Positions 1 through 46,879 of a stretch of DNA of 46,879 nt are shown in pieces. Source of the stretch: Candidatus Berkelbacteria bacterium (lineage in GTDB: Bacteria; Patescibacteriota; UBA1384; 2-12-FULL-50-11). The stretch lies in NCBI GenBank assembly GCA_024654065.1, contig JANLIQ010000017.1, positions 1-46,879 on the forward strand. The letters run 5' to 3'. The notes below the pieces were generated by a model. That model did no database searches and was not told where the DNA came from. It worked only from the letters and a program-made list of their open reading frames with translations. The position numbers and the translations under genes were made by a program. Position 1 is the stretch's first letter. Every line of letters begins with the position of its first letter.

Positions 1-2
1 GT

Positions 3-1067
3 CTTGGAGCAATCGGCTATTACGGCGATAAGAAAACTCTGGTCGCCGATAATGCTAAAAATTCGGCGCCATCATCTTCATCCTCGCCGACCGCGACCAC
101 TACTAGTACTGCCCTACCAACCCTCAAACTCGAGGATTATTCGGGTGGCTTTTTCACTATTAAAAAGCCAGTCGACTGGACCGTCACTGTCGGTGGCAGC
201 TGCTCGACATTCTCTTTTGTGATTCATAACCCGAGCAACCCGGCCCAGATGATTATGTACTTCGGTGAAGTGGGTCCAGTTTACCTGAGCGAAAAACAAA
301 GAATGCTCGATAAAAGTTATATGGATATGGGCGGCTACAAGATTGCATGGTACGACATGCCGGTCGTCTCTCCGCTAACTCCAGAGAACTTTTTGAAAAC
401 GATGAGCACAATCACCTCTACCCCACTAGTTCAACAATTCATGACTAACTTACCGCAGTTAAAAGACGTCGACGTCATTTCTTCGACTACCGCCATCAGC
501 CCAGTTTCTGGCACGACAAAGTTGATGCGGGCGGTCTTTATAGAGAAAGGCATTCCAGCTAACGGGTTATTCTTCTTAACTACAACAGTAGTTTTACCCG
601 AAACAGGCATGGCTTCTAGCGGAATTGGATATGGAATGACCTTTATTGGCATATCTTCTGGTCGAGCGGAATTTACCTACTTAGAGAAACCTCTCAACGA
701 CAGTCTGAAAAGCTTAGATATTTCCCAAGATTACGTTTCTAAATGTATTGGTGCGCAAAACGCTCAAACGCAGAATGCTCTTAAAACTAGTAAAACTCTT
801 TCCGAAACATCAGATATCATCACGCAAGGCTATGATAACCGCAATAAATCTGATGATATTATTTCAGAAAAACGATCCGATGTGATGCTTGGTCGCGATC
901 GAGTTTATGATCCTGATACAGGCAATGTATACGACGTTAAAAACGGGTGGTATGACAGTTACAATATTAACCGCCAAGAGTTCAAAATGAACAATTTAGA
1001 ACAACTACCCCAGAGCGATTGGAATCTGTGGACCTCACCCACCAAAGACGCCAAAGAGATTGACTGA
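3..1067 (+). CDS. exported protein of unknown family, 5'-truncated at the window edge
   Basis: Frame 3 has no stop from nt 3 to the TGA at 1065-1067. The track ORF 219..1067 (internal GTG) is therefore only the tail. A Ser/Thr/Pro linker SAPSSSSSPTATTTST precedes a globular part. No motif recognised. Confidence 0.6.
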   Translation, partial: LGAIGYYGDKKTLVADNAKNSAPSSSSSPTATTTSTALPTLKLEDYSGGFFTIKKPVDWTVTVGGSCSTFSFVIHNPSNPAQMIMYFGEVGPVYLSEKQRMLDKSYMDMGGYKIAWYDMPVVSPLTPENFLKTMSTITSTPLVQQFMTNLPQLKDVDVISSTTAISPVSGTTKLMRAVFIEKGIPANGLFFLTTTVVLPETGMASSGIGYGMTFIGISSGRAEFTYLEKPLNDSLKSLDISQDYVSKCIGAQNAQTQNALKTSKTLSETSDIITQGYDNRNKSDDIISEKRSDVMLGRDRVYDPDTGNVYDVKNGWYDSYNINRQEFKMNNLEQLPQSDWNLWTSPTKDAKEID

Positions 1068-1212
1068 CAACGCCCGCATTACATAGGGTTGAGCTGAGAG
1101 TATTAAGGGTTAGGTTAATCAACCTTATGATTTCCACAAAACTTTCGCGTGTCCATTTGGCCTCTCGATGTTGCTCTAGGTAAAGATTCGGAAGTAGTTT
1201 TTGATACACTGT

Positions 1213-2181
1213 ATGAAGATGAAAAAGGTTTGGTGGATAGTCGTTGGAGTTGTCGTGGTGATCGTAGGAGTTGTTTGGTTGGTTATAGCGAATCGGGAGA
1301 AGGAAGTGCCGGTAACAGACATAAGTAATCCAGCTTCAGCTTCTACGGAAGCTAAGGACACCATGTGGCAAGTTGGTGATTTCGCTATTAAGGGTAACTA
1401 TGCCGATGCCGACTTAGTAAAGCTCGCAGATAAAAGCTACCGAATGTATTACTCAATTGAGCCGGAGGTGCCCGGCAATAAACTGGAAATGTATTCTGCA
1501 ACTTCAACTGACGGGGTTACCTGGAAGCAAGAAGCGGGTACTCGCAAGACTATGGCCACCTTCCCAGATGCTGTTACACTGCCCGATGGGAGATTTCGTC
1601 TTTACTTCCAAAATGCCGGCGTAATTAAAAGTGCAATTTCAGCCGACGGACTAAGTTGGACAGATGAAGCGGGTACGCGAATTGATGCAACTAATGATCT
1701 TAGCCTTGCTTTTGATAACGTTGCGGCTGAGACCGTCCTACCGCTCTCTGACGGATCGTATCTAATGGTTTACCGTGGCACAATCAACACAGCATATAGT
1801 AGCGAGACACCGAACAAAAATACTCAACTACTACTCTGGGCAACTTCCGCTGATGGTTTGTCTTGGACGAAGAAGGGTATCGCCGTAGACAGCCGAAACT
1901 CTACCCTAGAAGGCCTAACCGATGGACCAGAACTCTTTAATCTAAATGGCAAAATCCAACTGTCTTTCTGGAGCTATCTCGGTGTTTACTGGACAACTTA
2001 CGAAGCGGGGAGTTTCTCAACTAACTACACAAATGTTTACAAAGGAGAGAACGTAAATCCAATGGCTAAGTTTCCACCGAACCCACCCGGAGATCCGTCT
2101 TATGCTACCTTCGGGAATAACTTGTATATGTATTACGGAGCTCACCAACAAGGTATTAAATATGCCACTAGAAGTCTATAG
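1213..2181 (+). CDS. membrane-anchored Asp-box (BNR-like) beta-propeller protein, glycosidase/sialidase-like fold
   Basis: Contains three S-x-D-G-x-x-W repeats (STDGVTW, SADGLSW twice). The N-terminal TM anchor is MKMKKVWWIVVGVVVV. ATG 1213 is preferred over the track's TTG at 1201. Confidence 0.6.
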   Translation: MKMKKVWWIVVGVVVVIVGVVWLVIANREKEVPVTDISNPASASTEAKDTMWQVGDFAIKGNYADADLVKLADKSYRMYYSIEPEVPGNKLEMYSATSTDGVTWKQEAGTRKTMATFPDAVTLPDGRFRLYFQNAGVIKSAISADGLSWTDEAGTRIDATNDLSLAFDNVAAETVLPLSDGSYLMVYRGTINTAYSSETPNKNTQLLLWATSADGLSWTKKGIAVDSRNSTLEGLTDGPELFNLNGKIQLSFWSYLGVYWTTYEAGSFSTNYTNVYKGENVNPMAKFPPNPPGDPSYATFGNNLYMYYGAHQQGIKYATRSL

Positions 2182-2184
2182 CTA

Positions 2185-3006
2185 ATGAAGAAGATCTGGT
2201 GGGTTGTTATAGCAGTAGTTGTGGTAATTCTCTTTTTGATCGGAGGAGAGGTATATAAGCGACAGACTAACTCTAAAACAAATTCAAGCAGTACCGAAAA
2301 GGATGAAGCACCAACTGTTACGACAAATTTTGTTGATGTGGATAAGATAGCCGCAATTACTAAGTTCCGTAGCTGCCAGGGACATATCGTTGTTCCTCAA
2401 GACGGATCAGAAACTAGAAGTAACATGAAACATTATTTCTATCTTAAGAAAGAGTTTACTAGTGCTCAGGGGATGGTACCTTTGTACGCCCCGTTTGACG
2501 GCTATGTATTTGATATTTTCTCCGAAGAAGGCGAAGGCTTCAGTGACCGTGTTGCAGAGTCACGTGACGTCTCTTTTTCAAAAGAAAAAGGATTTCTCAG
2601 TCGTTCCGGCTGGATGCTGACGATTTTACATATTATTCCGACTAGTTCTTTAAAAAAGGGTGATGCGGTTAAGGCTGGTCAGCTGGTTGGTCACGTTGCC
2701 TTGGAAAAAATACCACCGTATTATTCATTTGACGTTACCTATTCTAAGATGGGCACCTTCCCAAAAAAGGTTGACGGTTGGAACAGTCCTTACGCGGCAT
2801 TAGACTCGGTATTCAACCATATGGACAGTGCCATTCTTGCTCGATTCCAACTTTTTGGCATCACGACACCAGAAAGTTTTATTATTTCCAAATCTATTCG
2901 CGATGCTTCACCGTGCCAGTACAGATCTGGAAGCGTCCAATTTGACCGAGAACTGAACAAAGATTGGGCTAACGATTGGATCGGAAACATAAAGGATGCG
3001 GTTTAG
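2185..3006 (+). CDS. membrane-anchored protein with LytM/M23-like fold signature (catalytic His motifs not evident)
   Basis: N-terminal anchor MKKIWWVVIAVVVV. The motif KKGDAVKAGQLVGHV resembles the M23 V-x-x-G-Q-x-I-G strand. Starts 4 nt after the preceding CDS. Confidence 0.5.
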   Translation: MKKIWWVVIAVVVVILFLIGGEVYKRQTNSKTNSSSTEKDEAPTVTTNFVDVDKIAAITKFRSCQGHIVVPQDGSETRSNMKHYFYLKKEFTSAQGMVPLYAPFDGYVFDIFSEEGEGFSDRVAESRDVSFSKEKGFLSRSGWMLTILHIIPTSSLKKGDAVKAGQLVGHVALEKIPPYYSFDVTYSKMGTFPKKVDGWNSPYAALDSVFNHMDSAILARFQLFGITTPESFIISKSIRDASPCQYRSGSVQFDRELNKDWANDWIGNIKDAV

Positions 3007-3032
3007 GTTATTAATTTGTTACACCTAGACAT

Positions 3033-4235
3033 ATGAAAAAAACCTGGTGGACTGTAATAGCAGTTTTGGTATTAGGAGGTTTAGTAGTGGGGCTACTATA
3101 TACAACCAGAGGCCAGAAACAGACTGTTAATATTCCCGACCCAAATGCGAGCCAGGCCGAAAAAGACAGCGCCGCAGTTAAAGCCGGAAAGGAACTGTCA
3201 AACAATAGATGTAGGGGCTCTGGGCCTAGGGAGCTGACGCGTTTACCGATGGAACAAACAGATTACTCCATGATCCTGCCGTATGGATTAATGGTTGGTG
3301 GTCACGTAACCCCGATCGATCACCAGTATTTCTCGCCCACAGTCTTTAACTCACCGCGAGATACTTACCCAGTTTATGCGATGGCAGATTCAAAGATCGT
3401 AGATATCCAGCCCCGTACTAACGACCGAGGGACAGAGTACAGATTTGTTTTTACAATGAGCTGTACGTTCCTTTACTACTACGACTTAGTGACTAGTTTA
3501 GCCCCAGAGATAAAGACCTATTACGATAAAAGAGACTTTAACATTGATGTAAAAGCAGGTCAGTTAGTTGGACGCATTGGAGGACAAACTTTGGATTTCG
3601 CTGTTTGGGACACGACAAAGCCCTTGCAAAACTTTGTTAACCCAACTAGCTATGTTGGAGAGTCTTGGAAGATATATACAGCTGATCCGCTAGACTACTA
3701 CTCTACTGACGCTAAGGCCAAGGCGTTATCTAAATACGTCCGTACCGCCATCCCGTTGTCTGGACGGATCGATTACGACATTGACGGCAAACTTCGTGGC
3801 AACTGGTTCGTCAAAGGCTCGGGTGGCTATAGTGCACCGAGCAAGGATCGTTCTAGCTACTGGTCGGGGCATTTAGCTATTGCACCCGAATATTTAGATA
3901 ACGCTGCGACTATAGTCTCTTTCGGAAGCTGGAACGATGGTGAAGCTAAGCAATTTGTGGCGAAAAACCCTGTTGATCCAACTACCGTTGGTACAACTTC
4001 AGGAGTAGTTAAATATGAGTTATATGGAATGAACCACTACAAATCAGACGGACGGTTGTGGGACAGTATGAATTTAACACTGGATCCAAAGCTACGGGTT
4101 AACGAAAATGAATTCGGTGGCTGTGTCTTATTCCAACTTGCTGAGGCAAGGGTGTTAAAGATGGAGCAGTTCCCAAACGAGAAGTGTGCTGGAGTCATGA
4201 CTTTTAGCGGTAAAGAGCAGACCTACGAACGATAG
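3033..4235 (+). CDS. membrane-anchored LytM/M23-like paralog with a long C-terminal extension
   Basis: N-terminal anchor MKKTWWTVIAVLVL. Carries HVTPIDHQY and DVKAGQLVGRIGGQTLDFAVWD, paralogous to 2185..3006. Confidence 0.5.
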   Translation: MKKTWWTVIAVLVLGGLVVGLLYTTRGQKQTVNIPDPNASQAEKDSAAVKAGKELSNNRCRGSGPRELTRLPMEQTDYSMILPYGLMVGGHVTPIDHQYFSPTVFNSPRDTYPVYAMADSKIVDIQPRTNDRGTEYRFVFTMSCTFLYYYDLVTSLAPEIKTYYDKRDFNIDVKAGQLVGRIGGQTLDFAVWDTTKPLQNFVNPTSYVGESWKIYTADPLDYYSTDAKAKALSKYVRTAIPLSGRIDYDIDGKLRGNWFVKGSGGYSAPSKDRSSYWSGHLAIAPEYLDNAATIVSFGSWNDGEAKQFVAKNPVDPTTVGTTSGVVKYELYGMNHYKSDGRLWDSMNLTLDPKLRVNENEFGGCVLFQLAEARVLKMEQFPNEKCAGVMTFSGKEQTYER

Positions 4236-4362
4236 TAGTGCTAAATAATGATTACAATTAGCAGTTTGAATTTGTTTTAGGTAGCGTTAGTGGCTGTATT
4301 TCTCTTTGCTATTTACTTCCGCTCTCGTTAGCGCTAAAACTTAAAAAAGATAGGAGGTAAGT

Positions 4363-4527
4363 ATGGATAAGCATTATGCCTGCCCCGGCGGTTGCGGTGG
4401 CATGTCGATAGACATGAAGGCTTGCGACACCGACGGCTGTGAGAAAAATGGTGAAATGATGAAGGAGTGCGACTGCCACGATAACGAGCACGCCCAAATC
4501 ATGGAAACCATCGAAGAAGTCATCTAG
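4363..4527 (+). CDS. small Cys-rich (7 Cys in 54 aa) putative metal-binding protein
   Basis: Below the ORF-track length cutoff. AGGAGG lies 6 nt upstream of ATG 4363. Translation: MDKHYACPGGCGGMSIDMKACDTDGCEKNGEMMKECDCHDNEHAQIMETIEEVI, stop TAG at 4525-4527. Confidence 0.6.
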   Translation: MDKHYACPGGCGGMSIDMKACDTDGCEKNGEMMKECDCHDNEHAQIMETIEEVI

Positions 4528-4569
4528 TTGCTCCTGTACTACAAGGGGACTTACTGGTAAAATCTTAAT

Positions 4570-5088
4570 ATGGCTGAACATCTTCAGACAATTATTTTTA
4601 TGGTTCGTCACGGCCAGACCGATTCGGCTTACAGTCGAGAAGCGGGGATTGATAGTCAGCGACAACTGACAGATACGGGTGTCCAGCAATCCGTCGCTCT
4701 TGGACGATACTTAGCGGCGTTTGCGCCCTCGGCAATATATTCTAGTCCGCTTGACCGTTGTATCGACACGGCCGCGGCCATCAAAACGGAAGTCGGCCTA
4801 GATGACAAAATTGTCATCACCAAGCAATTGCAGGAAATTTACTCTTCTGAACCGCGCCAGGAAGCAGGGGAGAGGGGAGAGTCGATTTTCCAAACTGTCT
4901 TACAGACACATCGGGGCGAGCAGGTGGTCGCTGTTACCCATCAGTACATAATTGGTTACATTGTGGCTGACTTTTTGGGAGTAGGGTTCAGAGACGTGCC
5001 GTGCGAATTCGCCGATGTATATCGTCTCGTTTTTGCCGACAAAACTTTAGTCGAAGCCACTAGACTTCAGCCAGCTAAAGCAGCGTAG
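4570..5088 (+). CDS. histidine phosphatase family protein (phosphoglycerate-mutase-like)
   Basis: N-terminal RHG motif (FMVRHGQTD) and a second catalytic His context (VAVTHQY). A TAAAAT -10 box sits 6 nt upstream of the ATG. Confidence 0.75.
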   Translation: MAEHLQTIIFMVRHGQTDSAYSREAGIDSQRQLTDTGVQQSVALGRYLAAFAPSAIYSSPLDRCIDTAAAIKTEVGLDDKIVITKQLQEIYSSEPRQEAGERGESIFQTVLQTHRGEQVVAVTHQYIIGYIVADFLGVGFRDVPCEFADVYRLVFADKTLVEATRLQPAKAA

Positions 5089-5115
5089 ATTTACGATTTA
5101 AGATTTACGATTTAA
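5088..5115 (+). repeat. perfect tandem duplication of a 14-mer
   Basis: AGATTTACGATTTA occurs twice directly after the phosphatase stop codon. Confidence 0.8.
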
Positions 5116-5170
5116 GAATCAAGATGCGGTCTTTACTATATCAGCACTAGGAAATATTGCTCCTCAACTC

Positions 5171-5199
5171 TTGACTTTAACCCGAGAGTAGTATATACT
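5171..5199 (+). promoter_or_regulatory. promoter TTGACT-17-TATACT of the GC-rich orphan at 5212
   Basis: Read directly from the sequence. Confidence 0.6.
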
Positions 5200-5211
5200 A
5201 CCGAAAGTTCG

Positions 5212-7012
<1,801 letters not shown>

Positions 7013-7041
7013 TAAAGAAGAAAGTCTGGTATATTTGATGT

Positions 7042-7365
7042 ATGAAGGAGAGGGGAGATATTCTCCAGGATCGTGGTGTACAACCGGAAGGGGAGACGGG
7101 TAAACAAGAGACCCGTTCCGAAGTTGTCGAGAGCCCAGAAACCGTCACCCCAGAAACTAGCTCATCCATATTGGAACCCACGGTATCCCAGGCACCAGAG
7201 AGTCAACAAGTACTAAAAGAGCTTTCTGTGAGTGACGGAAACGCTGTCGTTAGAAAACTCGAGGACTTACCTGCAGACAAGACAGTGGATCCGGTAACAC
7301 TCCAGGAGTTAATAGAGACCACAATGAGTATTACAGATACCGAGCATACTGACACTAATGTCTAG
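7042..7365 (+). CDS. small acidic, probably disordered protein; first gene of the ATPase operon
   Basis: 107 aa rich in E/T/S/P. An extended -10 (TGgTATATT) lies 6 nt upstream of the ATG. Overlaps the next CDS by 8 nt. Confidence 0.55.
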   Translation: MKERGDILQDRGVQPEGETGKQETRSEVVESPETVTPETSSSILEPTVSQAPESQQVLKELSVSDGNAVVRKLEDLPADKTVDPVTLQELIETTMSITDTEHTDTNV

Positions 7366-9790
7366 TTTTTTGCCGACCTACCTTCTTTATACGATATTGG
7401 CCGCGATTATTATTTTGCCGTTGGCACTCATGTGGTTTTTCCGTTACTGGCAAAGAAAAGATGTCTTAGGAGATATCAACTCCTTGATCTGTCTGTTGGT
7501 GTCGCTACCTAAGGAGGCGACTGCCGATCCGCATGCTGCATCCGAACCAGTAAAAGACTTCAAGGGCATGATCGCTCCAATGGAGCAGTTTTACTCAGCA
7601 CTGACGACCATTATTCACCAGCGACACTTTGTGGACTGGCTTTTCAGTACCCCAGCACATATTAGTTTTGAAATCTACTCGGTCGGTGGAGTTATAACTT
7701 TTGGTATTGTCTGTCCAAGACGAATCCGGACTATAGTGGAACGACAGGTACATAGTTTCTTTCCCAACGCCCAGATTAACTTGGGCACCCCACCGAAAGT
7801 GTTTACTACTGAACAGCCAAACATTTCCGGCGTTGTCTTTGAGCAAGGAAAGAATTTTGTTCTACCGCTTAAAACTTACCAATATCTAGAAGCAGATCCG
7901 TTGAGTACTCTCACTACAGCACTAACCAAACTTCAAGGTTCGGGCGCTGCAGCTATTCAGATGCTAATTCGTCCGATCTCCGATAACTGGCGCATGCACA
8001 CCGGAATTGCAAGCGGGCATGTAATAGCCAATAAGATGCATCTCGTTAATCGATCTGGTACTTCTAGGGTTATTGGTACTATTGGAGAGGCCTTAAAAAC
8101 ACCTAAGCCCGAGGAGTCTTCGGGCTACAAGCAGCGCTCACCGGCCCAAGAAGAAGTTCTCAAGGCACTACAAGAGAAGGGTAATAAAACTGGTTTCGAG
8201 TCGATTATTCGTGTGGTATCAACCGGAGAGACACCTCAAGCGGCCCAAGAGAATACCAAAGCCATTATCAGTGCTTTTTCCCAGTTCTATTCACCGCAGC
8301 TAAACAGTCTGAAGTACCGCCAGGTCGAACAAAAGAAGATTGCACGCGACTTCTTGTTGCGCCTGTTTTCCAGAGCCCCCAAGATGATTTTGAACGTTGA
8401 AGAACTTGCGAGTGTTTACCATTTTCCAAACCGCCACACCGAAACCCCAGGGCTAAAGTGGGTTTTGGCTAAAGCACTTCCTGCGCCATCTAACTTACCA
8501 AAAGAAGGCGTCGTAATAGGGGAGAGCAACTATCGAGGTGAGAAGCATTTAGTTCGGCTACAAGAAGAAGATCGTCGTCGTCATATTTTTATGATCGGAA
8601 AAACTGGTACTGGTAAAACTACACTCTTCGAAACAATGATCGAGCAAGATATGTATAACGGTAAGGGGTTGTGCTTTATAGATCCGTTAGGTGATGCAGT
8701 TGAATCTTTATTGAAGAAAGTTCCAACTCATCGCGCAAACGACGTTATAGTTTTTGACCCATCAGATACAGAGTACCCGATTGGTTTAAATTTATTGGAA
8801 TACACCAAACCGGAAGAAAAAGATTTCTTGATCCAAGAAGTTATTGAAATCTTCTATAAACTTTTCGACCCGAACCGGACTGGAATTGTTGGACCACAGT
8901 GGGAGCACTGGGCTCGAAACGCTGCCTTAACTGTAATGAGTCGGCCAGGGGGCGGTAGTTTAATTGATCTACCTCGGCTATTCACCGATGACGGCTTTCG
9001 TGAGCAGTCAGTTTCTTATGTTAGAGACCCGGTTGTTAAAGCATTCTGGGAACAACAGCTCGCCAAGACCGCCGATTTCCACAAGTCGGAGATGTATAAC
9101 TACTTCATCTCCAAATTCGGAAGATTCATGACGAACGACCTAATGCGTAATATTATCGGGCAAACTAAGAGCTCGTTTGATCTACGCGAGCTGATGGACT
9201 CCGGAAAGATTTTATTTGTTAATTTGGCTAAGGGTAAAATTGGCGAAATTAACTCAAATTTGTTAGGTCTAATACTGGTCTCAAAAATCCAAGTGGCAGC
9301 TTTTAGTCGGGCAGATACTCCCGAAGAACAACGTAAAGACTTCTATCTTTATGTAGATGAGTTTCAAAACTTTACAACCGATACTTTTGCAACCATCTTG
9401 GCCGAAGCTCGTAAGTACCGGCTGAATCTAAATATCACTAACCAATACTTTGCTCAGCTAACAGAGCATATACGCGATGCTGTAATTGGTAACGTCGGCA
9501 CACTCATATCTTATCGTATCGGGGCCGAAGACGGAGAATTCCTGGTAAAAGAAATGCCTGGATTAACAGCAGAAGATTTAACTAACCTTGATCGCTTCCA
9601 GGCGTATGTTAAGCTACTGATTGACTTAACGCCAACCAAGCCATTTTCTCTTTCGGGCATTAAGAGTCCTAACGCAGGTACTCCCGAAATGGTCACTTGG
9701 CTCAAGAAAGCAACGCGAGTTAAGTACACCAAGCCACCAGTTATATTTTCACCCACAACTAAGCCAGCAGAAACTGAAAAAAACCCATGA
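7358..9790 (+). CDS. membrane-anchored P-loop ATPase, FtsK/HerA/VirD4 (type IV coupling protein-like) superfamily, paralog 1
   Basis: N-terminal TM helix. Walker A is GKTGTGKTT, Walker B is FYLYVDEFQNF, and there is a GNVGTLISYRIG TraD/TraG-C-like segment. 810 aa. Confidence 0.8.
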   Translation: MSSFLPTYLLYTILAAIIILPLALMWFFRYWQRKDVLGDINSLICLLVSLPKEATADPHAASEPVKDFKGMIAPMEQFYSALTTIIHQRHFVDWLFSTPAHISFEIYSVGGVITFGIVCPRRIRTIVERQVHSFFPNAQINLGTPPKVFTTEQPNISGVVFEQGKNFVLPLKTYQYLEADPLSTLTTALTKLQGSGAAAIQMLIRPISDNWRMHTGIASGHVIANKMHLVNRSGTSRVIGTIGEALKTPKPEESSGYKQRSPAQEEVLKALQEKGNKTGFESIIRVVSTGETPQAAQENTKAIISAFSQFYSPQLNSLKYRQVEQKKIARDFLLRLFSRAPKMILNVEELASVYHFPNRHTETPGLKWVLAKALPAPSNLPKEGVVIGESNYRGEKHLVRLQEEDRRRHIFMIGKTGTGKTTLFETMIEQDMYNGKGLCFIDPLGDAVESLLKKVPTHRANDVIVFDPSDTEYPIGLNLLEYTKPEEKDFLIQEVIEIFYKLFDPNRTGIVGPQWEHWARNAALTVMSRPGGGSLIDLPRLFTDDGFREQSVSYVRDPVVKAFWEQQLAKTADFHKSEMYNYFISKFGRFMTNDLMRNIIGQTKSSFDLRELMDSGKILFVNLAKGKIGEINSNLLGLILVSKIQVAAFSRADTPEEQRKDFYLYVDEFQNFTTDTFATILAEARKYRLNLNITNQYFAQLTEHIRDAVIGNVGTLISYRIGAEDGEFLVKEMPGLTAEDLTNLDRFQAYVKLLIDLTPTKPFSLSGIKSPNAGTPEMVTWLKKATRVKYTKPPVIFSPTTKPAETEKNP

Positions 9791-12720
9791 ACGCCGCAGC
9801 AATTAACCTATTCTTTACCGCATTCTTTTTGTTTGGAGCAATACTACTCTGGTATCGTGCGGCACGCTTCCGTCGTAAAATTAACTGGGAAGAGCCAACA
9901 ACTTATACCTTGCTTTGTATTTCTGTCCCGAAGAATAACGAGCGAACTCCCCAGGCTGCCGAGCAAATGTTTGCAGCAATGCATGGAATCTTTCGCTCGG
10001 ATGCCAGCGATCAACCCCACATTAGCTTTGAAGTCGTTTCCAAGGCCCATGCGATCAATTTTTACGCTTACGTGCCAACAGACTTAAGGGACTTTGTGTC
10101 CAGTCAGATTTTTTCTCAATACCCAACTGTTGAGATTAGAGAAGTAGCACCAGATGGTGATTACGCTCAGCTTAGTGACGAAAAGCATATTGCGGCCACT
10201 GAACTTGACTTAAAAAAACCAACAGCCTTTCCTATTAAGACTTTTCAAAACTTCGAAGTGGATCCGCTCTCGTCAATTACTGGAGTTCTAGGGTCAATAA
10301 ATGAGCAAGAAGAAGTCTGGGTGCAAGTTCTGATAAAACCTATTGATGACGACTGGCAAGAATTGGGGAAGGCAGAAATTAAGAAAATTAAAGAGCCCTT
10401 CAAGGCAATGAGCTTGTGGGAGCTGACAAAAAAAGAGCTGAAAACCTTTGCCTTCGACTTAACCAAGCACGTCGTCATGGGCCCTCCAGCAGAGGATAAG
10501 AAGAAAGACGACAAAAAGAAAGATGACAAAGAGAGTCCAGAAAACGCTGCTGCCAAAGCAATCGAGGAAAAAATTACCAAGCTTGGCTTTGCTACCAACA
10601 TCCGAATATTAGCTGCTTCCACTGATGAGTATTCGGCTAGGGCAAAACTCGAACAGGTAGTGGGAGCTTTTAAGCAGTTCAACACTATCAATCTCAACGC
10701 TTTCGTCTCTAAAGACATCACCAGCGATCGAGAAGCCCACCAGCTATTCGCAAGCAGAACCTTCGGAGATAGCTCGATGATTTTTAACATTACGGAGCTT
10801 GCGTCGATCTATCACTACCCATCGCTGACCGTTGCTACGCCAACAATTGCCTGGGCGGGTTCAAAAAAAGGTGAGCCACCCGCCAACTTGCCGCTAGAGG
10901 GATCTGTCCCGGCAGACGAGTTGACCGTTTTTGGTCAGACCAACTTTCGTAGTGAGGTAAAAAGATTTGGTATTAAAAAGAAAGACCGGAGATTACATAT
11001 GTACATCATCGGAAAGACTGGTACTGGTAAGTCTACGTTGATGGAGAATATGATTATTGACGATATTACAGAGGGTAGGGGACTGGCGGTAGTTGACCCA
11101 CATGGTTCGTTGATAGAACACGTTTTGGAATTTATTCCTGAGCACAGACTGCAGGATGTTGTTTACTTCAACCCAGCCGACCGTGAATTCCCAGTCGGTT
11201 TCAACTTACTTGAGAATGTAGATCCCGAGCAAAAGAACCTCGTTGCTTCCGGAGTGGTCGGAATCATGGAGAAAATCTTTGGTGAGATCTCTTGGGGGCC
11301 GCGGTTAGAGTATATTTTACGCAATGTTATCTTGGCATTGCTGGAGTATCCCAACTCAACTTTCATGGGTATCATGCGCATACTAACGGATAACGCCTAT
11401 CGTAGGATGGTTTTAAATGAAGTGAAGGATCCAGTCATTCGCGACTTCTTTATTAACGAGTACGAAAAGTATGAACCTAAATTCCGTACTGAAGCCATCG
11501 CGCCGATTCAAAATAAGGTCGGTCAATTCTTGTCGGCTTCAACGATCCGTAACATTGTCGGTCAGCCTAAATCAACTGTTGATATCCGTCAGGTAATGGA
11601 TGAAGGTAAGATTTTACTTTGCGATTTATCTATAGGTAAGATTGGCGAGGATAATTCGGCTCTTCTGGGATCTATGTTAATTACCAAGATTCAGTTGGCG
11701 GCAATGGGTCGAGTGAATATAGCCGAGGACCAGAGGCGAGACTTCTACCTTTATGTGGACGAATTTCAGAATTTTGCTACCGAATCTTTCGCTACAATTC
11801 TCTCAGAGGCGCGCAAATATCGACTCAATTTAGCGATGGCCAACCAGTACACCGCGCAGATGCCTGAGAGCGTTTCTAATGCTGTTTTCGGCAACGTCGG
11901 AACGATGATAAGCTTCCGAGTCGGCGCACAAGATGCACAATTATTAGTTAAAGAGTATGAGCCAGTCTTTGATGTCAACGATTTAGTAAATTTGGATAAT
12001 TACCAGATCTACTTGAAGATGGCTATCGACGGTGTGACTGTGCCTGCCTTCTCGGCAGGGACTCTGCCACCACGATCTGAGAAGACCAACTTAACCGAGC
12101 AGATTATCGCTAACAGCAGGCAGATGTACTCACGTCCAGTCGAAGAAGTGGAGGATTACATTACTGAGTGGTCAAGTCCTATTAACCTCTCCGACCCCTC
12201 AAAGCAACCAATACCTCAGCCTTACGAAGAGCTAAAGACTAAAGCCGATGCCTTTGCTGGACCGGAAGGGGGACTGAAAGCAGGGGATAGCGAAGAGAAA
12301 AAAGAAGTGGCACTTGAAGGTAAAAGCAGGGGAGAGGGCGAAGAAAAAACTTCAGTTGCCAAAGATCCGGGTAGGGGGTCTACTTTACCAGCTGGTATGA
12401 AAACAGAGATCATTAAAGATAGGTTCGACCGACCTTGGTACGCCGTAACACAGGGCATAGGGGAGGAGGTCGAAGAAGCTGAAACGGAAAGAACCCCGAT
12501 AGTTGAACAACCGCAACAAACTGTATCTGAAGTGGGGGAGAATCTTGAAAAAAACACAGACCTCGATACTCAGAGCGGGGGAGAGGCCACAGAAAGTGAC
12601 CAATTAATTAGTTGGGACGATGCTGAGAAGCTAGGTATTCAGGTGAAAATGGAGCCAAATGACGGTCTAAATAATACCGCTGACGATCAGGGCCTAACAC
12701 CTTTAGACGAAATCCGTTAA
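9787..12720 (+). CDS. membrane-anchored P-loop ATPase, same family, paralog 2, with an acidic low-complexity C-terminal tail
   Basis: ATGA overlap with paralog 1. Walker A GKTGTGKST, Walker B FYLYVDEFQNF, then GNVGTMISFRVG. A KKDDKKKDDK insert is present, and the last ~190 aa are rich in E/D/G/T. Confidence 0.8.
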   Translation: MNAAAINLFFTAFFLFGAILLWYRAARFRRKINWEEPTTYTLLCISVPKNNERTPQAAEQMFAAMHGIFRSDASDQPHISFEVVSKAHAINFYAYVPTDLRDFVSSQIFSQYPTVEIREVAPDGDYAQLSDEKHIAATELDLKKPTAFPIKTFQNFEVDPLSSITGVLGSINEQEEVWVQVLIKPIDDDWQELGKAEIKKIKEPFKAMSLWELTKKELKTFAFDLTKHVVMGPPAEDKKKDDKKKDDKESPENAAAKAIEEKITKLGFATNIRILAASTDEYSARAKLEQVVGAFKQFNTINLNAFVSKDITSDREAHQLFASRTFGDSSMIFNITELASIYHYPSLTVATPTIAWAGSKKGEPPANLPLEGSVPADELTVFGQTNFRSEVKRFGIKKKDRRLHMYIIGKTGTGKSTLMENMIIDDITEGRGLAVVDPHGSLIEHVLEFIPEHRLQDVVYFNPADREFPVGFNLLENVDPEQKNLVASGVVGIMEKIFGEISWGPRLEYILRNVILALLEYPNSTFMGIMRILTDNAYRRMVLNEVKDPVIRDFFINEYEKYEPKFRTEAIAPIQNKVGQFLSASTIRNIVGQPKSTVDIRQVMDEGKILLCDLSIGKIGEDNSALLGSMLITKIQLAAMGRVNIAEDQRRDFYLYVDEFQNFATESFATILSEARKYRLNLAMANQYTAQMPESVSNAVFGNVGTMISFRVGAQDAQLLVKEYEPVFDVNDLVNLDNYQIYLKMAIDGVTVPAFSAGTLPPRSEKTNLTEQIIANSRQMYSRPVEEVEDYITEWSSPINLSDPSKQPIPQPYEELKTKADAFAGPEGGLKAGDSEEKKEVALEGKSRGEGEEKTSVAKDPGRGSTLPAGMKTEIIKDRFDRPWYAVTQGIGEEVEEAETERTPIVEQPQQTVSEVGENLEKNTDLDTQSGGEATESDQLISWDDAEKLGIQVKMEPNDGLNNTADDQGLTPLDEIR

Positions 12721-12970
12721 AAAGCCTCCCCTCTCCCAGGCGGAGAATTGTGTCAAATTTCAATTTTTATTTCGAATTCCCCTACCTAGCCTCAGGGGGA
12801 GAGTGGTGTAAATACAGCTGAAATTAGCACTCTTTTTGAGACCCCTCTCGTATTTGATTAATTACACTTTTCCCCTGTTTTAGTAACTCGTGGCGCATAA
12901 TCTACATTGTCCGTCATAAGTAATGTAAAGTTTCTGTTATACTATCCGGGTATTCTCGTGGAGGTCTCTT

Positions 12971-13174
12971 ATGAAACGATGCGATACCCTATTCGCTCTT
13001 CGCTGTTTCTTAACTGTTACGATCTGCCTGATAATTCTATCGGCTTTGACTTGGTTCGGTCCAAATCAATCGTTTCGGGATTCACGTCCTTGGTTCGTGT
13101 CGATGGCACTCGCAGGAATAGTCTTGTGTGTGGTCATCCTCAGGGACCTGAAGCAGCTTCCAAAGGACAGATAG
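12971..13174 (+). CDS. small two-TM membrane protein (hypothetical)
   Basis: GGAGG lies 7 nt upstream of the ATG. 67 aa with two hydrophobic segments. It sits alone in a 620-bp gap. Confidence 0.4.
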   Translation: MKRCDTLFALRCFLTVTICLIILSALTWFGPNQSFRDSRPWFVSMALAGIVLCVVILRDLKQLPKDR

Positions 13175-13177
13175 CCA

Positions 13178-13206
13178 ATGCCCGTCAGCTTCGGTTGGCG
13201 GGCATA
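13178..13206. terminator. stable 12-bp hairpin with a UUCG loop (no clear U-tract)
   Basis: ATGCCCGTCAGC-TTCG-GTTGGCGGGCAT, immediately after the small ORF. Confidence 0.4.
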
Positions 13207-13338
13207 AACATATACTACGAACCAGGAAAAACATATTTTACGGTCAAATATACGTTCTAAGCCACGCAAAATTTTTCGATGATTAGTTCATCGTCTAGAC
13301 AGCAAAAATAATCAGTACTAACCGCAGTAACGGCAAAC

Positions 13339-14259
13339 TTAGATGTGTTTGCCGTTGCGACTAATGCGATTTTGCCACACAACTAGTAGCGGCGTTGCGG
13401 TAAAGACTGAAGAGTAAGTTCCGATGGCAATACCAACCAGTAGTGTTACTACAAATCCTCTGATACTTGCTCCGCCCAAGATCGTCAAAGCTGTCAAAGT
13501 GAATATGACAGTAAGACTTGTTGCTAACGACCGGTTTAATGTTTGGCTCAGTGACATATCCGCAATAGTTTCAAAACCAACGTTTTCTCCTTTGTGCTTT
13601 AAGAGGTTCTCTCGAACTCGATCAAAGACAACGATGGTATCATGAACCGAGAATCCCATTACAGTTAGCAAGGCAGTAATAAAAGAGGCGTCAACCTCAA
13701 AATGGAAAAAGTGAGCTAGGATTGCGAATACGCCTGCTGTAATAACCAGGTCGTGTAGTAGCGCGACAACCGCTACGACCCCAAATCTCCAGGATGATAC
13801 AGGGTAGGTAACTGCTCGAAAAGCGTAGGCCAGGTAAAGAATAATGAACACCGAGGCAAGTATAACGGCGATAATCGCCTTTCTGGTAATGTCTCGGCTG
13901 ACACTCGGTCCAACCAGCTGATACTGTCGCTCGGTAACGGTACCAAAATCTTCTCCAAGTTTTTTGATAATAACCTTATGTTGATCGTCAGTTATTGGCA
14001 GCATTCGCATTGTCATAACCGACTGATCCGTTTTGCTTACTACTAACCCCTTAACATCTGGGTACTGACTTACCTTCTGTCGTAGGTCGGTCTCCCCTAC
14101 CTGTTGATCAAAACTTAGATCCATCTGAGCCCCACCTTTGAAATCGATTCCTAGAGGTAGCTTCCAGATAACCAGGAAAACTATGCCGATTACAAATAAC
14201 GCAATCGAAATCGTAAACCAGACCTTTTTCTTTTTACCTAAGAATAAATAATTTTCCAT
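13339..14259 (-). CDS. secF: protein translocase subunit SecF
   Basis: Six-TM SecF-like sequence (GIDFKGG, ILYLAYAFR, VHDTIVVFDRVREN). Overlaps the secD stop by 1 nt. Confidence 0.92.
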   Translation of the reverse strand: MENYLFLGKKKKVWFTISIALFVIGIVFLVIWKLPLGIDFKGGAQMDLSFDQQVGETDLRQKVSQYPDVKGLVVSKTDQSVMTMRMLPITDDQHKVIIKKLGEDFGTVTERQYQLVGPSVSRDITRKAIIAVILASVFIILYLAYAFRAVTYPVSSWRFGVVAVVALLHDLVITAGVFAILAHFFHFEVDASFITALLTVMGFSVHDTIVVFDRVRENLLKHKGENVGFETIADMSLSQTLNRSLATSLTVIFTLTALTILGGASIRGFVVTLLVGIAIGTYSSVFTATPLLVVWQNRISRNGKHI

Positions 14260-15524
14260 TAGATCTTTTCTAGTTGCCTCTCCCCTACCTTGGACATCGA
14301 CAGAATTCTCAAGAATGCTCGACTAGCCGTAATCGAACTAAACAGTGAGACTATTACACCGAGCGCTAGGGTAAAAGCAAATCCCCTGATTGAGCCCGTT
14401 GTGGTGTAATACAAGATCACACATGTAATGATAGTTGAGGCGTTAGAGTCACGAACCGAAGGCCAAGCCCTGCGGAAGGCTTCTTCTAGAGCAATCTTTA
14501 AGACCTTCCCCTCTCTTAGTTCTTCCCGCAATCTCTCAAAAATTAGAATATTTGCATCGACTGCCATACCTATAGAAAGAATAAACCCGGCAATACCAGC
14601 CAATGTCAGTGTTACGGGTATTATTTTAAACAGGGCTAGAGTTATGAGTGCATAGCCGGTTAATGCCAGGACAGCAATGAATCCAGCTAACCGATAATTA
14701 AATACCATAAATAAAGCAACCAATATTAAGCCAATGATACCAGCTACTAGAGATTTCTTTACGGAGTCAGCACCCAGCATTGCCCCGACAGTATGTTGTT
14801 CAATTAATTTAATCGGTACATCGAGTGCGCCTGCGTTGAGTAGACTAACCAATTGTTTAACTTGATCAATAGTAAACTGGCCAGTAATGACTGCATCCCC
14901 TGAATCAATTTTTTGTTGGACATTTGGTGCCGAAAGGACCTGGTCGTCTAAAAATATTGCTACCTGTTTGTTGACGTTGCGGCCGGTAATCTCACCAAAC
15001 AGTCGTTTACCATCGTCATTAAATTGAAGACCGACTTGTGGGGCGTTGGTGGTTTGATCAAAACTAACCTGAGCCCTCTTGAGTTGCTTGCCTGTGAGCC
15101 CTGTAGGTAACCACTTAACATCATTTTCAGTAGAAGATGGATCCAACTCCTTAAACTCCAGCTGAGCAGTTTTACCAATTAGATCGGTGGCCTGCTGAAC
15201 GTCTTTAATACCAGGAAGTTCAACTACAATTGTATTAGTTGTCCCGACTTTAGCTGGTTGAATCAACGGCTCAGAAACACCCGTACCGTTCACCCTTCTC
15301 TCAATGACCTGTCGCGTAGATTCAATTGCGTTAGATTTCTCACTATCCGCAGTTTTGGAGAGGTCGAGCTCATATGCCAGGCGGACCCCACCTTGCAGAT
15401 CAAGTCCCTGTCTGACTGGTAGATCACGACCTAAAAACTTTCCCGTAGCCGGAAAAGAGATATATCCCGACAAGCCAATAACTGCCAGGATCAATAGTAG
15501 TCCGATCCAAAAGCTACGTTTCAT
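14259..15524 (-). CDS. secD: protein translocase subunit SecD
   Basis: Contains LGLDLQGG-type motifs and C-terminal TM bundle motifs (AGIAGFILSIGMAVDANILIFERLREE). Confidence 0.92.
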   Translation of the reverse strand: MKRSFWIGLLLILAVIGLSGYISFPATGKFLGRDLPVRQGLDLQGGVRLAYELDLSKTADSEKSNAIESTRQVIERRVNGTGVSEPLIQPAKVGTTNTIVVELPGIKDVQQATDLIGKTAQLEFKELDPSSTENDVKWLPTGLTGKQLKRAQVSFDQTTNAPQVGLQFNDDGKRLFGEITGRNVNKQVAIFLDDQVLSAPNVQQKIDSGDAVITGQFTIDQVKQLVSLLNAGALDVPIKLIEQHTVGAMLGADSVKKSLVAGIIGLILVALFMVFNYRLAGFIAVLALTGYALITLALFKIIPVTLTLAGIAGFILSIGMAVDANILIFERLREELREGKVLKIALEEAFRRAWPSVRDSNASTIITCVILYYTTTGSIRGFAFTLALGVIVSLFSSITASRAFLRILSMSKVGERQLEKI

Positions 15525-16573
15525 AGATATTTATGCTTACCAAGCTCATCTAACTTTTCTACCAGTTTCTTGACGTCTTGAACAGAGTCTCGTTGACAGA
15601 CCAGAATGGCTTCGTCCGTCTCGATGATAACTGCATCCTTAATACCAACTGTCGCAATGAGTTTATTCTGACCGATAATCAGAGAATTCTCGGAATTAAT
15701 ACCTTCGTGGGTTCCAACTACAATATTGCTCGTATCGTTCTTCTCTAACAGAATTTGATAGAGCGCCTCCCATGACCCTAAATCGCTCCACTGGACACTC
15801 GCTGGGATAACAGCAACGTGTTTTGCCTTTTCAACAATGGCACTGTCAAACGGTAATGACGGTACCAATTCGTAAGTGCTGTTTTGTGAATTAGCTCTAA
15901 ACTTCGAAACTTCCTCACTAATCTGAGGGGCGTGTTCTATGAATAGTTTATTGATTGTTTTAGCTACTCCAAAGAAGCACCCAGAATTCCAGAGAAACTT
16001 ACCGCTACGAATAAATCGTTTAGCTGTTTTAAGGTCAGGTTTTTCAAGAAATCTTTTTACTGAAAGGACCGTCTCTTTATTTTCAGAGAAGGGCTTACCA
16101 ACTTCTATGTAACCGTACCCGGTATTAGGTTCGGTGGCCTGGATACCTAGTGTTAGTAAGGTATCTTGGTGTTTGTCGCAAAAATTAAAAGCATTTTTAC
16201 AAATGGCCTGAAACTCCTTCGGTAAGCCAATGTAGTGATCGGATGGGAAAATCGCAAGAACAGCATCTTTGTCAATCTCAGTAATTGTTTGAGCGGCCAA
16301 GCTGATCGCGGCGGCCGTGTTCCGCCCTACAGGTTCAGAGATAATCCGATCAAGCTCAAGCTTTGGCAGTTGGGCTTTAGTTTGGGCAGCGTGATCAACT
16401 ACGGTAACTAACCAAACATTTTTTTCGCCCACTAGCTTTGCTGCACGTTCAAAAGTTTGCTGAAGTAAGGATTTCTTACCTAAGAAGTTTTGGAATTGTT
16501 TTGGCGAGCTACGGCGCGAGAAGGGCCAAAGGCGGGTTCCCACTCCCCCAGCTAATATTACAGCATGCTTCAT
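15521..16573 (-). CDS. mannose-1-phosphate guanylyltransferase (nucleotidyltransferase domain only)
   Basis: N-terminus MKHAVILAGGVGTRLWPFSRRSSPKQF. 350 aa. 4-nt overlap with secD. Confidence 0.8.
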   Translation of the reverse strand: MKHAVILAGGVGTRLWPFSRRSSPKQFQNFLGKKSLLQQTFERAAKLVGEKNVWLVTVVDHAAQTKAQLPKLELDRIISEPVGRNTAAAISLAAQTITEIDKDAVLAIFPSDHYIGLPKEFQAICKNAFNFCDKHQDTLLTLGIQATEPNTGYGYIEVGKPFSENKETVLSVKRFLEKPDLKTAKRFIRSGKFLWNSGCFFGVAKTINKLFIEHAPQISEEVSKFRANSQNSTYELVPSLPFDSAIVEKAKHVAVIPASVQWSDLGSWEALYQILLEKNDTSNIVVGTHEGINSENSLIIGQNKLIATVGIKDAVIIETDEAILVCQRDSVQDVKKLVEKLDELGKHKYL

Positions 16574-16606
16574 GAGCCCCTAGTTTAACAGATTGAAACT
16601 CAGGTC

Positions 16607-17302
16607 TCAACTAGGAAGATTTATTTTCAAACTCTGTAGCACTCGCACTAAGTCCTCAGGGGGTGGAGCAATAAACTGGGTGTCATCTAACTCAATCTTC
16701 CAGGCATGTAGAAACTGTCGGTGTAGATTTAGAGAATCAGATATTTTACCGGAGAGTTTACTGCCGTAGATTCTGTCGCCAATTATTGGATGACCAATAC
16801 TTTGTAGGTGAACCCGGATTTGATGTGTACGACCAGTTACGGGATGGCACTCAACCAAGCTTACTTTCTCCTTCTCCCACTCCCCTACCGCTAGACGTGT
16901 GTAATTTGTAATTGCAGGACGAGCCTTAAGGCTTGGCAGTAGCACAACACGTTGACGATCGTTTCGATTATCGCGCTCGATAGCTAGTTCGATGCCACCC
17001 TCGGTCTGTACCTCTCCTGTGACTAGTGCTAAGTAAGTTTTTTTGACTGCTCTCCCCTGCCAGGTTTTCTGTATGTCTTTTTGGGCTAACTCATTTTTCG
17101 CCCATATCAATACTCCCGAAGTTTCAACATCAAGCCGATGAACAATACCATAACGATCCATGTCCTTTATGGCATATATGTCATAAAGTGTATTGAGCCA
17201 GTCACTGATTGATGGATAATTTAGGTGTGGCTCAACCGAATAGCCAGCTGGTTTATTAATGACATAATAATCGGAGTTTTCGGTGATAAGAGTGGGTTGC
17301 AT
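16607..17302 (-). CDS. RluA-family 23S/tRNA pseudouridine synthase
   Basis: Contains YYVINKPAG and the HRLDVETSGVLIWAK catalytic motif. The start is moved to ATG 17302, which has a TATAAT 6 nt upstream. Track codons 17303-17350 lie inside an RNA hairpin. Confidence 0.85.
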   Translation of the reverse strand: MQPTLITENSDYYVINKPAGYSVEPHLNYPSISDWLNTLYDIYAIKDMDRYGIVHRLDVETSGVLIWAKNELAQKDIQKTWQGRAVKKTYLALVTGEVQTEGGIELAIERDNRNDRQRVVLLPSLKARPAITNYTRLAVGEWEKEKVSLVECHPVTGRTHQIRVHLQSIGHPIIGDRIYGSKLSGKISDSLNLHRQFLHAWKIELDDTQFIAPPPEDLVRVLQSLKINLPS

Positions 17303-17328
17303 TGCATTATTATATATTGAAACTGGCC

Positions 17329-17691
17329 CCACCGCCGATCCGAAGATCATTGGTGGAGCCGAGTTGTCGTTCGAGCAGCTGTGGTTCGCTGCAGCACTCC
17401 CGATTTCGGGGTCCGGAGAACGACTTCCGGTGGCACAATCATGCGGTCAGTACCCTCCGCCGCTAACCCCAAATTTTTTGGATAAAGGGGTCGATTGTGG
17501 AAGACCGAAGTAACCGAATTAGTCCGATAGATTGAGCTACTTCTCGCTCTCTCCCGTAAAGACTTTTCCGGCCGGACACTGCCGATAAGGGTAAGCGACA
17601 CCCCTCAAGGCGACCATCTTTGCCCTGCCTATTGGCAGCAACTCATTGAGGTCATCCAACTAAGACTTGTCCGTTTTGTCCTGTTGTAACA
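17329..17691 (-). ncRNA. unassigned structured RNA candidate (~360 nt), class not determined
   Basis: ~58-60% GC. Preceded by TTGACA-17-TAGCAT on the minus strand. Contains multiple hairpins. Includes ..CUCGGCUCCACCA followed by a UUCG-capped hairpin at 17329-17356. No credible ORF. Confidence 0.4.
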
Positions 17692-17697
17692 AATAGA

Positions 17698-17726
17698 ATG
17701 CTACCATAAAATACCTTGACTGTCAA
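17698..17726 (-). promoter_or_regulatory. sigma70-like promoter TTGACA-17-TAGCAT for the unassigned RNA
   Basis: The -35 box is the reverse complement of 17721-17726 and the -10 box is the reverse complement of 17698-17703. Confidence 0.5.
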
Positions 17727-17743
17727 GGGTCTTGGCCTAAATT
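17716..17743 (+). promoter_or_regulatory. sigma70-like promoter TTGACT-16-TAAATT for the helicase-nuclease gene
   Basis: Its -35 box overlaps the opposite-strand -35 box within the palindrome CCTTGACTGTCAAGG (17714-17728). Confidence 0.45.
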
Positions 17744-17767
17744 TCAAAACCAGTTAAGCTGACTTCG

Positions 17768-20701
17768 ATGAAGAATCAGTCGTTTGCCCGTGAATTTGCC
17801 AAATTAAATCCCGAGCAGAGACTAACCGTTGAAACAATTGAAGGACCGGTGATGGTTCTGGCTGGTCCCGGGACCGGCAAAACCCAGGTCGTGGCGATGC
17901 GAATCGGCCAGATTCTATCTAAAACCCACACCTCGCCTCGCAATATCCTAGCGCTAACTTTCACCGAGGCCGGTGTAACCGCTCTGCGTCAACGACTAAT
18001 CGACATTATCGGTCCCGATGCCTATCAAGTTACCGTTAGCACCTTTCACGGTTTCGCTAATGAAGTAATAGGTATATTTCCCTATGCGTTTGAACTGCCG
18101 GCCACTACCAGCAATATAGACGAATTGGAAACCTACCAGATAGTCGACAAAATTGTCCGAGTACTTCCGGGACTAGACCTACTTCGCCCGGCCCGAGTTC
18201 CTAACCACCACGTTGGTGCAATTATTGCTGCGATAAAGACTCTTAAACAAGAAGCAGTGGCTCCTGAGCAACTTCAAAAATTAGCCCTATCAGTTATAAA
18301 GACTCAACCAAAAAAAGCAACCAAAGCATCTATCGAAGCAACCAGACGACAGGCAGATATTCTCCAAGAATTGACTCTAGTTTACGGAGCATATCAGAAG
18401 TATCTGCTAGAGGAGCGGCTCTACGACTACGAAGACATGGTACTTTTTGTCAATCAGTCATTCTCTAAGTCACCAGAGATTAAGCAATACCTTCAGGAAC
18501 GCTATCAATATATTCTGGTTGACGAATACCAAGACACTAATAATGCTCAGAACGACCTAGTCGAGGCATTGGCTGATTTCTTTGAGAAACCAAATCTCTT
18601 CGTCGTCGGTGACGATAAGCAAGCCATATATCGCTTTCAGGGGGCTTCCGTGGCAAATATGCTTCATTTTGCCGCCAAGTATCCGGACATTAAAGTGATT
18701 TCTTTAAAAACGAATTACCGGAATCCCAAGCTAGTCATAGACTGTGCCACCAAGCTAATCTCAAACAATGGGCAACAACTCTCTTCGTACCTAGATATCA
18801 AGACCAATCTTATTTCGGCATCAAAGCTAGTAAGTCCACCCAGACTAATTACTTTCGCGACGCATGAAGCTCAGTATTCTGGAATAGTCGAACATTGTAA
18901 AAAACGGCTTCATAGCGGCCAAGATGCCAACCAGATAGCCGTACTATTCAGGAGCAATATTGAAGCTCAAGAATTTCGTGACGTTGCTTGGACCTTAGGA
19001 TTGTCAGTTGCGGGAGCACAATCAGCAGACTTGCTCGGCGAACCCATCATCCGAGGGCTACTAAATATCTTGCGGGCCGTTAATGAACCAACTAACAGCT
19101 ATCGAGTCCTGGCTGCTCTCCCCTACCTTGAACTAGATGTAACAGCAATTGAGATCTCCGAAGCGTTGAAGGGGCGTAAGACGAATCGTTCTTTAATTGA
19201 TGATCTAACTGCCCAACGTCGTTTACCTGGGGTTAGTAACGCTGCAAGTAGCTTGCGAGAGTTGGTTGTCAAGCAAAAATCAACCAACCTATTAGATCTT
19301 TTGCTGGTGATCGTTGGCAAGTGCGCACTGACAACAGATAAAGATAATGATCGTAAAATAGACCAGCTGGAAATTATTCACGCATTCTTAGATAAAGCCA
19401 AGCAGTTAATTTCTCGTCGACCGAGCCTTAACGTTAAGGGCTTGGTCGAGTACTTTGATTTACTACAGGAATACCATATTGCCATTTCTGTGCGTCGAGC
19501 TTCTCCCGAAATCCACGGCGTTCATGTCTCGACAGTTCACGGTGCTAAAGGACTTGAATTCGAGACAGTTGTGATGGCCAACGTTGCTGCAGATTCGTGG
19601 AAAGTCCGAGCAAGCCGATCGGTGATCAAACTACCGAGCCAGATCGCCGAGGTAAAAAAGTGGAAAGAAGACCAGCTCGAAGATGAGCGACGCTTATTTT
19701 ATGTAGGTATGACTCGTGCAAAAAAAGAACTGGTTCTGACGCTTAGCAAAACAAAAGCAGATGGCTCGGAGACTCTACCAAGCCAATTTATTACTGAGAT
19801 CGAGGACCTTCTCAAGAAGGAGAACGTTGACCTGAAAACGGAAACAACGAAAAAATTGTTAGAAGATCTGCTCCTACCTGTCTCTACGGCAACACTCACC
19901 GAGAGACAAAATCTTTACATAAAGGAGAAGATCAGTGGGTCCCCCTTCTCTTATACACATTACCGTTCGTACCTAACATGTCCGCGCCGGTATCTTTTAC
20001 GTAATGTTTTACATCTTCCTGAGCCACCTAGCTTTGCTCTTCAGTACGGCTCGGCTGTTCACAAAGCATTCGAACTCTACTTCAAGCAATACGTCCAAAC
20101 CAAAATGAAACCTGGAAAAGATTATTTAATTCAGTACTTTGTTGAAGCAATTAAACGAGAGTTAGCTGGCACAGAGTTGAAGCAGACAATTAAAAAGGGA
20201 TCGGACTTACTTGGTGGCTATTTTGAACAAAAGTCTACTAGTTGGCTCATGCCAGTTGGTGTTGAATACAGCTTTTATACACATCGCACGGAACTTGAAG
20301 GTATTTGGCTGACAGGTAAGTTTGATCGTATCGATCCAATCGACCCAATTGCTCGAACGGTTCGGGTCATAGACTACAAAACCGGTTCGAAGCCAAAAAC
20401 TCGAGGCCAAATACTGGGCACAACGAAAGACTCTGATGGTGAGGTGAAACAGCAGTTAGTCTTCTATGCCTTACTTGCCAAACACGACCAGATCTTCCCC
20501 TTCAACGTTAGAGAATTTGTCATCAGTTCGGTTGACGATGCTGGCAAATTTACTGACGAAGCTTTTACGATCAGTCCTGAGGATATCTTGGTGCTAGAAA
20601 AAAGTATAATCGCCACCTATCAGGAGATCCTTGCGCGAAAAGACTTCCCTCACCTTGGAGGGTCCTACGAGCGTGGCTGCGAACTATGTGCTCTGTTTTA
20701 G
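17768..20701 (+). CDS. UvrD/PcrA-type SF1 helicase fused to a C-terminal PD-(D/E)XK (RecB/AddB-like) nuclease
   Basis: Helicase motifs are AGPGTGKT, DEYQDTN and VHGAKGLEF. The nuclease segment is GKFDRIDPID..VRVIDYKTG. Cys residues flank the nuclease (LTCPRRY, GCELC). Confidence 0.85.
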   Translation: MKNQSFAREFAKLNPEQRLTVETIEGPVMVLAGPGTGKTQVVAMRIGQILSKTHTSPRNILALTFTEAGVTALRQRLIDIIGPDAYQVTVSTFHGFANEVIGIFPYAFELPATTSNIDELETYQIVDKIVRVLPGLDLLRPARVPNHHVGAIIAAIKTLKQEAVAPEQLQKLALSVIKTQPKKATKASIEATRRQADILQELTLVYGAYQKYLLEERLYDYEDMVLFVNQSFSKSPEIKQYLQERYQYILVDEYQDTNNAQNDLVEALADFFEKPNLFVVGDDKQAIYRFQGASVANMLHFAAKYPDIKVISLKTNYRNPKLVIDCATKLISNNGQQLSSYLDIKTNLISASKLVSPPRLITFATHEAQYSGIVEHCKKRLHSGQDANQIAVLFRSNIEAQEFRDVAWTLGLSVAGAQSADLLGEPIIRGLLNILRAVNEPTNSYRVLAALPYLELDVTAIEISEALKGRKTNRSLIDDLTAQRRLPGVSNAASSLRELVVKQKSTNLLDLLLVIVGKCALTTDKDNDRKIDQLEIIHAFLDKAKQLISRRPSLNVKGLVEYFDLLQEYHIAISVRRASPEIHGVHVSTVHGAKGLEFETVVMANVAADSWKVRASRSVIKLPSQIAEVKKWKEDQLEDERRLFYVGMTRAKKELVLTLSKTKADGSETLPSQFITEIEDLLKKENVDLKTETTKKLLEDLLLPVSTATLTERQNLYIKEKISGSPFSYTHYRSYLTCPRRYLLRNVLHLPEPPSFALQYGSAVHKAFELYFKQYVQTKMKPGKDYLIQYFVEAIKRELAGTELKQTIKKGSDLLGGYFEQKSTSWLMPVGVEYSFYTHRTELEGIWLTGKFDRIDPIDPIARTVRVIDYKTGSKPKTRGQILGTTKDSDGEVKQQLVFYALLAKHDQIFPFNVREFVISSVDDAGKFTDEAFTISPEDILVLEKSIIATYQEILARKDFPHLGGSYERGCELCALF

Positions 20702-20979
20702 CTAAGGGCTTGGTTGAGTGCGTTCACTAATGTAATTTTGCTTTGGGCACCAACAAAAGAGTTAACCACCTGGCCTTTTTTCTCGATTATATAAGTGGGC
20801 ATAGCACCAATTTGATACTTTTCTACCATCGCCTGACTATTAGGCTCGTCAACATTTATTTTGACTAACTTAACCTTACCGGCAAAGCTTTTTTCAATCT
20901 CCTCGACGATTGGGTGCATAACCTTACAGGGTCCGCACCAAGCTGCCCAAAAATCAAAAAGAGTAACAGATTCACGCAT
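20698..20979 (-). CDS. trxA: thioredoxin
   Basis: WCGPC active site. 93 aa. Its stop codon overlaps the convergent helicase stop. Confidence 0.9.
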   Translation of the reverse strand: MRESVTLFDFWAAWCGPCKVMHPIVEEIEKSFAGKVKLVKINVDEPNSQAMVEKYQIGAMPTYIIEKKGQVVNSFVGAQSKITLVNALNQALS

Positions 20980-20996
20980 AAAAATCTCCTCCTAGT

Positions 20997-21548
20997 TTAG
21001 CTACCAGACTTAAGAAACCAGCTTGCGAGTGTCTTGTCAAATCGTTGCCAAGAAAGGCTCTTTTCGGCCAATGAGTAAATGCCAAATATCCCAAGACTAT
21101 AGCCCAGGTCGCCGATTAACATATTTCGTAAAAACGGTAAGCCCATAACGTACGACTCAACCAATCCAGTAATAGTTGGCGGGTAGATACGGCCATCCAA
21201 CCATACGGCGAAGTTAGTTACGAAGAAAAATATTAGAGCGTTAGCGCTAGCTAACAAGACAAGCTTCTTGACGCTAATGGATTGCTTAAGAAACTTTTCT
21301 GACAGCCAAACGCTCAGCATGAAACAGCCGTAAACATAAGGCATTAACCCGTGGAACCCTAGAGAAAGATCCGTTGCAAAAAGAATCAGTAGAGGGACTA
21401 AGTAATTCCACGGACGAGCTAACTTGGCACCACCAAACATTGCTGTAGCACCTAAGGGAGTCATGTTGGCCGGATGTGGTAGCAGGCGCACTGCTACGGA
21501 GCCGATGCTGATTGCTAAAGCAGTGGGTTTTTTGAAAAGTTGTTGCAT
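20997..21548 (-). CDS. solitary ECF-type S-component-like membrane protein (BtuM/DUF6580-like), candidate cobalamin transporter
   Basis: Six predicted TM segments. Carries the RLLPHPANMTPLGA signature and a conserved-looking Cys in YVYGCF. Context is a PduO adenosyltransferase and a B12-dependent RNR. Confidence 0.5.
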   Translation of the reverse strand: MQQLFKKPTALAISIGSVAVRLLPHPANMTPLGATAMFGGAKLARPWNYLVPLLILFATDLSLGFHGLMPYVYGCFMLSVWLSEKFLKQSISVKKLVLLASANALIFFFVTNFAVWLDGRIYPPTITGLVESYVMGLPFLRNMLIGDLGYSLGIFGIYSLAEKSLSWQRFDKTLASWFLKSGS

Positions 21549-21574
21549 CGGTCAATCTAAAATACCGTAAGCTG

Positions 21575-21736
21575 ACGCAAAAAGAAAGAGTCCTTCTTCG
21601 GCAGACGCTTGAGACGGGCTTAGGAGGATGGGGTTAAAGTCGTTGACACAGTGGTATCGAAAGAGATGGGAGGGGGCACACCCTTTCGACACCGCCGCAC
21701 CAAAGACTTAGCTACTAAGCTATCTCCAAATTGTTG
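21575..21736 (-). promoter_or_regulatory. structured 5' leader, possible divergent cobalamin riboswitch
   Basis: Minus strand carries ACCACUGUGU (compare GCCACUGU) and a B12-box-like AAGCCCG..GUCUGCC (reverse complement of 21601-21622). The canonical GGGAA/GGUG..AA..UCC core is not evident. Confidence 0.35.
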
Positions 21737-21742
21737 GAATCA

Positions 21743-21771
21743 ATATAGCATTTGCTACTAACCAAGTCAAG
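21743..21771 (-). promoter_or_regulatory. sigma70-like promoter TTGACT-17-TATATT
   Basis: The -35 box is the reverse complement of 21766-21771 and the -10 box is the reverse complement of 21743-21748. It lies ~190 nt upstream of the S-component ATG. Confidence 0.6.
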
Positions 21772-21782
21772 AGATATTATCG

Positions 21783-22328
21783 CTAGTTTTTCCAAATAAT
21801 ATCGGGTTTGTTAGAGCGCATATTTAGGTAGCGACTAGCTTGAAAGAAGTAGTCAGATAAACGATTAAGAAATACTGAGATATTTTCTAGTCCTTTTGTG
21901 TTGTCGAGACGATGGAAGGCTCTTTCAGCTTGTCGAACGCTTACTCGGGCCAGATGGATGATAGCTGAGGCTTGGCAGCCACCAGGTAAAATAAAGTTTT
22001 TTAGTTCAGGAAGTTCTCTGTCCCACTGGTCAATCTGGCTCTCTAGTTCTACCGTCTTTTTGCCCAGGGCTGACAAACGTGGATCCTTGGCTGGCTTTTC
22101 AGAAGCAATAGTAGATCCCACTACTAATAAATCGTTCTGAAGACTTTCTAGAAATGTGACGAGTTTCCTTTCCTTTAGTTGATCTACTAAACTAACAGCC
22201 AAGCCGATAAGAGCGTTGGTTTGATCAAGGGCGCCTAGACACTCGAAAATACCGTCAGTTTTAGGGAGTCTCCTCTTTCCGGGTAGTCCGGTTTCTCCCT
22301 TATCCCCCTTTTTTGTGTAGATCGGCAT
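21783..22328 (-). CDS. PduO-type ATP:cob(I)alamin adenosyltransferase
   Basis: N-terminus MPIYTKKGDKGETGL is typical of PduO/MMAB. 181 aa. Confidence 0.85.
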   Translation of the reverse strand: MPIYTKKGDKGETGLPGKRRLPKTDGIFECLGALDQTNALIGLAVSLVDQLKERKLVTFLESLQNDLLVVGSTIASEKPAKDPRLSALGKKTVELESQIDQWDRELPELKNFILPGGCQASAIIHLARVSVRQAERAFHRLDNTKGLENISVFLNRLSDYFFQASRYLNMRSNKPDIIWKN

Positions 22329-22331
22329 TAT

Positions 22332-22786
22332 TCATGACTCCATTGTTCGAGGAGGATCACCAGCGCTAAAATCGCTAAACCTCCACCAAACCGGTTCAAA
22401 AACTAAATACGCTGCTTCTTCACCGCGATATTGTTTTGCTTCAGGATTTTTTGAGTAGTAATTCTTTTGGAATTCCTCGTCCTCATCTTCTCGCAGTAAT
22501 CGAAGAACGCCATCCATCTGCAAAGTTTTCCACTCTTCTTCACTAAAACCGACAGTGAAGGAGGCTTTCACTACATTTTTTTGCTTACAGCTCCAAATTT
22601 CTTAGTCTCTTTACCTACTTGGAAAAATAATCTTTTACAATCTACGTCACATGAGAAGTGGACGGCAGACGTATGTGGCGTTCCGTCTTCAAGAGCCACT
22701 GCTAAACAACCAACTCGTTGGTTATTTAGGAAGTCTTTAACTTCTTTTTCCATCCGTCTAGCTACAACCTCCGGTGGTTGAGCCAC
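22332..22786 (-). pseudogene. pyridoxamine-5'-phosphate-oxidase-like (FMN-binding split-barrel) gene interrupted by a frameshift
   Basis: Two abutting ORFs (22571..22786 and 22332..22571) form the two halves of one ~150-aa domain. Adding one A to the A7 run (plus-strand T7 at 22576-22582) restores a single frame. Confidence 0.6.
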
Positions 22787-25700
22787 AGCTCATACAGGTG
22801 TAACAAGTCCCGGTCTTGAAGGTGATAGAGCCGCAAACAGGGCACGGAGGTGAGTCGATCTGTGCTTGGGTGTTGGGTGAGCTAACTTGCTTCTCTTCTG
22901 CTTCGGTCGGTGTCAGTTGTGGCGATGCTTGGTCGTCGATCTGACTACCGTTGTTGACGATAGGCTGTTCCACTACTGGCTCGTTGAAGTCGATCTGAGT
23001 TTGGAGACTGGAGGCATCAGCATCAGCCCGAATCCCTAGCTCTGCTTGATCGGTTGGGCTGAGGAACTTAATGCCTAGGTAGCGAGCGATGTAGTCGATA
23101 ATAGATTTAGCAATCCGAATTTGAGGGTTAGTTGTAAAGCCGTAAGGTTCAAACCTACTATTAGCAAACTGTCGAACCACCATTGTTAGAGGAACGCCGT
23201 ATTGGAGACCGATTGAAACTGACTTAGCAAATGCATCCATTAGACCAGAGATTGTACTACCTTGTTTGGCCATCGTTACAAAGATCTCTCCTGCCCCACC
23301 GTCCTCGTACAGGCCAACAGTAATGAAGCCCTTGTGTCCCGCGATCTGGAACTTATGAGTAATTGAACGGCGCTCATCGGGTAGGCGTCGTCGTTTCGGC
23401 GCGTAGACAACTTTTTCAACAACCTTTTCAACCACTTCAGTCTTGCCTTCAGTCTCGTCCTTTTTGGTATTAAGCGGTTGAGACAACTTTGAACCGTCCC
23501 GATACAGGGCTAAGGCTTTCAGCCCAAGCTTCCAAGACTCAGAATAAACTTCCTCAACATCTTGGAGGGTAGCCTCGTTTGGTAGGTTAATAGTTTTAGA
23601 TATTGCACCAGAAATGAACGGCTGAACAGCAGCCATCATCCGCACGTGAGCAAGTGGCTCAATGAAGCGCGTGCCGGTTGCCCCACAGCGATTAGCACAA
23701 TCAAAAACTGGTAAGTGTTCAGTCTTTAGATGTGGTGCACCTTCTACAGTTTGAGTGCCACAGATTACTAGATTGCTCTCAGCTATCTCGTCGGAGGTAA
23801 AGCCTAAACGACCGAGCAGTGAGAAGCTTGGTTGTTTTTCTTCGTCCGTGCTAATTCCAAGACGAGTAAAAATATCATCTCCAAGCACCATACGGTTGAA
23901 AGAGAAGCTAATATCAAAAGCGGCAAGAAGGGTTTTTTCAACTGCATCGATCTCGGAACTAGTTAGTCCTTTGCTGGCTAGACTAGAACGGTTTATCGGA
24001 GTTGTTTCGATAAATCTACCCACTCCTAGAGCGTAATCTATGATTTCCTGTTGTTGATCTTGGGTGTATCCAAGATTTTGAAGAGCCTGCTTGACAGCGT
24101 TATTAACGATCTTCATAGATCCCCCACCAGCCAACTTTTTAAACTTGACCAAGGCAAAGTCTGGCTCGATACCTGTCGTGTCACAGTCGAGTAGAAGCCC
24201 AATTGTGCCAGTCGGGGCAATTACACTCGCCTGACTGTTACGGTAGCCAAATTGCTCTCCTAGAGCAACTGCTTCGTCCCAATCCTGTCTGGCGGCAACA
24301 AGTAAATTATTTGGACAGAGGGTCTCGTTAATAGCATAAGCGGCTTGACGATGCATTTTCATAACATTAAGCATCGGGGCTCTGTTTTTGGTAAATCCTT
24401 CAAAAGCGCCTTTGACAGCTGCCATCTCAGCAGAGGTCTTGTAGGCGTGTCCAGTCATGATAGCACTGAGCGCTCCTGCGGTGGCAAGGGCTTCTGGTGA
24501 GTCATAAGGAACGCCCTTAAGCATCAGCATTGTGCCGAGGTTAGCGTAGCCTAGCCCTAGCGGTCGGTAATCGTGACTATTCTTAGTGATAGCTTCGGTT
24601 GGGTAGCTAGAGAGATCTACCTCAATCTCCTGAGCGATAAACATAATCTTACAGGCGTGTCGGTAACCCTCGACATCGAAGTTTCCTTTATCGTCAGTAA
24701 ACTTAACAAGGTTTATCGAAGCCAGATTACACGAGGTCGAATCTAGGAACATAAATTCACTACACGGATTTGAAGCGTTGATTCTGTCGGTGTTAGGGCA
24801 GGTATGCCACTTATTAATAGTAGTGTCGAACTGTACTCCTGGATCCGCGCACTGCCAGGCAGCCTTAGCTACCTGATCCATTAAATCTCGAGCTTTGTAT
24901 GTTTTGTGTGGCTCGCCGTTACCAACATAACGAGTTGTCCACTCACCGTCGGCCGTAACTGCTTCCATAAACTCATCTGTAATACGAACTGAGTTATTAG
25001 AGTTCTGACCAGAAACCGTGTGGTAGGCCTCTCCGTTGAAGTCGGCCGAGTAACCGGCCTCAATCAACGCTAAGACCTTCTTTTCTTCTTTTACCTTCCA
25101 ATTAATGAAGTCCTCTATCTCTGGGTGCGACATGTCCACAACAACCATTTTTGCGGCCCGGCGAGTTGTCCCCCCAGATTTAACGGAGTCAGCAGCACGA
25201 TCGAACACTTTCAAGAAGCTCATCATGCCACTAGAAGTACCACCGCCACTTAAGCGCTCGTACTTACTGCGTAATCGGGAGTAGTTGGCACCCGTACCAG
25301 AACCAAACTTAAAGACCCGAGACTCAGTCTTTAAAAGATTAAAGATTCCGTCGAGCGAATCTTCTACCGAAAGAATAAAACAAGCTGAACACTGAGGGTT
25401 ACGGTAGGAATCTTTGGTCTCTATGACCTTTTCTTGCTGGAAGTCCCAGTAAAAACTACCACCAGAACCAGCGATCTTATACTGGTGATACAAACCACAG
25501 TTAAACCAAACCGGAGAGTTAAAAGCAGCTTTTTGGTTTACCAGGATATGGGTTAAGTCTTCTTCGAAGTTAACTCTATCTTCAGGAGTGGCAAAATAAC
25601 CAAATTTCTCGCCGAAATCAGCGATGGTGTGAGCAATACGATAGACCGCCTGTTTTAACGAAACCTCTCTCCCCTCCTTGGTTGGGACGCCAGCTTTACG

Positions 25701-25985
25701 GAGATATTTATAAGCTAAAATATCCGTTGCTAGTTGAGTCCAGGTTGTCGGAACTTCTACATCAGTAATTTGAGAAATGACGTTGCCTTTTTCATCACTA
25801 ATAGTCGTTGTTCGTTTATCCCATTGGACGGTATCAAAAACATTCTCTCCAGGCTTGGTAAAACGGCGAGAAACCTTAAGACCAAGTTTCTTTCCAACGT
25901 TATCTTTTTCGGGTAGTTCGGCAGAAATTTCAACTGGTTTCAGAGCAATTTCACTTAATCTTTCGTTTTTTTCTTTTTTTGCCAT
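22758..25985 (-). CDS. nrdJ: class II (adenosylcobalamin-dependent) ribonucleotide reductase
   Basis: 1075 aa. Active-site motif is SNPCSEF. The C-terminal Cys-rich tail is CPVCGS..CYTCMSCGSTTGGCS. A strong SD (AAGGAGGG) precedes the ATG. Confidence 0.9.
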   Translation of the reverse strand: MAKKEKNERLSEIALKPVEISAELPEKDNVGKKLGLKVSRRFTKPGENVFDTVQWDKRTTTISDEKGNVISQITDVEVPTTWTQLATDILAYKYLRKAGVPTKEGREVSLKQAVYRIAHTIADFGEKFGYFATPEDRVNFEEDLTHILVNQKAAFNSPVWFNCGLYHQYKIAGSGGSFYWDFQQEKVIETKDSYRNPQCSACFILSVEDSLDGIFNLLKTESRVFKFGSGTGANYSRLRSKYERLSGGGTSSGMMSFLKVFDRAADSVKSGGTTRRAAKMVVVDMSHPEIEDFINWKVKEEKKVLALIEAGYSADFNGEAYHTVSGQNSNNSVRITDEFMEAVTADGEWTTRYVGNGEPHKTYKARDLMDQVAKAAWQCADPGVQFDTTINKWHTCPNTDRINASNPCSEFMFLDSTSCNLASINLVKFTDDKGNFDVEGYRHACKIMFIAQEIEVDLSSYPTEAITKNSHDYRPLGLGYANLGTMLMLKGVPYDSPEALATAGALSAIMTGHAYKTSAEMAAVKGAFEGFTKNRAPMLNVMKMHRQAAYAINETLCPNNLLVAARQDWDEAVALGEQFGYRNSQASVIAPTGTIGLLLDCDTTGIEPDFALVKFKKLAGGGSMKIVNNAVKQALQNLGYTQDQQQEIIDYALGVGRFIETTPINRSSLASKGLTSSEIDAVEKTLLAAFDISFSFNRMVLGDDIFTRLGISTDEEKQPSFSLLGRLGFTSDEIAESNLVICGTQTVEGAPHLKTEHLPVFDCANRCGATGTRFIEPLAHVRMMAAVQPFISGAISKTINLPNEATLQDVEEVYSESWKLGLKALALYRDGSKLSQPLNTKKDETEGKTEVVEKVVEKVVYAPKRRRLPDERRSITHKFQIAGHKGFITVGLYEDGGAGEIFVTMAKQGSTISGLMDAFAKSVSIGLQYGVPLTMVVRQFANSRFEPYGFTTNPQIRIAKSIIDYIARYLGIKFLSPTDQAELGIRADADASSLQTQIDFNEPVVEQPIVNNGSQIDDQASPQLTPTEAEEKQVSSPNTQAQIDSPPCPVCGSITFKTGTCYTCMSCGSTTGGCS

Positions 25986-26062
25986 TACTTACCCTCCTTT
26001 AATTTTTAGACGTAGGAAACTACCGTACCACGGTCTCACCTTGTCTTGTCAAGAGCATATTT

Positions 26063-26092
26063 TACGGGAATTGTACGGGAAAGTTACGGTAG
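26063..26092 (+). repeat. three direct TACGG(G/T)A repeats at exact 11-bp spacing
   Basis: TACGGGAA at 26063, TACGGGAA at 26074 and TACGGTAG at 26085. An inverted copy CTACCGTA lies at 26021-26028. Confidence 0.7.
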
Positions 26093-26093
26093 G

Positions 26094-26465
26094 TTATCAG
26101 ATAAGGGAAAGGGGCTTTGCTAATGTGAAACTCACATTGCGAAGCCCCTTTGGGAAGTCGGGTCAGACATCTCAACGAATCGTCGTTGGATTATCTGCTA
26201 GCGGTAACGCCGCTAGGCGTTTCTCCGTAAAAGGAGCGTTGCCACTGGTACCAGGTAGATTTCGTGGCGCTAACCTGCCTGGGTTCGATGTCGAGATGCC
26301 CGAGTCCGGGCGACCTCGTCTCGAACACTTACAGACTAACAGCAATAACAGGAATGTCAAGGATCTATCGGATAAAAAAAGCCCGCCGTGCCGTGATGGC
26401 CGTGCGGGTAGACGCTTCACGGTCGGCTAAAAGGTGAGACTCACCTCCTGACCGCCGATTTCGAG
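26094..26465 (+). ncRNA. rnpB: probable RNase P RNA (bacterial type A-like, reduced); ends uncertain
   Basis: A long P3-like hairpin (26108-26151) is followed by GGGAAGUCGGGUC (compare GGAAAGUCCGGGC). A P8-like hairpin has a UAACG loop (26198-26216) and a P9-like CUCCGUAAAAGGAG follows. CGGGUAGACGCUUCACGG (26405-26422) resembles the L15 region. Two crossing long-range helices are present. Confidence 0.5.
26374..26409 (-). terminator. intrinsic terminator of the GC-rich orphan gene
   Basis: On the minus strand a GC-rich hairpin is followed by U7 (plus-strand A7 at 26374-26380), 18 nt after the stop codon. Confidence 0.6.
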
Positions 26466-26906
26466 TGTGGTACGCGAGCGTTTCCAGAGCCAGATTTCCG
26501 AGAACGCTGTCGGCCAACCTTGTCTCCGTTGCCAGGAATGCTGGGCGGTGAAGTTGACGACCAGTACCTTTTTCGGGCTGTGAATGAACGCGAAGAGCTT
26601 CGCCTGTAGTTCCCACCGATCGCAATTCGATCGGATGATCATATCCTCACCGAAGTCGGGGAATTGTTCGCTAAGGGTGCCGGTAGCCCAACAACCCCCT
26701 TCCTTTAGAGGCCAGTTGACGGTGACCCCAAGCGGACTGCCCGTTGAAAACGTGAAGGTCGGACATTCGGCGTGATAACCGCCATTAGCCAGCCCGGCTA
26801 GAAAGTCGAACGTGGCCTGTTTCCAGTACTTGCCGTCGTACTCCCAACGACCAAAACAGGATAGTGTCGCAACGGCCGTTTGCTCTGAAGATGTAAGTTT
26901 CATCAT
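26427..26906 (-). CDS. GC-rich orphan protein, Trp-rich, unknown function
   Basis: ~57% GC. GGGGGA lies just upstream of the tandem ATGs at 26906/26903. The track start at 26939 is less likely. No motif recognised. Confidence 0.5.
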   Translation of the reverse strand: MMKLTSSEQTAVATLSCFGRWEYDGKYWKQATFDFLAGLANGGYHAECPTFTFSTGSPLGVTVNWPLKEGGCWATGTLSEQFPDFGEDMIIRSNCDRWELQAKLFAFIHSPKKVLVVNFTAQHSWQRRQGWPTAFSEIWLWKRSRTTLEIGGQEVSLTF

Positions 26907-27065
26907 GGTCCCCCATGGCTTTCGCGTGCACAATGTCAACGGAGATATTCCGTCGAGAGGTCAGGCGATAAGTAGCGCCATGCTAGCGGAAAGACGGCAA
27001 AAAGTCAAGAGACTAGCTCAATAAGTTGTTATCGTTTGCCGCTAGGGGCTACTAATAGTCAAAAA

Positions 27066-28295
27066 TTACTGGCGCAATTTTCGTCTAATGAAGCTGGGTA
27101 CATCCAGCTCATCTTCGTCGGCTGGCTCTTCCTTCATCTCTGGTCGGTTGTGGTTCTTGGTGACGAAGGTATTATCATTTGGCTCAATTTCGGCTGGAAA
27201 TGTTGGTTGCGGTTGAGCCGGAGCCTGACGACCAAAGAAAGGAATACTAGAGACTGTTGGTGTTTGTGGTACAGAAAGTGTTGCACCGAAGCTTCCTGGT
27301 TCTTCGCTACCGAAACGACCTCTCTGTTTAGGAGCTGGCTTAACGATTTCGTTTTCAAAACCAGTTGCAATAACAGTTACTTTTATTTCACCAGACATAG
27401 ATTCATCTACGGTTGCACCAAAGATAACGTTGGCTTCTGGATCAGCTGCTTCTGTAATGGCCTTAGAGACTTCCTCTACCTCGTACATAGTCATATCTGG
27501 TCCACCGGTGATGTTATAGAGTATGCCCCGTGCCCCATCTATGGATAGCTCAAGTAGTGGTGAGTCGATTGCTTGGCGGGCTGCTTCTATTGCCCGGCTC
27601 TCACCAGATGCTCGTCCAATACCCATTAAGGCTGAACCAGCATCTTTCATAATTGTTCGAACATCAGCAAAGTCGACGTTGATAATAGCCGGTACGACAA
27701 TGATCTCAGAAATTCCCTGAACACCTTGGCGTAAGATATCGTCGACGATGCCGAAAGCATCAGTCATCGAAGTTTTCTTGTCGATAACCTGTAATAAGCG
27801 GTCGTTGGGGATGATAATTAAAGTGTCAACTTTCTCGCGTAATTCTTCGATACCCAGTTCGGCAACTTTTTTGCGTCGCAAACCCTCAAAACTGAATGGC
27901 TTTGTAACAACTCCAACGGTTAGAGCTCCAAGTTCTTTAGCGATTTGAGCGATCAACGGCGCTGCCCCAGTTCCGGTACCGCCGCCCATACCTGCAGTGA
28001 CAAAAACCATATTAGCCCCCTTGAGGACTTCATAGATTTCGTCTTTATTTTCTTCGGCAGATTTGCGTCCGACTTCAGTGTCGCTACCGGCGCCTAAGCC
28101 CTGGGTCGACTCTTTGCCGATTTGCACCTTAATCGGTGCGGGGTTACTGGAAAGTGCCTGAGCATCAGTATTTATAGCAATAAACTCAACTCCTCTAACT
28201 CGAGCGGCTATCATACGAGAAACGGCGTTGCCGCCGGAGCCTCCGATACCACAAACCTTAATACTGGCGAAGGTGTCGAGTGTGTCTTTATTCAT
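27066..28295 (-). CDS. ftsZ: cell division protein FtsZ
   Basis: Contains the [10 protein letters not shown] tubulin signature and a C-terminal DVPSFIRRK peptide. Confidence 0.95.
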
Positions 28296-28338
28296 CTATT
28301 TATATGGGGTTGTTTTATTTTATTAAGCGTAACTTAGA

Positions 28339-29577
28339 TTAATTACTAAAATTTCGTAGAATCCCACGAAATCGGTCAAATAACCCCCCCATTTTTCCGA
28401 AATCGTAGCGTGTATTACCATGCCCGGATTGATTCTCTTCTACTCCCCAGAGAACCAGCCCAACGGCGCAAGCGTAAATCGGATTATCAAGCTTGTCAAG
28501 CATGCCCGAAAATTGAGCAATGGGAAAACCAACAGTGGCCGGTAGTCGAAGCTCTTTACGGGCCAGCTCAGTTAGGCCTTCTATATCTGATCCACCGCCT
28601 GTGAATACGGCACCAGCAGGCAGTAGAGCATCTTTCCCGATAGCCTGTAATTGCTCTCTAATTAAATGAAAAATCTCGGCAACGCGAGCTTCTATAATTT
28701 CACAAATTTGTCGACGAGAAACTTTTTCGTCCTCTGCCGGGTCAAGCGATGAAAGATTAATCGTTTCAGATTCGCGGATTTTTTCGGGTAGTACAGACCC
28801 GTACTTAGTTTTAATTGCTTCGGCAACGTCAAGGTTGGTTCGTAAACCAATCGCGATATCATTTGTAATATGCATCGATCCAACAGGTAATGTCGCGCAG
28901 TGGATCAGCTCCCCTTCTTCGTAAACGGCAAAGTCAGTCGTACCTGCACCAAGATCAATTACAACTACGCCAGAGTCACGCTGTTTCTTTGTAGTCAGAG
29001 CCCGAGCGGTTGCAAGGGGTGCATAAACTAGACCATCGATTTGGACACCGGCCTGCTCAACAGTTTTTATCAAATTACGTAATGCTGCCGAGGAGGCACT
29101 AATAATCAAAGAATCCACCTCGAGGCGGATTCCATTCATCCCTATTGGGTCACGGATTTCATCCTGGCCATCAACAGTAAAATGGTGGGGAAAAGTATGG
29201 ATTAACTCTCGGTTCTGAGGTAAGGCGATGGTTTTAGCGGCATCGATCACGCGACCTACGTCTTCGGATTGAATTTCGCCGTTAGGTCGAGCTACTGCCA
29301 CCACTCCTTTGGCCGGTTGAGCCAGAACATGGGATCCATTAATAGAAACATAGGCGTGAGTTAAGGGAAAACCAGACATTTTTTCTGCTTCTTCCAGGGC
29401 TTGAGAAAGAGCGCTAACTGTTTCTTCGATATCTACTATCATCCCCTTCTTCATCCCGCCGTGACCTACTGAGGTTACACCCATTAAAGAAACTACTCCT
29501 TCAGTAATGCTACCAACACAAACAGCAATTTTAGAGGCTCCGATGTCGAGGCCAACAACTAACGGATCCTTTGCCAT
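28339..29577 (-). CDS. ftsA: cell division protein FtsA
   Basis: Actin-fold motifs are present (VGLDIGASKI, VIDLGAGTTD). Located immediately upstream of ftsZ. Confidence 0.92.
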   Translation of the reverse strand: MAKDPLVVGLDIGASKIAVCVGSITEGVVSLMGVTSVGHGGMKKGMIVDIEETVSALSQALEEAEKMSGFPLTHAYVSINGSHVLAQPAKGVVAVARPNGEIQSEDVGRVIDAAKTIALPQNRELIHTFPHHFTVDGQDEIRDPIGMNGIRLEVDSLIISASSAALRNLIKTVEQAGVQIDGLVYAPLATARALTTKKQRDSGVVVIDLGAGTTDFAVYEEGELIHCATLPVGSMHITNDIAIGLRTNLDVAEAIKTKYGSVLPEKIRESETINLSSLDPAEDEKVSRRQICEIIEARVAEIFHLIREQLQAIGKDALLPAGAVFTGGGSDIEGLTELARKELRLPATVGFPIAQFSGMLDKLDNPIYACAVGLVLWGVEENQSGHGNTRYDFGKMGGLFDRFRGILRNFSN

Positions 29578-29593
29578 TTCCCTCCCAAAGTAC

Positions 29594-29959
29594 TCATCTG
29601 TGGCTGAAGTCTAGTAAGTGAAGTAATCCGTGGCCGGCAAGCATCTTAACTTCGTCAATTAGTTTAATGCCAGCGATTAGGGCTTGTTTAGTAGCGGTAT
29701 CAAGACTAATAGCAATCGAACCAGTAAGGTCTTCTATTTTGCCCTCATAAGGGAAACTAAGCACGTCGGTTGGCTCATTAATTCCAAAAAAACGTTGTTT
29801 CAGTGCTTTAATCTCCTTGTCGGTTACTAATGATATCTCTACCTTTACTTTACCAACCGCTTTCAGGCGTAGCAAGATAGCGAGCAGATGCTGCTCGATT
29901 TCTTTTTGGTCTAGAGAAATATTAGTAGAGTTTTGCCAGAGTACAGATAGCTCGGCCAT
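29594..29959 (-). CDS. ybeY: rRNA maturation RNase YbeY
   Basis: Contains a HGLLHLLDFSH zinc motif. Start is taken at MAELSVLW so it does not overlap the upstream gene. Confidence 0.85.
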   Translation of the reverse strand: MAELSVLWQNSTNISLDQKEIEQHLLAILLRLKAVGKVKVEISLVTDKEIKALKQRFFGINEPTDVLSFPYEGKIEDLTGSIAISLDTATKQALIAGIKLIDEVKMLAGHGLLHLLDFSHR

Positions 29960-29960
29960 T

Positions 29961-30407
29961 TCAGCCGTTCTGGATCTGGTCACGTAAAATTTTTGAAACA
30001 AGACCCATATCTGCCTGACCCTTGAGTTTAGAGCTCAAAGCCCCCATTGCAGTACCCATTTGACTGATGTCTGTCGGATTAGATGAAAGGTATTCAGCTA
30101 TAACAGCCTTGATCCCCTCTTCACTCATCTGCTCAGGTAAGTATTTTTTTAAAAGTTCGGCTTCGGAGGCTTCGTTTGCTGCTAAGTCTGGTTTATTAGC
30201 CTGCTTAAAGAGAGTTTCGGCTTCTATACGCTTTTTTACTTCTTTTTGGATTAGGGAAACAACCTGTTCATCAGAAAGCGCTTGGCCAGCTTCAATTTCA
30301 GCATTTTTGATACTAGATTTAAGCAAACGTAGAGTATCACGCGAAAAGTTATTACCAGACTTGAGGGCTGTAGTTAGTTCAGTCTCTATTTGTTCGATCA
30401 AAGCCAT
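29961..30407 (-). CDS. GatB/YqeY domain protein
   Basis: 148 aa with typical YqeY sequence (ALKSGN..RDTLRLLKS..EAGQALSDEQ). Confidence 0.8.
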   Translation of the reverse strand: MALIEQIETELTTALKSGNNFSRDTLRLLKSSIKNAEIEAGQALSDEQVVSLIQKEVKKRIEAETLFKQANKPDLAANEASEAELLKKYLPEQMSEEGIKAVIAEYLSSNPTDISQMGTAMGALSSKLKGQADMGLVSKILRDQIQNG

Positions 30408-30604
30408 TAGAAAGTTCGGAAAGCTCTTCGGCGGACTGCTCTAGCTTGAGCGGACTGGCGGCGTTTAAAACGAGTTGGTTTCTTCTCAAAAAATCTACGT
30501 CGTTTTATCTCAGTCATGATCTCTGACTGTTGGACGTCACGGAAAAAACGTCGTAATACGACTTCTACGGGTAGGGCTCTTTTTTCTTCGCTGTATTCAG
30601 CCAT
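30407..30604 (-). CDS. rpsU: 30S ribosomal protein S21
   Basis: 65 aa and basic. Contains the FEKKPTRFKRRQS motif. Confidence 0.85.
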   Translation of the reverse strand: MAEYSEEKRALPVEVVLRRFFRDVQQSEIMTEIKRRRFFEKKPTRFKRRQSAQARAVRRRAFRTF

Positions 30605-30673
30605 TAGTTTTTAAATTGTAGCAGGAATTGGTGCGAAAGTTAAGAGATTCTGTGGATGCAGGGGGCTGATCAC

Positions 30674-31225
30674 CTACCTTCTGACACCAAACTTCAGGGC
30701 TACAAGCGTATCATATCCTTGGGTGACACGATCGGCTTCGGTCACACCTAATCGCTGAAGAAACTTAAATAATTTGTTTTGAGTTTCTTCAGGATTATTG
30801 TCGGTGACCGATAGTTCTTCTAGCTCGATAAAAGTACCCAAGTCTTCAACCTCGTCAACGCAAATCTCTATTCCGTGATAATCCGCTTTTTGCCGTTGCT
30901 TCTTTACCTCTACTGATAGTTTGTACTCAAGCGCTTCCAGTATTCTGGTAAGGGCGTCCGGGTCAACGACAGCTGTCTCCTCCGTTTGAACAGCTAGCTC
31001 GTTGACTCCGGAGCGTTTGAGCGCTAAAACAGCTTGGTTATTTTCTTTACGAATTCGCAGAAAGTTAGTATCTGGTTTGAATATTGTGATTTCCTCGAGA
31101 TCCTTCGGCGAAAATATCAGATCGTGTTGATAGGTGGGCTCTGATAGCTTTATCCCAAGTGACCCTAATCTTGCAAACAGCAGTCCAGGATTTGTTACTC
31201 TCGCCTTTACCTCAATCTCATTCAT
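30674..31225 (-). CDS. CYTH-domain protein (class IV adenylate cyclase / triphosphate tunnel metalloenzyme)
   Basis: N-terminal ExExK motif (EIEVKARV). 183 aa. Confidence 0.75.
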   Translation of the reverse strand: MNEIEVKARVTNPGLLFARLGSLGIKLSEPTYQHDLIFSPKDLEEITIFKPDTNFLRIRKENNQAVLALKRSGVNELAVQTEETAVVDPDALTRILEALEYKLSVEVKKQRQKADYHGIEICVDEVEDLGTFIELEELSVTDNNPEETQNKLFKFLQRLGVTEADRVTQGYDTLVALKFGVRR

Positions 31226-31778
31226 GCTCTAACTCATTAGCTAAATCTTGAAAATTGATAGCTGATCTCACCTGCCCTGACTCGGCTTTGGTGAGGGATC
31301 GCGTCTGCTCTAACAGCTCTTGAGCGGACGTCAAGCCGATGCCTAACCCATTCGGGCGGGTGTAAAGCGTGACGTGAAACGGCTGAGTCGGTATTTCTAT
31401 ACCCAGAGCTTTACGCATACCTACAAAGAAATTCTCTGTACCGTTGGTTTTGCACATGATTATCACAGTCTTTTTCTCACGTTCTTCGGCAACCCGAAGC
31501 TCATCCATAAAGTCGCTGACACTAGTTGGTTCTTCAGTAAGCAAACGACCTGATTCCTCGAGAATCTCCTCTTCCGCTTCTTCGAGCGAGGTACCCTGCT
31601 TCTCCGCTAAGATTGGCGCGTATTTCTTGACCGACAGTATACTCATATGAAATTCTGGTTTGGCAACTAACCTCTCCCCATCGACCTCTACTTCAGGCGA
31701 AATGTGTAGTAACGGTAGCTCTAGGCCAACATAGCCGCCCGCATATCTATAACCTTCCGGAAGGTTCTCTATGCTCAT
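31218..31778 (-). CDS. 2H phosphoesterase superfamily protein (LigT-like)
   Basis: Contains two H-x-(S/T)-x motifs, FHMSIL and FHVTLY. Start chosen at the ATGA overlap with the upstream stop. Confidence 0.6.
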   Translation of the reverse strand: MSIENLPEGYRYAGGYVGLELPLLHISPEVEVDGERLVAKPEFHMSILSVKKYAPILAEKQGTSLEEAEEEILEESGRLLTEEPTSVSDFMDELRVAEEREKKTVIIMCKTNGTENFFVGMRKALGIEIPTQPFHVTLYTRPNGLGIGLTSAQELLEQTRSLTKAESGQVRSAINFQDLANELEHE

Positions 31779-32224
31779 TTTTGACCCCAATCAAGCAGCT
31801 CGGTGAATCGAATGTAATAGCCGTAAGGGTCGGACATACGAAAGTCTTTCCAGGTTCTCTTACCATCGCCCTTCTCTTTCAATTCCTGGACGACGTTGTC
31901 TTTTAGATCTTTAAGCACCTCTTCGTAAAAGGCGTGAATTTCCTGAACTGGAATTGTCAGCGATATGGCATAACCTCGCGGAGTATTCTTATCGAATTGT
32001 TTGAAATATGACTGATCGTAAACTCGTTCATCGTCTCCGTAGAAATTTATCATAGTATCACCGAGCGGGTCCCCTCTTTGCATAACCATGTAGCCGGGAT
32101 ATTCTCCCTTAACATCTTCCGATATTATTTCAAAACCAAGTTTTGAATAAAAATCCTTAACCGGAGCAAACTCCGGCACATGAAGCTCGATAATTAGATT
32201 GTTTGCAATCGGTACTTCTGCCAT
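31775..32224 (-). CDS. VOC/glyoxalase-bleomycin resistance family protein
   Basis: 149 aa with beta-alpha-beta-beta-beta module-like sequence. It is the first gene behind repeat copy 1. Confidence 0.6.
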   Translation of the reverse strand: MAEVPIANNLIIELHVPEFAPVKDFYSKLGFEIISEDVKGEYPGYMVMQRGDPLGDTMINFYGDDERVYDQSYFKQFDKNTPRGYAISLTIPVQEIHAFYEEVLKDLKDNVVQELKEKGDGKRTWKDFRMSDPYGYYIRFTELLDWGQK

Positions 32225-32230
32225 TACCCA

Positions 32231-32259
32231 ATTCTACTCCTGAACCTAGAAATGTCGAG
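32231..32259 (-). repeat. 29-bp cassette promoter element, copy 1
   Basis: Minus strand reads CTCGACATTTCTAGGTTCAGGAGTAGAAT: TCGACA, 16 nt, TAGAAT. The ATG at 32224 follows 6 nt later. Confidence 0.8.
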
Positions 32260-32280
32260 CCACTCTGCTATTGTTAGGGC

Positions 32281-32697
32281 ATGGATGATTTTGTCGGTGT
32301 AAAAATCGCGTTACTTACTTCGGACGAAAAGTTGGTTGTATATTTAAGGGACAATAAACCCGACATAAATTTTCCTGGACTATGGGACTTCCCTGGTGGG
32401 GGTCGCGAGGGTAACGAAACCCCGACAGAATGTATTGTGCGTGAAGTCATGGAAGAATTCGGAATCAAGCTAAGAGCAAGTGGTCTTACCTTCTCTAGGA
32501 CTTTTCCTGCGATGAACGATGAAACTAAAACGGGATACTTCATGGTTGGCAGAGTATCTCAAAAAGATATTGACTCTATTAAATTCGGCAGCGAAGGTCA
32601 GCGGTGGAAGCTGATGGGGATAAAGGAGTTTATGGAAAGTGATGAAGTCGTCGAACCGTTAAAGAATAGGCTCGACTCCTATCTGTCCGCACTGTGA
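32281..32697 (+). CDS. NUDIX hydrolase
   Basis: Nudix box GGGREGNETPTECIVREVMEEFGI. Confidence 0.85.
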   Translation: MDDFVGVKIALLTSDEKLVVYLRDNKPDINFPGLWDFPGGGREGNETPTECIVREVMEEFGIKLRASGLTFSRTFPAMNDETKTGYFMVGRVSQKDIDSIKFGSEGQRWKLMGIKEFMESDEVVEPLKNRLDSYLSAL

Positions 32698-32710
32698 GGT
32701 TGTGCTCAAG

Positions 32711-32727
32711 GGTCCAAAAATGTCGAG
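32711..32727 (-). repeat. truncated copy (5' half only) of the cassette element, copy 2
   Basis: Minus strand reads CTCGACATTTTTGGACC, directly abutting the SGNH stop codon. The -10 half is absent. Confidence 0.6.
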
Positions 32728-33267
32728 TTATGTCCGTAGTATTTTCACGATCTCGTTTATTACCGTTCCATACCCCAGGTCATTAAAATGGATTCCATCT
32801 TCTTCGTGGTAGTCCTGGCCTGAATCTAGAATCTGTCTGAATACCGCGGGGTCGATGTATCTGATGTTGTTTTGGATAAGCACATTTTTTATTGCCTCAG
32901 CATATTGTTTGATTGTGGCGTTGGATCTTTGCTTTTTCAATTCCTGCCGATCTTCGTCAATTGGCGGCGGTAGCAGGAAAATCATTACCGAACCACTAAA
33001 GTCTTCAATAATTTTTTTAACGTTTTCAGCGACGGTCGCGATCTCTAGTTGTTGCCATGTTGAAGAGTCGTTCGTACCGAAGGAAAAAACCACAACCTCG
33101 GGCTGGAGTCGAGCGATGTAAGGCGCCTTGACGACTCCGTCATTAGTATCCCAGCCACAAGTGGCGCAGTTATAAACTTGATAACCAGTATTATTTTCCA
33201 GCGTTGAGACGTCAGCTTTGTGAAAATTGGCAATCAAGCTGTCGCCAAAAAGAATTAATTTCTTCAT
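32728..33267 (-). CDS. SGNH/GDSL hydrolase
   Basis: N-terminal LILFGDSLI (GDS block). The DGIHFN block is near the C-terminus. Confidence 0.8.
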   Translation of the reverse strand: MKKLILFGDSLIANFHKADVSTLENNTGYQVYNCATCGWDTNDGVVKAPYIARLQPEVVVFSFGTNDSSTWQQLEIATVAENVKKIIEDFSGSVMIFLLPPPIDEDRQELKKQRSNATIKQYAEAIKNVLIQNNIRYIDPAVFRQILDSGQDYHEEDGIHFNDLGYGTVINEIVKILRT

Positions 33268-33426
33268 CTAGAAATCCACCTCGATAACTTCTGGAGTGCT
33301 CTTGTAGTCACGAAGACGAGCCCACTCCCATTGCGTTCGCTCCGGGGTGTGGCGATGCATGAGGAGCAATCTGCCTTGTGGATCTAAAATAATACAACCA
33401 GCCAGGCGAACGGATAGGTCAGACAT
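33268..33426 (-). pseudogene. N-terminal NUDIX fragment (52 codons)
   Basis: MSDLSVRLAGCIILDPQGRLLLMHRHTPERTQWE resembles a Nudix N-terminus but ends before the Nudix box. The rest of track ORF 33268..33576 is antisense noise over the hydrolase gene. Confidence 0.45.
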
Positions 33427-33967
33427 CACCATAAATTGTTTTAATGTAGTCCAGTAGCTCGGGAATAGTTGCTTCGTTGACGAAGTGCTTTTTGTTTTTA
33501 AGCTTGAGTACTTTTGGTTGAAGCTTGCTGGCAATAAACTCAAATTCAGTCTGTGGAATATATGGGTCGGCATCATCGTAAATTAAAGCAATCTTCTCTT
33601 GATTGACTTTTATTGCTGACCAATCCCACGGCTTGTCGTAGTAGCCGCTCTGTTTTTCGAGCTCGTCGTCCAAATCCGTACAGCTAGGTGATATTAAGAC
33701 CGAACCTTTTATCTTATGATTTTCGGCGTAACGCATCGAAGCTGTACCGCCCGATGACCAGCCAACTAAAACATCGTCTTTACCAACTTTGACGTGATTT
33801 TCGAGAAAAGGTAACCAGTACTCGGCTCTAGCGATTACTGAATCTGGCATCGTTTCGAAGAATGTCGGGAAGCCTAGTTTTTCTAGTTCCATTTTCAACC
33901 ATTCACCAAAAGCAAACGACCAATGGGTTGCGTGATTGCCATGGATGAAGATTATTCTTGGTTTCAT
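33419..33967 (-). CDS. alpha/beta hydrolase (YdeN/RBBP9-like serine hydrolase)
   Basis: Contains IIFIHGN and the nucleophile elbow GWSSGG. 182 aa. Confidence 0.7.
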   Translation of the reverse strand: MKPRIIFIHGNHATHWSFAFGEWLKMELEKLGFPTFFETMPDSVIARAEYWLPFLENHVKVGKDDVLVGWSSGGTASMRYAENHKIKGSVLISPSCTDLDDELEKQSGYYDKPWDWSAIKVNQEKIALIYDDADPYIPQTEFEFIASKLQPKVLKLKNKKHFVNEATIPELLDYIKTIYGDV

Positions 33968-34554
33968 TTCTTTCTTGCTAATAGCCAGGCGGGCTCGGGA
34001 ATGAAAGTTATTTCCGACCAGGTGTCGATCTCGTGCTCGGTAAAATCGTAATACTTTTGGTAGGCAGTTTCGACGCTACCGTGCAAGGCATCTTTCCAGT
34101 CAAAACCAAGCTTGGTCGCCAAATCTTTAATCTCTGATTCGTTCGGCGCTTCTAGCTCGACAAATGCTGGGATCAACGGCCAGGTGTCGATCGTAATTTC
34201 ACAATTTCCAAGCGTCCACTTCTCTCTTTTAGTCTCTTGGTAGGATTTCTGAACTAGACCGATTGCCTTAAGTAGGTCAACCGTTTTCTCGAAGTCCCCT
34301 ACCGTTGTCTCGATCTCTTGCGTTCCGTGAAGAGTGCGATCATTCAGCTGTTTATACGAGAAAGTGATCTTGTCTCCTTCGTCACGAACTCGGATCCAGC
34401 CACCAATTTCTTTTAGTCGCGAATCTGGGTAATCAAAAACACAGCGACGCATCTGACGCTCGGCATGAACGAGTTTGGCACTGATCGCTCTCAACCGGTT
34501 CCGCAGTTTGTCGGCAACAACATCCAAGAACTTAGCTTCAACTTCTACTTGCAT
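33964..34554 (-). CDS. CYTH-domain protein, second copy
   Basis: N-terminal ExExK motif (VEVEAKF). ATGA overlap with the hydrolase gene. Confidence 0.7.
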   Translation of the reverse strand: MQVEVEAKFLDVVADKLRNRLRAISAKLVHAERQMRRCVFDYPDSRLKEIGGWIRVRDEGDKITFSYKQLNDRTLHGTQEIETTVGDFEKTVDLLKAIGLVQKSYQETKREKWTLGNCEITIDTWPLIPAFVELEAPNESEIKDLATKLGFDWKDALHGSVETAYQKYYDFTEHEIDTWSEITFIPEPAWLLARKK

Positions 34555-34560
34555 TACTCA

Positions 34561-34589
34561 ATTCTACTCCTGAACCAAGAAATGTCGAG
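34561..34589 (-). repeat. 29-bp cassette promoter element, copy 3
   Basis: Minus strand reads CTCGACATTTCTTGGTTCAGGAGTAGAAT. It starts right after the upstream TAA, and the ATG at 34554 follows 6 nt later. Confidence 0.8.
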
Positions 34590-34979
34590 TTACTTACGAA
34601 TCTTTGGAATTAGCTCTTGTGGGACTTTGTGCACTTCTACTTTTCTGAGGCCCATAACACTTGCTTTCATCAACCGATGAAGGCCGTCAAGAATCAGCCA
34701 ACGGTCTCGCCACCGCATTATATCGATCGGGTGTGATAAATCGGCATTGGCCACTCGTTCATGCTCGTCGTAATATTGATCGGGGCTGTCCAGGACCTGG
34801 CTTGACTTTAAATCGTAATAGCCATTTGGTTTTGTCCAGAGAAACGGTATGTCAAAATGCCAAGCCAGCTCTTTGATGTCCATTCCCTCAACTGGCAAAT
34901 CTAGTGCCCAAACTTTAGGTTCGTCCCAATCAAAGTCAAACCCCACTTCTTTGATTATCGCAGGCATTTGTCGATCCAT
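34590..34979 (-). CDS. ParB-like nuclease (ParB/Srx fold) domain protein
   Basis: Contains WLILDGLHRLMKA, matching the ParB N-terminal DG-x-HR motif. 129 aa. Confidence 0.6.
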   Translation of the reverse strand: MDRQMPAIIKEVGFDFDWDEPKVWALDLPVEGMDIKELAWHFDIPFLWTKPNGYYDLKSSQVLDSPDQYYDEHERVANADLSHPIDIMRWRDRWLILDGLHRLMKASVMGLRKVEVHKVPQELIPKIRK

Positions 34980-34985
34980 ATCTAG

Positions 34986-35014
34986 ATTCTACTCCCGAAC
35001 CAGGAATTGTCGAG
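34986..35014 (-). repeat. 29-bp cassette promoter element, copy 4
   Basis: Minus strand reads CTCGACAATTCCTGGTTCGGGAGTAGAAT. The ATG at 34979 follows 6 nt later. Confidence 0.8.
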
Positions 35015-35054
35015 TTAAGAACAGAAAGTGACCACCGAATCCCTTTCGGTGGTC
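35015..35054 (-). terminator. intrinsic terminator of the GC-rich orphan at 35076..35639
   Basis: Minus strand reads GACCACCGAA-AGGGA-TTCGGTGGTC followed by ACTTTCTGTTCTT. Confidence 0.65.
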
Positions 35055-35075
35055 AGGAAAAAGTTCTTGGCGCTG

Positions 35076-35639
35076 CTACCTGCGTTTTGCCATAGCAAGG
35101 TCGTGGAGTTCGCTCTCAGACAATAGTGCTAACCAAAAGCAAACCTTCCAGGACAGCTCTTGCTCCTCTGACAAGTCGTCTGAGAGACCCAGAAGCTGAT
35201 AGACCTGATCGATCGGCACTGGTCGCGCGTCTTGCTGGACGTCCCAAGCAAACTCTGTCGACATGTAGTCTCCCCCGCCTAGCCTCTTCCCGAGCTTAAC
35301 AGTGAAGACCGGCTCGCCATAGAAGCTTGGGCGAAGCGGCCAGTCACTTAAGAGTCGCCAACGATCACGGAATAGCAGCCTGGCTATAACCATCTCGTCC
35401 TTCTTGGTCCACTCTTTCAATAAGCTGTGAACTTCGTAGAGTAAGGCGATCCATCGGGCGACATTCCGTTCGGCATTCAAGGTGTAGAGCTGAACCTTAG
35501 CGCTACGAAGAGCAAGGCGTAGAGCGCTGGGCTCTCTTGGCAGAATCACGCTGAGCCACCACAGGTGAAGTCGAAGCCTTAGGCGGCCACGAAACACTTT
35601 TGTTGACACATCGTCGAAGCAATCAATGGAAAGGGACAT
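35076..35639 (-). CDS. GC-rich orphan protein (Arg/Leu/Trp-rich), unknown function
   Basis: ~60% GC. AGGAGG SD lies 6 nt upstream of the ATG. Bracketed by element copies 4 and 5. No motif recognised. Confidence 0.55.
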   Translation of the reverse strand: MSLSIDCFDDVSTKVFRGRLRLRLHLWWLSVILPREPSALRLALRSAKVQLYTLNAERNVARWIALLYEVHSLLKEWTKKDEMVIARLLFRDRWRLLSDWPLRPSFYGEPVFTVKLGKRLGGGDYMSTEFAWDVQQDARPVPIDQVYQLLGLSDDLSEEQELSWKVCFWLALLSESELHDLAMAKRR

Positions 35640-35784
35640 CGTGGCCTCCTATTTGGTTCTCGGATACTACAGGAATTTCGGCAAAAAGTCAACCCATGTT
35701 TTCGATTTTGTAGATTCTAGACTGCCGATACTACCTGGAAGTGGTGCGTTGGGTCTGGAATTTGCAATTCGCCCAGAGGCTCTT

Positions 35785-35812
35785 TTCTACTCCCGAACCT
35801 AAAAATGTCGAG
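35785..35812 (-). repeat. cassette promoter element, copy 5 (-10 is TAGAAA)
   Basis: Minus strand reads CTCGACATTTTTAGGTTCGGGAGTAGAA. It lies ~145 nt upstream of the orphan ATG. A further TAGAAT-containing partial copy is at 35712-35722. Confidence 0.7.
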
Positions 35813-35821
35813 ACCATTTTC

Positions 35822-35849
35822 TTGCAAATAGAATTACTAACGAGATAAT
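35822..35849 (+). promoter_or_regulatory. promoter TTGCAA-16-GATAAT, 6 nt from the ATG
   Basis: Read directly from the sequence. The ATG is at 35856. Confidence 0.55.
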
Positions 35850-35855
35850 TGGGCC

Positions 35856-36377
35856 ATGGATCTCAAGGAGCATCGGCGAGCGTATACAAAGGGGATGAAG
35901 AAAACGACGCTGGGGATTATCCGGAAGCCATCGGGCGAAGTTTGTTTAGCGATGAAAAAGCGTGGTTTTGGCGCCGGCAAGTGGAATTTCTCTGGCGGTA
36001 AGGTCCTGCTCGACGAGACACCCGAGCAATGTCTAGTTCGCGAGACCAAGGAAGAGTTTGGGGTAAAGATGAGCAACCTTCGACCGGTTGGTGTTCTCTA
36101 TTTCTATTTTTCCGATGTTCCAATTGAGAAAAATTGGAATCAAAAATGCTATGTCTTTGAGGCAGAAAATTGCGACGGTGAGCCACAAGAAAGTGAGGAG
36201 ATGCTCCCGAAGTGGTGGCGCCGAGACGCAATTCCATACCCAAAAATGTGGCAGGAGGATGAGTATTGGATCGAGCCCGTTCTCGACGAGCAGGTTTTAA
36301 CTGGCTACTTTCTCTTCACCTCAAGAGACGTCTGCTTGGAAAAAGAAATCGTAATAGGCAAAATTATCGACGAGTGA
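35856..36377 (+). CDS. NUDIX hydrolase, MutT/MTH1-like (oxidised nucleotide sanitiser)
   Basis: Contains KRGFGAGKWNFSGGKV and the Nudix box GGKVLLDETPEQCLVRETKEEFGV. Confidence 0.8.
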   Translation: MDLKEHRRAYTKGMKKTTLGIIRKPSGEVCLAMKKRGFGAGKWNFSGGKVLLDETPEQCLVRETKEEFGVKMSNLRPVGVLYFYFSDVPIEKNWNQKCYVFEAENCDGEPQESEEMLPKWWRRDAIPYPKMWQEDEYWIEPVLDEQVLTGYFLFTSRDVCLEKEIVIGKIIDE

Positions 36378-36379
36378 AT

Positions 36380-36961
36380 TCAGCGCGGTCGCCAGTTTTT
36401 GTTTAAATCTTCTTCTGTGACGCGGAAAATGGTTTCGTGATCGCCAGGCTTGAGACTATGGAGTTTGCAGAGTTCTAGGCCGCATTCACGCTTCTCTTTC
36501 TCTTTGGACTCCTTCTCTTTTAATATTTCTGGCGGAAAAGAAAAGTCGGTGTTGATGAGCTCACAGTTATAGTCTGGTCCAAGTACCAGTTCGAGTGTCC
36601 AAAGAGCCCTCTGACCCATCGGATAGACACTTACAAGGGCAATTCGGGTCCAATTATTCGGTATAAGAAATTTCTTTTTAATGAAATAGGCATTAGTGAC
36701 GGTGGTGTACGCTTCTTCTTCTAGCAGTATCGCCTTTTCAGGTAAGCCAAGATTTTTGGCGTAGTTTGCCATCGCTCGGGCTTCGGTGGTTGGCGGGGTG
36801 TAGTCGAGGGTGTATGTCCACTTACCGCTAAAGATTATTTTGTCGGCTTGGCCGGAATCATAGAGCTTAACGGCTTCCTCAACTGTAGATTTAGCACTTT
36901 CTGATGTTGACCCGTCTTTATACACCCCTCTGCCAAAAACCAAAATTGCATCATATTTCAT
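36380..36961 (-). CDS. DUF218/YdcF-like protein
   Basis: Begins ILVFGRGV.. and carries conserved YdcF-like core features. 193 aa. Confidence 0.55.
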   Translation of the reverse strand: MKYDAILVFGRGVYKDGSTSESAKSTVEEAVKLYDSGQADKIIFSGKWTYTLDYTPPTTEARAMANYAKNLGLPEKAILLEEEAYTTVTNAYFIKKKFLIPNNWTRIALVSVYPMGQRALWTLELVLGPDYNCELINTDFSFPPEILKEKESKEKEKRECGLELCKLHSLKPGDHETIFRVTEEDLNKNWRPR

Positions 36962-36984
36962 AACGTTAAATTGTTAGTTTAGTC

Positions 36985-37641
36985 CTAGACATTACTTAAC
37001 AGTTCGAGAAATTTCTGATCAGTCAATAAGGAGTGGGTTAATGATATGATGCTCGTTCCTTCATCCCATTTACTGGCAATATACTGCCGAACTTCTTGAT
37101 GTTGAAGGTATCCTTTGTCTTCCCGTTCGATTAGATCACCAAATTCCAGATTGAGTAAAACCGTTAAAGACTCTTTGTATTCGTTGTACAGCTGGGGGCT
37201 GATATTTAATTTGATGTATTTATGAGTGAAAAGGTGTAGTAGCTCGTGGATGCAGACCATATTTGGTTCGGCGCTAAACAAATTGAGAAAAAAGTAATCC
37301 TCTTGAGTATTGTAGCTACAGCGTTCATTGAGACTAAGATAACAGGCGAACTCCGTGTCATCGTTTTGTGCCTCAAAAAGCTTGGTAAGGCGTTCAAAAA
37401 CGTCTGTATCTACGGCTTGCCATCCATCAGAAAACTGTCGAATCTTTTCTTCGGCAGATATTCCCTCTTCAGTTACAATTTTTCGGCAGGCGGCAGTGAC
37501 GGTCACTTCGGAGTTGATATCGACACCTAACTCTTTGAGTTTTCTACTAAAGTCTGAGGGGCGACTACGATTAAGCGATCTATTGCCAGCTTGCAGATTA
37601 AGGAACTCTTTTTCGGCTTCGTACCGGAATACTAAACGCAT
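36985..37641 (-). CDS. HExxH-motif protein (putative zinc metallopeptidase-like), unknown family
   Basis: Contains IHELLHLFTH. Its ATG overlaps the HIT stop codon. Confidence 0.5.
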   Translation of the reverse strand: MRLVFRYEAEKEFLNLQAGNRSLNRSRPSDFSRKLKELGVDINSEVTVTAACRKIVTEEGISAEEKIRQFSDGWQAVDTDVFERLTKLFEAQNDDTEFACYLSLNERCSYNTQEDYFFLNLFSAEPNMVCIHELLHLFTHKYIKLNISPQLYNEYKESLTVLLNLEFGDLIEREDKGYLQHQEVRQYIASKWDEGTSIISLTHSLLTDQKFLELLSNV

Positions 37642-37973
37642 TAATACATTCCTTTGGCAGGAGCGCCACCAAGCAGGTGGAGGTGGACGTGGTCTATCTC
37701 TTGCCCTGCGTGCTTGCCGACATTAAACAATAAACGGTAACCAGTTTCTTTCACTCCAAGAATCTGGGCGATTTCTTCGCTTCCAGTGAGCATATCCCCT
37801 ATCTCTTCCGGTCGTAGCTCCTCTGGTCTTTCAACGTGTCGTTTTGGAACAATCAGTACGTGGACGGGGGCTTTCGGGTGAATATCTCTGAAAGCAATAT
37901 AATGGCTAGTTTCTATTACTTTTTCACACGGAAGTTCTTCTGAAATAATCTTACAAAACAAACAGTTTTCCAT
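37641..37973 (-). CDS. HIT-family (histidine triad) nucleotide hydrolase/transferase
   Basis: Contains CLFCKII and HVHLHLLGG. Start is taken at MENCLF; the track GTG at 37982 is possible. Confidence 0.85.
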   Translation of the reverse strand: MENCLFCKIISEELPCEKVIETSHYIAFRDIHPKAPVHVLIVPKRHVERPEELRPEEIGDMLTGSEEIAQILGVKETGYRLLFNVGKHAGQEIDHVHLHLLGGAPAKGMY

Positions 37974-38009
37974 TATGGTCACATCTTACCAAAATAGTAC
38001 CTAAACTCA

Positions 38010-38038
38010 TTGACATATACTTTCGTATCTGTTAGAAT
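38010..38038 (+). promoter_or_regulatory. consensus-like promoter TTGACA-17-TAGAAT
   Basis: Read directly from the sequence. It lies ~75 nt upstream of the transglycosylase gene. Confidence 0.65.
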
Positions 38039-38113
38039 TCTCATTACTTCCGCTGGGAAGCTTTTCCGTTAGTCATTGGGTAACTGATGCAGGAAGTATA
38101 ACCAGAGGATGCA

Positions 38114-38809
38114 ATGAGAAAGAATATGAAAAAAACCTTGTTTGGTCGTTTGACCAAACTTCAAGGGAGGATTACTAAGTTCGTTAAAAAATCGCGAGAC
38201 AGCCGACGTTTCATCTTAACGATGGTCGCCGTCTGGACTATAATCCCTGCTCTTTCTGTCAATGCGGCTGATAGCAACATCACCCCAATTGAGCCAATTG
38301 TTACTAATGTAACGGTTGGACAAAATCTTCAGATCGAGCAACCTAAATTCTCTGTCGAGCTTCGTCAATCTCCTCGCCAGATAGCTAAAAAGAAAGAGGA
38401 AATCCGATTGGCAACCGCTGTTATTCAAACAACAATTAGCGGAACCGACGAAGAGAAACGTGTATGGGCTCAAAAAGCTGCTCAAACTTGGGGAATTGAC
38501 TGGAAATTGCTTTGGGCTGTATGGAAGGTTGAATCTGGTACTCAAATGAGTACTGCCGTTCGATCTTATGCCGGTGCTCAAGGACCACTTCAATTCATGC
38601 CAGGTACGTGGCGAGCATATGCTCAAGACGGAAATGGTGACGGTGTTAAGAACATTAACGACGCCCGGGATAGTCTGTTTGGAGCTGCTAAGTTATTAGC
38701 AGTTAACGGTGCTGCTTCAGGAAATGTTGACGGAGCCTTGCTTCGCTACAATCATTCCCTTAGTTATGTAGCCCATGTCAAACGGATTGCTGCCTCAATT
38801 GGTGGCTAA
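38114..38809 (+). CDS. membrane-anchored lytic transglycosylase (SLT/MltB-like domain)
   Basis: Contains GAQGPLQFMPGTWRAYAQDGNGDG and a TM anchor. Confidence 0.8.
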   Translation: MRKNMKKTLFGRLTKLQGRITKFVKKSRDSRRFILTMVAVWTIIPALSVNAADSNITPIEPIVTNVTVGQNLQIEQPKFSVELRQSPRQIAKKKEEIRLATAVIQTTISGTDEEKRVWAQKAAQTWGIDWKLLWAVWKVESGTQMSTAVRSYAGAQGPLQFMPGTWRAYAQDGNGDGVKNINDARDSLFGAAKLLAVNGAASGNVDGALLRYNHSLSYVAHVKRIAASIGG

Positions 38810-38835
38810 AATCGCGAAATGAACAAACAAGAAGT

Positions 38836-38864
38836 CCCTGCAGAAAATGCGGGGCTTTTTGTTT
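38836..38864 (+). terminator. intrinsic terminator
   Basis: CCCTGC-AGAAAAT-GCGGGG followed by CTTTTTGTTT. Confidence 0.65.
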
Positions 38865-38876
38865 GAGAAGTTCTAT

Positions 38877-39203
38877 CTACTCCTTTAATCTAAACCAAAT
38901 TATTTTTACGATAGTTTCGGGGCCAATGGATTGATCGTAGTAGTCAGAAAAAGATGCGTACATTTCTTCGTTGCTTCCATACTTTTCATGTCCCTTGATC
39001 TCTTCTTTTTTCAATTTACCCATCTGTCTCTCTAGAACCTTAGTGACCACTGCTCGGGTAAACACTTCTCTCGTATTAGCATTTACGAATTCAATTTCGT
39101 CATCCTTTTGGATGTTTTTATCATCAAACAAACGCCATGTTGAGTATTTCTTACCAGATAAGACGCAAGAAACCAGCTCTTCTCTGAATTTAAGAGACTT
39201 CAT
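38877..39203 (-). CDS. ASCH-domain protein
   Basis: 108 aa with an ASCH-like N-terminus (KFREELVSCVLSGKKYSTWRL). Confidence 0.6.
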   Translation of the reverse strand: MKSLKFREELVSCVLSGKKYSTWRLFDDKNIQKDDEIEFVNANTREVFTRAVVTKVLERQMGKLKKEEIKGHEKYGSNEEMYASFSDYYDQSIGPETIVKIIWFRLKE

Positions 39204-39243
39204 CGTTCCATTCTAAGTGATGAACCGAGTTTGCAACAGAGGG

Positions 39244-40332
39244 CTATACGCTTGGTGCAACTATTGATCCGTCTTGAGGTAGAATCTCGACCCAAATCTT
39301 TCCACGATTAAGTGGAATTTCGACTCCCTGACTATCATAAAATCTGGTTCGTTCCAGACGTGATGGTTTCTTCCAGGTTCCTTCTGTCCGCGTGCCGTCC
39401 TGGAAAACGCTAGCCGCTCCCGAGCCGATTGTGGTCATTGTCCATTCAGATTCTTTGCCAGTTCCGGCGTAAGGAGGATTTGCCGAGTGACTTACGGTCA
39501 TCACAACAATAGATTTAGCTGTAATCTGTTCACCAGATACCCTGTCGTTGTGATTTACACTATTCATTACCCGACTATACGTATTCGCAGTCGAGTCATG
39601 TGTCCAAACAGTTTGAAATTGAGTCGTTGAGAAATTCAGTGTTATTTTAGGCACCGTACCAAAGGTCGTAGCCTGTTCCTTAAATTTCCAGCTGGGAGTT
39701 GTGTAAGTAGAGGGCCATTTTTTATTACTTACTCCTAAATTATAGATCTTGGATACATCAACAAATAAGGTGTGTTCACTAGCAATACCAGCTTGGGGTA
39801 TTCGAGTGTAGGCGTCATTAGAATGAGGGTAGTCTTTAATGCCGTATGAACTAATACGAGACAGTGCTGCTGGTGAACCACCGGCGTGAGCATAAAATGC
39901 ATCATACTCACTTAGCCAATCAATAAAATATGATCTTGCGGAACGAACTGGTCCAGCCTTAGTTGGATAATTCTGAGAAAAGATTCCCATAAATCTAGTT
40001 ATGCCACCTTCAGTTACTGCCTCATAGACGATATCAGCACTATTTAATCCAGCCTGAGGTCGAGCATCGGGTGAATTTTCGATCATAACGGCGACGGGAT
40101 GACGGTTAGCAATATCGGCAGTTACCATGACGCCATTAGTTAAACTCGCAACCAAATTTGTCGAGTTCTTTTTGTTGAGGGTAATATTGGGTGTTTCTTC
40201 GGTAGAATTTGGCTTGGTAATAATCCAGAAAATTGCGGCAACGGCTACAACAATAAGTATCGGCAAAACAATCACAAAGAACTTTTTATGATTAATGAAA
40301 AATAACTTAAATCGACTCGTTTCCCCCTCCAT
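39244..40332 (-). CDS. DUF3048 (YerB-like) exported protein
   Basis: TM anchor followed by HPVAVMIENSPDARPQAGLNSADIVYEAVTEGGITRF, which is typical of DUF3048. Confidence 0.75.
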   Translation of the reverse strand: MEGETSRFKLFFINHKKFFVIVLPILIVVAVAAIFWIITKPNSTEETPNITLNKKNSTNLVASLTNGVMVTADIANRHPVAVMIENSPDARPQAGLNSADIVYEAVTEGGITRFMGIFSQNYPTKAGPVRSARSYFIDWLSEYDAFYAHAGGSPAALSRISSYGIKDYPHSNDAYTRIPQAGIASEHTLFVDVSKIYNLGVSNKKWPSTYTTPSWKFKEQATTFGTVPKITLNFSTTQFQTVWTHDSTANTYSRVMNSVNHNDRVSGEQITAKSIVVMTVSHSANPPYAGTGKESEWTMTTIGSGAASVFQDGTRTEGTWKKPSRLERTRFYDSQGVEIPLNRGKIWVEILPQDGSIVAPSV

Positions 40333-40422
40333 TACCTTACGCTACCAGCAAATGTTTTTTATGCCAAGAGAGGTGACAGCAGCGTAATTATATGCTACTA
40401 TTCTTACGATCAATATCGCGAG

Positions 40423-40926
40423 GTGAGGTGTACATTGAAAAAAATATCAGTCAAGGATCGAGTGCTGGTGCTTTGTCCCGGTCTCAGAGTCAAGGGCGGT
40501 ACTCAGTTTACCGATGATGACGCGGTTTTCTGTCCTGGAATCGGCGAACAGATTCCGGCCGCTGTCAGTCATTTGGACTCAGCCAAATCGCTCAAAGTAG
40601 TTTGGTCACCTGAGCTGTGTGATGACCGAGCACAGCTGTGGCTAAAAGAAACAGTTCCGGTGCTGGAGCGGTTCCGTTTGACGGAAAAGCTTCATACGCT
40701 AGCTCCACGCTCTTTCCGCGGAGAATTGGGTGGTGGCACCATCGTCTATGAATCGAAGGATGTCCTGCTGGCAGAGTTCTTCGAACTCCTTACGACTTTG
40801 CGGAGTATGAGCAATTCGGCGAGAATCGTTTATCAGCGTTGTGCCAAAAGGCATCGAGACGAAGAGGAGAGAACCAACGACATGCATCGCCGACAGGGGG
40901 ATGAATACGCCCGTAATCACGGCTAG
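40423..40926 (+). CDS. orphan protein with elevated GC, unknown function
   Basis: Sampled stretches are ~48-53% GC. It is the only plus-strand gene between two minus-strand housekeeping genes. The start is ambiguous: GTG 40423, or TTG 40435 behind GGTGAGGTG. Confidence 0.4.
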   Translation: MRCTLKKISVKDRVLVLCPGLRVKGGTQFTDDDAVFCPGIGEQIPAAVSHLDSAKSLKVVWSPELCDDRAQLWLKETVPVLERFRLTEKLHTLAPRSFRGELGGGTIVYESKDVLLAEFFELLTTLRSMSNSARIVYQRCAKRHRDEEERTNDMHRRQGDEYARNHG

Positions 40927-40932
40927 GTCCAA

Positions 40933-42288
40933 CTACTGCCTCATTAGCTGCCGGGCAATTTGCTCGGCGGCTAACTTATCTTCCTGATCGAGTTGGTTAT
41001 CTAAAACTAACTGGAGTAAATGTTCTTTAATTGGTTTAATCCAAACTCCTGCAGGACGGTGAAATATCTTCATTAATTCTTCACCATCTAGAGGACTATG
41101 GATTTTGGCAATTTCAGCTTGTTTTTCTAGTTCAACTATCCGATCTCTCAATTCGGCTCGCATCTGTTTATACTTTTCTAATTTACGTTCATTGCCACCA
41201 GTAGAATCTGCCTCGGCAAAAGTAAACAAATCTTCAAGAGTTTGATTGGCATCACGAACGAATCTTCGAACTGCTCCGTCAGTCCAGTGGCCATCGTTGT
41301 TAGGAATCCGTTGGTGCAAATAAACAAGCTTTGAAAGATAGTCAATAAATTCATTACCGTATTTCAAGCGACGTAATATGTCTTTTGTTAATCTCGCACC
41401 AACTACCTCGTGACCCAAGAAATGGTATTCACCGCCTATCTTCTGACGAGTTAAGGGTTTTGCGATGTCGTGCAAAAGAGCACACCAACGCAACTCAAGC
41501 TTAGCTGGTGTCTGGTCAAGCACTTGTAATATATGACTGTAGATATCTTTGTGTTCAGCGGGATCAAATTCTAGGTCGATACATGGAATTAGCTCTGGCA
41601 AGATATAATTAATTAAGCCACTTTCGACTAACAGATCTATTCCACGGCTTGGTTTAGGACTAAGTAAAATTTTATCCATTTCTTGTGAGATGCGTTCAAC
41701 TGAAAGGATAGCAAATCTTTCTCGCTCGAGATTAATCGCCTGAAATGTATTATGTTCAATTTCGAAATCTAATGTTACGGCAAAACGAATAGCCCGTAAC
41801 ATACGAAGCGGATCTTCCCGAAAACGACTTTCTGGGTCGCCTACTGCTCTTATTACTCGTGCTTTCAAATCTTGTTCCCCGTTATGATTATCTATTACCC
41901 GGTTGAATCTTAAATCGTACGCTATAGCATTAATTGTAAAATCTCGTCTTGAAAGATCTTCATTGATAGAATTGCCGAATTCGACAGTTGGCTTCCGACT
42001 GTGTTCCTCGTAGCTTTCTCCTCGGAAAGTCGTAATTTCAATTGCATTGCCATTTAGATCTGCGGTAACAGTACCAAATCTTTTTCCTATTAAACCAATT
42101 TTTTTAGTTTTTTGACGTAAAATCTTCTCAACTTCCGATGGTTTGGCATCGGTAGCTAGATCCCACTCCCCTACCTTCCGACCAAGTAGTTCATCTCGAA
42201 TTGCTCCACCAACTATATATAGCTGATGTCCAGAATCGGCAAAGGCTTCTTCTAACGACTCTAACCAAGCCGGCACACTTACTGGCAT
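40933..42288 (-). CDS. cca: CCA-adding tRNA nucleotidyltransferase with HD domain
   Basis: Contains LYIVGGAIRDELLGR and RDFTINA. The HD region is LLHDIAKP. Confidence 0.88.
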   Translation of the reverse strand: MPVSVPAWLESLEEAFADSGHQLYIVGGAIRDELLGRKVGEWDLATDAKPSEVEKILRQKTKKIGLIGKRFGTVTADLNGNAIEITTFRGESYEEHSRKPTVEFGNSINEDLSRRDFTINAIAYDLRFNRVIDNHNGEQDLKARVIRAVGDPESRFREDPLRMLRAIRFAVTLDFEIEHNTFQAINLERERFAILSVERISQEMDKILLSPKPSRGIDLLVESGLINYILPELIPCIDLEFDPAEHKDIYSHILQVLDQTPAKLELRWCALLHDIAKPLTRQKIGGEYHFLGHEVVGARLTKDILRRLKYGNEFIDYLSKLVYLHQRIPNNDGHWTDGAVRRFVRDANQTLEDLFTFAEADSTGGNERKLEKYKQMRAELRDRIVELEKQAEIAKIHSPLDGEELMKIFHRPAGVWIKPIKEHLLQLVLDNQLDQEDKLAAEQIARQLMRQ

Positions 42289-42369
42289 GGTTGTCTTTAA
42301 CGAGTTAACCCAATGCCAAAAACAACTGAACCTAAAATAAGAAACACAATCATCAACCAGATGACATAT

Positions 42370-43665
42370 TTAACCATTGCTTTTTATTGTAGCTGAAGAT
42401 TGGGACACCTGATAGCAGGTGGTCGACATGGCTAATAGCATTAAAATTAATAGTGACGTTGTTGCTCCCGAAAGGGGTAATTGGAGTGAGTAAATAAAAA
42501 CTAAAATAAATACAAGTAGTTGAACCATAAATCGCCAAAATGAATCAAAAACTCCAAGATGATTAATCTTTCGGTAAGATAAACCAACTAAAAATCCTGC
42601 CCCATACCCACTTAAGCTAGCAGCTAGTAGTCGAGCCATATTTTCGCCCGTAACGCCAAATAAACCCCAGATAATTATCCAACTAATAGCGGCAATGATT
42701 ATCAATCCTGCGAAATAACCAACGAATTCGATCTGACCTGGCTGAATTGGTAAATATGAAAATTTATCTAAAAAGGAGAAAGAAAACTTTACTAAACGTG
42801 TGATAATTAGCGCTGACAGACCAGCTAGGGTGAGTCCAACTATTGTTAACCAATTAATTTGCCAATTATTAACTAGAATTCGCGACAATAACAAGATAAT
42901 AAAGCTACCAAAATAAATAATAAAAACTTTATCTCGCAAAATGCGCAGAGAGCTAACAATAAGTAAACTTCCCATGCCAGTGAAGCTTGGCATGGGACTA
43001 TCAAACCTTGAAATACTGACATAACGAGATGTTTCTAGTTGACGCTGCCACGGCTTGGTAAACTCTGCTATCGAAGCAATCACTCCAAGCAAACCAACCG
43101 CAATCATTAAGACGATTGCTTGAGTTTCAAGATCGTTTGATAGCATCGCTTGAGTTAAATTATTTACAAATAAGTTGTTGATGATTAAAAGCCAATAAAG
43201 TGTGAGCAATAACAGTGGTATTCCCCATTGCTTGGGTAAGTGGTTACAAAGTGATCCAACAATAGTTGCACTAAGCACTAATAATAAAGTACTAATGACA
43301 CTTAGCAGTACCCCTTCGCTAGAAATCTGCTGAACTGACAAGAATACAATTAGAGGTAAACCAATTACTAACCACGTAATCCCAGTAATCCAGGTGGTCG
43401 ATTGTCGGACAGACGAAGGAATAATGAACGAATAATGCACCTTGTTGATTGATGGCCGATAACAATAACCAATTACAATTGCTCCAGATAAAAACAAGGG
43501 AATAAGATTCATTAATGAGGATGATTCTGGCTCAACAACTCCAATTATTTGGGTTGCTAGCCACCCAAAACTAAGGACAACAAGCACTGTCAACCAATCG
43601 ATCAAACTCAATTGGACAAAAACTAATTTAATTCGAGTTGTCCAGTTAAGGCTACTAGTTCCCAT
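42370..43665 (-). CDS. polytopic membrane protein, putative ABC permease partner
   Basis: 431 aa with about 10-12 hydrophobic segments. Starts 4 nt after the ATPase gene. Confidence 0.6.
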   Translation of the reverse strand: MGTSSLNWTTRIKLVFVQLSLIDWLTVLVVLSFGWLATQIIGVVEPESSSLMNLIPLFLSGAIVIGYCYRPSINKVHYSFIIPSSVRQSTTWITGITWLVIGLPLIVFLSVQQISSEGVLLSVISTLLLVLSATIVGSLCNHLPKQWGIPLLLLTLYWLLIINNLFVNNLTQAMLSNDLETQAIVLMIAVGLLGVIASIAEFTKPWQRQLETSRYVSISRFDSPMPSFTGMGSLLIVSSLRILRDKVFIIYFGSFIILLLSRILVNNWQINWLTIVGLTLAGLSALIITRLVKFSFSFLDKFSYLPIQPGQIEFVGYFAGLIIIAAISWIIIWGLFGVTGENMARLLAASLSGYGAGFLVGLSYRKINHLGVFDSFWRFMVQLLVFILVFIYSLQLPLSGATTSLLILMLLAMSTTCYQVSQSSATIKSNG

Positions 43666-43668
43666 CGA

Positions 43669-44385
43669 TTAATAGTCAATTTTTTCCATAACACCTCGTA
43701 AGGAACGAAGATGGGGATGGGTTTGATTTAGGAGTTGAGCCATTGTTCCCTCAATGAGCTTTTGGCCGTTAGCAAGTACAAGAAAGTTGTCTGCTAGGTC
43801 TTGGGCTAACTCAAGATTATCGGTAATTAGGACAACTGAGCTACTAGAGTTAGTCATGTTTTTCACAATATCTCCAACCAATCGAGGTCCGTTAAAATCA
43901 AGCATTTGAGTCGGCTCATCCAATATTACGAGTTTAGGGCTGTGGATAACTGAAGAAGCAAGGGCGACTTTTTGACAAACGTCTGGTGAAGCGGTTTCCA
44001 ATATTGAATAAACTGATGGGCCGATTTCAAGCAGATCGATTAGAAATTGGATACGTTCTTTGCGGGTATTCGGTGCTAGATGATAAATAGAACCTATCAG
44101 ATCAAGTAATTCGTAACCTGTCAAAAACTCTTCTATCGGTGCGGGATTTGGTAAATACCCGAGCTGGATTCGAGCTTTATCACTACCAGTGTTTAGGTGA
44201 TAGCGGTTGATAGATATCTCACCACTCAACGTCTTGTGTATTCCAGCCAGAACCTGCCCAAGCTCATGTTTTCCCGAGTCGCTTGATCCAAGAATCGCTA
44301 ATACCTCGCCAGGCTCAACCTTAAAACTAAGACCATCAAGATGCCGATTGGCTACTTTAGCAATAAGATCTTGAACCTTTAGCAT
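43669..44385 (-). CDS. ABC transporter ATP-binding protein with degenerate motifs
   Basis: Walker A is GSSDSGKH, with His in place of Ser/Thr. Walker B is LVILDEPT. The signature motif is degenerate (SPDVCQKV). Confidence 0.7.
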   Translation of the reverse strand: MLKVQDLIAKVANRHLDGLSFKVEPGEVLAILGSSDSGKHELGQVLAGIHKTLSGEISINRYHLNTGSDKARIQLGYLPNPAPIEEFLTGYELLDLIGSIYHLAPNTRKERIQFLIDLLEIGPSVYSILETASPDVCQKVALASSVIHSPKLVILDEPTQMLDFNGPRLVGDIVKNMTNSSSSVVLITDNLELAQDLADNFLVLANGQKLIEGTMAQLLNQTHPHLRSLRGVMEKIDY

Positions 44386-44389
44386 TTTC

Positions 44390-44890
44390 TTAACGAATTA
44401 AGTACTGTTTAGGTTCAGCGTCTAGATCGGTAAACTTATCAAGACATTCAATTAATTTGGCGGATGTACTTCGTCCAAAAGACATTCCTTCAACACGACA
44501 ACCCTTATTTTCTTTGAGATATGAAACGAGTGGTGCAAAGTCTCCATCACCAGTAACTAAAACAACAACATCGAGTCTGTCAGCTATTTTTATGGCGTCA
44601 ACGGCAATACCAACATCCCAGTCCCCTTTTTTGGCTCCACCAGCAAATATCTGAATATCTTTGGAGTTAAGCTCTATACCAAAGTTAGCCAGCGCATCAA
44701 AAAAACCCTGTTCTTTCGGTGCGTCAGACTTGATCACATAAGCAATAATGCGAATTGGTTGACGTTTAGCAATTGCAGTTTCGACAATTTTGCCAAAATT
44801 AACATAGCTTTCGTACATAGCCCGAGCCGAGTAATACAAATTTTGAACATCAACGAAAACACCAACCCTTTGGTTATCATAATTGATCAT
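44390..44890 (-). CDS. NYN/LabA-like domain protein
   Basis: Contains RVGVFVDVQNLYYS and VVLVTGDGDFAPLV. Confidence 0.75.
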   Translation of the reverse strand: MINYDNQRVGVFVDVQNLYYSARAMYESYVNFGKIVETAIAKRQPIRIIAYVIKSDAPKEQGFFDALANFGIELNSKDIQIFAGGAKKGDWDVGIAVDAIKIADRLDVVVLVTGDGDFAPLVSYLKENKGCRVEGMSFGRSTSAKLIECLDKFTDLDAEPKQYLIR

Positions 44891-44952
44891 AATTAATTAA
44901 AGTTCCTTTCTAAAATTAGCATATCAGGTTTTATTATTTCTTGGCACGAAAT

Positions 44953-45510
44953 CTATTTAGAGCCGTAAAGAATTAGGATGTCAAACAAGCCAGCAGTGAC
45001 TACTTCTTTTAGGCTAACTAAACGTTCCGGCATAGCAGCTTGAATTTTTTCGGCTTCAGCAAGCATTCCAGCTCGATAGCGAATATATGTGCGATCATAG
45101 TTAAACTGAGATTTATCTAAGTTATCAACTTTGTAACCTAGCATCTTAAGTTCCTCAACCAGTGTACTAACTGCTTTTGATCCAGCGCCAGAATCGTATA
45201 TTTGAACCAAGGGTGAAAAAGTCTGAGGTGACAAGATGTTATTTTTGACTTCCGTGGAATTAGGATTTGTTGTGGGTGAAGCAACTTTAGCAGTGTCTGG
45301 GTTTTGTACCGGAGTTGTTGAAGATGTTGTCGATATTGTGAATTGCCAAATACCAATTGCCGCTGCGATCAGTAATAAGACAAGAATTGTCCAAAGTAAG
45401 GCGTTTGAACCACTCTTAGCCGTATTGGTTGAGGCAGTTGTAACTGGTACAGACTTAACTGGAGTCTTATTTATTACCCGTTTAACTCTAAAGTCAAAGT
45501 CTCTAGCCAT
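44953..45510 (-). CDS. membrane-anchored LytR_C-domain protein
   Basis: TM anchor, a low-complexity linker, then a C-terminal LytR_C-like domain (VQIYDSGAG..GYKV..RYRAG). Confidence 0.6.
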   Translation of the reverse strand: MARDFDFRVKRVINKTPVKSVPVTTASTNTAKSGSNALLWTILVLLLIAAAIGIWQFTISTTSSTTPVQNPDTAKVASPTTNPNSTEVKNNILSPQTFSPLVQIYDSGAGSKAVSTLVEELKMLGYKVDNLDKSQFNYDRTYIRYRAGMLAEAEKIQAAMPERLVSLKEVVTAGLFDILILYGSK

Positions 45511-45526
45511 ATTCTTATAGTAGCAC

Positions 45527-45778
45527 CTAGTTTTGAATTTGGGGTATCGGTTCTAGGTCGTCTTGGATAGAAGTGACCGGAGGTTTTCTTAAGGATGGTT
45601 TTTTAAGCTGAGGCGTTGTTTCGAAACGCAATATTATCCTTCCTCGTCGCCGATCGTAATCCATAGTCACCAAACCACCTCTTTCAATACCTAGTTCAGT
45701 GAGCCATTTCTTGGGTAGAAGTAGAGCTAACGAATATTTGCCAAATAAAAATAGCTTTCGGATGGTATGAACTCTCAT
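45527..45778 (-). CDS. AbrB/MazE/SpoVT-type looped-hinge-helix DNA-binding protein
   Basis: GKYSLALLLPKKWLTELGIERGGLVTMDYD resembles the SpoVT-AbrB fold. Start is taken at MRVHTIRK. Confidence 0.5.
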   Translation of the reverse strand: MRVHTIRKLFLFGKYSLALLLPKKWLTELGIERGGLVTMDYDRRRGRIILRFETTPQLKKPSLRKPPVTSIQDDLEPIPQIQN

Positions 45779-45878
45779 AAATGACATATACCATAGATAG
45801 GTCAAAACTCAAAAGTCAATCCGCCAGCTGGTAGACGAAATGAAGTCAAAAGAAGCAAGAAAGTGCTATACTAATATT

Positions 45879-46135
45879 GGGTGCTTCATGCCCCTCTCCT
45901 AAGCCTCCGGGTCCGGCCCGCAATTGGAACTTTGGATCGCAACGACCGACCATAGAAACCAGGCGGGCCTTTTCTTGTCTAGTCACAAAGATATACTTAA
46001 TCAGTACTGATCGCTCACAGGTAACGATCGATGGTTTGCTTGCACGCAAACCATCATACGGTACTACTGGCTTGCACCCAGACCCTCTCACGGGCGAAGA
46101 ACGATCCTCATTTGGTCGCCTTCGCCCCCTTCATT
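45879..46135. ncRNA. GC-rich structured non-coding region, class and strand undetermined
   Basis: An extended -10 (TGcTATACT, 45864-45872) is on the plus strand. It contains a 10-bp hairpin GATGGTTTGC/GCAAACCATC, an 8-bp GGGCGAAG/CTTCGCCC helix and a GGCCCGC/GCGGGCC helix followed by a T-run. ORFs on both strands look non-proteinaceous. Confidence 0.3.
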
Positions 46136-46138
46136 TCT

Positions 46139-46738
46139 TTAACTAAACTTTCGAATAACGCCCTTGACCTTACCCTGGATGGTAACTTTTTTGACTCGGA
46201 TTGGTTGATATTTCTTATTTGCTGGTTGGAGACGAATATGGTCTTTTTCGCGATAAAAACGTTTTAAAGTTACATTGTCTTTGTCGATTAAAGCCACGAC
46301 AATATCCCCATTCTTTGGATAATTGCACGGCTCAATAACAACATAGTCGCCGTCTAGAATACCGTCTTCAATCATCGAATCCCCTTTTACCTTCAAGGCA
46401 AAGACATTCTTTGACATCATGTCTCGTGGTATTTCAAGAGATTCACTTGTTTTAATAGCCTCAATCGGTTTACCGGCTTGGATGGCGCCAAATAGTGGAA
46501 TATTGAAACCCATAAAAGCGCTAGATTCATCAACTTCGATCGGCTTAAGTGAACGATAACCGGTTTCGCCGCTAGCTAAGTAGCCTTTGATTTTTAGGTT
46601 GTCGACATGTTCAGCAACTGTTGCTACCGACGAAAACCCGAAGTGATCGGCAATCTCCCTATAGCTAGGCGCATATCCATTAACTTCAAGATACTTATCA
46701 ATAAAATCCAATATTTGTTTTTGTTTTGGTGTTAGCAT
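46139..46738 (-). CDS. lexA: LexA repressor
   Basis: N-terminal wHTH (LTPKQKQILDFI..YAPSYREIA). Contains the Ser-Lys dyad context (VKGDSM.., VTLKRF). Start is taken at MLTPKQ. Confidence 0.9.
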   Translation of the reverse strand: MLTPKQKQILDFIDKYLEVNGYAPSYREIADHFGFSSVATVAEHVDNLKIKGYLASGETGYRSLKPIEVDESSAFMGFNIPLFGAIQAGKPIEAIKTSESLEIPRDMMSKNVFALKVKGDSMIEDGILDGDYVVIEPCNYPKNGDIVVALIDKDNVTLKRFYREKDHIRLQPANKKYQPIRVKKVTIQGKVKGVIRKFS

Positions 46739-46744
46739 AATACT

Positions 46745-46774
46745 ACCGTAACGAACAAATACCGAACGTGTCAA
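46745..46774 (-). promoter_or_regulatory. lexA promoter TTGACA-18-TACGGT with a GAAC-N7-GAAC direct repeat in the spacer
   Basis: Plus-strand GAACAAATACCGAAC at 46753-46767 lies between the -35 box (reverse complement of 46769-46774) and the -10 box (reverse complement of 46745-46750). The ATG follows 6 nt after the -10. Confidence 0.45.
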
Positions 46775-46879
46775 GACCGTACTTTTCTAAACACGTTTTG
46801 TAAACGGGTTTATGTGCGTTATTTCTGGAACGAATTTTCGTTTATCTCGTCCGTCAGGCAGATTGAATATCCGTTGGCG

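Follow-up and report, generated by a model that had tools for sequence, protein, structure and literature searches.

Tandem DUF8128 ATPases resembling type IV coupling proteins at a conserved chromosomal locus of Patescibacteria

Gene and domain organization of the locus

Three co-directional open reading frames (ORFs) on the + strand span positions 7042 to 12720 of the window, by which we mean the whole 46,879-nucleotide stretch (46.9 kb) that was analyzed. The first (7042..7365) encodes a small acidic protein of 107 aa (pI 4.2) that is predicted from its composition to be disordered, with 68% disorder-promoting residues and no aromatic residues. It overlaps by 8 nt the gene for paralog A (810 aa; 7358..9790), whose stop codon overlaps the start codon of paralog B (977 aa; 9787..12720) in the sequence ATGA. 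A and B align over ~800 residues with 35% identity (E = 2e-157) and are full-length paralogs, each comprising a transmembrane (TM) anchor, a DUF8128 domain, and an ATPase of the coupling protein (T4CP) type; A has no tail, and B ends in a long acidic one. An initial annotation of this DNA had described the same two lengths and shared architecture, both overlaps, the acidic, probably disordered 107-aa protein, and the ATPase motifs given below, all of which were recovered here at these coordinates; that the two genes are paralogs and are co-expressed is likewise supported.

Near its N terminus, each paralog carries a single hydrophobic helix with basic residues after it. In A, a Kyte-Doolittle scan places this anchor at residues 6–28 (7373..7441), ahead of RYWQRK, and the structural model has a helix at 7–41; in B it covers residues 4–23 (9796..9855), ahead of RAARFRRK. 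By the positive-inside rule, both proteins would have the N terminus outside and the remainder in the cytoplasm. The DUF8128 domain of A (residues 41–385; 7478..8512) leads into the ATPase, with Walker A (GKTGTGKT, residues 414–421; 8597..8620) and Walker B (VDEFQNF, residues 666–672; 9353..9373). The corresponding motifs of B are GKTGTGKS (residues 409–416; 11011..11034) and VDEFQNF (residues 657–663; 11755..11775). The patterns GKTGTGK(T/S)T, DEFQNF, and GNVGT(L/M)IS(Y/F)R(I/V)G are all present in both paralogs, and 50 orthologues from both the A and B groups show no variation in the two Walker motifs or at R685 and Q696.

The C-terminal tail of B (residues 786–977; 12142..12717; pI 4.2) had been described as an acidic low-complexity region of ~190 aa. 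Its acidity and length hold (about 180–190 aa, pI 4.2–4.3), but its end carries two conserved short motifs. The first, LISWDDAEKLGI (residues 940–951; 12604..12639), has the consensus LISWDDAExLGI, appearing among the listed B orthologues as L(I/T)(S/T)W(D/E)(D/Q)AE.LG(I/V). The second, LTPLDEIR, forms the extreme C terminus (residues 970–977; 12694..12717) and is conserved among the listed B orthologues as (L/T)(T/L)P(L/I)(D/K)E(I/L)(R). The core of B orthologues is 55–61% identical and the tails vary, their median length being 157 aa where a tail could be delimited (61 B sequences); in A orthologues a tail is essentially absent (median 15 aa). The C-terminal tails of TraD and DotL bind partners, and the acidic extension of B with its terminal motifs recalls them.

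Of 84 related loci, 74 have a small ORF close ahead of the A-type gene. At six related loci, the ORF in the same position encodes 97–141 aa; the products are only 13–26% identical but have in common an N-terminal "ERG" and an amphipathic helix at the C terminus. This small partner recalls CagZ in its complex with Cagβ (8dol).

Fold and family of the two ATPases

The initial annotation left a ~350-aa domain unassigned and pointed to profile searches and structure prediction. The domain is present, and it is assignable to Pfam PF26449 (DUF8128), which is annotated N-terminal to the P-loop ATPase in window protein P0001 and in every listed homologue; this assignment is the precomputed one, the PF26449 model itself giving no match in our Pfam profile search of A and B. 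PF26449 is present in about 1,614 clusters at 50% identity. An AF2 model of the DUF8128 domain of A alone (pLDDT 88, pTM 0.85) matches only TrwK/VirB4 structures at Foldseek ranks 1–10 (E from 1.6e-7 to 1.6e-5, probability 1.00), and matches below rank 10 are to unrelated proteins. The similarity is moderate (TMq 0.37–0.44, rmsd 8–10 Å). The model thus suggests a VirB4 N-terminal-domain-like fold (TM about 0.43).

In the full-length model (pLDDT 84), the ATPase half is nearest to the coupling proteins TrwB (TMt 0.59–0.65, rmsd about 5.3 Å) and Cagβ (TMt 0.52–0.55), with a predicted all-alpha insertion formed by helices 486–600 between Walker A and Walker B. Among Pfam families, TrwB_AAD_bind (PF10412; cut-off 20.5) scores 31.3 bits in A and 29.9 bits in B, and T4SS-DNA_transf (PF02534; cut-off 20.1) scores 32.5 bits in A and 17.4, below the cut-off, in B. 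The best NCBIfam matches of both proteins are TraD and VirD4-like families, but A and B fall far under every cut-off of these equivalogs, as would a distant member, and sequence matches to solved T4CPs are weak (E about 1e-4) and confined to the Walker A region. The earlier label of VirD4/FtsK/HerA-like ATPases is apt, and can be narrowed to VirD4/T4CP-like P-loop ATPases of the FtsK-HerA superfamily.

With VirD4, TrwB, TraD, and Cagβ the paralogs share membrane anchoring, an FtsK-HerA ATPase with Walker A and Walker B, and the all-alpha insertion. They differ from TrwB/VirD4-type proteins, in which a two-helix TM domain directly precedes the ATPase, in having a single TM helix and then the additional 345-aa DUF8128. 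They differ from VirD4-type T4CPs further in being tandem paralogs in a chromosomal core-gene setting, with no relaxase or type IV secretion system (T4SS) close by.

The overall plan of an N-terminal alpha/beta domain and a C-terminal ATPase, at about 800 aa, is that of VirB4/TrwK, which also gives the best Foldseek E-values for the full-length model (2e-17). Nevertheless, the ATPase half is nearer to T4CPs, and VirB3, VirB6, and VirB8 genes do not adjoin. The VirB4 families CagE_TrbE_VirB, TraC-F-type, and P-loop_TraG give no Pfam match to A or B at E ≤ 1; in NCBIfam, VirB4_plasma (E = 5e-4 for A, 3.5e-4 for B) and TraC-F-type (E = 0.015 for B) match marginally, at Walker A. A bona fide VirB4 exists separately in Patescibacteria (PMC12102498).

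HerA belongs to the same superfamily and is structurally a good match to the ATPase core (TMt about 0.5), and DUF87 scores 26.2 bits in B and 17.7 bits in A. Unlike HerA, however, the paralogs lack a HAS barrel and a NurA partner, no nuclease gene lies beside them, and the N-domain model has no HerA match.

ATPases of the DUF8128 family are also carried by large Bacillus phages, and in the transfer clusters of a Bacillus plasmid and of Haloferax pHV1 they take the place of the coupling protein. The members identified are HVO_RS19425 of Haloferax volcanii pHV1, P5635_00045 of the B. subtilis plasmid CP120602.1, gp156 of Bacillus phage G, and phrog_5156, the last matching A with E = 2e-75 and B with E = 1e-90. 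Their full-length architecture is that of A and B, DUF8128 included: tblastn alignments cover 63–93% of the query, and the N-terminal parts of the pHV1 and B. subtilis members, taken alone, match the DUF8128 profile with probabilities of 97% and 99% (hhalign). The pHV1 homologue adjoins a protein with weak, sub-threshold P-loop_TraG/AAA_10 (VirB4-type) matches, and the homologue on the 65-kb B. subtilis plasmid lies about 3 kb upstream of genes for TcpC, TcpD, and TcpE. These relatives are only 21–34% identical to A and B and, in two inspected cases, longer (913–1304 aa). At the two plasmid loci inspected they differ further in being mobile, single copy, and placed beside VirB4-like or TcpC/D/E genes.

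Genomic setting, distribution, and essentiality

No VirB-type, relaxase, pilin, or integrase genes were found among the scanned ORFs of the window, which cover 7 kb upstream and 34 kb downstream of the locus, in agreement with the absence of adjacent VirB, relaxase, and pilin genes noted initially. Across 84 related loci, no T4SS gene lies within ±10 kb of the A-type gene. The flanking genes are housekeeping throughout, TGT and SecDF in the window and RNR, PduO, XerC/D-like, DivIC, PBP, and MurD genes in other loci; FtsZ and FtsA are encoded 15–20 kb from A and B in the window. The GC content of the locus is that of its flanks.

The gene order TGT, small ORF, A, B, convergent SecF/SecD, and NTP-transferase is kept in distant Patescibacteria, including genomes whose A proteins are only 54–69% identical, so that synteny spans deep divergences within the group. 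The A-type group occurs across CPR, and both orthologous groups retain 53–61% identity over many lineages, as core genes do. The pair is old, chromosomal, and vertically inherited. A Saccharibacteria attribution is uncertain: in true Saccharimonadia the A-type gene is divergent and unlinked, and the nearest relatives of the window are labeled inconsistently, as Berkelbacteria or Saccharimonadales.

VirB4-type T4SS clusters are present in 2,417 of 3,035 Patescibacteria genomes, with a VirB4 that falls inside the MPF-FATA class (PMC12102498). T4CP-like genes are found in more, 2,918 of 3,035, a comparison that mixes two HMM profiles and includes many incomplete metagenome-assembled genomes (MAGs); nearly all of these genes are separate from virB4, and most lie far from it (PMC12102498). 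Ordinary systems often have unlinked t4cp genes, and the same authors raise exaptation (PMC12102498). In RAAC4_OD1_1 the pair corresponds to genes 83 and 85, and VirB6 and VirB3 to genes 531 and 533.

Genetic data come from Southlakia epibionticum ML1. There, SEML1_0142 appears to be the A-type protein and SEML1_0141 its small upstream ORF: the genes flanking the Saccharimonadaceae A-type gene in a related locus are arranged as in SEML1_0138–0144, and the PGAP name of SEML1_0142 is "TraM recognition domain-containing protein." SEML1_0293 may be B-like, its Pfam domain coordinates being nearly those of B. SEML1_0142 (ES/ES/ES) and SEML1_0141 (GD/ES/ES) are scored as essential and SEML1_0293 (NE) is not (Table S1, PMC10633639); according to a 2025 paper, the t4cp homologue of ML1 is non-essential. 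About 140 kb separates SEML1_0142 from SEML1_0293, and neither gene adjoins TGT/SecDF. The ML1 A-type gene (3,060 bp) encodes 1,019 aa; A-type proteins of the Saccharimonadia relatives listed have 915–1002 aa and are about 39% identical to A, and the C-terminal helix of their small partner is different from, and better conserved than, that of the window protein. The T4SS cluster of ML1 (SEML1_0006–0019) is itself essential, and Wang et al. (PMC10633639) reported no recognizable coupling protein for the Patescibacteria T4SS. The essentiality of an A-type ATPase and its partner in S. epibionticum, the only CPR species examined by genetics, indicates that the locus matters.

Candidate roles of the pair

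Considered together, these data lead us to favor, at roughly even confidence, a model in which A and B are probably domesticated coupling ATPases of the monoderm/archaeal type that serve a T4SS encoded elsewhere and represent a distinct T4CP branch, in a family that is catalogued across CPR but uncharacterized. By analogy with other T4CPs, they would assemble into hexamers that are anchored in the membrane and face the cytoplasm, where ATP hydrolysis would recruit substrates and feed them into an MPF-FATA type IV secretion channel encoded elsewhere on the chromosome. A and the small partner, both with an essential counterpart in S. epibionticum, would constitute the core motor. B would act as an accessory receptor whose acidic tail, with its terminal docking motifs, may tether adaptors or substrates in a TraD/DotL-like manner. 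Because Patescibacteria are mostly without relaxases, conjugative DNA would be a less likely cargo than protein or another macromolecule shared with the host.

The initial annotation had instead suggested that the pair may drive a minimal or unconventional DNA or protein translocation apparatus. The step from missing neighbors to such a stand-alone apparatus is not supported, given the abundance of VirB4 clusters and the ordinariness of unlinked T4CP genes, the presence of VirB6 and VirB3 far from the pair in RAAC4_OD1_1, and plasmid relatives that sit beside VirB4-like and Tcp genes. Against the coupling model stand the lack of a linked T4SS in the window and at the 84 related loci, the excess of genomes with T4CP-like genes over those with VirB4, the off-canonical architecture, the weak sequence similarity to solved T4CPs, and the moderate N-domain match to VirB4.

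A possible, if rather doubtful, alternative is that the pair, though descended from coupling proteins, is an exapted motor independent of the T4SS. It would power some other Patescibacteria-wide membrane process, such as macromolecule import or export, or would extract or assemble membrane or pilus subunits as VirB4 does, with the small protein as regulator or adaptor. T4SS linkage at 0 of 84 loci, the larger number of genomes with T4CP-like genes than with VirB4, a setting that is always one of housekeeping, envelope, or division genes, and the exaptation raised in PMC12102498 are consistent with this, and the predicted VirB4-like N-domain suggests contacts unlike those of a canonical T4CP. 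However, plasmid members of the DUF8128 family sit in transfer clusters, unlinked t4cp genes are ordinary (PMC12102498), and incomplete MAGs and the mixing of HMM profiles may explain part of the surplus over VirB4. Moreover, ML1 requires the A-type gene as well as the T4SS, which is consistent with a single pathway.

Returning to the coupling model, the narrower proposal that the A-type ATPase and its partner form an essential energizing and receptor module, either within the Patescibacteria T4SS or within a distinct host-directed translocation pathway, seems to us rather unlikely as it stands. On that proposal, the tail motifs of B would be a recruitment code for cargo that these epibionts exchange with their hosts, and the union of a VirB4-like N-domain with a VirD4-like ATPase would represent an intermediate form, still extant, that links the two type IV ATPase families.

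A DNA pump, for chromosome handling as in FtsK/SpoIIIE or for uptake as in ComFA, is improbable. Membership of the FtsK-HerA superfamily, weak HerA/DUF87, CedD, and CedB matches, the tyrosine recombinase and DivIC neighbors in other classes, the proximity of FtsZ/FtsA in the window, and the natural competence of Patescibacteria (PMC10633639) would suit such a role. However, the paralogs lack the 4TM, alpha, and gamma domains of FtsK/SpoIIIE and match PF01580 (FtsK) only at E = 0.04–0.17, and SEML1_0096 of ML1 is an essential, canonical FtsK that contains all three domains. In addition, comEC-dependent competence is dispensable in ML1 while the A-type gene is essential, and the recombinase/DivIC synteny is seen in part of the loci, mostly labeled Microgenomatia-type, and may reflect shared ancestry.

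The pair could also belong, as conventional conjugative coupling proteins, to an integrated conjugative element with its remaining genes beyond the window. This outcome, which the initial annotation set against its own proposal, is very improbable: T4CP-type HMM matches and plasmid-borne family members would allow it, but the scanned flanks hold no integrase, relaxase, or T4SS gene, GC content is like that of the flanks, and both orthologous groups and the TGT-to-NTP-transferase block, syntenic with core genes, persist across lineages. Equally remote is an anti-phage defense ATPase of HerA or MADS type, for which PADLOC mad8 (E = 1.6e-17 for A, 1.7e-13 for B) and HerA models do match, but over the ATPase core only and with no adjoining nuclease, methylase, Sir2, or other defense partner; unlike the contents of defense islands, these genes are near-universal, syntenic, and strongly conserved, and one of them is essential.

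Architecture of the ATPases and their acidic partner

The locus consists of three overlapping, co-directional genes: an ORF encoding a 107-aa acidic protein (7042-7365, +), followed by two ATPase genes, A (810 aa; 7358-9790, +) and B (977 aa; 9787-12720, +). The small ORF runs 8 nt into A, and the stop of A and the start of B share an ATGA. A and B are 35% identical across their full cores (E = 2e-157) and share the motifs GKTGTGK(T/S)T, DEFQNF and GNVGT(L/M)IS(Y/F)R(I/V)G. The initial annotation of tandem paralogous ATPases behind a small acidic protein is thus borne out in its ORFs, overlaps and motifs. A and B each have one hydrophobic helix at the N terminus with a basic cluster behind it, and the remainder of both would be cytoplasmic by the positive-inside rule. 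Since Walker A, Walker B, R685 and Q696 show no variation across both orthologous groups, A and B both look catalytically competent.

By sequence, the ATPase half resembles type IV coupling proteins (T4CPs). PF10412 and PF02534 score above cut-off, the best NCBIfam matches are SXT_TraD and the CD1115 VirD4-like family, and direct and profile searches of PDB sequences return only TrwB and DotL (E about 1e-4). The FtsK, HerA, CedB/CedD and VirB4 families give marginal matches only, around Walker A. Foldseek searches with a model of full-length A (pLDDT 84.3, pTM 0.73) place TrwK/VirB4 first (E = 2e-17, about 850–940 aligned columns), with HerA, Cagβ and TrwB next; the best superposition of the ATPase half is with TrwB (TMt 0.59–0.65, rmsd about 5.3 Å).

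Between the membrane anchor and the ATPase lies DUF8128 (Pfam PF26449), of which we found no mention in the literature searched. Modeled alone (residues 41–385; pLDDT 88, pTM 0.85), this domain has TrwK/VirB4 as all ten of its best PDB matches (E 1.6e-7 to 1.6e-5, TMq 0.37–0.44), and the matches ranked next, at TM about 0.17, are to unrelated proteins of ferredoxin-like type. DUF8128 is therefore probably a VirB4-type N-terminal domain, the moderate TM-score holding the assignment at this grade. The protein would then join a VirB4-like layout to a VirD4-like ATPase, and such an identity for DUF8128 would bear on the divergence of VirB4 and VirD4.

The 107-aa protein has a pI of 4.2, is composed of 68% disorder-promoting residues and contains no aromatic residues. 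By chance, an open frame of this length would be expected about 0.6% of the time. In six relatives the slot upstream of A is filled by an ORF of 97–141 aa; all six products are acidic or Pro/Glu-rich and have a common N-terminal ERG motif and C-terminal amphipathic helix, with only 13–26% identity. More broadly, 74 of 84 loci have a small ORF directly next to the A-type gene; L005 and L006 seemingly do without it. Many of these ORFs group by homology, in sets of 27, 10 and smaller, and in each group the N-terminal part is disordered and the C terminus helical. Neither phmmer nor jackhmmer links the 107-aa protein to other small upstream ORFs by sequence. Across classes, the small partners are alike solely in position, size, composition and terminal helix, and homology is not demonstrated.

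The C-terminal 180–190 residues of B have a pI of 4.2–4.3. B orthologs carry acidic tails (median 157 aa) that terminate in conserved LISWDDAExLGI and LTPLDEIR motifs; the tail is absent from A orthologs.

Distribution and gene order in Patescibacteria

A and B each represent one strongly conserved orthologous group. The best 120 matches to A are all at least 52% identical, the best 120 to B are at least 52% identical over the core, and all listed matches to either have a precomputed PF26449 domain. The N-terminal domain alone, used as query, retrieves 1,614 clusters at 50% identity, in which DUF8128 always starts 40–80 residues in. A scan of species-representative genomes places relatives in contigs labeled as many candidate phyla, including Woese-, Levy-, Davies-, Staskawicz-, Magasanik-, Falkow-, Peregrini-, Gracili- and Saccharibacteria. 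Because the taxonomic labels of the window's close relatives contradict one another, the locus is better described as from “Patescibacteria” than as from “Saccharibacteria.”

Among the related loci, the tandem A-B arrangement flanked by TGT and/or SecDF is confined to seven (L001–L007); in the others (L008–L084) one A-type gene is solitary in its locus. Average-linkage clustering (UPGMA) sets the B group apart from all A-type sequences and gives Saccharibacteria-labeled proteins, as well as those labeled Gracilibacteria/Peregrinibacteria, A-type subgroups of their own. Some tandem-type genomes have a conserved, apparently folded ORF of ∼175 aa between A and B (L003 10599-11132, L004 10520-11047) with the shared motif GVFDG...VPSNYASKSKLV.GD; it is absent from the window. 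Near the solitary A-type genes (for example, at L027 12423-13433 and L056 10830-11309), a XerC/D-like tyrosine recombinase gene occurs in 20 loci, DivIC in 17 and PduO in 16, and 14 loci have class II RNR; the window's own PduO and RNR genes lie 9–13 kb downstream of B. We regard these neighbors in other classes (XerC/D-like recombinase, DivIC, RNR, PduO, PBP and MurD) as lineage synteny, not functional evidence.

Across the 46.9-kb window, each gene that could be assigned to a family is housekeeping or generic. Upstream of the three genes are a His-phosphatase and TGT; downstream, and convergent, are SecF, SecD, a mannose-1-P-guanylyltransferase-like enzyme and a pseudouridine synthase, with an AddA-like helicase-nuclease, PduO, class II RNR, FtsZ, FtsA and others farther on. 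Integrase, relaxase, VirB-type and pilin genes are all lacking among the ORFs scanned in the 46.9-kb window, which also has no tRNA or Rfam (regulatory RNA) matches. The GC content of the locus is unremarkable, and promoter and terminator scans gave chance-level, uninformative results. The series TGT, small ORF, A, (optional ∼175-aa ORF), B, SecF, SecD, NTP-transferase is found again in three genomes, where A shares only 54–69% identity with that of the window. Three closer relatives also keep the order small ORF, A, B, and two of these have TGT just upstream.

This recurrence of gene order in genomes with divergent A proteins rules out an ordinary integrative conjugative element (ICE) with its remaining genes nearby, the scenario that the initial annotation had named as its refutation: the flanks are housekeeping genes and the synteny is deep. 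An ICE is a weak explanation, and on the same grounds, together with composition, a prophage origin was also rejected.

A candidate coupling module for type IV secretion

Outside Patescibacteria, the phage protein family phrog_5156 aligns with almost the whole length of A (E = 2e-75) and of B (1e-90), and tblastn finds homologs with up to 93% query coverage, N-terminal domain included. Phage hits comprise Bacillus phage G (gp156, full length; JN638751.1 90862-93111), CP-51-like phages, phage D6E and, partially, SPO1 (gp27.4; FJ230960.1 92981-94537). The DUF8128-type homologs in large Bacillus phages have no assigned function. Plasmid hits number 378 records, mostly from Streptomyces, Bacillus, Staphylococcus, haloarchaea and Sulfolobus. 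In Haloferax volcanii, the homolog on pHV1 lies directly 3′ of a 984-aa “transfer complex protein” with weak, sub-threshold matches to VirB4-type P-loop_TraG and AAA_10, and on a 65-kb B. subtilis plasmid it lies ∼3 kb upstream of the TcpC, TcpD and TcpE genes. The first 404 and 335 residues of these two homologs, respectively, taken alone, align with the DUF8128 part of the A/B profile at probabilities of 97% and 99%. Given these transfer-cluster neighbors, the family therefore occupies the coupling-protein position of type IV secretion systems (T4SSs) in monoderm and archaeal mobile elements. This plasmid context fits the MPF-FATA class, in which Patescibacteria VirB4 has been placed (PMC12102498). 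We did not equate the Bacillus plasmid homolog with the published VirD4 of pLS20 (gene 48, two TM helices), which is not obviously the same protein.

Genetic data are available for Southlakia epibionticum ML1, whose T4SS cluster has no recognizable coupling protein (PMC10633639). SEML1_0142 was scored ES/ES/ES, and SEML1_0141, a 139-aa ORF ending 12 nt upstream of it, GD/ES/ES with no insertions (essentiality scores; Table S1, PMC10633639). Saccharimonadia A-type proteins have the same PGAP name as SEML1_0142, and the order around one such gene (ComM-like (−), 127 aa, 141 aa, ATPase, 191 aa (−), DUF11/CLIPPER (−)) is that of SEML1_0138-0144, which identifies SEML1_0142 as the A-type ortholog. 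SEML1_0293, scored NE (Table S1, PMC10633639), has Pfam coordinates nearly coincident with those of B, which suggests that it is B-type.

A published survey counted 5,713 VirD4-like T4CP homologs in 2,918 of 3,035 Patescibacteria genomes, only 148 of them near virB4, and VirB4 in 2,417 genomes (PMC12102498). Its authors proposed exaptation of T4CP-like genes as a possibility because “the” ML1 homolog is non-essential (PMC12102498); that description fits SEML1_0293 only, one of two homologs (PMC12102498; PMC10633639). We dropped the idea that 5,713 homologs in 2,918 genomes mean roughly two in each, and hence the A/B pair, since Table S3 combines two different profiles, t4cp1 and t4cp2 (PMC12102498). 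Near-tandem t4cp2 pairs do occur in some genomes, such as RAAC4_OD1_1, where the pair is genes 83/85 and VirB6/VirB3 are genes 531/533.

The best-supported reading is that A and B are a domesticated, duplicated T4CP of monoderm/archaeal type. Their ATPase identity is well supported; the T4SS link, oligomeric state, A-B relationship and cargo we infer. A and the small protein would form the core, essential module, B would act as an accessory receptor whose tethered tail serves for docking, and both would probably feed an unlinked T4SS. Cargo choice is the role of coupling proteins. If, as is likely, the chromosomal, unlinked DUF8128 ATPases are a coupling module, they offer a concrete handle on cargo selection: the sole genome-wide screen has already scored one ATPase and its small partner as essential, the small partner and the conserved tail motifs of B are usable as pull-down bait, and depletion phenotypes are directly comparable with those of T4SS-cluster depletion.

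The strongest alternative is that the genes work independently of the T4SS, as suggested by the complete absence of T4SS linkage and by a distribution of T4CP-like genes wider than that of VirB4; the coupling-protein position of the plasmid relatives points the other way. Should the T4SS link fail, the genes would constitute an unrecognized essential machine, widespread across a large bacterial radiation. DNA segregation or uptake is a weak explanation; a reading of A and B as an FtsK replacement was rejected because ML1 already has a complete, essential FtsK. Defense is also weak, as the PADLOC matches (mad8, HerA) fall on the ATPase core only and the context is unfitting.

Additional features of the window

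The 620-nt gap between B and secF contains a 67-aa ORF (12971-13174, +) with two hydrophobic helices and no Pfam match, which could be a small membrane protein of the operon or a chance ORF. A GC-rich stretch (0.53) that separates the His-phosphatase from TGT contains a 193-aa ORF without a family match (5212-5793, +). The TGT ORF as mechanically called (5612-7012, +) has its start set too early, its TGT domain beginning only ∼100 residues in. A second GC-rich (0.53) segment, between RNR and FtsZ (25777-26939), has two ORFs without family matches (217 aa, +; 170 aa, −) and no Rfam match even at E < 0.1.

An SLT-domain lytic transglycosylase, the enzyme class of VirB1, is encoded at 38114-38809 (+); we did not class it with the T4SS components because the domain is generic and the gene lies 25 kb from the ATPases. 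Two separate CYTH-domain genes (30674-31225, −; 33964-34554, −) are less than 4 kb apart. Between 41000 and 45000, GC content falls to 0.38–0.41 in a block comprising a CCA-adding/poly(A) polymerase-type gene, a 431-aa ORF without matches, an ABC ATPase and an NYN-domain gene.

Follow-up and report, generated by a model that had tools for sequence, protein, structure and literature searches.

A probable accessory-gene hot spot for independently acting housecleaning and salvage enzymes between HIT and rpsU in a Saccharibacteria-like member of the Patescibacteria

An insertion between two conserved genes

The window (the whole stretch of 46,879 nucleotides that was analysed) contains a run of small hydrolase genes that we interpret, with a probability of roughly 0.6, as an accessory-gene hot spot particular to this lineage, in which recombination exchanges stand-alone enzymes of housecleaning and salvage. 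The host is a tiny epibiotic bacterium with a Saccharibacteria-like Patescibacteria genome, and the preliminary description of this DNA was right to assume a CPR origin. Defined against the empty site of a congeneric genome (L108; GCA_038062535.1), the island spans window positions 30624-37638, inserted between HIT and rpsU. Only 62 bp separate these two genes in L108, which has no island there, an S21 identical to that of the window and the same flanking gene order; its homology to the window stops at 30623 and picks up again at 37639. In the more distant relatives L004 and L005 the two genes are 160-180 bp apart, and HIT adjoins rpsU/yqeY in many phyla, indicative of a widely conserved HIT-rpsU-yqeY backbone. 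HIT, previously counted as part of the cluster, belongs to this backbone and not to the island; its top NCBIfam match is purine nucleoside phosphoramidase/HinT, under cutoff, and its true start is likely the ATG at 37973. The rpsU promoter (TTAACT-17-TACAAT) lies at 30615-30643. The features of the region are as follows.

30407..30604, minus strand: rpsU (S21), left conserved flank of the island
30674..31225, minus strand: CYTH1; Pfam CYTH, E 6e-22; ExExK motif EIEVK; window-specific cassette
31218..31778 (alternative start 31790), minus strand: g2 (2H-like), 186 aa from the ATG at 31778
31775..32224, minus strand: VOC/glyoxalase-fold protein; Pfam Glyoxalase; island core gene, paired with g2
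32215..32264, minus strand: putative promoter element copy 1, heading VOC-2H-CYTH1; ATG 7 nt past the -10 box
32281..32697, plus strand: NUDIX1; Pfam NUDIX, E 2e-12; complete Nudix box; divergent from VOC
32728..33267, minus strand: SGNH/GDSL hydrolase; Pfam Lipase_GDSL_2, E 1e-18; last gene of the CYTH2 unit; window-specific
33271..33418, minus strand: NUDIX/PNPOx deletion scar; no start codon of its own
33419..33967, minus strand: small alpha/beta (Ser_hydrolase-like) hydrolase; Pfam Abhydrolase_6 and Ser_hydrolase; window-specific
33964..34554, minus strand: CYTH2; Pfam CYTH, E 4e-14; ExExK motif VEVEAK
34545..34594, minus strand: putative promoter element copy 2, directly after the ParB-like stop codon; CYTH2 ATG 7 nt past the -10 box
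34590..34979, minus strand: ParB/sulfiredoxin-fold protein, 129 aa; invariant motif D98-G-L-H-R102; single-gene cassette
34970..35019, minus strand: putative promoter element copy 3 (TCGACA, 16 nt, TAGAAT); ParB-like ATG 7 nt later
35076..35639, minus strand: GC-rich orphan, 187 aa; window-specific cassette
35768..35817, minus strand: putative promoter element copy 4; -10 box TAGAAA (final T lost); 130 nt upstream of the orphan
35856..36377, plus strand: NUDIX2 (MutT-like); Pfam NUDIX, E 5e-15; complete Nudix box; island core gene
36380..36961, minus strand: DUF218 protein; Pfam DUF218, E 6e-19; island core gene, convergent with NUDIX2
36985..37641, minus strand: HExxH-motif protein, 218 aa; HELLH; island core gene; start overlaps the HIT stop
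37641..37982, minus strand: HIT (HinT-like); Pfam HIT, E 4e-27; right conserved flank, outside the island

Gene families of the island

Pfam and NCBIfam searches bore out most of the families proposed in the preliminary description, namely two CYTH and two intact NUDIX proteins, SGNH and alpha/beta hydrolases, VOC, DUF218 and HIT. CYTH1 passes TIGR00318 (75 bits versus a cutoff of 58), the VOC match to Glyoxalase is weak (21.9 bits versus 20.6), MutT models score best for NUDIX2 yet fall under cutoff, and both NUDIX1 and a NUDIX of the related island L002 have weak Nudt16-like matches. Two calls were upheld by other means. Pfam did not match g2, of which only 11 homologues were found among 5.8e9 proteins; their alignment revealed two invariant H-x-S/T motifs (H44-M-S46 and H135-V-T137). 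The top viral Foldseek match of its AF2 model (pLDDT 89) is a phage 'Swiss Army Knife 2H phosphoesterase' (E 7.6e-4, probability 1.0), alongside many weak 2H matches in the PDB, and g2, as modelled, is a divergent 2H-type phosphoesterase-like protein. The ParB-like protein likewise had no Pfam match; all of the top 50 Foldseek PDB matches to its AF2 model (pLDDT 87) have the ParB/Srx fold (probability 0.99), and a profile search matches SbnI with DGxHR aligned (E 0.016). Its family comprises >550 members at ~60% identity across CPR, with homologues elsewhere in varied, unrelated neighbourhoods. The HELLH motif of the HExxH protein is present as described, and is also seen in L002, but no Pfam or NCBIfam family matched and the protein is not assignable to one. 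The orphan stands out by its GC content as reported (0.53-0.55 versus about 0.45), carries an AGGAGG ribosome-binding site of its own, has a hairpin downstream of the gene at 35029-35055, and is a real but rare gene with five full-length homologue clusters (35-55% identity) among 1.84e9 representatives.

Two of the earlier statements hold in part. The 'duplicated members' exist as two CYTH and two intact NUDIX genes, but they are distant paralogues, CYTH1 and CYTH2 being 22% identical and the Nudix box being the only part common to NUDIX1 and NUDIX2. The supposed NUDIX fragment at 33271..33418 does have a weakly NUDIX-like N-terminal stretch (E 0.06 over 26 aa), but this runs on in frame into the C-terminal end of a PNPOx-like protein, 14 of 21 residues being those of the C-terminus of the PNPOx protein in the related island L082 (E 3e-5), where NUDIX and then PNPOx are adjacent genes. 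This segment is a chimeric deletion scar and not a plain NUDIX fragment.

The dense cluster of small nucleotide-cleaving enzymes over ~7 kb is real: six of the seven genes of nucleotide-directed families in the window fall within 13 of its 47 genes (hypergeometric P ~1e-3, by our own gene counts), and the other 33 window genes include no such family member except the flanking HIT. Core genes have dN/dS values of 0.06-0.20 at dS ~1-2 (DUF218 0.06, g2 0.09, VOC 0.10, HExxH 0.20 versus L002), and CYTH2 has 0.07; the island enzymes are under purifying selection.

Variable content of related islands

Other congeneric sites, in genomes with flanks of 70-89% nucleotide identity that represent congeners and not strains, hold 2, 4.3 (L003), 5.8 or 9.4 kb and differ in their cassettes; only HExxH, DUF218/NUDIX2 and VOC/2H-like genes recur. 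The VOC-g2 pair is found in L002, L088, L093, L097, L112, L113 and L116, NUDIX2 in L002, L003, L093 and L097, and the HExxH protein in L002, L093 and L097. DUF218 is present in L002 and L003, has left a 29-aa remnant in L001, and is represented in L093 and L097 by a divergent gene recognised by Pfam (29% identity or no tblastn match). CYTH1, CYTH2, NUDIX1 and the ParB-like gene are absent from most related islands. According to the presence/absence matrix, CYTH1, the SGNH and alpha/beta hydrolases and the orphan have no counterpart in any of them; the closest CYTH1 homologue is 52% identical, and homologues elsewhere have unrelated neighbourhoods. Among relatives, CYTH2 occurs only in L002 (89% identical) and NUDIX1 only in metagenome contig L090 (90%), where a different gene lies across the promoter element. 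The remaining content is equally varied: NYN, cytidine deaminase and methyltransferase genes in L001; 14 genes in L002, including an HD-motif protein, NYN, S51, Pdf, a deoxyribosyltransferase-like protein, another NUDIX and EEP; MGS/IMPCH-like, M15 peptidase and EEP genes in L093; and F420-ligase-like, His_Phos_1, NUDIX, PNPOx, alpha/beta hydrolase and C39 genes in L082.

The preliminary description preferred a coordinated system to scattered housekeeping, and named a lack of conserved linkage in related genomes as grounds for abandoning that view. The set is indeed unlinked there, with an empty site in one congener and 2-9.4 kb of different genes in others, and the coordinated reading is not supported. 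About half of the assignable cassettes across the related islands are nucleotide- or nucleic-acid-directed (NUDIX, CYTH, 2H, HD-motif, NYN, deaminase, deoxyribosyltransferase-like, EEP, Ham1). A nucleotide theme shared across related islands, or selection for one, would be a counterpoint to the hot-spot reading.

A reused, putative promoter element

Four copies of a 36-50 nt element, against a chance expectation of 0.13, all lie inside the island, the remaining 39 kb of the window having none, so that the shared promoter element noted previously stands as four near-identical, island-confined copies; its restriction to the hot spot was judged on ~20 kb stretches. The element (consensus CTCGACAwTTCynGGTTCrGGAGTAGAAT) sits directly after the preceding gene's stop codon and is followed by an ATG 6-8 nt later. 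Judging by this spacing it should be a -35/-10 promoter, and the resulting mRNAs are probably leaderless, an architecture that would apply to many genes. The GGAG 12 nt before the ATG could serve as a weak ribosome-binding site. The element heads only three units (VOC-2H-CYTH1, CYTH2-abH-SGNH and the ParB-like gene), that is, three element-headed units to about ten genes. Within these units CYTH1 overlaps the g2 stop by 8 nt, the alpha/beta hydrolase start overlaps the CYTH2 stop, and the SGNH gene has the ribosome-binding site GAGGTGGA. Copy 4 lacks an ATG at the expected spacing and is probably a relic. The NUDIX genes and HIT are not headed by the element, NUDIX2 having its own promoter (TTGCAA-16-GATAAT) that ends 7 nt before the ATG.

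Relatives contain 28 distinct copies, nearly all with an ATG 6-11 nt past the -10 box and often with a stop codon just before. The genes under them are mutually unrelated (SET, APH kinase, SDR, methyltransferase, Pdf and S51 peptidase), and one copy precedes a structural gene in a phage contig with portal, virion and tail-fibre genes. The element is not specific to nucleotide enzymes, and its presence before unrelated accessory genes and a phage gene suggests that it is most likely the lineage's strong standard promoter, passed from gene to gene. Near-identical promoters reused before unrelated genes have been documented (PMC3575422). A shared promoter would give co-expression, itself a form of coordination. 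The 16-nt spacer is conserved far beyond the needs of a sigma-70 promoter and could be a regulator's operator.

Synteny breakpoints coincide with element edges: at copy 1, synteny with L002 and L090 breaks at the 3' edge and with L003 at the 5' edge, and at copy 2 the homology with L002 stops exactly at the 5' edge (34593). Homologous recombination that exchanges and deletes modules would give this pattern, and we infer it to be the source of the turnover.

Alternative explanations

A co-regulated salvage and sanitation regulon, switched on together via the common promoter or operator, is a tentative alternative that we regard as unlikely. Host-derived nucleotides and RNA fragments would be cleaned and recycled, CYTH stripping polyphosphate or triphosphate, NUDIX and HinT cleaving (deoxy)nucleotide derivatives and 2H opening 2',3'-cyclic ends. 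The six nucleotide-directed genes in 7 kb (P ~1e-3) and the unusually conserved spacer of the one promoter common to three units are consistent with this, as are the cytidine deaminase, deoxyribosyltransferase-like, HD-motif, IMPCH-like and NYN proteins of related islands, the position of g2 beside Ham1 (ITPase) and PNPOx in L095, and the lack of de novo nucleotide synthesis in Saccharibacteria (PMC10633639). However, the set is not conserved, being absent from the empty site and missing CYTH1, CYTH2, NUDIX1 and the ParB-like gene in most related islands, and its nucleotide-directed members elsewhere occur alone in unrelated contexts. Both NUDIX genes and HIT lack the element, which in turn precedes SET, kinase, SDR, Pdf, peptidase and phage genes, and half of the island (VOC, SGNH, alpha/beta hydrolase, DUF218, HExxH and orphan) is not nucleotide-directed.

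The preliminary description also raised degradation of nucleotide second messengers in a conflict setting. As a conflict island, the genes would degrade such messengers or deplete nucleotides, for phage defence or for counter-defence against a host's nucleotide-based immunity; 2H would act like Acb1, and the targets of NUDIX, HIT and CYTH would be signalling nucleotides. The location would suit this, since defence genes are typically housed in variable hot spots flanked by core genes. At the same site, relatives have genes for an HD-motif (dNTPase-like) protein, cytidine deaminase and NYN, and in L100 the ParB-like, NUDIX and SET genes adjoin a transposase and a resolvase. PADLOC assigns NUDIX to PDC-S07 and HIT to ThsC, but these matches are only generic domain matches, leaving the conflict reading without specific support, and no sensor, cyclase, effector or multi-gene system was found. 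The likeness of the g2 model to phage 2H enzymes is weak and, for Acb1, amounts to probabilities of 0.07-0.13 and TM-scores of 0.2-0.3. Every protein is a small single-domain enzyme, and the core genes are vertically conserved under purifying selection, as housekeeping genes are. A conflict island is very improbable. Slightly less probable still is an RNA-end processing or repair toolkit acting on leaderless mRNA ends or damaged tRNAs, with CYTH as RNA 5'-triphosphatase, NUDIX as RppH-like pyrophosphohydrolase, HIT as decapping or de-adenylylating enzyme and 2H as 2',3'-cyclic phosphodiesterase or 2'-5' ligase. Such chemistry is established for the TTM/CYTH, RppH, DcpS/aprataxin and LigT/Usb1 families, and the putatively leaderless genes, the Nudt16-like matches and the YbeY, ASCH, CCA-adding enzyme and NYN genes in the window point the same way. 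Against it, conserved linkage is lacking here as it is under the regulon and conflict readings, NUDIX matches best to MutT-type models and not to RppH, no RNA ligase or kinase partner is present, and YbeY and the CCA-adding enzyme are conserved backbone with or without the island.

A probable hot spot of independently acting enzymes

Under the preferred accessory-gene hot spot, the island would have inserted between the conserved neighbours hit (HinT-like) and rpsU-yqeY-ybeY-ftsA-ftsZ, and would consist of a conserved scaffold (HExxH, convergent DUF218/NUDIX2 and VOC-2H-like) broken by three slots in which whole single-enzyme cassettes are gained and lost. The cassettes here would be the orphan, ParB/Srx, CYTH2, the alpha/beta hydrolase, the NUDIX/PNPOx deletion scar, SGNH, NUDIX1 and CYTH1, and the three transcription units would each begin with a near-identical 36-40 bp promoter module giving leaderless mRNAs. 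Turnover would proceed by module exchange and deletion through homologous recombination in a presumably naturally competent group; in Saccharibacteria, natural transformation occurs and de novo nucleotide synthesis is absent (PMC10633639). Sites of this kind, flanked by two conserved genes and filled through recombination, have been termed minimal mobile elements (PMC3082526). For several of the enzymes taken singly, the nucleotide scavenging or sanitising role raised in the preliminary description is still the likeliest theme. The enzymes most likely act independently and not as steps of one pathway, and may serve as housecleaning, salvage and detoxification hydrolases (examples, by predicted activity, being the MutT-like NUDIX, the CYTH proteins as triphosphatases, g2 as 2H phosphoesterase and the ParB/Srx protein as NTP-binding) of an epibiont unable to make its own nucleotides.

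A variable interval between hit and rpsU

In the Candidatus Berkelbacteria contig the island is flanked on the left by rpsU (S21), yqeY, ybeY, ftsA and ftsZ and on the right, beyond the HIT gene (hit), by SLT, ASCH, DUF3048 and CCA-adding enzyme genes. A YqeY genome scan followed by tblastn indicated that a HIT gene adjoining rpsU/yqeY is widespread, the adjacency being found also in Chloroflexota, Armatimonadota and Bacillota, and in two Saccharibacteria-like MAGs (L004 and L005) the HIT-rpsU gap is 160-180 bp; hit is therefore backbone rather than island. An exact-sequence look-up with S21 returned three informative contigs. One of these (L109, GCA_024653705.1) has 100% identity to window positions 27940-40604 and therefore represents the same organism, another (L107) is the contig of related locus L001, and the third (L108, GCA_038062535.1) has the same flanking genes with HIT and rpsU 62 bp apart. 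Homology between the window and L108 ends at 30623 and 37639 (blastn), which defines the island as 30624-37638, or 7,015 bp. Among the congeners compared, which share 70-89% nucleotide identity in the flanks of their ~20 kb loci and are species of one genus rather than strains, the HIT-rpsU interval measures 62 bp, 2.0, 4.3, 5.8, 7.0 or 9.4 kb, with contents that are all different.

Contents of the HIT-rpsU interval in related loci (locus; interval; genes)
L001; 2.0 kb; NYN, cytidine deaminase, methyltransferase, 29-aa DUF218 remnant
L003; 4.3 kb; HD-motif protein, DUF218, NUDIX2, VOC
L093; 5.8 kb; HExxH, MGS/IMPCH-like, DUF218, truncated NUDIX, M15 peptidase, VOC, g2, EEP
L002; 9.4 kb; HExxH, HD-motif protein, DUF218, NUDIX2, NYN, S51, Pdf, deoxyribosyltransferase-like, CYTH2, another NUDIX, VOC, g2, EEP
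L082; at least 5 kb; methyltransferase, F420-ligase-like, His_Phos_1, NUDIX, PNPOx, g2, alpha/beta hydrolase, C39
L088, L112, L113, L116; partial contigs, interval not spanned; VOC-g2-rpsU

A presence/absence matrix resolves the islands into a scaffold (HExxH, DUF218/NUDIX2 and VOC-g2) with three slots of variable content in it. No related island of the matrix has CYTH1, SGNH, the alpha/beta hydrolase or a GC-rich orphan; CYTH2 was found in L002 only and NUDIX1 in L090 only among related loci. The preliminary description had read the genes as a coordinated system, which would be expected to stay linked in related genomes; the empty site of L108, and the recurrence of only the scaffold genes, speak against that reading. 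Homologues of CYTH1 outside the clade have at most 52% identity and unrelated neighbourhoods, and the ParB-like gene lies in a glycosyltransferase cluster in contig L098 and elsewhere after g2 and DUF5680, near rplJ/rplL. On two unrelated contigs (L100, positions 4980-9078, and L101) there is a conserved group of NUDIX, 213-aa unknown, ParB-like and SET-domain genes, whose immediate neighbours in L100 are genes for a DDE transposase and a serine recombinase (resolvase). The HD-motif protein of L002 (1154-2440) and L003 (5612-6889) is a 425-428-aa protein with an HD-like motif (HDDSHGPYSH) and no Pfam match; its gene takes up the slot that HExxH/HIT and DUF218 enclose, and the enzyme could be of a divergent dNTP triphosphohydrolase-like type.

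Gene content and family membership

The region 30674-37982 comprises 14 tightly packed ORFs, 12 of them on the minus strand.

Features of the island and adjoining hit gene (window coordinates; strand where noted; assignment)
30674-31225; minus; CYTH1, Pfam and NCBIfam
31218-31778; g2, 2H-like protein
31775-32224; VOC/glyoxalase protein, weak match over cutoff
32281-32697; plus; NUDIX1, Pfam and NCBIfam, full Nudix box
32728-33267; SGNH hydrolase, Pfam and NCBIfam
33271-33418; scar
33419-33967; small alpha/beta hydrolase, Pfam and NCBIfam
33964-34554; minus; CYTH2, Pfam and NCBIfam
34590-34979; ParB-like protein
35076-35639; minus; GC-rich orphan
35856-36377; plus; NUDIX2, Pfam and NCBIfam, full Nudix box
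36380-36961; DUF218, Pfam and NCBIfam
37641-37982; HIT, Pfam and NCBIfam

Pfam and NCBIfam searches bear out the CYTH, NUDIX, SGNH, alpha/beta hydrolase, VOC, DUF218 and HIT assignments proposed from the sequence alone. CYTH1 and CYTH2 scored 78.8 and 53.3 bits to PF01928 (gathering cutoff 23.2) and carry the N-terminal ExExK motif as EIEVK and VEVEAK, respectively, as expected of CYTH proteins. The two NUDIX proteins scored 47.6 and 56 bits to PF00293 (cutoff 21.1), and their complete Nudix boxes (Gx5Ex7REUxEExGU), GGREGNETPTECIVREVMEEFGI and GKVLLDETPEQCLVRETKEEFGV, place them in that family. HIT scored 95.3 bits to PF01230 (cutoff 21.5) with the HxHxHxx triad present as HVHLHLLGG, which places it in the HIT superfamily (HinT branch); HinT/phosphoramidase models are top-scoring, yet under their equivalog cutoffs. 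In family, catalytic motifs and small single-domain size these proteins resemble housecleaning enzymes (MutT-type NUDIX, HinT, CYTH/TTM, 2H, Ham1), from which they differ in that g2 and the ParB/Srx protein are divergent and equivalog-level matches are lacking with the exception of TIGR00318 to CYTH1, whose label, class IV adenylate cyclase, is no proof of activity; the CYTH proteins may be either cyclases or triphosphatases.

The preliminary description also spoke of duplicated members. However, CYTH1 and CYTH2 share 22% identity and NUDIX1 and NUDIX2 are similar only within the Nudix box, arguing against recent tandem duplication and for distant paralogues in both cases. An exact-sequence look-up of CYTH2 gave no match. 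For the shared scaffold genes and CYTH2, dN/dS values of 0.06-0.20 against L002 indicate that these genes are functional. The orphan, correctly described as GC-rich (GC 0.53-0.55), has an upstream AGGAGG site plus its own promoter-like site; five full-length homologue clusters among 1.84 billion representatives searched rule out a non-coding stretch, and it is a real, rare gene.

Four proteins (g2, ParB-like, HExxH and the orphan) have no Pfam match. The HExxH protein keeps its HELLH motif, and no family was found for it in Pfam, NCBIfam or PDB searches. The g2 sequence likewise has no Pfam, NCBIfam or PDB match, the sequence hits obtained for g2 and HExxH (Slo-like RCK, CdiI_4 at E 0.02, TpF1) being dismissed as noise. 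The g2 family comprises 11 proteins in 5.8 billion, and both H-x-T/S motifs diagnostic of 2H proteins (H44-M-S46 and H135-V-T137) are invariant in 11 of 11 homologues. Its AlphaFold model (pLDDT 89) has as best Foldseek match in BFVD a 'Swiss Army Knife 2H phosphoesterase' (E 7.6e-4, prob 1.0, TM 0.35-0.40); in the PDB no match reached E<=1e-3, and 2H proteins (ns2, Usb1, AKAP18, LigT, Acb1) account for 11 or more of the top 50, with weak matches of TM 0.22-0.36.

The family of the ParB-like protein has more than 550 members, with ~60% identity across CPR. All top 50 PDB fold matches of its model (pLDDT 87) are of the ParB/sulfiredoxin fold (Noc, ParB, Srx, SbnI, KorB, SerK, Osa; prob up to 1.0), and the nucleotide-binding motif conserved in that superfamily (GxxR/DGxHR) is present as D98-G-L-H-R102, which is invariant in 36 homologues and aligns with the DGvHR of SbnI in a profile search. 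It is accordingly a member of the ParB/sulfiredoxin-fold superfamily, as had been supposed, although the predicted fold would not imply the nuclease activity supposed with it. Both g2 and the ParB/Srx protein represent divergent, uncharacterised subfamilies that are small and well conserved.

A stretch of 148 nt that separates the alpha/beta hydrolase gene from the SGNH gene (33271-33418) had been taken for a NUDIX fragment. Its N-terminal part is weakly NUDIX-like (E 0.06), has no Nudix box, and is joined in frame to the final 18-21 residues of a PNPOx-like protein, which are 67% identical to the C-terminal end of the L082 protein. Because the PNPOx gene of L082 directly follows a NUDIX gene, we interpret the stretch as the scar of an internal deletion.

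A repeated, putative promoter element

A repeat search of the window identified a four-copy family at 32215-32264, 34545-34594, 34970-35019 and 35768-35817. The 15-nt core of the element occurs four times in the window, every time in the island, with 0.13 occurrences expected, which substantiates the shared, putative promoter element noted previously. On the minus strand it reads CTCGACAwTTCywGGTTCrGGAGTAGAAT, that is TCGACA-16 nt-TAGAAT as compared with the hexamers at 16-18 nt and the transcription start at or near the start codon expected of a leaderless sigma-70-type promoter. Each copy starts straight after the stop codon of the preceding gene, and in the three copies ahead of VOC, CYTH2 and the ParB-like gene the ATG is 7 nt past the -10 box. 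This spacing predicts leaderless mRNAs. Three units are headed by an element, namely VOC-g2-CYTH1, CYTH2-alpha/beta hydrolase-(scar)-SGNH and, on its own, the ParB-like gene; in the window it is absent in front of the NUDIX genes, DUF218, HExxH and HIT. The fourth copy has TAGAAA, no ATG, and lies 130 nt before the orphan, and is read as a relic. An Rfam scan of the window gave no match, and the intergenic elements accordingly contain neither a known riboswitch nor another known RNA. An informal comparison by eye with LexA-box consensus sequences gave no convincing match to the element. A LexA repressor gene (46139-46774, minus strand) and an NYN-domain gene (44390-44890, minus strand) lie outside the island.

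Among related loci, the genes that follow the element in L002 are those for the S51 peptidase, Pdf, CYTH2 and one NUDIX protein; in L003, L093 and L097 the gene is VOC, and in L082 there are three such genes. Relatives have 28 distinct copies altogether, and variants without TCGACA retain GGTTCrrGAGTAnnAT. A metagenome scan with TCGACA-N6-GGTTCRGGAGTAGAA recovered 12 contigs, with the ATG 6-11 nt past the -10 box in nearly all copies and downstream genes encoding VOC, g2, SET-domain, second 2H/DUF1045-type, APH-type kinase, SDR and methyltransferase-like proteins and an unknown. A SET-domain gene, as in the L100/L101 group, lies behind the element in contig L083. One of the contigs recovered (L087/L106, IMGVR_UViG_3300025276_000123; 31,678 bp) is from a phage, with genes for portal, virion structural and tail-fibre proteins, and has the same 27-nt element at 2729-2755 (minus strand) ahead of a ~720-aa structural gene; this phage may infect this Patescibacteria lineage using the host consensus promoter. 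Since the element stands before unrelated genes it is not a signature of nucleotide enzymes, and it most likely acts as a strong standard promoter of the lineage, reused ahead of many accessory genes (cf. PMC3575422).

Three comparisons show synteny breaks that coincide with the element. The window and L002 cease to be homologous at 34593, the 5' edge of the CYTH2 copy, and at 32231, the 3' edge of the VOC copy; homology with L003 ends at the 5' edge of the VOC copy; and in L090 NUDIX1 and the element are conserved with a different gene behind the element, the break falling between -10 box and ATG.

Likeness to known systems and interpretation

The locus shows the two conserved flanks and differing whole-gene cassettes of a minimal mobile element (MME) or core-gene-flanked horizontal-transfer hot spot, as defined in Neisseria and by the definition quoted in PMC3082526. 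The conserved hit and rpsU bracket varying whole-gene cassettes, the empty state included, and the island has neither an integrase, transposase or tRNA gene nor terminal repeats, inside or adjoining it. Saccharibacteria, which are unable to make nucleotides, have been shown in culture to be naturally transformable (PMC10633639), a further likeness of the host group. Unlike the single alternative cassette of the quoted MME definition, the island is a multi-slot mosaic on a conserved internal scaffold, with a standardised promoter on many cassettes, and our comparison is across species of a genus rather than strains, with recombination as the putative mechanism.

Integron arrays share with the island short, single, mostly co-oriented and functionally unrelated genes that vary between relatives. 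They differ in having the intI tyrosine recombinase, attI and structured attC-type sites, and in cassettes that share Pc rather than carrying their own promoter. We rejected an integron given that no recombinase was found among window ORFs with family matches, that the elements have promoter hexamers and no inverted-repeat arms or attC-like repeats (two copies folded with RNA parameters gave weak MFEs of -4 to -6 kcal/mol), and that island genes abut or, in several cases, overlap by 4-8 nt without an intervening site. A tRNA scan of the window found none, so this is not a tRNA-linked island. As with the putative mobile promoters of prokaryotes (PMC3575422), near-identical upstream sequences precede non-homologous genes within one genome and across relatives. 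The present element differs in being ~36 nt and spanning the entire stop-codon-to-ATG space, in the leaderless mRNAs that it would imply, in its concentration in one hot spot and in its presence in a phage, which is as compatible with a consensus promoter of the lineage as with mobility.

A bias towards nucleotide-directed families is real within the window, where six of seven such genes fall within 13 of 47 genes (P ~1e-3, by our own gene counts), and recurs loosely in related islands. The bias and the shared promoter could point to a co-regulated salvage regulon; with the promoter also standing before genes of other kinds, this is less probable. Also less probable are a conflict island, for which a PADLOC search for anti-phage defence or counter-defence gave generic matches only (NUDIX to PDC-S07, HIT to ThsC) with no partner genes, and an RNA-end toolkit, to which the 2H-like g2 might be assigned. 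We read the bias instead as a reflection of what the accessory enzyme pool contains in an epibiont living on imported nucleotides, and not as a pathway.

Taken together, these findings agree with an accessory hot spot of the MME type, flanked by core genes, in the sense quoted in PMC3082526. The cassettes would be stand-alone small enzymes, many of them arriving or sitting behind the standard promoter, and recombination at gene or element edges would add, swap and delete them, leaving the scar, the DUF218 remnant and the relic promoter as traces. Such exchange may proceed by homologous recombination after DNA uptake, for which the breakpoints at gene or element edges and the competence of cultured Saccharibacteria (PMC10633639) are indirect evidence. 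A bolder proposal, which we consider rather unlikely, is an integrase-free cassette system in which a standardised 36-nt leaderless promoter drives expression of every single-enzyme cassette and is at the same time the homology patch for swap, deletion and capture by natural transformation, giving CPR epibionts a fast-diversifying repertoire, biased to nucleotide-directed hydrolases, that tunes salvage from particular hosts or counters nucleotide-based immunity. Hot spots and promoter reuse are already known; the present case, in a CPR genome, is a mosaic of cassettes that is compact, has a standardised promoter and is probably leaderless. Literature searches on Saccharibacteria with Nudix and on leaderless with Patescibacteria found nothing relevant.

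Other features of the contig

The ASCH-domain gene (38877-39203, minus strand) between SLT and DUF3048 is absent in five relatives (L001, L003, L093, L097 and L108) and therefore marks a second small variable slot; its upstream sequence (GGTTCA...TAGAAT, 6 nt, ATG) is similar to the island element. Between DUF3048 and the CCA-adding enzyme there is a ~600-bp gap (40333-40932) that is 21-350 bp in relatives, containing an ORF (40423-40926, plus strand; 167 aa, GTG start) with no family and no counterpart in relatives, which may be another indel or a spurious ORF. A GC-rich (0.53) segment at 25986-27065, between class II ribonucleotide reductase and ftsZ, is not conserved at the DNA level with L001 and has no Rfam match; overlapping ORFs there (25777-26430, plus, and 26427-26939, minus) are without Pfam or NCBIfam matches. 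The reductase of L107 and L108 contains an intein (Intein_splicing, HNH/LAGLIDADG) that the window's 1075-aa reductase does not. At 7358-12720 (plus strand), tandem large genes of 810 and 977 aa with TrwB/VirD4-type coupling-protein domains follow His_Phos_1, TGT and a 107-aa ORF; in contig L095, His_Phos_1, TGT, a small ORF and a coupling protein follow one another in that order too, ~4 kb downstream of a PNPOx-Ham1-g2-DUF5680-ParB-like cluster.

Implications

Dense clusters of related enzymes in such genomes should not be read as pathways or defence systems. The locus offers a testable model for gene gain and expression in Patescibacteria without classical mobile elements, and the element is a compact candidate promoter for genetics in the now-transformable Saccharibacteria. 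The genomes of Patescibacteria are tiny and their nucleotides have to come from hosts, and genes that vary between relatives mark where adaptation happens; at the HIT-rpsU locus, much of that variation consists of small nucleotide and ester hydrolases behind a ready-made promoter.

Follow-up and report, generated by a model that had tools for sequence, protein, structure and literature searches.

The island and its repeated element

The window, which in this report means the whole stretch of 46,879 nucleotides that we analyzed, contained an accessory-gene island between a HIT gene (37641-37982) and rpsU/S21 (30407-30604)-yqeY. Its genes were ordered as follows: a 218-aa HExxH protein gene, a DUF218 gene, a plus-strand NUDIX gene, a 187-aa ORF, a ParB/Srx-like gene, a CYTH gene, an alpha/beta hydrolase gene, a NUDIX remnant, a GDSL gene, another plus-strand NUDIX gene, a glyoxalase-fold gene, a 2H-phosphoesterase-like 190-aa gene, and a second CYTH gene. 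The island carried four full minus-strand copies of a 29-bp element (w1 to w4) and one 5' remnant, compared with zero expected by chance. These copies and the features around them were as follows:

30650-37640, minus strand: variable accessory-gene island
32231-32259, minus strand: w1, full element; C, TCGACA (32258-32253), 16 nt, and TAGAAT (32236-32231)
32714-32727, minus strand: remnant of the 5' module, CTCGACATTTTTGG, with the TAA of the GDSL gene (32728-33267) immediately before it
34561-34589, minus strand: w2, full element adjoining the TAA that ends the upstream 129-aa gene
34986-35014, minus strand: w3, full element directly 3' of an intrinsic-terminator-like hairpin
35029-35055, minus strand: that hairpin, an 11-bp stem followed by CTTTCTGTTC, which ends the unit of the 187-aa gene upstream of w3
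35664-35692, minus strand: contrast site, an ordinary TTGACT-17-TAGTAT promoter-like sequence plus an AGGAGG ribosome-binding site, serving the 187-aa gene (35076-35639)
35784-35812, minus strand: w4, orphan decaying copy with intact -35 and spacer and the -10 mutated to TAGAAA

A search with the 29-mer matched the minus strand at 32231-32259 (0 mismatches), 34561-34589 (1 mismatch), and 35784-35812 (3 mismatches), and the relaxed pattern TCGACA-N6-GGTTCRGGAGTAGAA added a minus-strand match at 34987-35013. The chance expectation in both searches was 0, based on 100 dinucleotide-preserving shuffles. The repeat reported in the preliminary description was therefore real, with two corrections to its coordinates: the fourth copy was present but started at 35784 instead of 35785, and the half copy was present but extended over 32727-32714 instead of 32711-32727. 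The remaining 43 kb of the window contained no further copies, and nhmmer returned only partial matches (E>5) there. The CTCGACA motif alone occurred 16 times in the window, and GGTTCRGGAG occurred in the four copies only.

The preliminary description had read every full copy as TCGACA, a 16-nt spacer, and TAGAAT. This reading was correct for w1, w2, and w3 but not for w4, in which the invariant last T of the -10 was gone and no start codon was located downstream. As had been proposed, an ATG was positioned exactly 6 nt past the -10 in the three intact copies. These were the start codons of the glyoxalase-fold gene (ATG at 32224; gene 31775-32224), the CYTH gene (ATG at 34554; gene 33964-34554), and the gene for a 129-aa ParB/Srx-like protein with a DGLHR motif (ATG at 34979; gene 34590-34979). 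In the case of w1, the copy was found within the 57 bp that separate two divergent genes, a position that calls for a promoter, and it stood back to back with the NUDIX promoter, which points the other way (TGCTATTGT, 32266-32274, plus strand). Two copies did start at a stop codon, namely the TAAs of the 129-aa gene (34590-34592) and the GDSL gene (32728-32730). The TAA preceding the 35014 copy was not in frame as a stop of the upstream gene. In the remnant at 32714-32727, the 3' part was replaced or had decayed at the end of the convergent NUDIX gene.

Distribution, conservation, and synteny

When related genomes were searched, the element recurred before unrelated genes in CPR genomes and metagenomes labeled Saccharibacteria, Saccharimonadales, or Berkelbacteria. 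Matches to TCGACA-N6-GGTTCRGGAGTAGAA were found at 6 loci in 5 CPR genomes, at 12 metagenome loci, and on 1 phage contig, compared with a chance expectation of about 0.5 matches in 596 Gb. The copies were clustered in one island per genome (6 in 3.5 kb in L006, 6 in 4.3 kb in L009, and 7 in 9.3 kb in L020), and none was found in 24 kb of core genome from close relatives. The genes 3' of the copies were unrelated and included CYTH, glyoxalase, ParB/Srx-like, deformylase, peptidase S51, ion channel, APH, SET, SDR, and methyltransferase genes. The element also preceded the CYTH gene in L019/L005, L026, and L029, and it was borne by a phage structural gene.

The comparison was based on 47 full copies, drawn from many genomes and a total of 288 kb. 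The -10 was TAGAAT in 21 copies, TACAAT in 15, and another TAnnnT sequence in the rest; T1, A2, and T6 were essentially invariant. This restriction to TAnnnT, together with an ATG 6 or 7 nt past the -10 in 39 of the 47 copies, strongly backed the earlier suggestion of a leaderless promoter. Position 2 of the -35 was C in 47/47 copies, and TCGACA was never TTGACA, even though T fits the sigma-70 consensus better. The GGTTC at -22 to -18 was invariant to the same degree as the hexamers, and the six positions that the search left free were still constrained to WTYYYW. GGAG or GGGAG was kept 12 to 13 nt 5' of the ATG, and an upstream TAR-C was conserved, including where it was not an in-frame stop. 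Recent cassette duplication, one of the origins that had been considered for the repeats, was not supported: the downstream genes were unrelated, and Hamming distances were 5.5 within genomes and 5.3 between genomes (permutation p=0.75).

Relatives also carried long forms of the element, in which CTCGAC and GGTTCRGGAG-TAnnnT were set 20-55 nt apart and CTCGAC was located 32-73 nt 5' of the -10. Because these forms split the element into two modules, the 5' part (TCGACA) is not merely a -35 hexamer. In addition, 5'-only remnants like the one at 32714-32727 were present in L019 (8816), L006 (4097 and 4847), and L020 (2158). The long forms and the persistence of 5'-only remnants after stop codons suggested that the 5' module has a role or a history beyond the -35 box.

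Synteny was in agreement with an accessory cluster in which the element marks cassette boundaries. The island flanks (HIT and rpsU-yqeY) directly adjoined in L031, which represented an empty site, and L019, L026, L009, and also L017 had conserved flanks with differing gene content between them. Homology broke at the 5' edge of the element (window 34589 versus L026 and L019) and at its 3' edge (window 32231 versus L019 and window 32215 versus L017). In L017, the orthologous NUDIX gene and element junction were followed by a downstream gene other than that of w1. The element takes up all of the space between adjacent genes, so any insertion or deletion of a gene would to some extent be expected to place its junctions there. 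Some island rearrangements made no use of the element, among them a GDSL fusion and the truncation of a NUDIX gene at about 33325. Orthologous genes also differed in what preceded them: the glyoxalase gene in L019 had a -10-like remnant only and no full element, and the CYTH gene was preceded by just the 3' module in L027 and lacked its own element in L020. Among related ultra-small bacteria of the CPR/Saccharibacteria-like type, the island was present in some and absent from others.

A putative portable promoter and its alternatives

The findings presented above suggested, with a probability of roughly 0.7, that the element is a compact, portable -35/-10 (sigma-70) core promoter module for island-borne, leaderless accessory genes. 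In a scan of the region, w1, w2, and w3 each scored 10/12 against the sigma-70 consensus and were topped by only one site (11/12). The layout of the element (a C before the -35, a T-tract, GC, an AT-tract, and a G-rich spacer stretch) fit what PMC12641261 reports as the generic pattern for strong spacers. The predicted start codon of the CYTH gene was supported because its homologues (196-200 aa at 100% coverage) matched the window protein in length.

Read 5' to 3', the module would consist of a TAR stop codon, a C, TCGACA as the -35, the 16-nt spacer WTYYYW-GGTTC-RGGAG, TA(G/C)AAT as the -10, YTAGnn(n), and the ATG. We infer that transcription would start at, or within one base of, the A of the ATG and produce a leaderless mRNA. 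Leaderless genes with no Shine-Dalgarno sequence depend on a 5' end of their own, which is why every gene or mini-operon that is translated independently would have a separate copy; second genes within a unit overlap the first gene's stop with their start (ATGA). One module is reused almost unchanged before unrelated small accessory enzyme genes in one variable island, located at a fixed chromosomal site in one CPR clade, and gene-sized units are gained, lost, and swapped among relatives with junctions at the element.

The leaderless layout itself was general in the genomes of the element-bearing clade: a TAnnnT peak was observed 6-7 nt before the ATG even when the element genes were excluded. 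The layout was therefore widespread and not peculiar to the element. The non-element leaderless sites were mostly of the TGn extended -10 type, which indicated that the element belongs to a separate promoter class (31 sites had neither module and 28 had both).

A plain promoter that is recognized only by RNA polymerase predicts neither the invariant C of TCGACA nor the invariant GGTTC. Three reasons for conservation past the hexamers were considered. Recognition by an additional clade-specific factor, or a specialized holoenzyme contact, was tentatively ranked first. Purifying selection on a copied, near-optimal RNA polymerase-only promoter was ranked second and was also quite possible. The third-ranked reason, that the element additionally provides short homology for the exchange of cassettes, seemed unlikely.

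An alternative explanation, which we considered possible but doubtful, is that CTCGACA and GGTTCRGGAG are contacted by a transcription factor, or an alternative sigma factor, that is specific to the clade and co-regulates the "house-cleaning" and nucleotide-metabolism enzymes of the island. Sequence identity would then be maintained by a binding protein and not by copying. The information content, about 43 bits across 29 bp, was far above housekeeping promoter needs, although this value was inflated because the copy set was gathered by similarity to the consensus. The invariance of both the -35 C and GGTTC was consistent with such contacts, and within-genome copies that are no closer than between-genome copies are expected under selection towards one consensus. 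In addition, ordinary promoters in the same genomes did not have the CTCGACA and GGTTCRGGAG motifs, and the gene set was functionally coherent (NUDIX, HIT, CYTH, 2H phosphoesterase, deoxyribosyltransferase, and glyoxalase). However, the window and islands examined had no gene for a regulator, sigma factor, or recombinase near the copies, and the site was asymmetric, with neither a dyad nor direct repeats at a proper spacing. Moreover, the phage structural gene bore the element, orthologous glyoxalase and CYTH genes gained or lost it, and the copies were limited to one island, whereas those of typical regulons are dispersed.

It was decidedly unlikely that the element mainly serves as a site of recombination or homology in a gene-cassette system that needs no integrase, with promoter activity as a passenger benefit. 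Units of element plus gene would be shuffled at one chromosomal hot spot, via RecA-dependent recombination of 29-40-bp repeats after natural transformation or via some site-specific enzyme. The empty site and variable content between conserved flanks, the junctions at both element edges (34589; 32231 and 32215), the 5'-only and 3'-only remnants, and the TAR-C kept even out of frame would all suit such a system, and the long forms, with conserved ends and a variable hairpin-forming center, were loosely reminiscent of attC. Nevertheless, no recombinase was found within the window or +/-10 kb of the islands, the element had no inverted-repeat structure or consensus fold and was too short for attC, and the NUDIX truncation and GDSL fusion bypassed it. 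Second-order selection for recombination alone cannot keep 29 bp constant, and the -10-type variation and ATG spacing pointed to selection on promoter function.

An RNA-level role with no promoter, in which polycistronic read-through transcripts would use the repeat as a processing site or a long-spaced Shine-Dalgarno sequence, was very improbable: the GGAG/GGGAG upstream of the ATG and the same-strand gene arrays, mostly without terminators, would fit, but w1 was divergent with no same-strand gene upstream, w3 followed a terminator, normal Shine-Dalgarno spacing in this genome was about 5 nt (AGGAGGccacgATG), RNAalifold found no consensus fold in the 47 copies, single-sequence folds were no more stable than shuffles, the element had no Rfam match, and the TAnnnT-type variation would be left unaccounted for.

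Comparison with known systems

Sigma-70-type -35/-10 promoters that drive leaderless mRNAs have been mapped in Actinobacteria, such as Mycobacterium, and in Deinococcus. The element resembled these promoters in having TAnnnT 6-7 nt before the start codon, no Shine-Dalgarno sequence, and a -35-like hexamer 16 bp upstream, oriented towards the gene. What those promoters have in common is just a degenerate -10, in some cases accompanied by TGn, whereas the -35, whole spacer, and discriminator of the element were nearly identical before unrelated genes, the class was confined to one accessory island, and the start sites were predicted.

The island resembled integron arrays (attC, CALINs) in that small, unrelated accessory genes in the same orientation were each bounded by a conserved repeat, and in that content varied between strains at a fixed locus. 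It differed in having no integrase and no attC-type imperfect palindrome, and its repeat was upstream of each gene and included a putative promoter; an integron cassette usually has no promoter, and its attC is downstream. Minimal mobile elements (MMEs) of Neisseria are variable loci exchanged by natural transformation. The island shared their conserved flanking genes, alternative content, and lack of dedicated mobility genes, but MMEs have no internal repeated promoter element, and here the same 29-bp module accompanied each unit.

Mycobacteriophage start-associated sequences (SAS) include a ribosome-binding site, and stoperators are repressor sites. Like both, the element was short, asymmetric, orientation-locked, and highly conserved, and it recurred at the borders of genes, often in contact with a stop or start codon. 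Unlike the element, SAS and stoperators lie in phage genomes and have no -35/-10 architecture or leaderless spacing.

Putative mobile promoters (PMPs) were defined by at least 80% identity over at least 50 nt in the -150 to -50 region (Matus-Garcia, Nijveen & van Passel 2012; PMC3575422), and because of this region they mostly exclude the -10. As with PMPs, highly similar upstream sequence was found before nonhomologous genes in one genome and was common to several taxa, and no known mobile element or Rfam family was attached. The element differed from PMPs in being 29-36 nt long, in being located at -36 to -1, in including the -10, and in fixing the position of the start codon. Thus, given its size and position, it would escape the PMP screen of PMC3575422.

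Copies of the element in the window and in relatives

The preliminary description had reported a conserved 29-bp minus-strand element repeated five times, and pattern searches, shuffle searches, and direct reading of the sequence bore this out with minor corrections. Three copies (w1 to w3) were intact, one (w4) was decaying, and one was a 5' remnant.

Copies of the element in the window
w1: 32231-32259, minus strand; sequence CTCGACATTTCTAGGTTCAGGAGTAGAAT; the ATG opens a glyoxalase-fold gene (31775-32224)
w2: 34561-34589, minus strand; 1 mismatch to w1; the ATG opens a CYTH gene (33964-34554)
w3: 34986-35014, minus strand; 4 mismatches to w1; the ATG opens a 129-aa ParB/Srx-like gene (34590-34979)
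w4: 35784-35812, minus strand; 3 mismatches to w1; hexamer TAGAAA, without a start codon
5' remnant: 32727-32714, minus strand; 14 nt, CTCGACATTTTTGG; directly after the TAA stop codon of a GDSL gene

Copies w1, w2, and w3 had the same layout, in which TCGACA, 16 nt, TAGAAT, and 6 nt preceded the ATG. The gene after w4 had a TTGACT-17-TAGTAT promoter of its own, together with an AGGAGG ribosome-binding site. Copy w1 was located in a 57-bp divergent intergenic region with no same-strand gene upstream, and a strong, terminator-like hairpin (35029-35055) directly preceded w3. The number of copies expected by chance was 0, as judged from dinucleotide-preserving shuffles. GGTTCRGGAG was confined to the four copies. 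Searching the window with an HMM built from the element revealed nothing further of note.

Copies of the element were also found in related CPR genomes, metagenomes, and a phage. Specifically, the genome collection was scanned with TCGACA-N6-GGTTCRGGAGTAGAA, for which about 0.5 chance matches were expected in 596 Gb, and both the genome and the metagenome scans were limited to the strict TAGAA pattern. Five CPR genomes (labelled Saccharibacteria, Saccharimonadales, or Berkelbacteria) carried this pattern at 6 loci in total, and it was also present at 12 metagenome loci and in 1 IMG/VR contig (UViG_3300025276_000123). When the viral sequences were scanned again for the TACAAT variant, there was no match, and no copy was found at the CYTH loci of Zambryskibacteria and Veblenbacteria. 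The window FtsZ was 73-77% identical to proteins labelled Berkelbacteria and to proteins labelled Saccharimonadales, so we treated both labels as one clade and made no claim of spread across phyla. The IMG/VR contig was taken to be a real phage because it encoded a portal protein and virion structural proteins (PHROGs). Its copy (L014 2729-2755, the same as L007 638-664 in a second fetched locus) lay 5 nt upstream of the ATG that opens the gene for a 719-aa structural protein, and the contig suggests a phage of the same CPR clade that uses the promoter type of its host. The element is real, non-random, and conserved across a CPR clade. Among the papers searched, the motif appeared in none, and neither did a description of CPR promoter repeats.

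Conservation pattern and predicted promoter function

When the window and the fetched loci (288 kb together) were scanned with mismatches tolerated, 47 full copies were identified, and 50 unique copies were obtained overall. In the 47 copies, the -10 hexamer was TAGAAT in 21 and TACAAT in 15, and the rest were TATAAT, TAAAAT, TAAGAT, TATGAT, or TAAAGT. Because T1 (47/47), A2 (46/47), and the last T (46/47) were essentially invariant and position 3 was free (G in 22, C in 16, A in 5, and T in 4), we read this hexamer as having the signature of a sigma-70 -10 box. The upstream hexamer, TCGACA, matched 5 of the 6 positions of TTGACA, and the spacer was 16 bp in every short-form copy, including those in the window. 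The -35 hexamer was never TTGACA itself, since C was present in 47/47 copies. In the same copies, GGTTC at -22 to -18 and G at -13 were as invariant as the hexamers, the base preceding TCGACA was C in 44/47, six positions that the search had left free were still held to W-T-Y-Y-Y-W, and the discriminator tended toward YTAG. Of the 50 unique copies, 47 of which were full-length, 20 had 6 nt and 19 had 7 nt between the -10 hexamer and the ATG. Copies w1, w2, and w3 scored 10/12 against the sigma-70 consensus, just below the lone 11/12 site in the region.

The similarity between loci spanned only about 29-40 nt at -36 to -1, and the flanks were unrelated. Downstream of the copies in relatives were more than 20 unrelated families, which included CYTH, glyoxalase, deformylase, peptidase S51, ion channel, phosphotransferase, SET, SDR, methyltransferase, DUF1801/OmdA, and histidine phosphatase genes; in the window, they were CYTH, glyoxalase-fold, and ParB/Srx-like genes. 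Recent cassette duplication, which the preliminary description had offered as one source of the uniformity, did not hold up. The mean Hamming distance was 5.5 within genomes and 5.3 between genomes (p=0.75), and because these distances were equal, both recent duplication and gene conversion were ruled out. The comparison of copies points to purifying selection toward one consensus.

Judged from its sequence, the element most likely drives the transcription of leaderless mRNAs, and it would serve as a portable promoter module that punctuates a variable accessory-gene island. The CYTH homologues were 196-200 aa long with 100% query coverage, so the predicted ATG was taken to be the true start of the CYTH gene, and the glyoxalase orthologues began at the same residue as the window protein. 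The leaderless layout was not confined to the element: a peak of TAnnnT 6-7 nt before the ATG persisted when the element genes were left out (8/40 genes in the window and 28/91 in relatives). Many core genes were of this type, with examples in the window at the gene starts 4570, 7042, 32281, 38877, 39244, and 44953; here TAnnnT preceded the ATG by exactly 6 nt, a Shine-Dalgarno sequence was lacking, and most had a TGn extended -10, although 38877 did not. Leaderless expression appears to be common across the window genome and its relatives. The TAnnnT peak was weaker at the Zambryskibacteria and Veblenbacteria loci.

We also classified 77 putative leaderless promoters from the same genomes by the two parts of the element, the 5' module CTCGAC(A) and the 3' module GGTTCRGGAG-TAnnnT. 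Both modules were present in 28; in another 10, the 5' module was present and the 3' part had diverged; 8 had the 3' module only, and 31 had neither module. The 31 promoters without either module led us to reject GGTTCRGGAG as a general requirement of RNA polymerase. Because the non-element promoters mostly had a TGn extended -10 and no recognisable -35, the element probably represents a second, distinct promoter class.

The C in the -35 hexamer and the invariant GGTTC and -13 G argue that more than ordinary sigma-70 recognition may be involved. We ranked a clade-specific factor or a holoenzyme contact first, a copied near-optimal promoter that is read by RNA polymerase alone second, and added homology for cassette exchange third. 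Inspection of the copies revealed neither dyad symmetry nor tandem half-sites, and searches of the window and of the island surroundings found no gene for a regulator, sigma factor, or recombinase; the conservation pattern is compatible with an asymmetric binder encoded elsewhere. Use of the element by a phage and its match to a generic strong-spacer composition speak against extra recognition. In the element, a C precedes the -35 hexamer, and the spacer then runs through a T-tract, GC, TT(C), and a G-rich stretch. This layout matches what has been reported across bacteria for the composition of strong spacers in general and for the 3' end of the UP element, which is enriched in C (PMC12641261).

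Several island proteins were considered as regulators and rejected: a 190-aa protein (31218-31790, minus strand) with two H-x-S/T motifs, which is 2H phosphoesterase-like; a 218-aa protein (36985-37641, minus strand) with HELLH, a zinc-protease-like HExxH motif; the 129-aa protein (34590-34979, minus strand), which has a DGLHR motif and a weak match to the ParB/Srx-like SbnI; and a 187-aa protein with no hits. The motifs of the first three, otherwise hypothetical proteins, are recognisably catalytic. The CodY box, PurBox, and Spo0A box, the sigma-H, sigma-B, and sigma-54 promoters, the phage T7/SP6 promoters, and the tRNA T-arm were dismissed by eye for poor fit or wrong spacing.

The variable island and the two modules

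In each genome, all copies lay in one cluster, which in the window held 4 plus the remnant over 3.6 kb. In fetched loci from relatives, the clusters held 6 copies over 3.5 kb (L006), 6 over 4.3 kb (L009), 7 over 9.3 kb (L020), and 6 over 8.4 kb (L029). No copies were present in the remaining 43 kb of the window or in the 24 kb of core sequence from close relatives. Each GTDB genome with a match had the exact pattern in one region only. In the window, the cluster was located between HIT (37641-37982) and rpsU-yqeY-ybeY-ftsA-ftsZ (27.0-30.6 kb).

The preliminary description had proposed comparing synteny across strains, and this comparison revealed that units between elements were gained and lost. 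In L031, whose FtsZ is 85% identical, rpsU (S21) directly followed HIT (L031 2473-3035 versus window 30407-37982), and this locus is an empty site for the ~7-kb island of the window. L019, with core proteins 76-88% identical, had the same flanks but carried NYN, peptidase S51, deformylase, and deoxyribosyltransferase genes where the window had NUDIX, 187-aa, and ParB/Srx-like genes. L026 (CYTH 90% identical) displayed a further different arrangement, and L017 shared the NUDIX gene and w1 with the window at 89% identity and differed in the gene after the element. Homology blocks began or ended at the 5' edge of the element at window 34589 (L026 124, L019 8301) and at the 3' edge at window 32231 (L019 7132), where the -10 was reduced to a TAGCTT remnant. 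Gene-level insertions and deletions would end near the element anyway because it fills the entire intergenic space, and some island rearrangements did not involve the element, such as a NUDIX truncation near 33325.

The NUDIX remnant (33268-33426, minus strand) is 52 codons long, and the ATG of the GDSL gene directly adjoins its TAG stop codon. L026 has the NUDIX gene in intact form (140 aa), homology ends near 33325, and this looks like a replacement event within the island without the element. The CYTH protein (33964-34554, minus strand) is class IV adenylate-cyclase-like and unusually conserved across CPR, with 2293 database proteins at E<=1e-20 and 60-90% identity to proteins of MAGs labelled Berkelbacteria, Parcubacteria, Veblenbacteria, and Zambryskibacteria. 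Another CYTH gene, distinct from this one, is located at 30674-31225. The 187-aa ORF (35076-35639, minus strand) had no family matches and a local GC of 0.507 versus ~0.45 on the kilobase scale; its classical TTGACT-17-TAGTAT promoter, AGGAGG ribosome-binding site, and strong terminator set it apart from its neighbours, and it may have been acquired recently. Outside the island, adjacent plus-strand genes for 810- and 977-aa proteins (7358-12720) both have matches to type IV secretion coupling-protein/TraG-TrwB domains.

Relatives also carried long forms, in which 20-55 nt separated (TAR)CTCGACAATTCCAG from AGGTTCRGGAG-TAnnnT-N6-7-ATG.

Long forms of the element in fetched loci
L019: 7628-7690, minus strand; read from 7690 to 7628 as CTCGAC-TCCGCCAGCTGGCGGATCAGC-AGGTTCGGGAGTAGAAT
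L003: 2142-2190, minus strand
L018: 864-930, minus strand
L027: 8225-8271
L029: 5564-5631
L002: 1555-1647 and 4200-4265

The inserts were GC-rich and partly palindromic (for example, CCGCCAGCTGGCGG), and they belonged to a few families that recurred across genomes and before different genes. CTCGAC was located 32-73 nt upstream of the -10 in these forms, which is too distant for a -35 role. There were also 5'-only remnants after stop codons (window 32727, L019 8816, L006 4097 and 4847, and L020 2158) and 3'-only copies (L027 9973, L010 1447, and L002 7546). Because long forms, 5'-only remnants, and 3'-only copies all exist, we describe the element as two modules. The long forms may have arisen when sequence was inserted into the short form; alternatively, the 5' module may have a separate role where the upstream unit ends. 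At L019 11854-11900 (the same as L004 ~3530), minus strand, a clear terminator hairpin (GGTTCGGAGAGATCGCTCTCCGAACC) with a T-run lies upstream of a DUF218 gene, and after it come a diverged 3' module (GTTTATGGGTACAAT), 6 nt, and the ATG; this arrangement is absent from the window DUF218 gene.

A possible cassette system and comparison with known systems

We give a probability of roughly one in five to the reading that the element is the boundary mark of an undescribed, integrase-free, two-module gene-cassette system in CPR bacteria that is recognised by a clade-specific protein. In such a system, the 5' CTCGACA module would be attached to the end of one unit, the 3' GGTTCRGGAG-TAnnnT module would give the next gene a leaderless promoter, and the clade-specific protein would bind the invariant parts. 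Naturally competent, genome-reduced cells would swap accessory enzymes at one chromosomal hot spot, and the enzymes would arrive ready for expression without a ribosome-binding site.

To our knowledge, CPR/Patescibacteria are mostly uncultivated, and their transcription and translation start are almost unstudied. The comparative case for widespread leaderless expression in the clade is strong, and the element is a compact, defined native promoter candidate that might become a genetic tool for Saccharibacteria-type organisms. It is also a sequence tag with which the variable island and its gene pool can be located in metagenomes. Of most interest are the invariance beyond the hexamers, the long forms with their two modules, and the island that resembles a cassette array. 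If a dedicated factor binds the invariant non-hexamer positions, or if these positions take part in cassette exchange, the element would uncover, in very small genomes, a new mechanism of regulation or gene shuffling; otherwise, it would be a clean natural case of promoter reuse under strong purifying selection.

Among known systems, the sigma-70 -35/-10 promoter of a leaderless gene is the one that the element would resemble in its manner of working. Putative mobile promoters (Matus-Garcia et al.) are defined by at least 80% identity over at least 50 nt within -150 to -50 of the start codon (PMC3575422). Like the element, they place near-identical upstream sequence before non-paralogous genes, but the element (~29-40 nt at -36 to -1) is outside the formal definition.

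REP, MITE, and Correia-type repeats were rejected, since the element had no inverted repeat and no consensus fold and its copies were confined to one island per genome rather than spread genome-wide. An RNA element was also rejected: Rfam 15 yielded no match at E<=1 in window 31000-37000, the sole match at six loci with long forms was an irrelevant mir-84 (E=0.13, far below the gathering score), RNAalifold found no consensus in 47 copies, and long and short forms folded no more stably than shuffles.

An integron/attC array was rejected for lack of an integrase and a hairpin. Pfam scans of the window ORFs and of the island neighbours in L019, L020, L027, and L029 found no integron integrase or other tyrosine recombinase. 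An attC site is an imperfect inverted repeat of 57-141 nt (R''-L''...L'-R') that folds as a hairpin; in contrast, the element is 29 nt long, had 0 RNAalifold pairs, and folded no better than shuffles. The complementarity of CTCGAC to GT(T)CG(GG)AG was weak, and both sides were invariant. Integron cassettes are usually promoterless, whereas the element-bearing units would carry a promoter. What these units had in common with integron arrays was their gene content and its variability.
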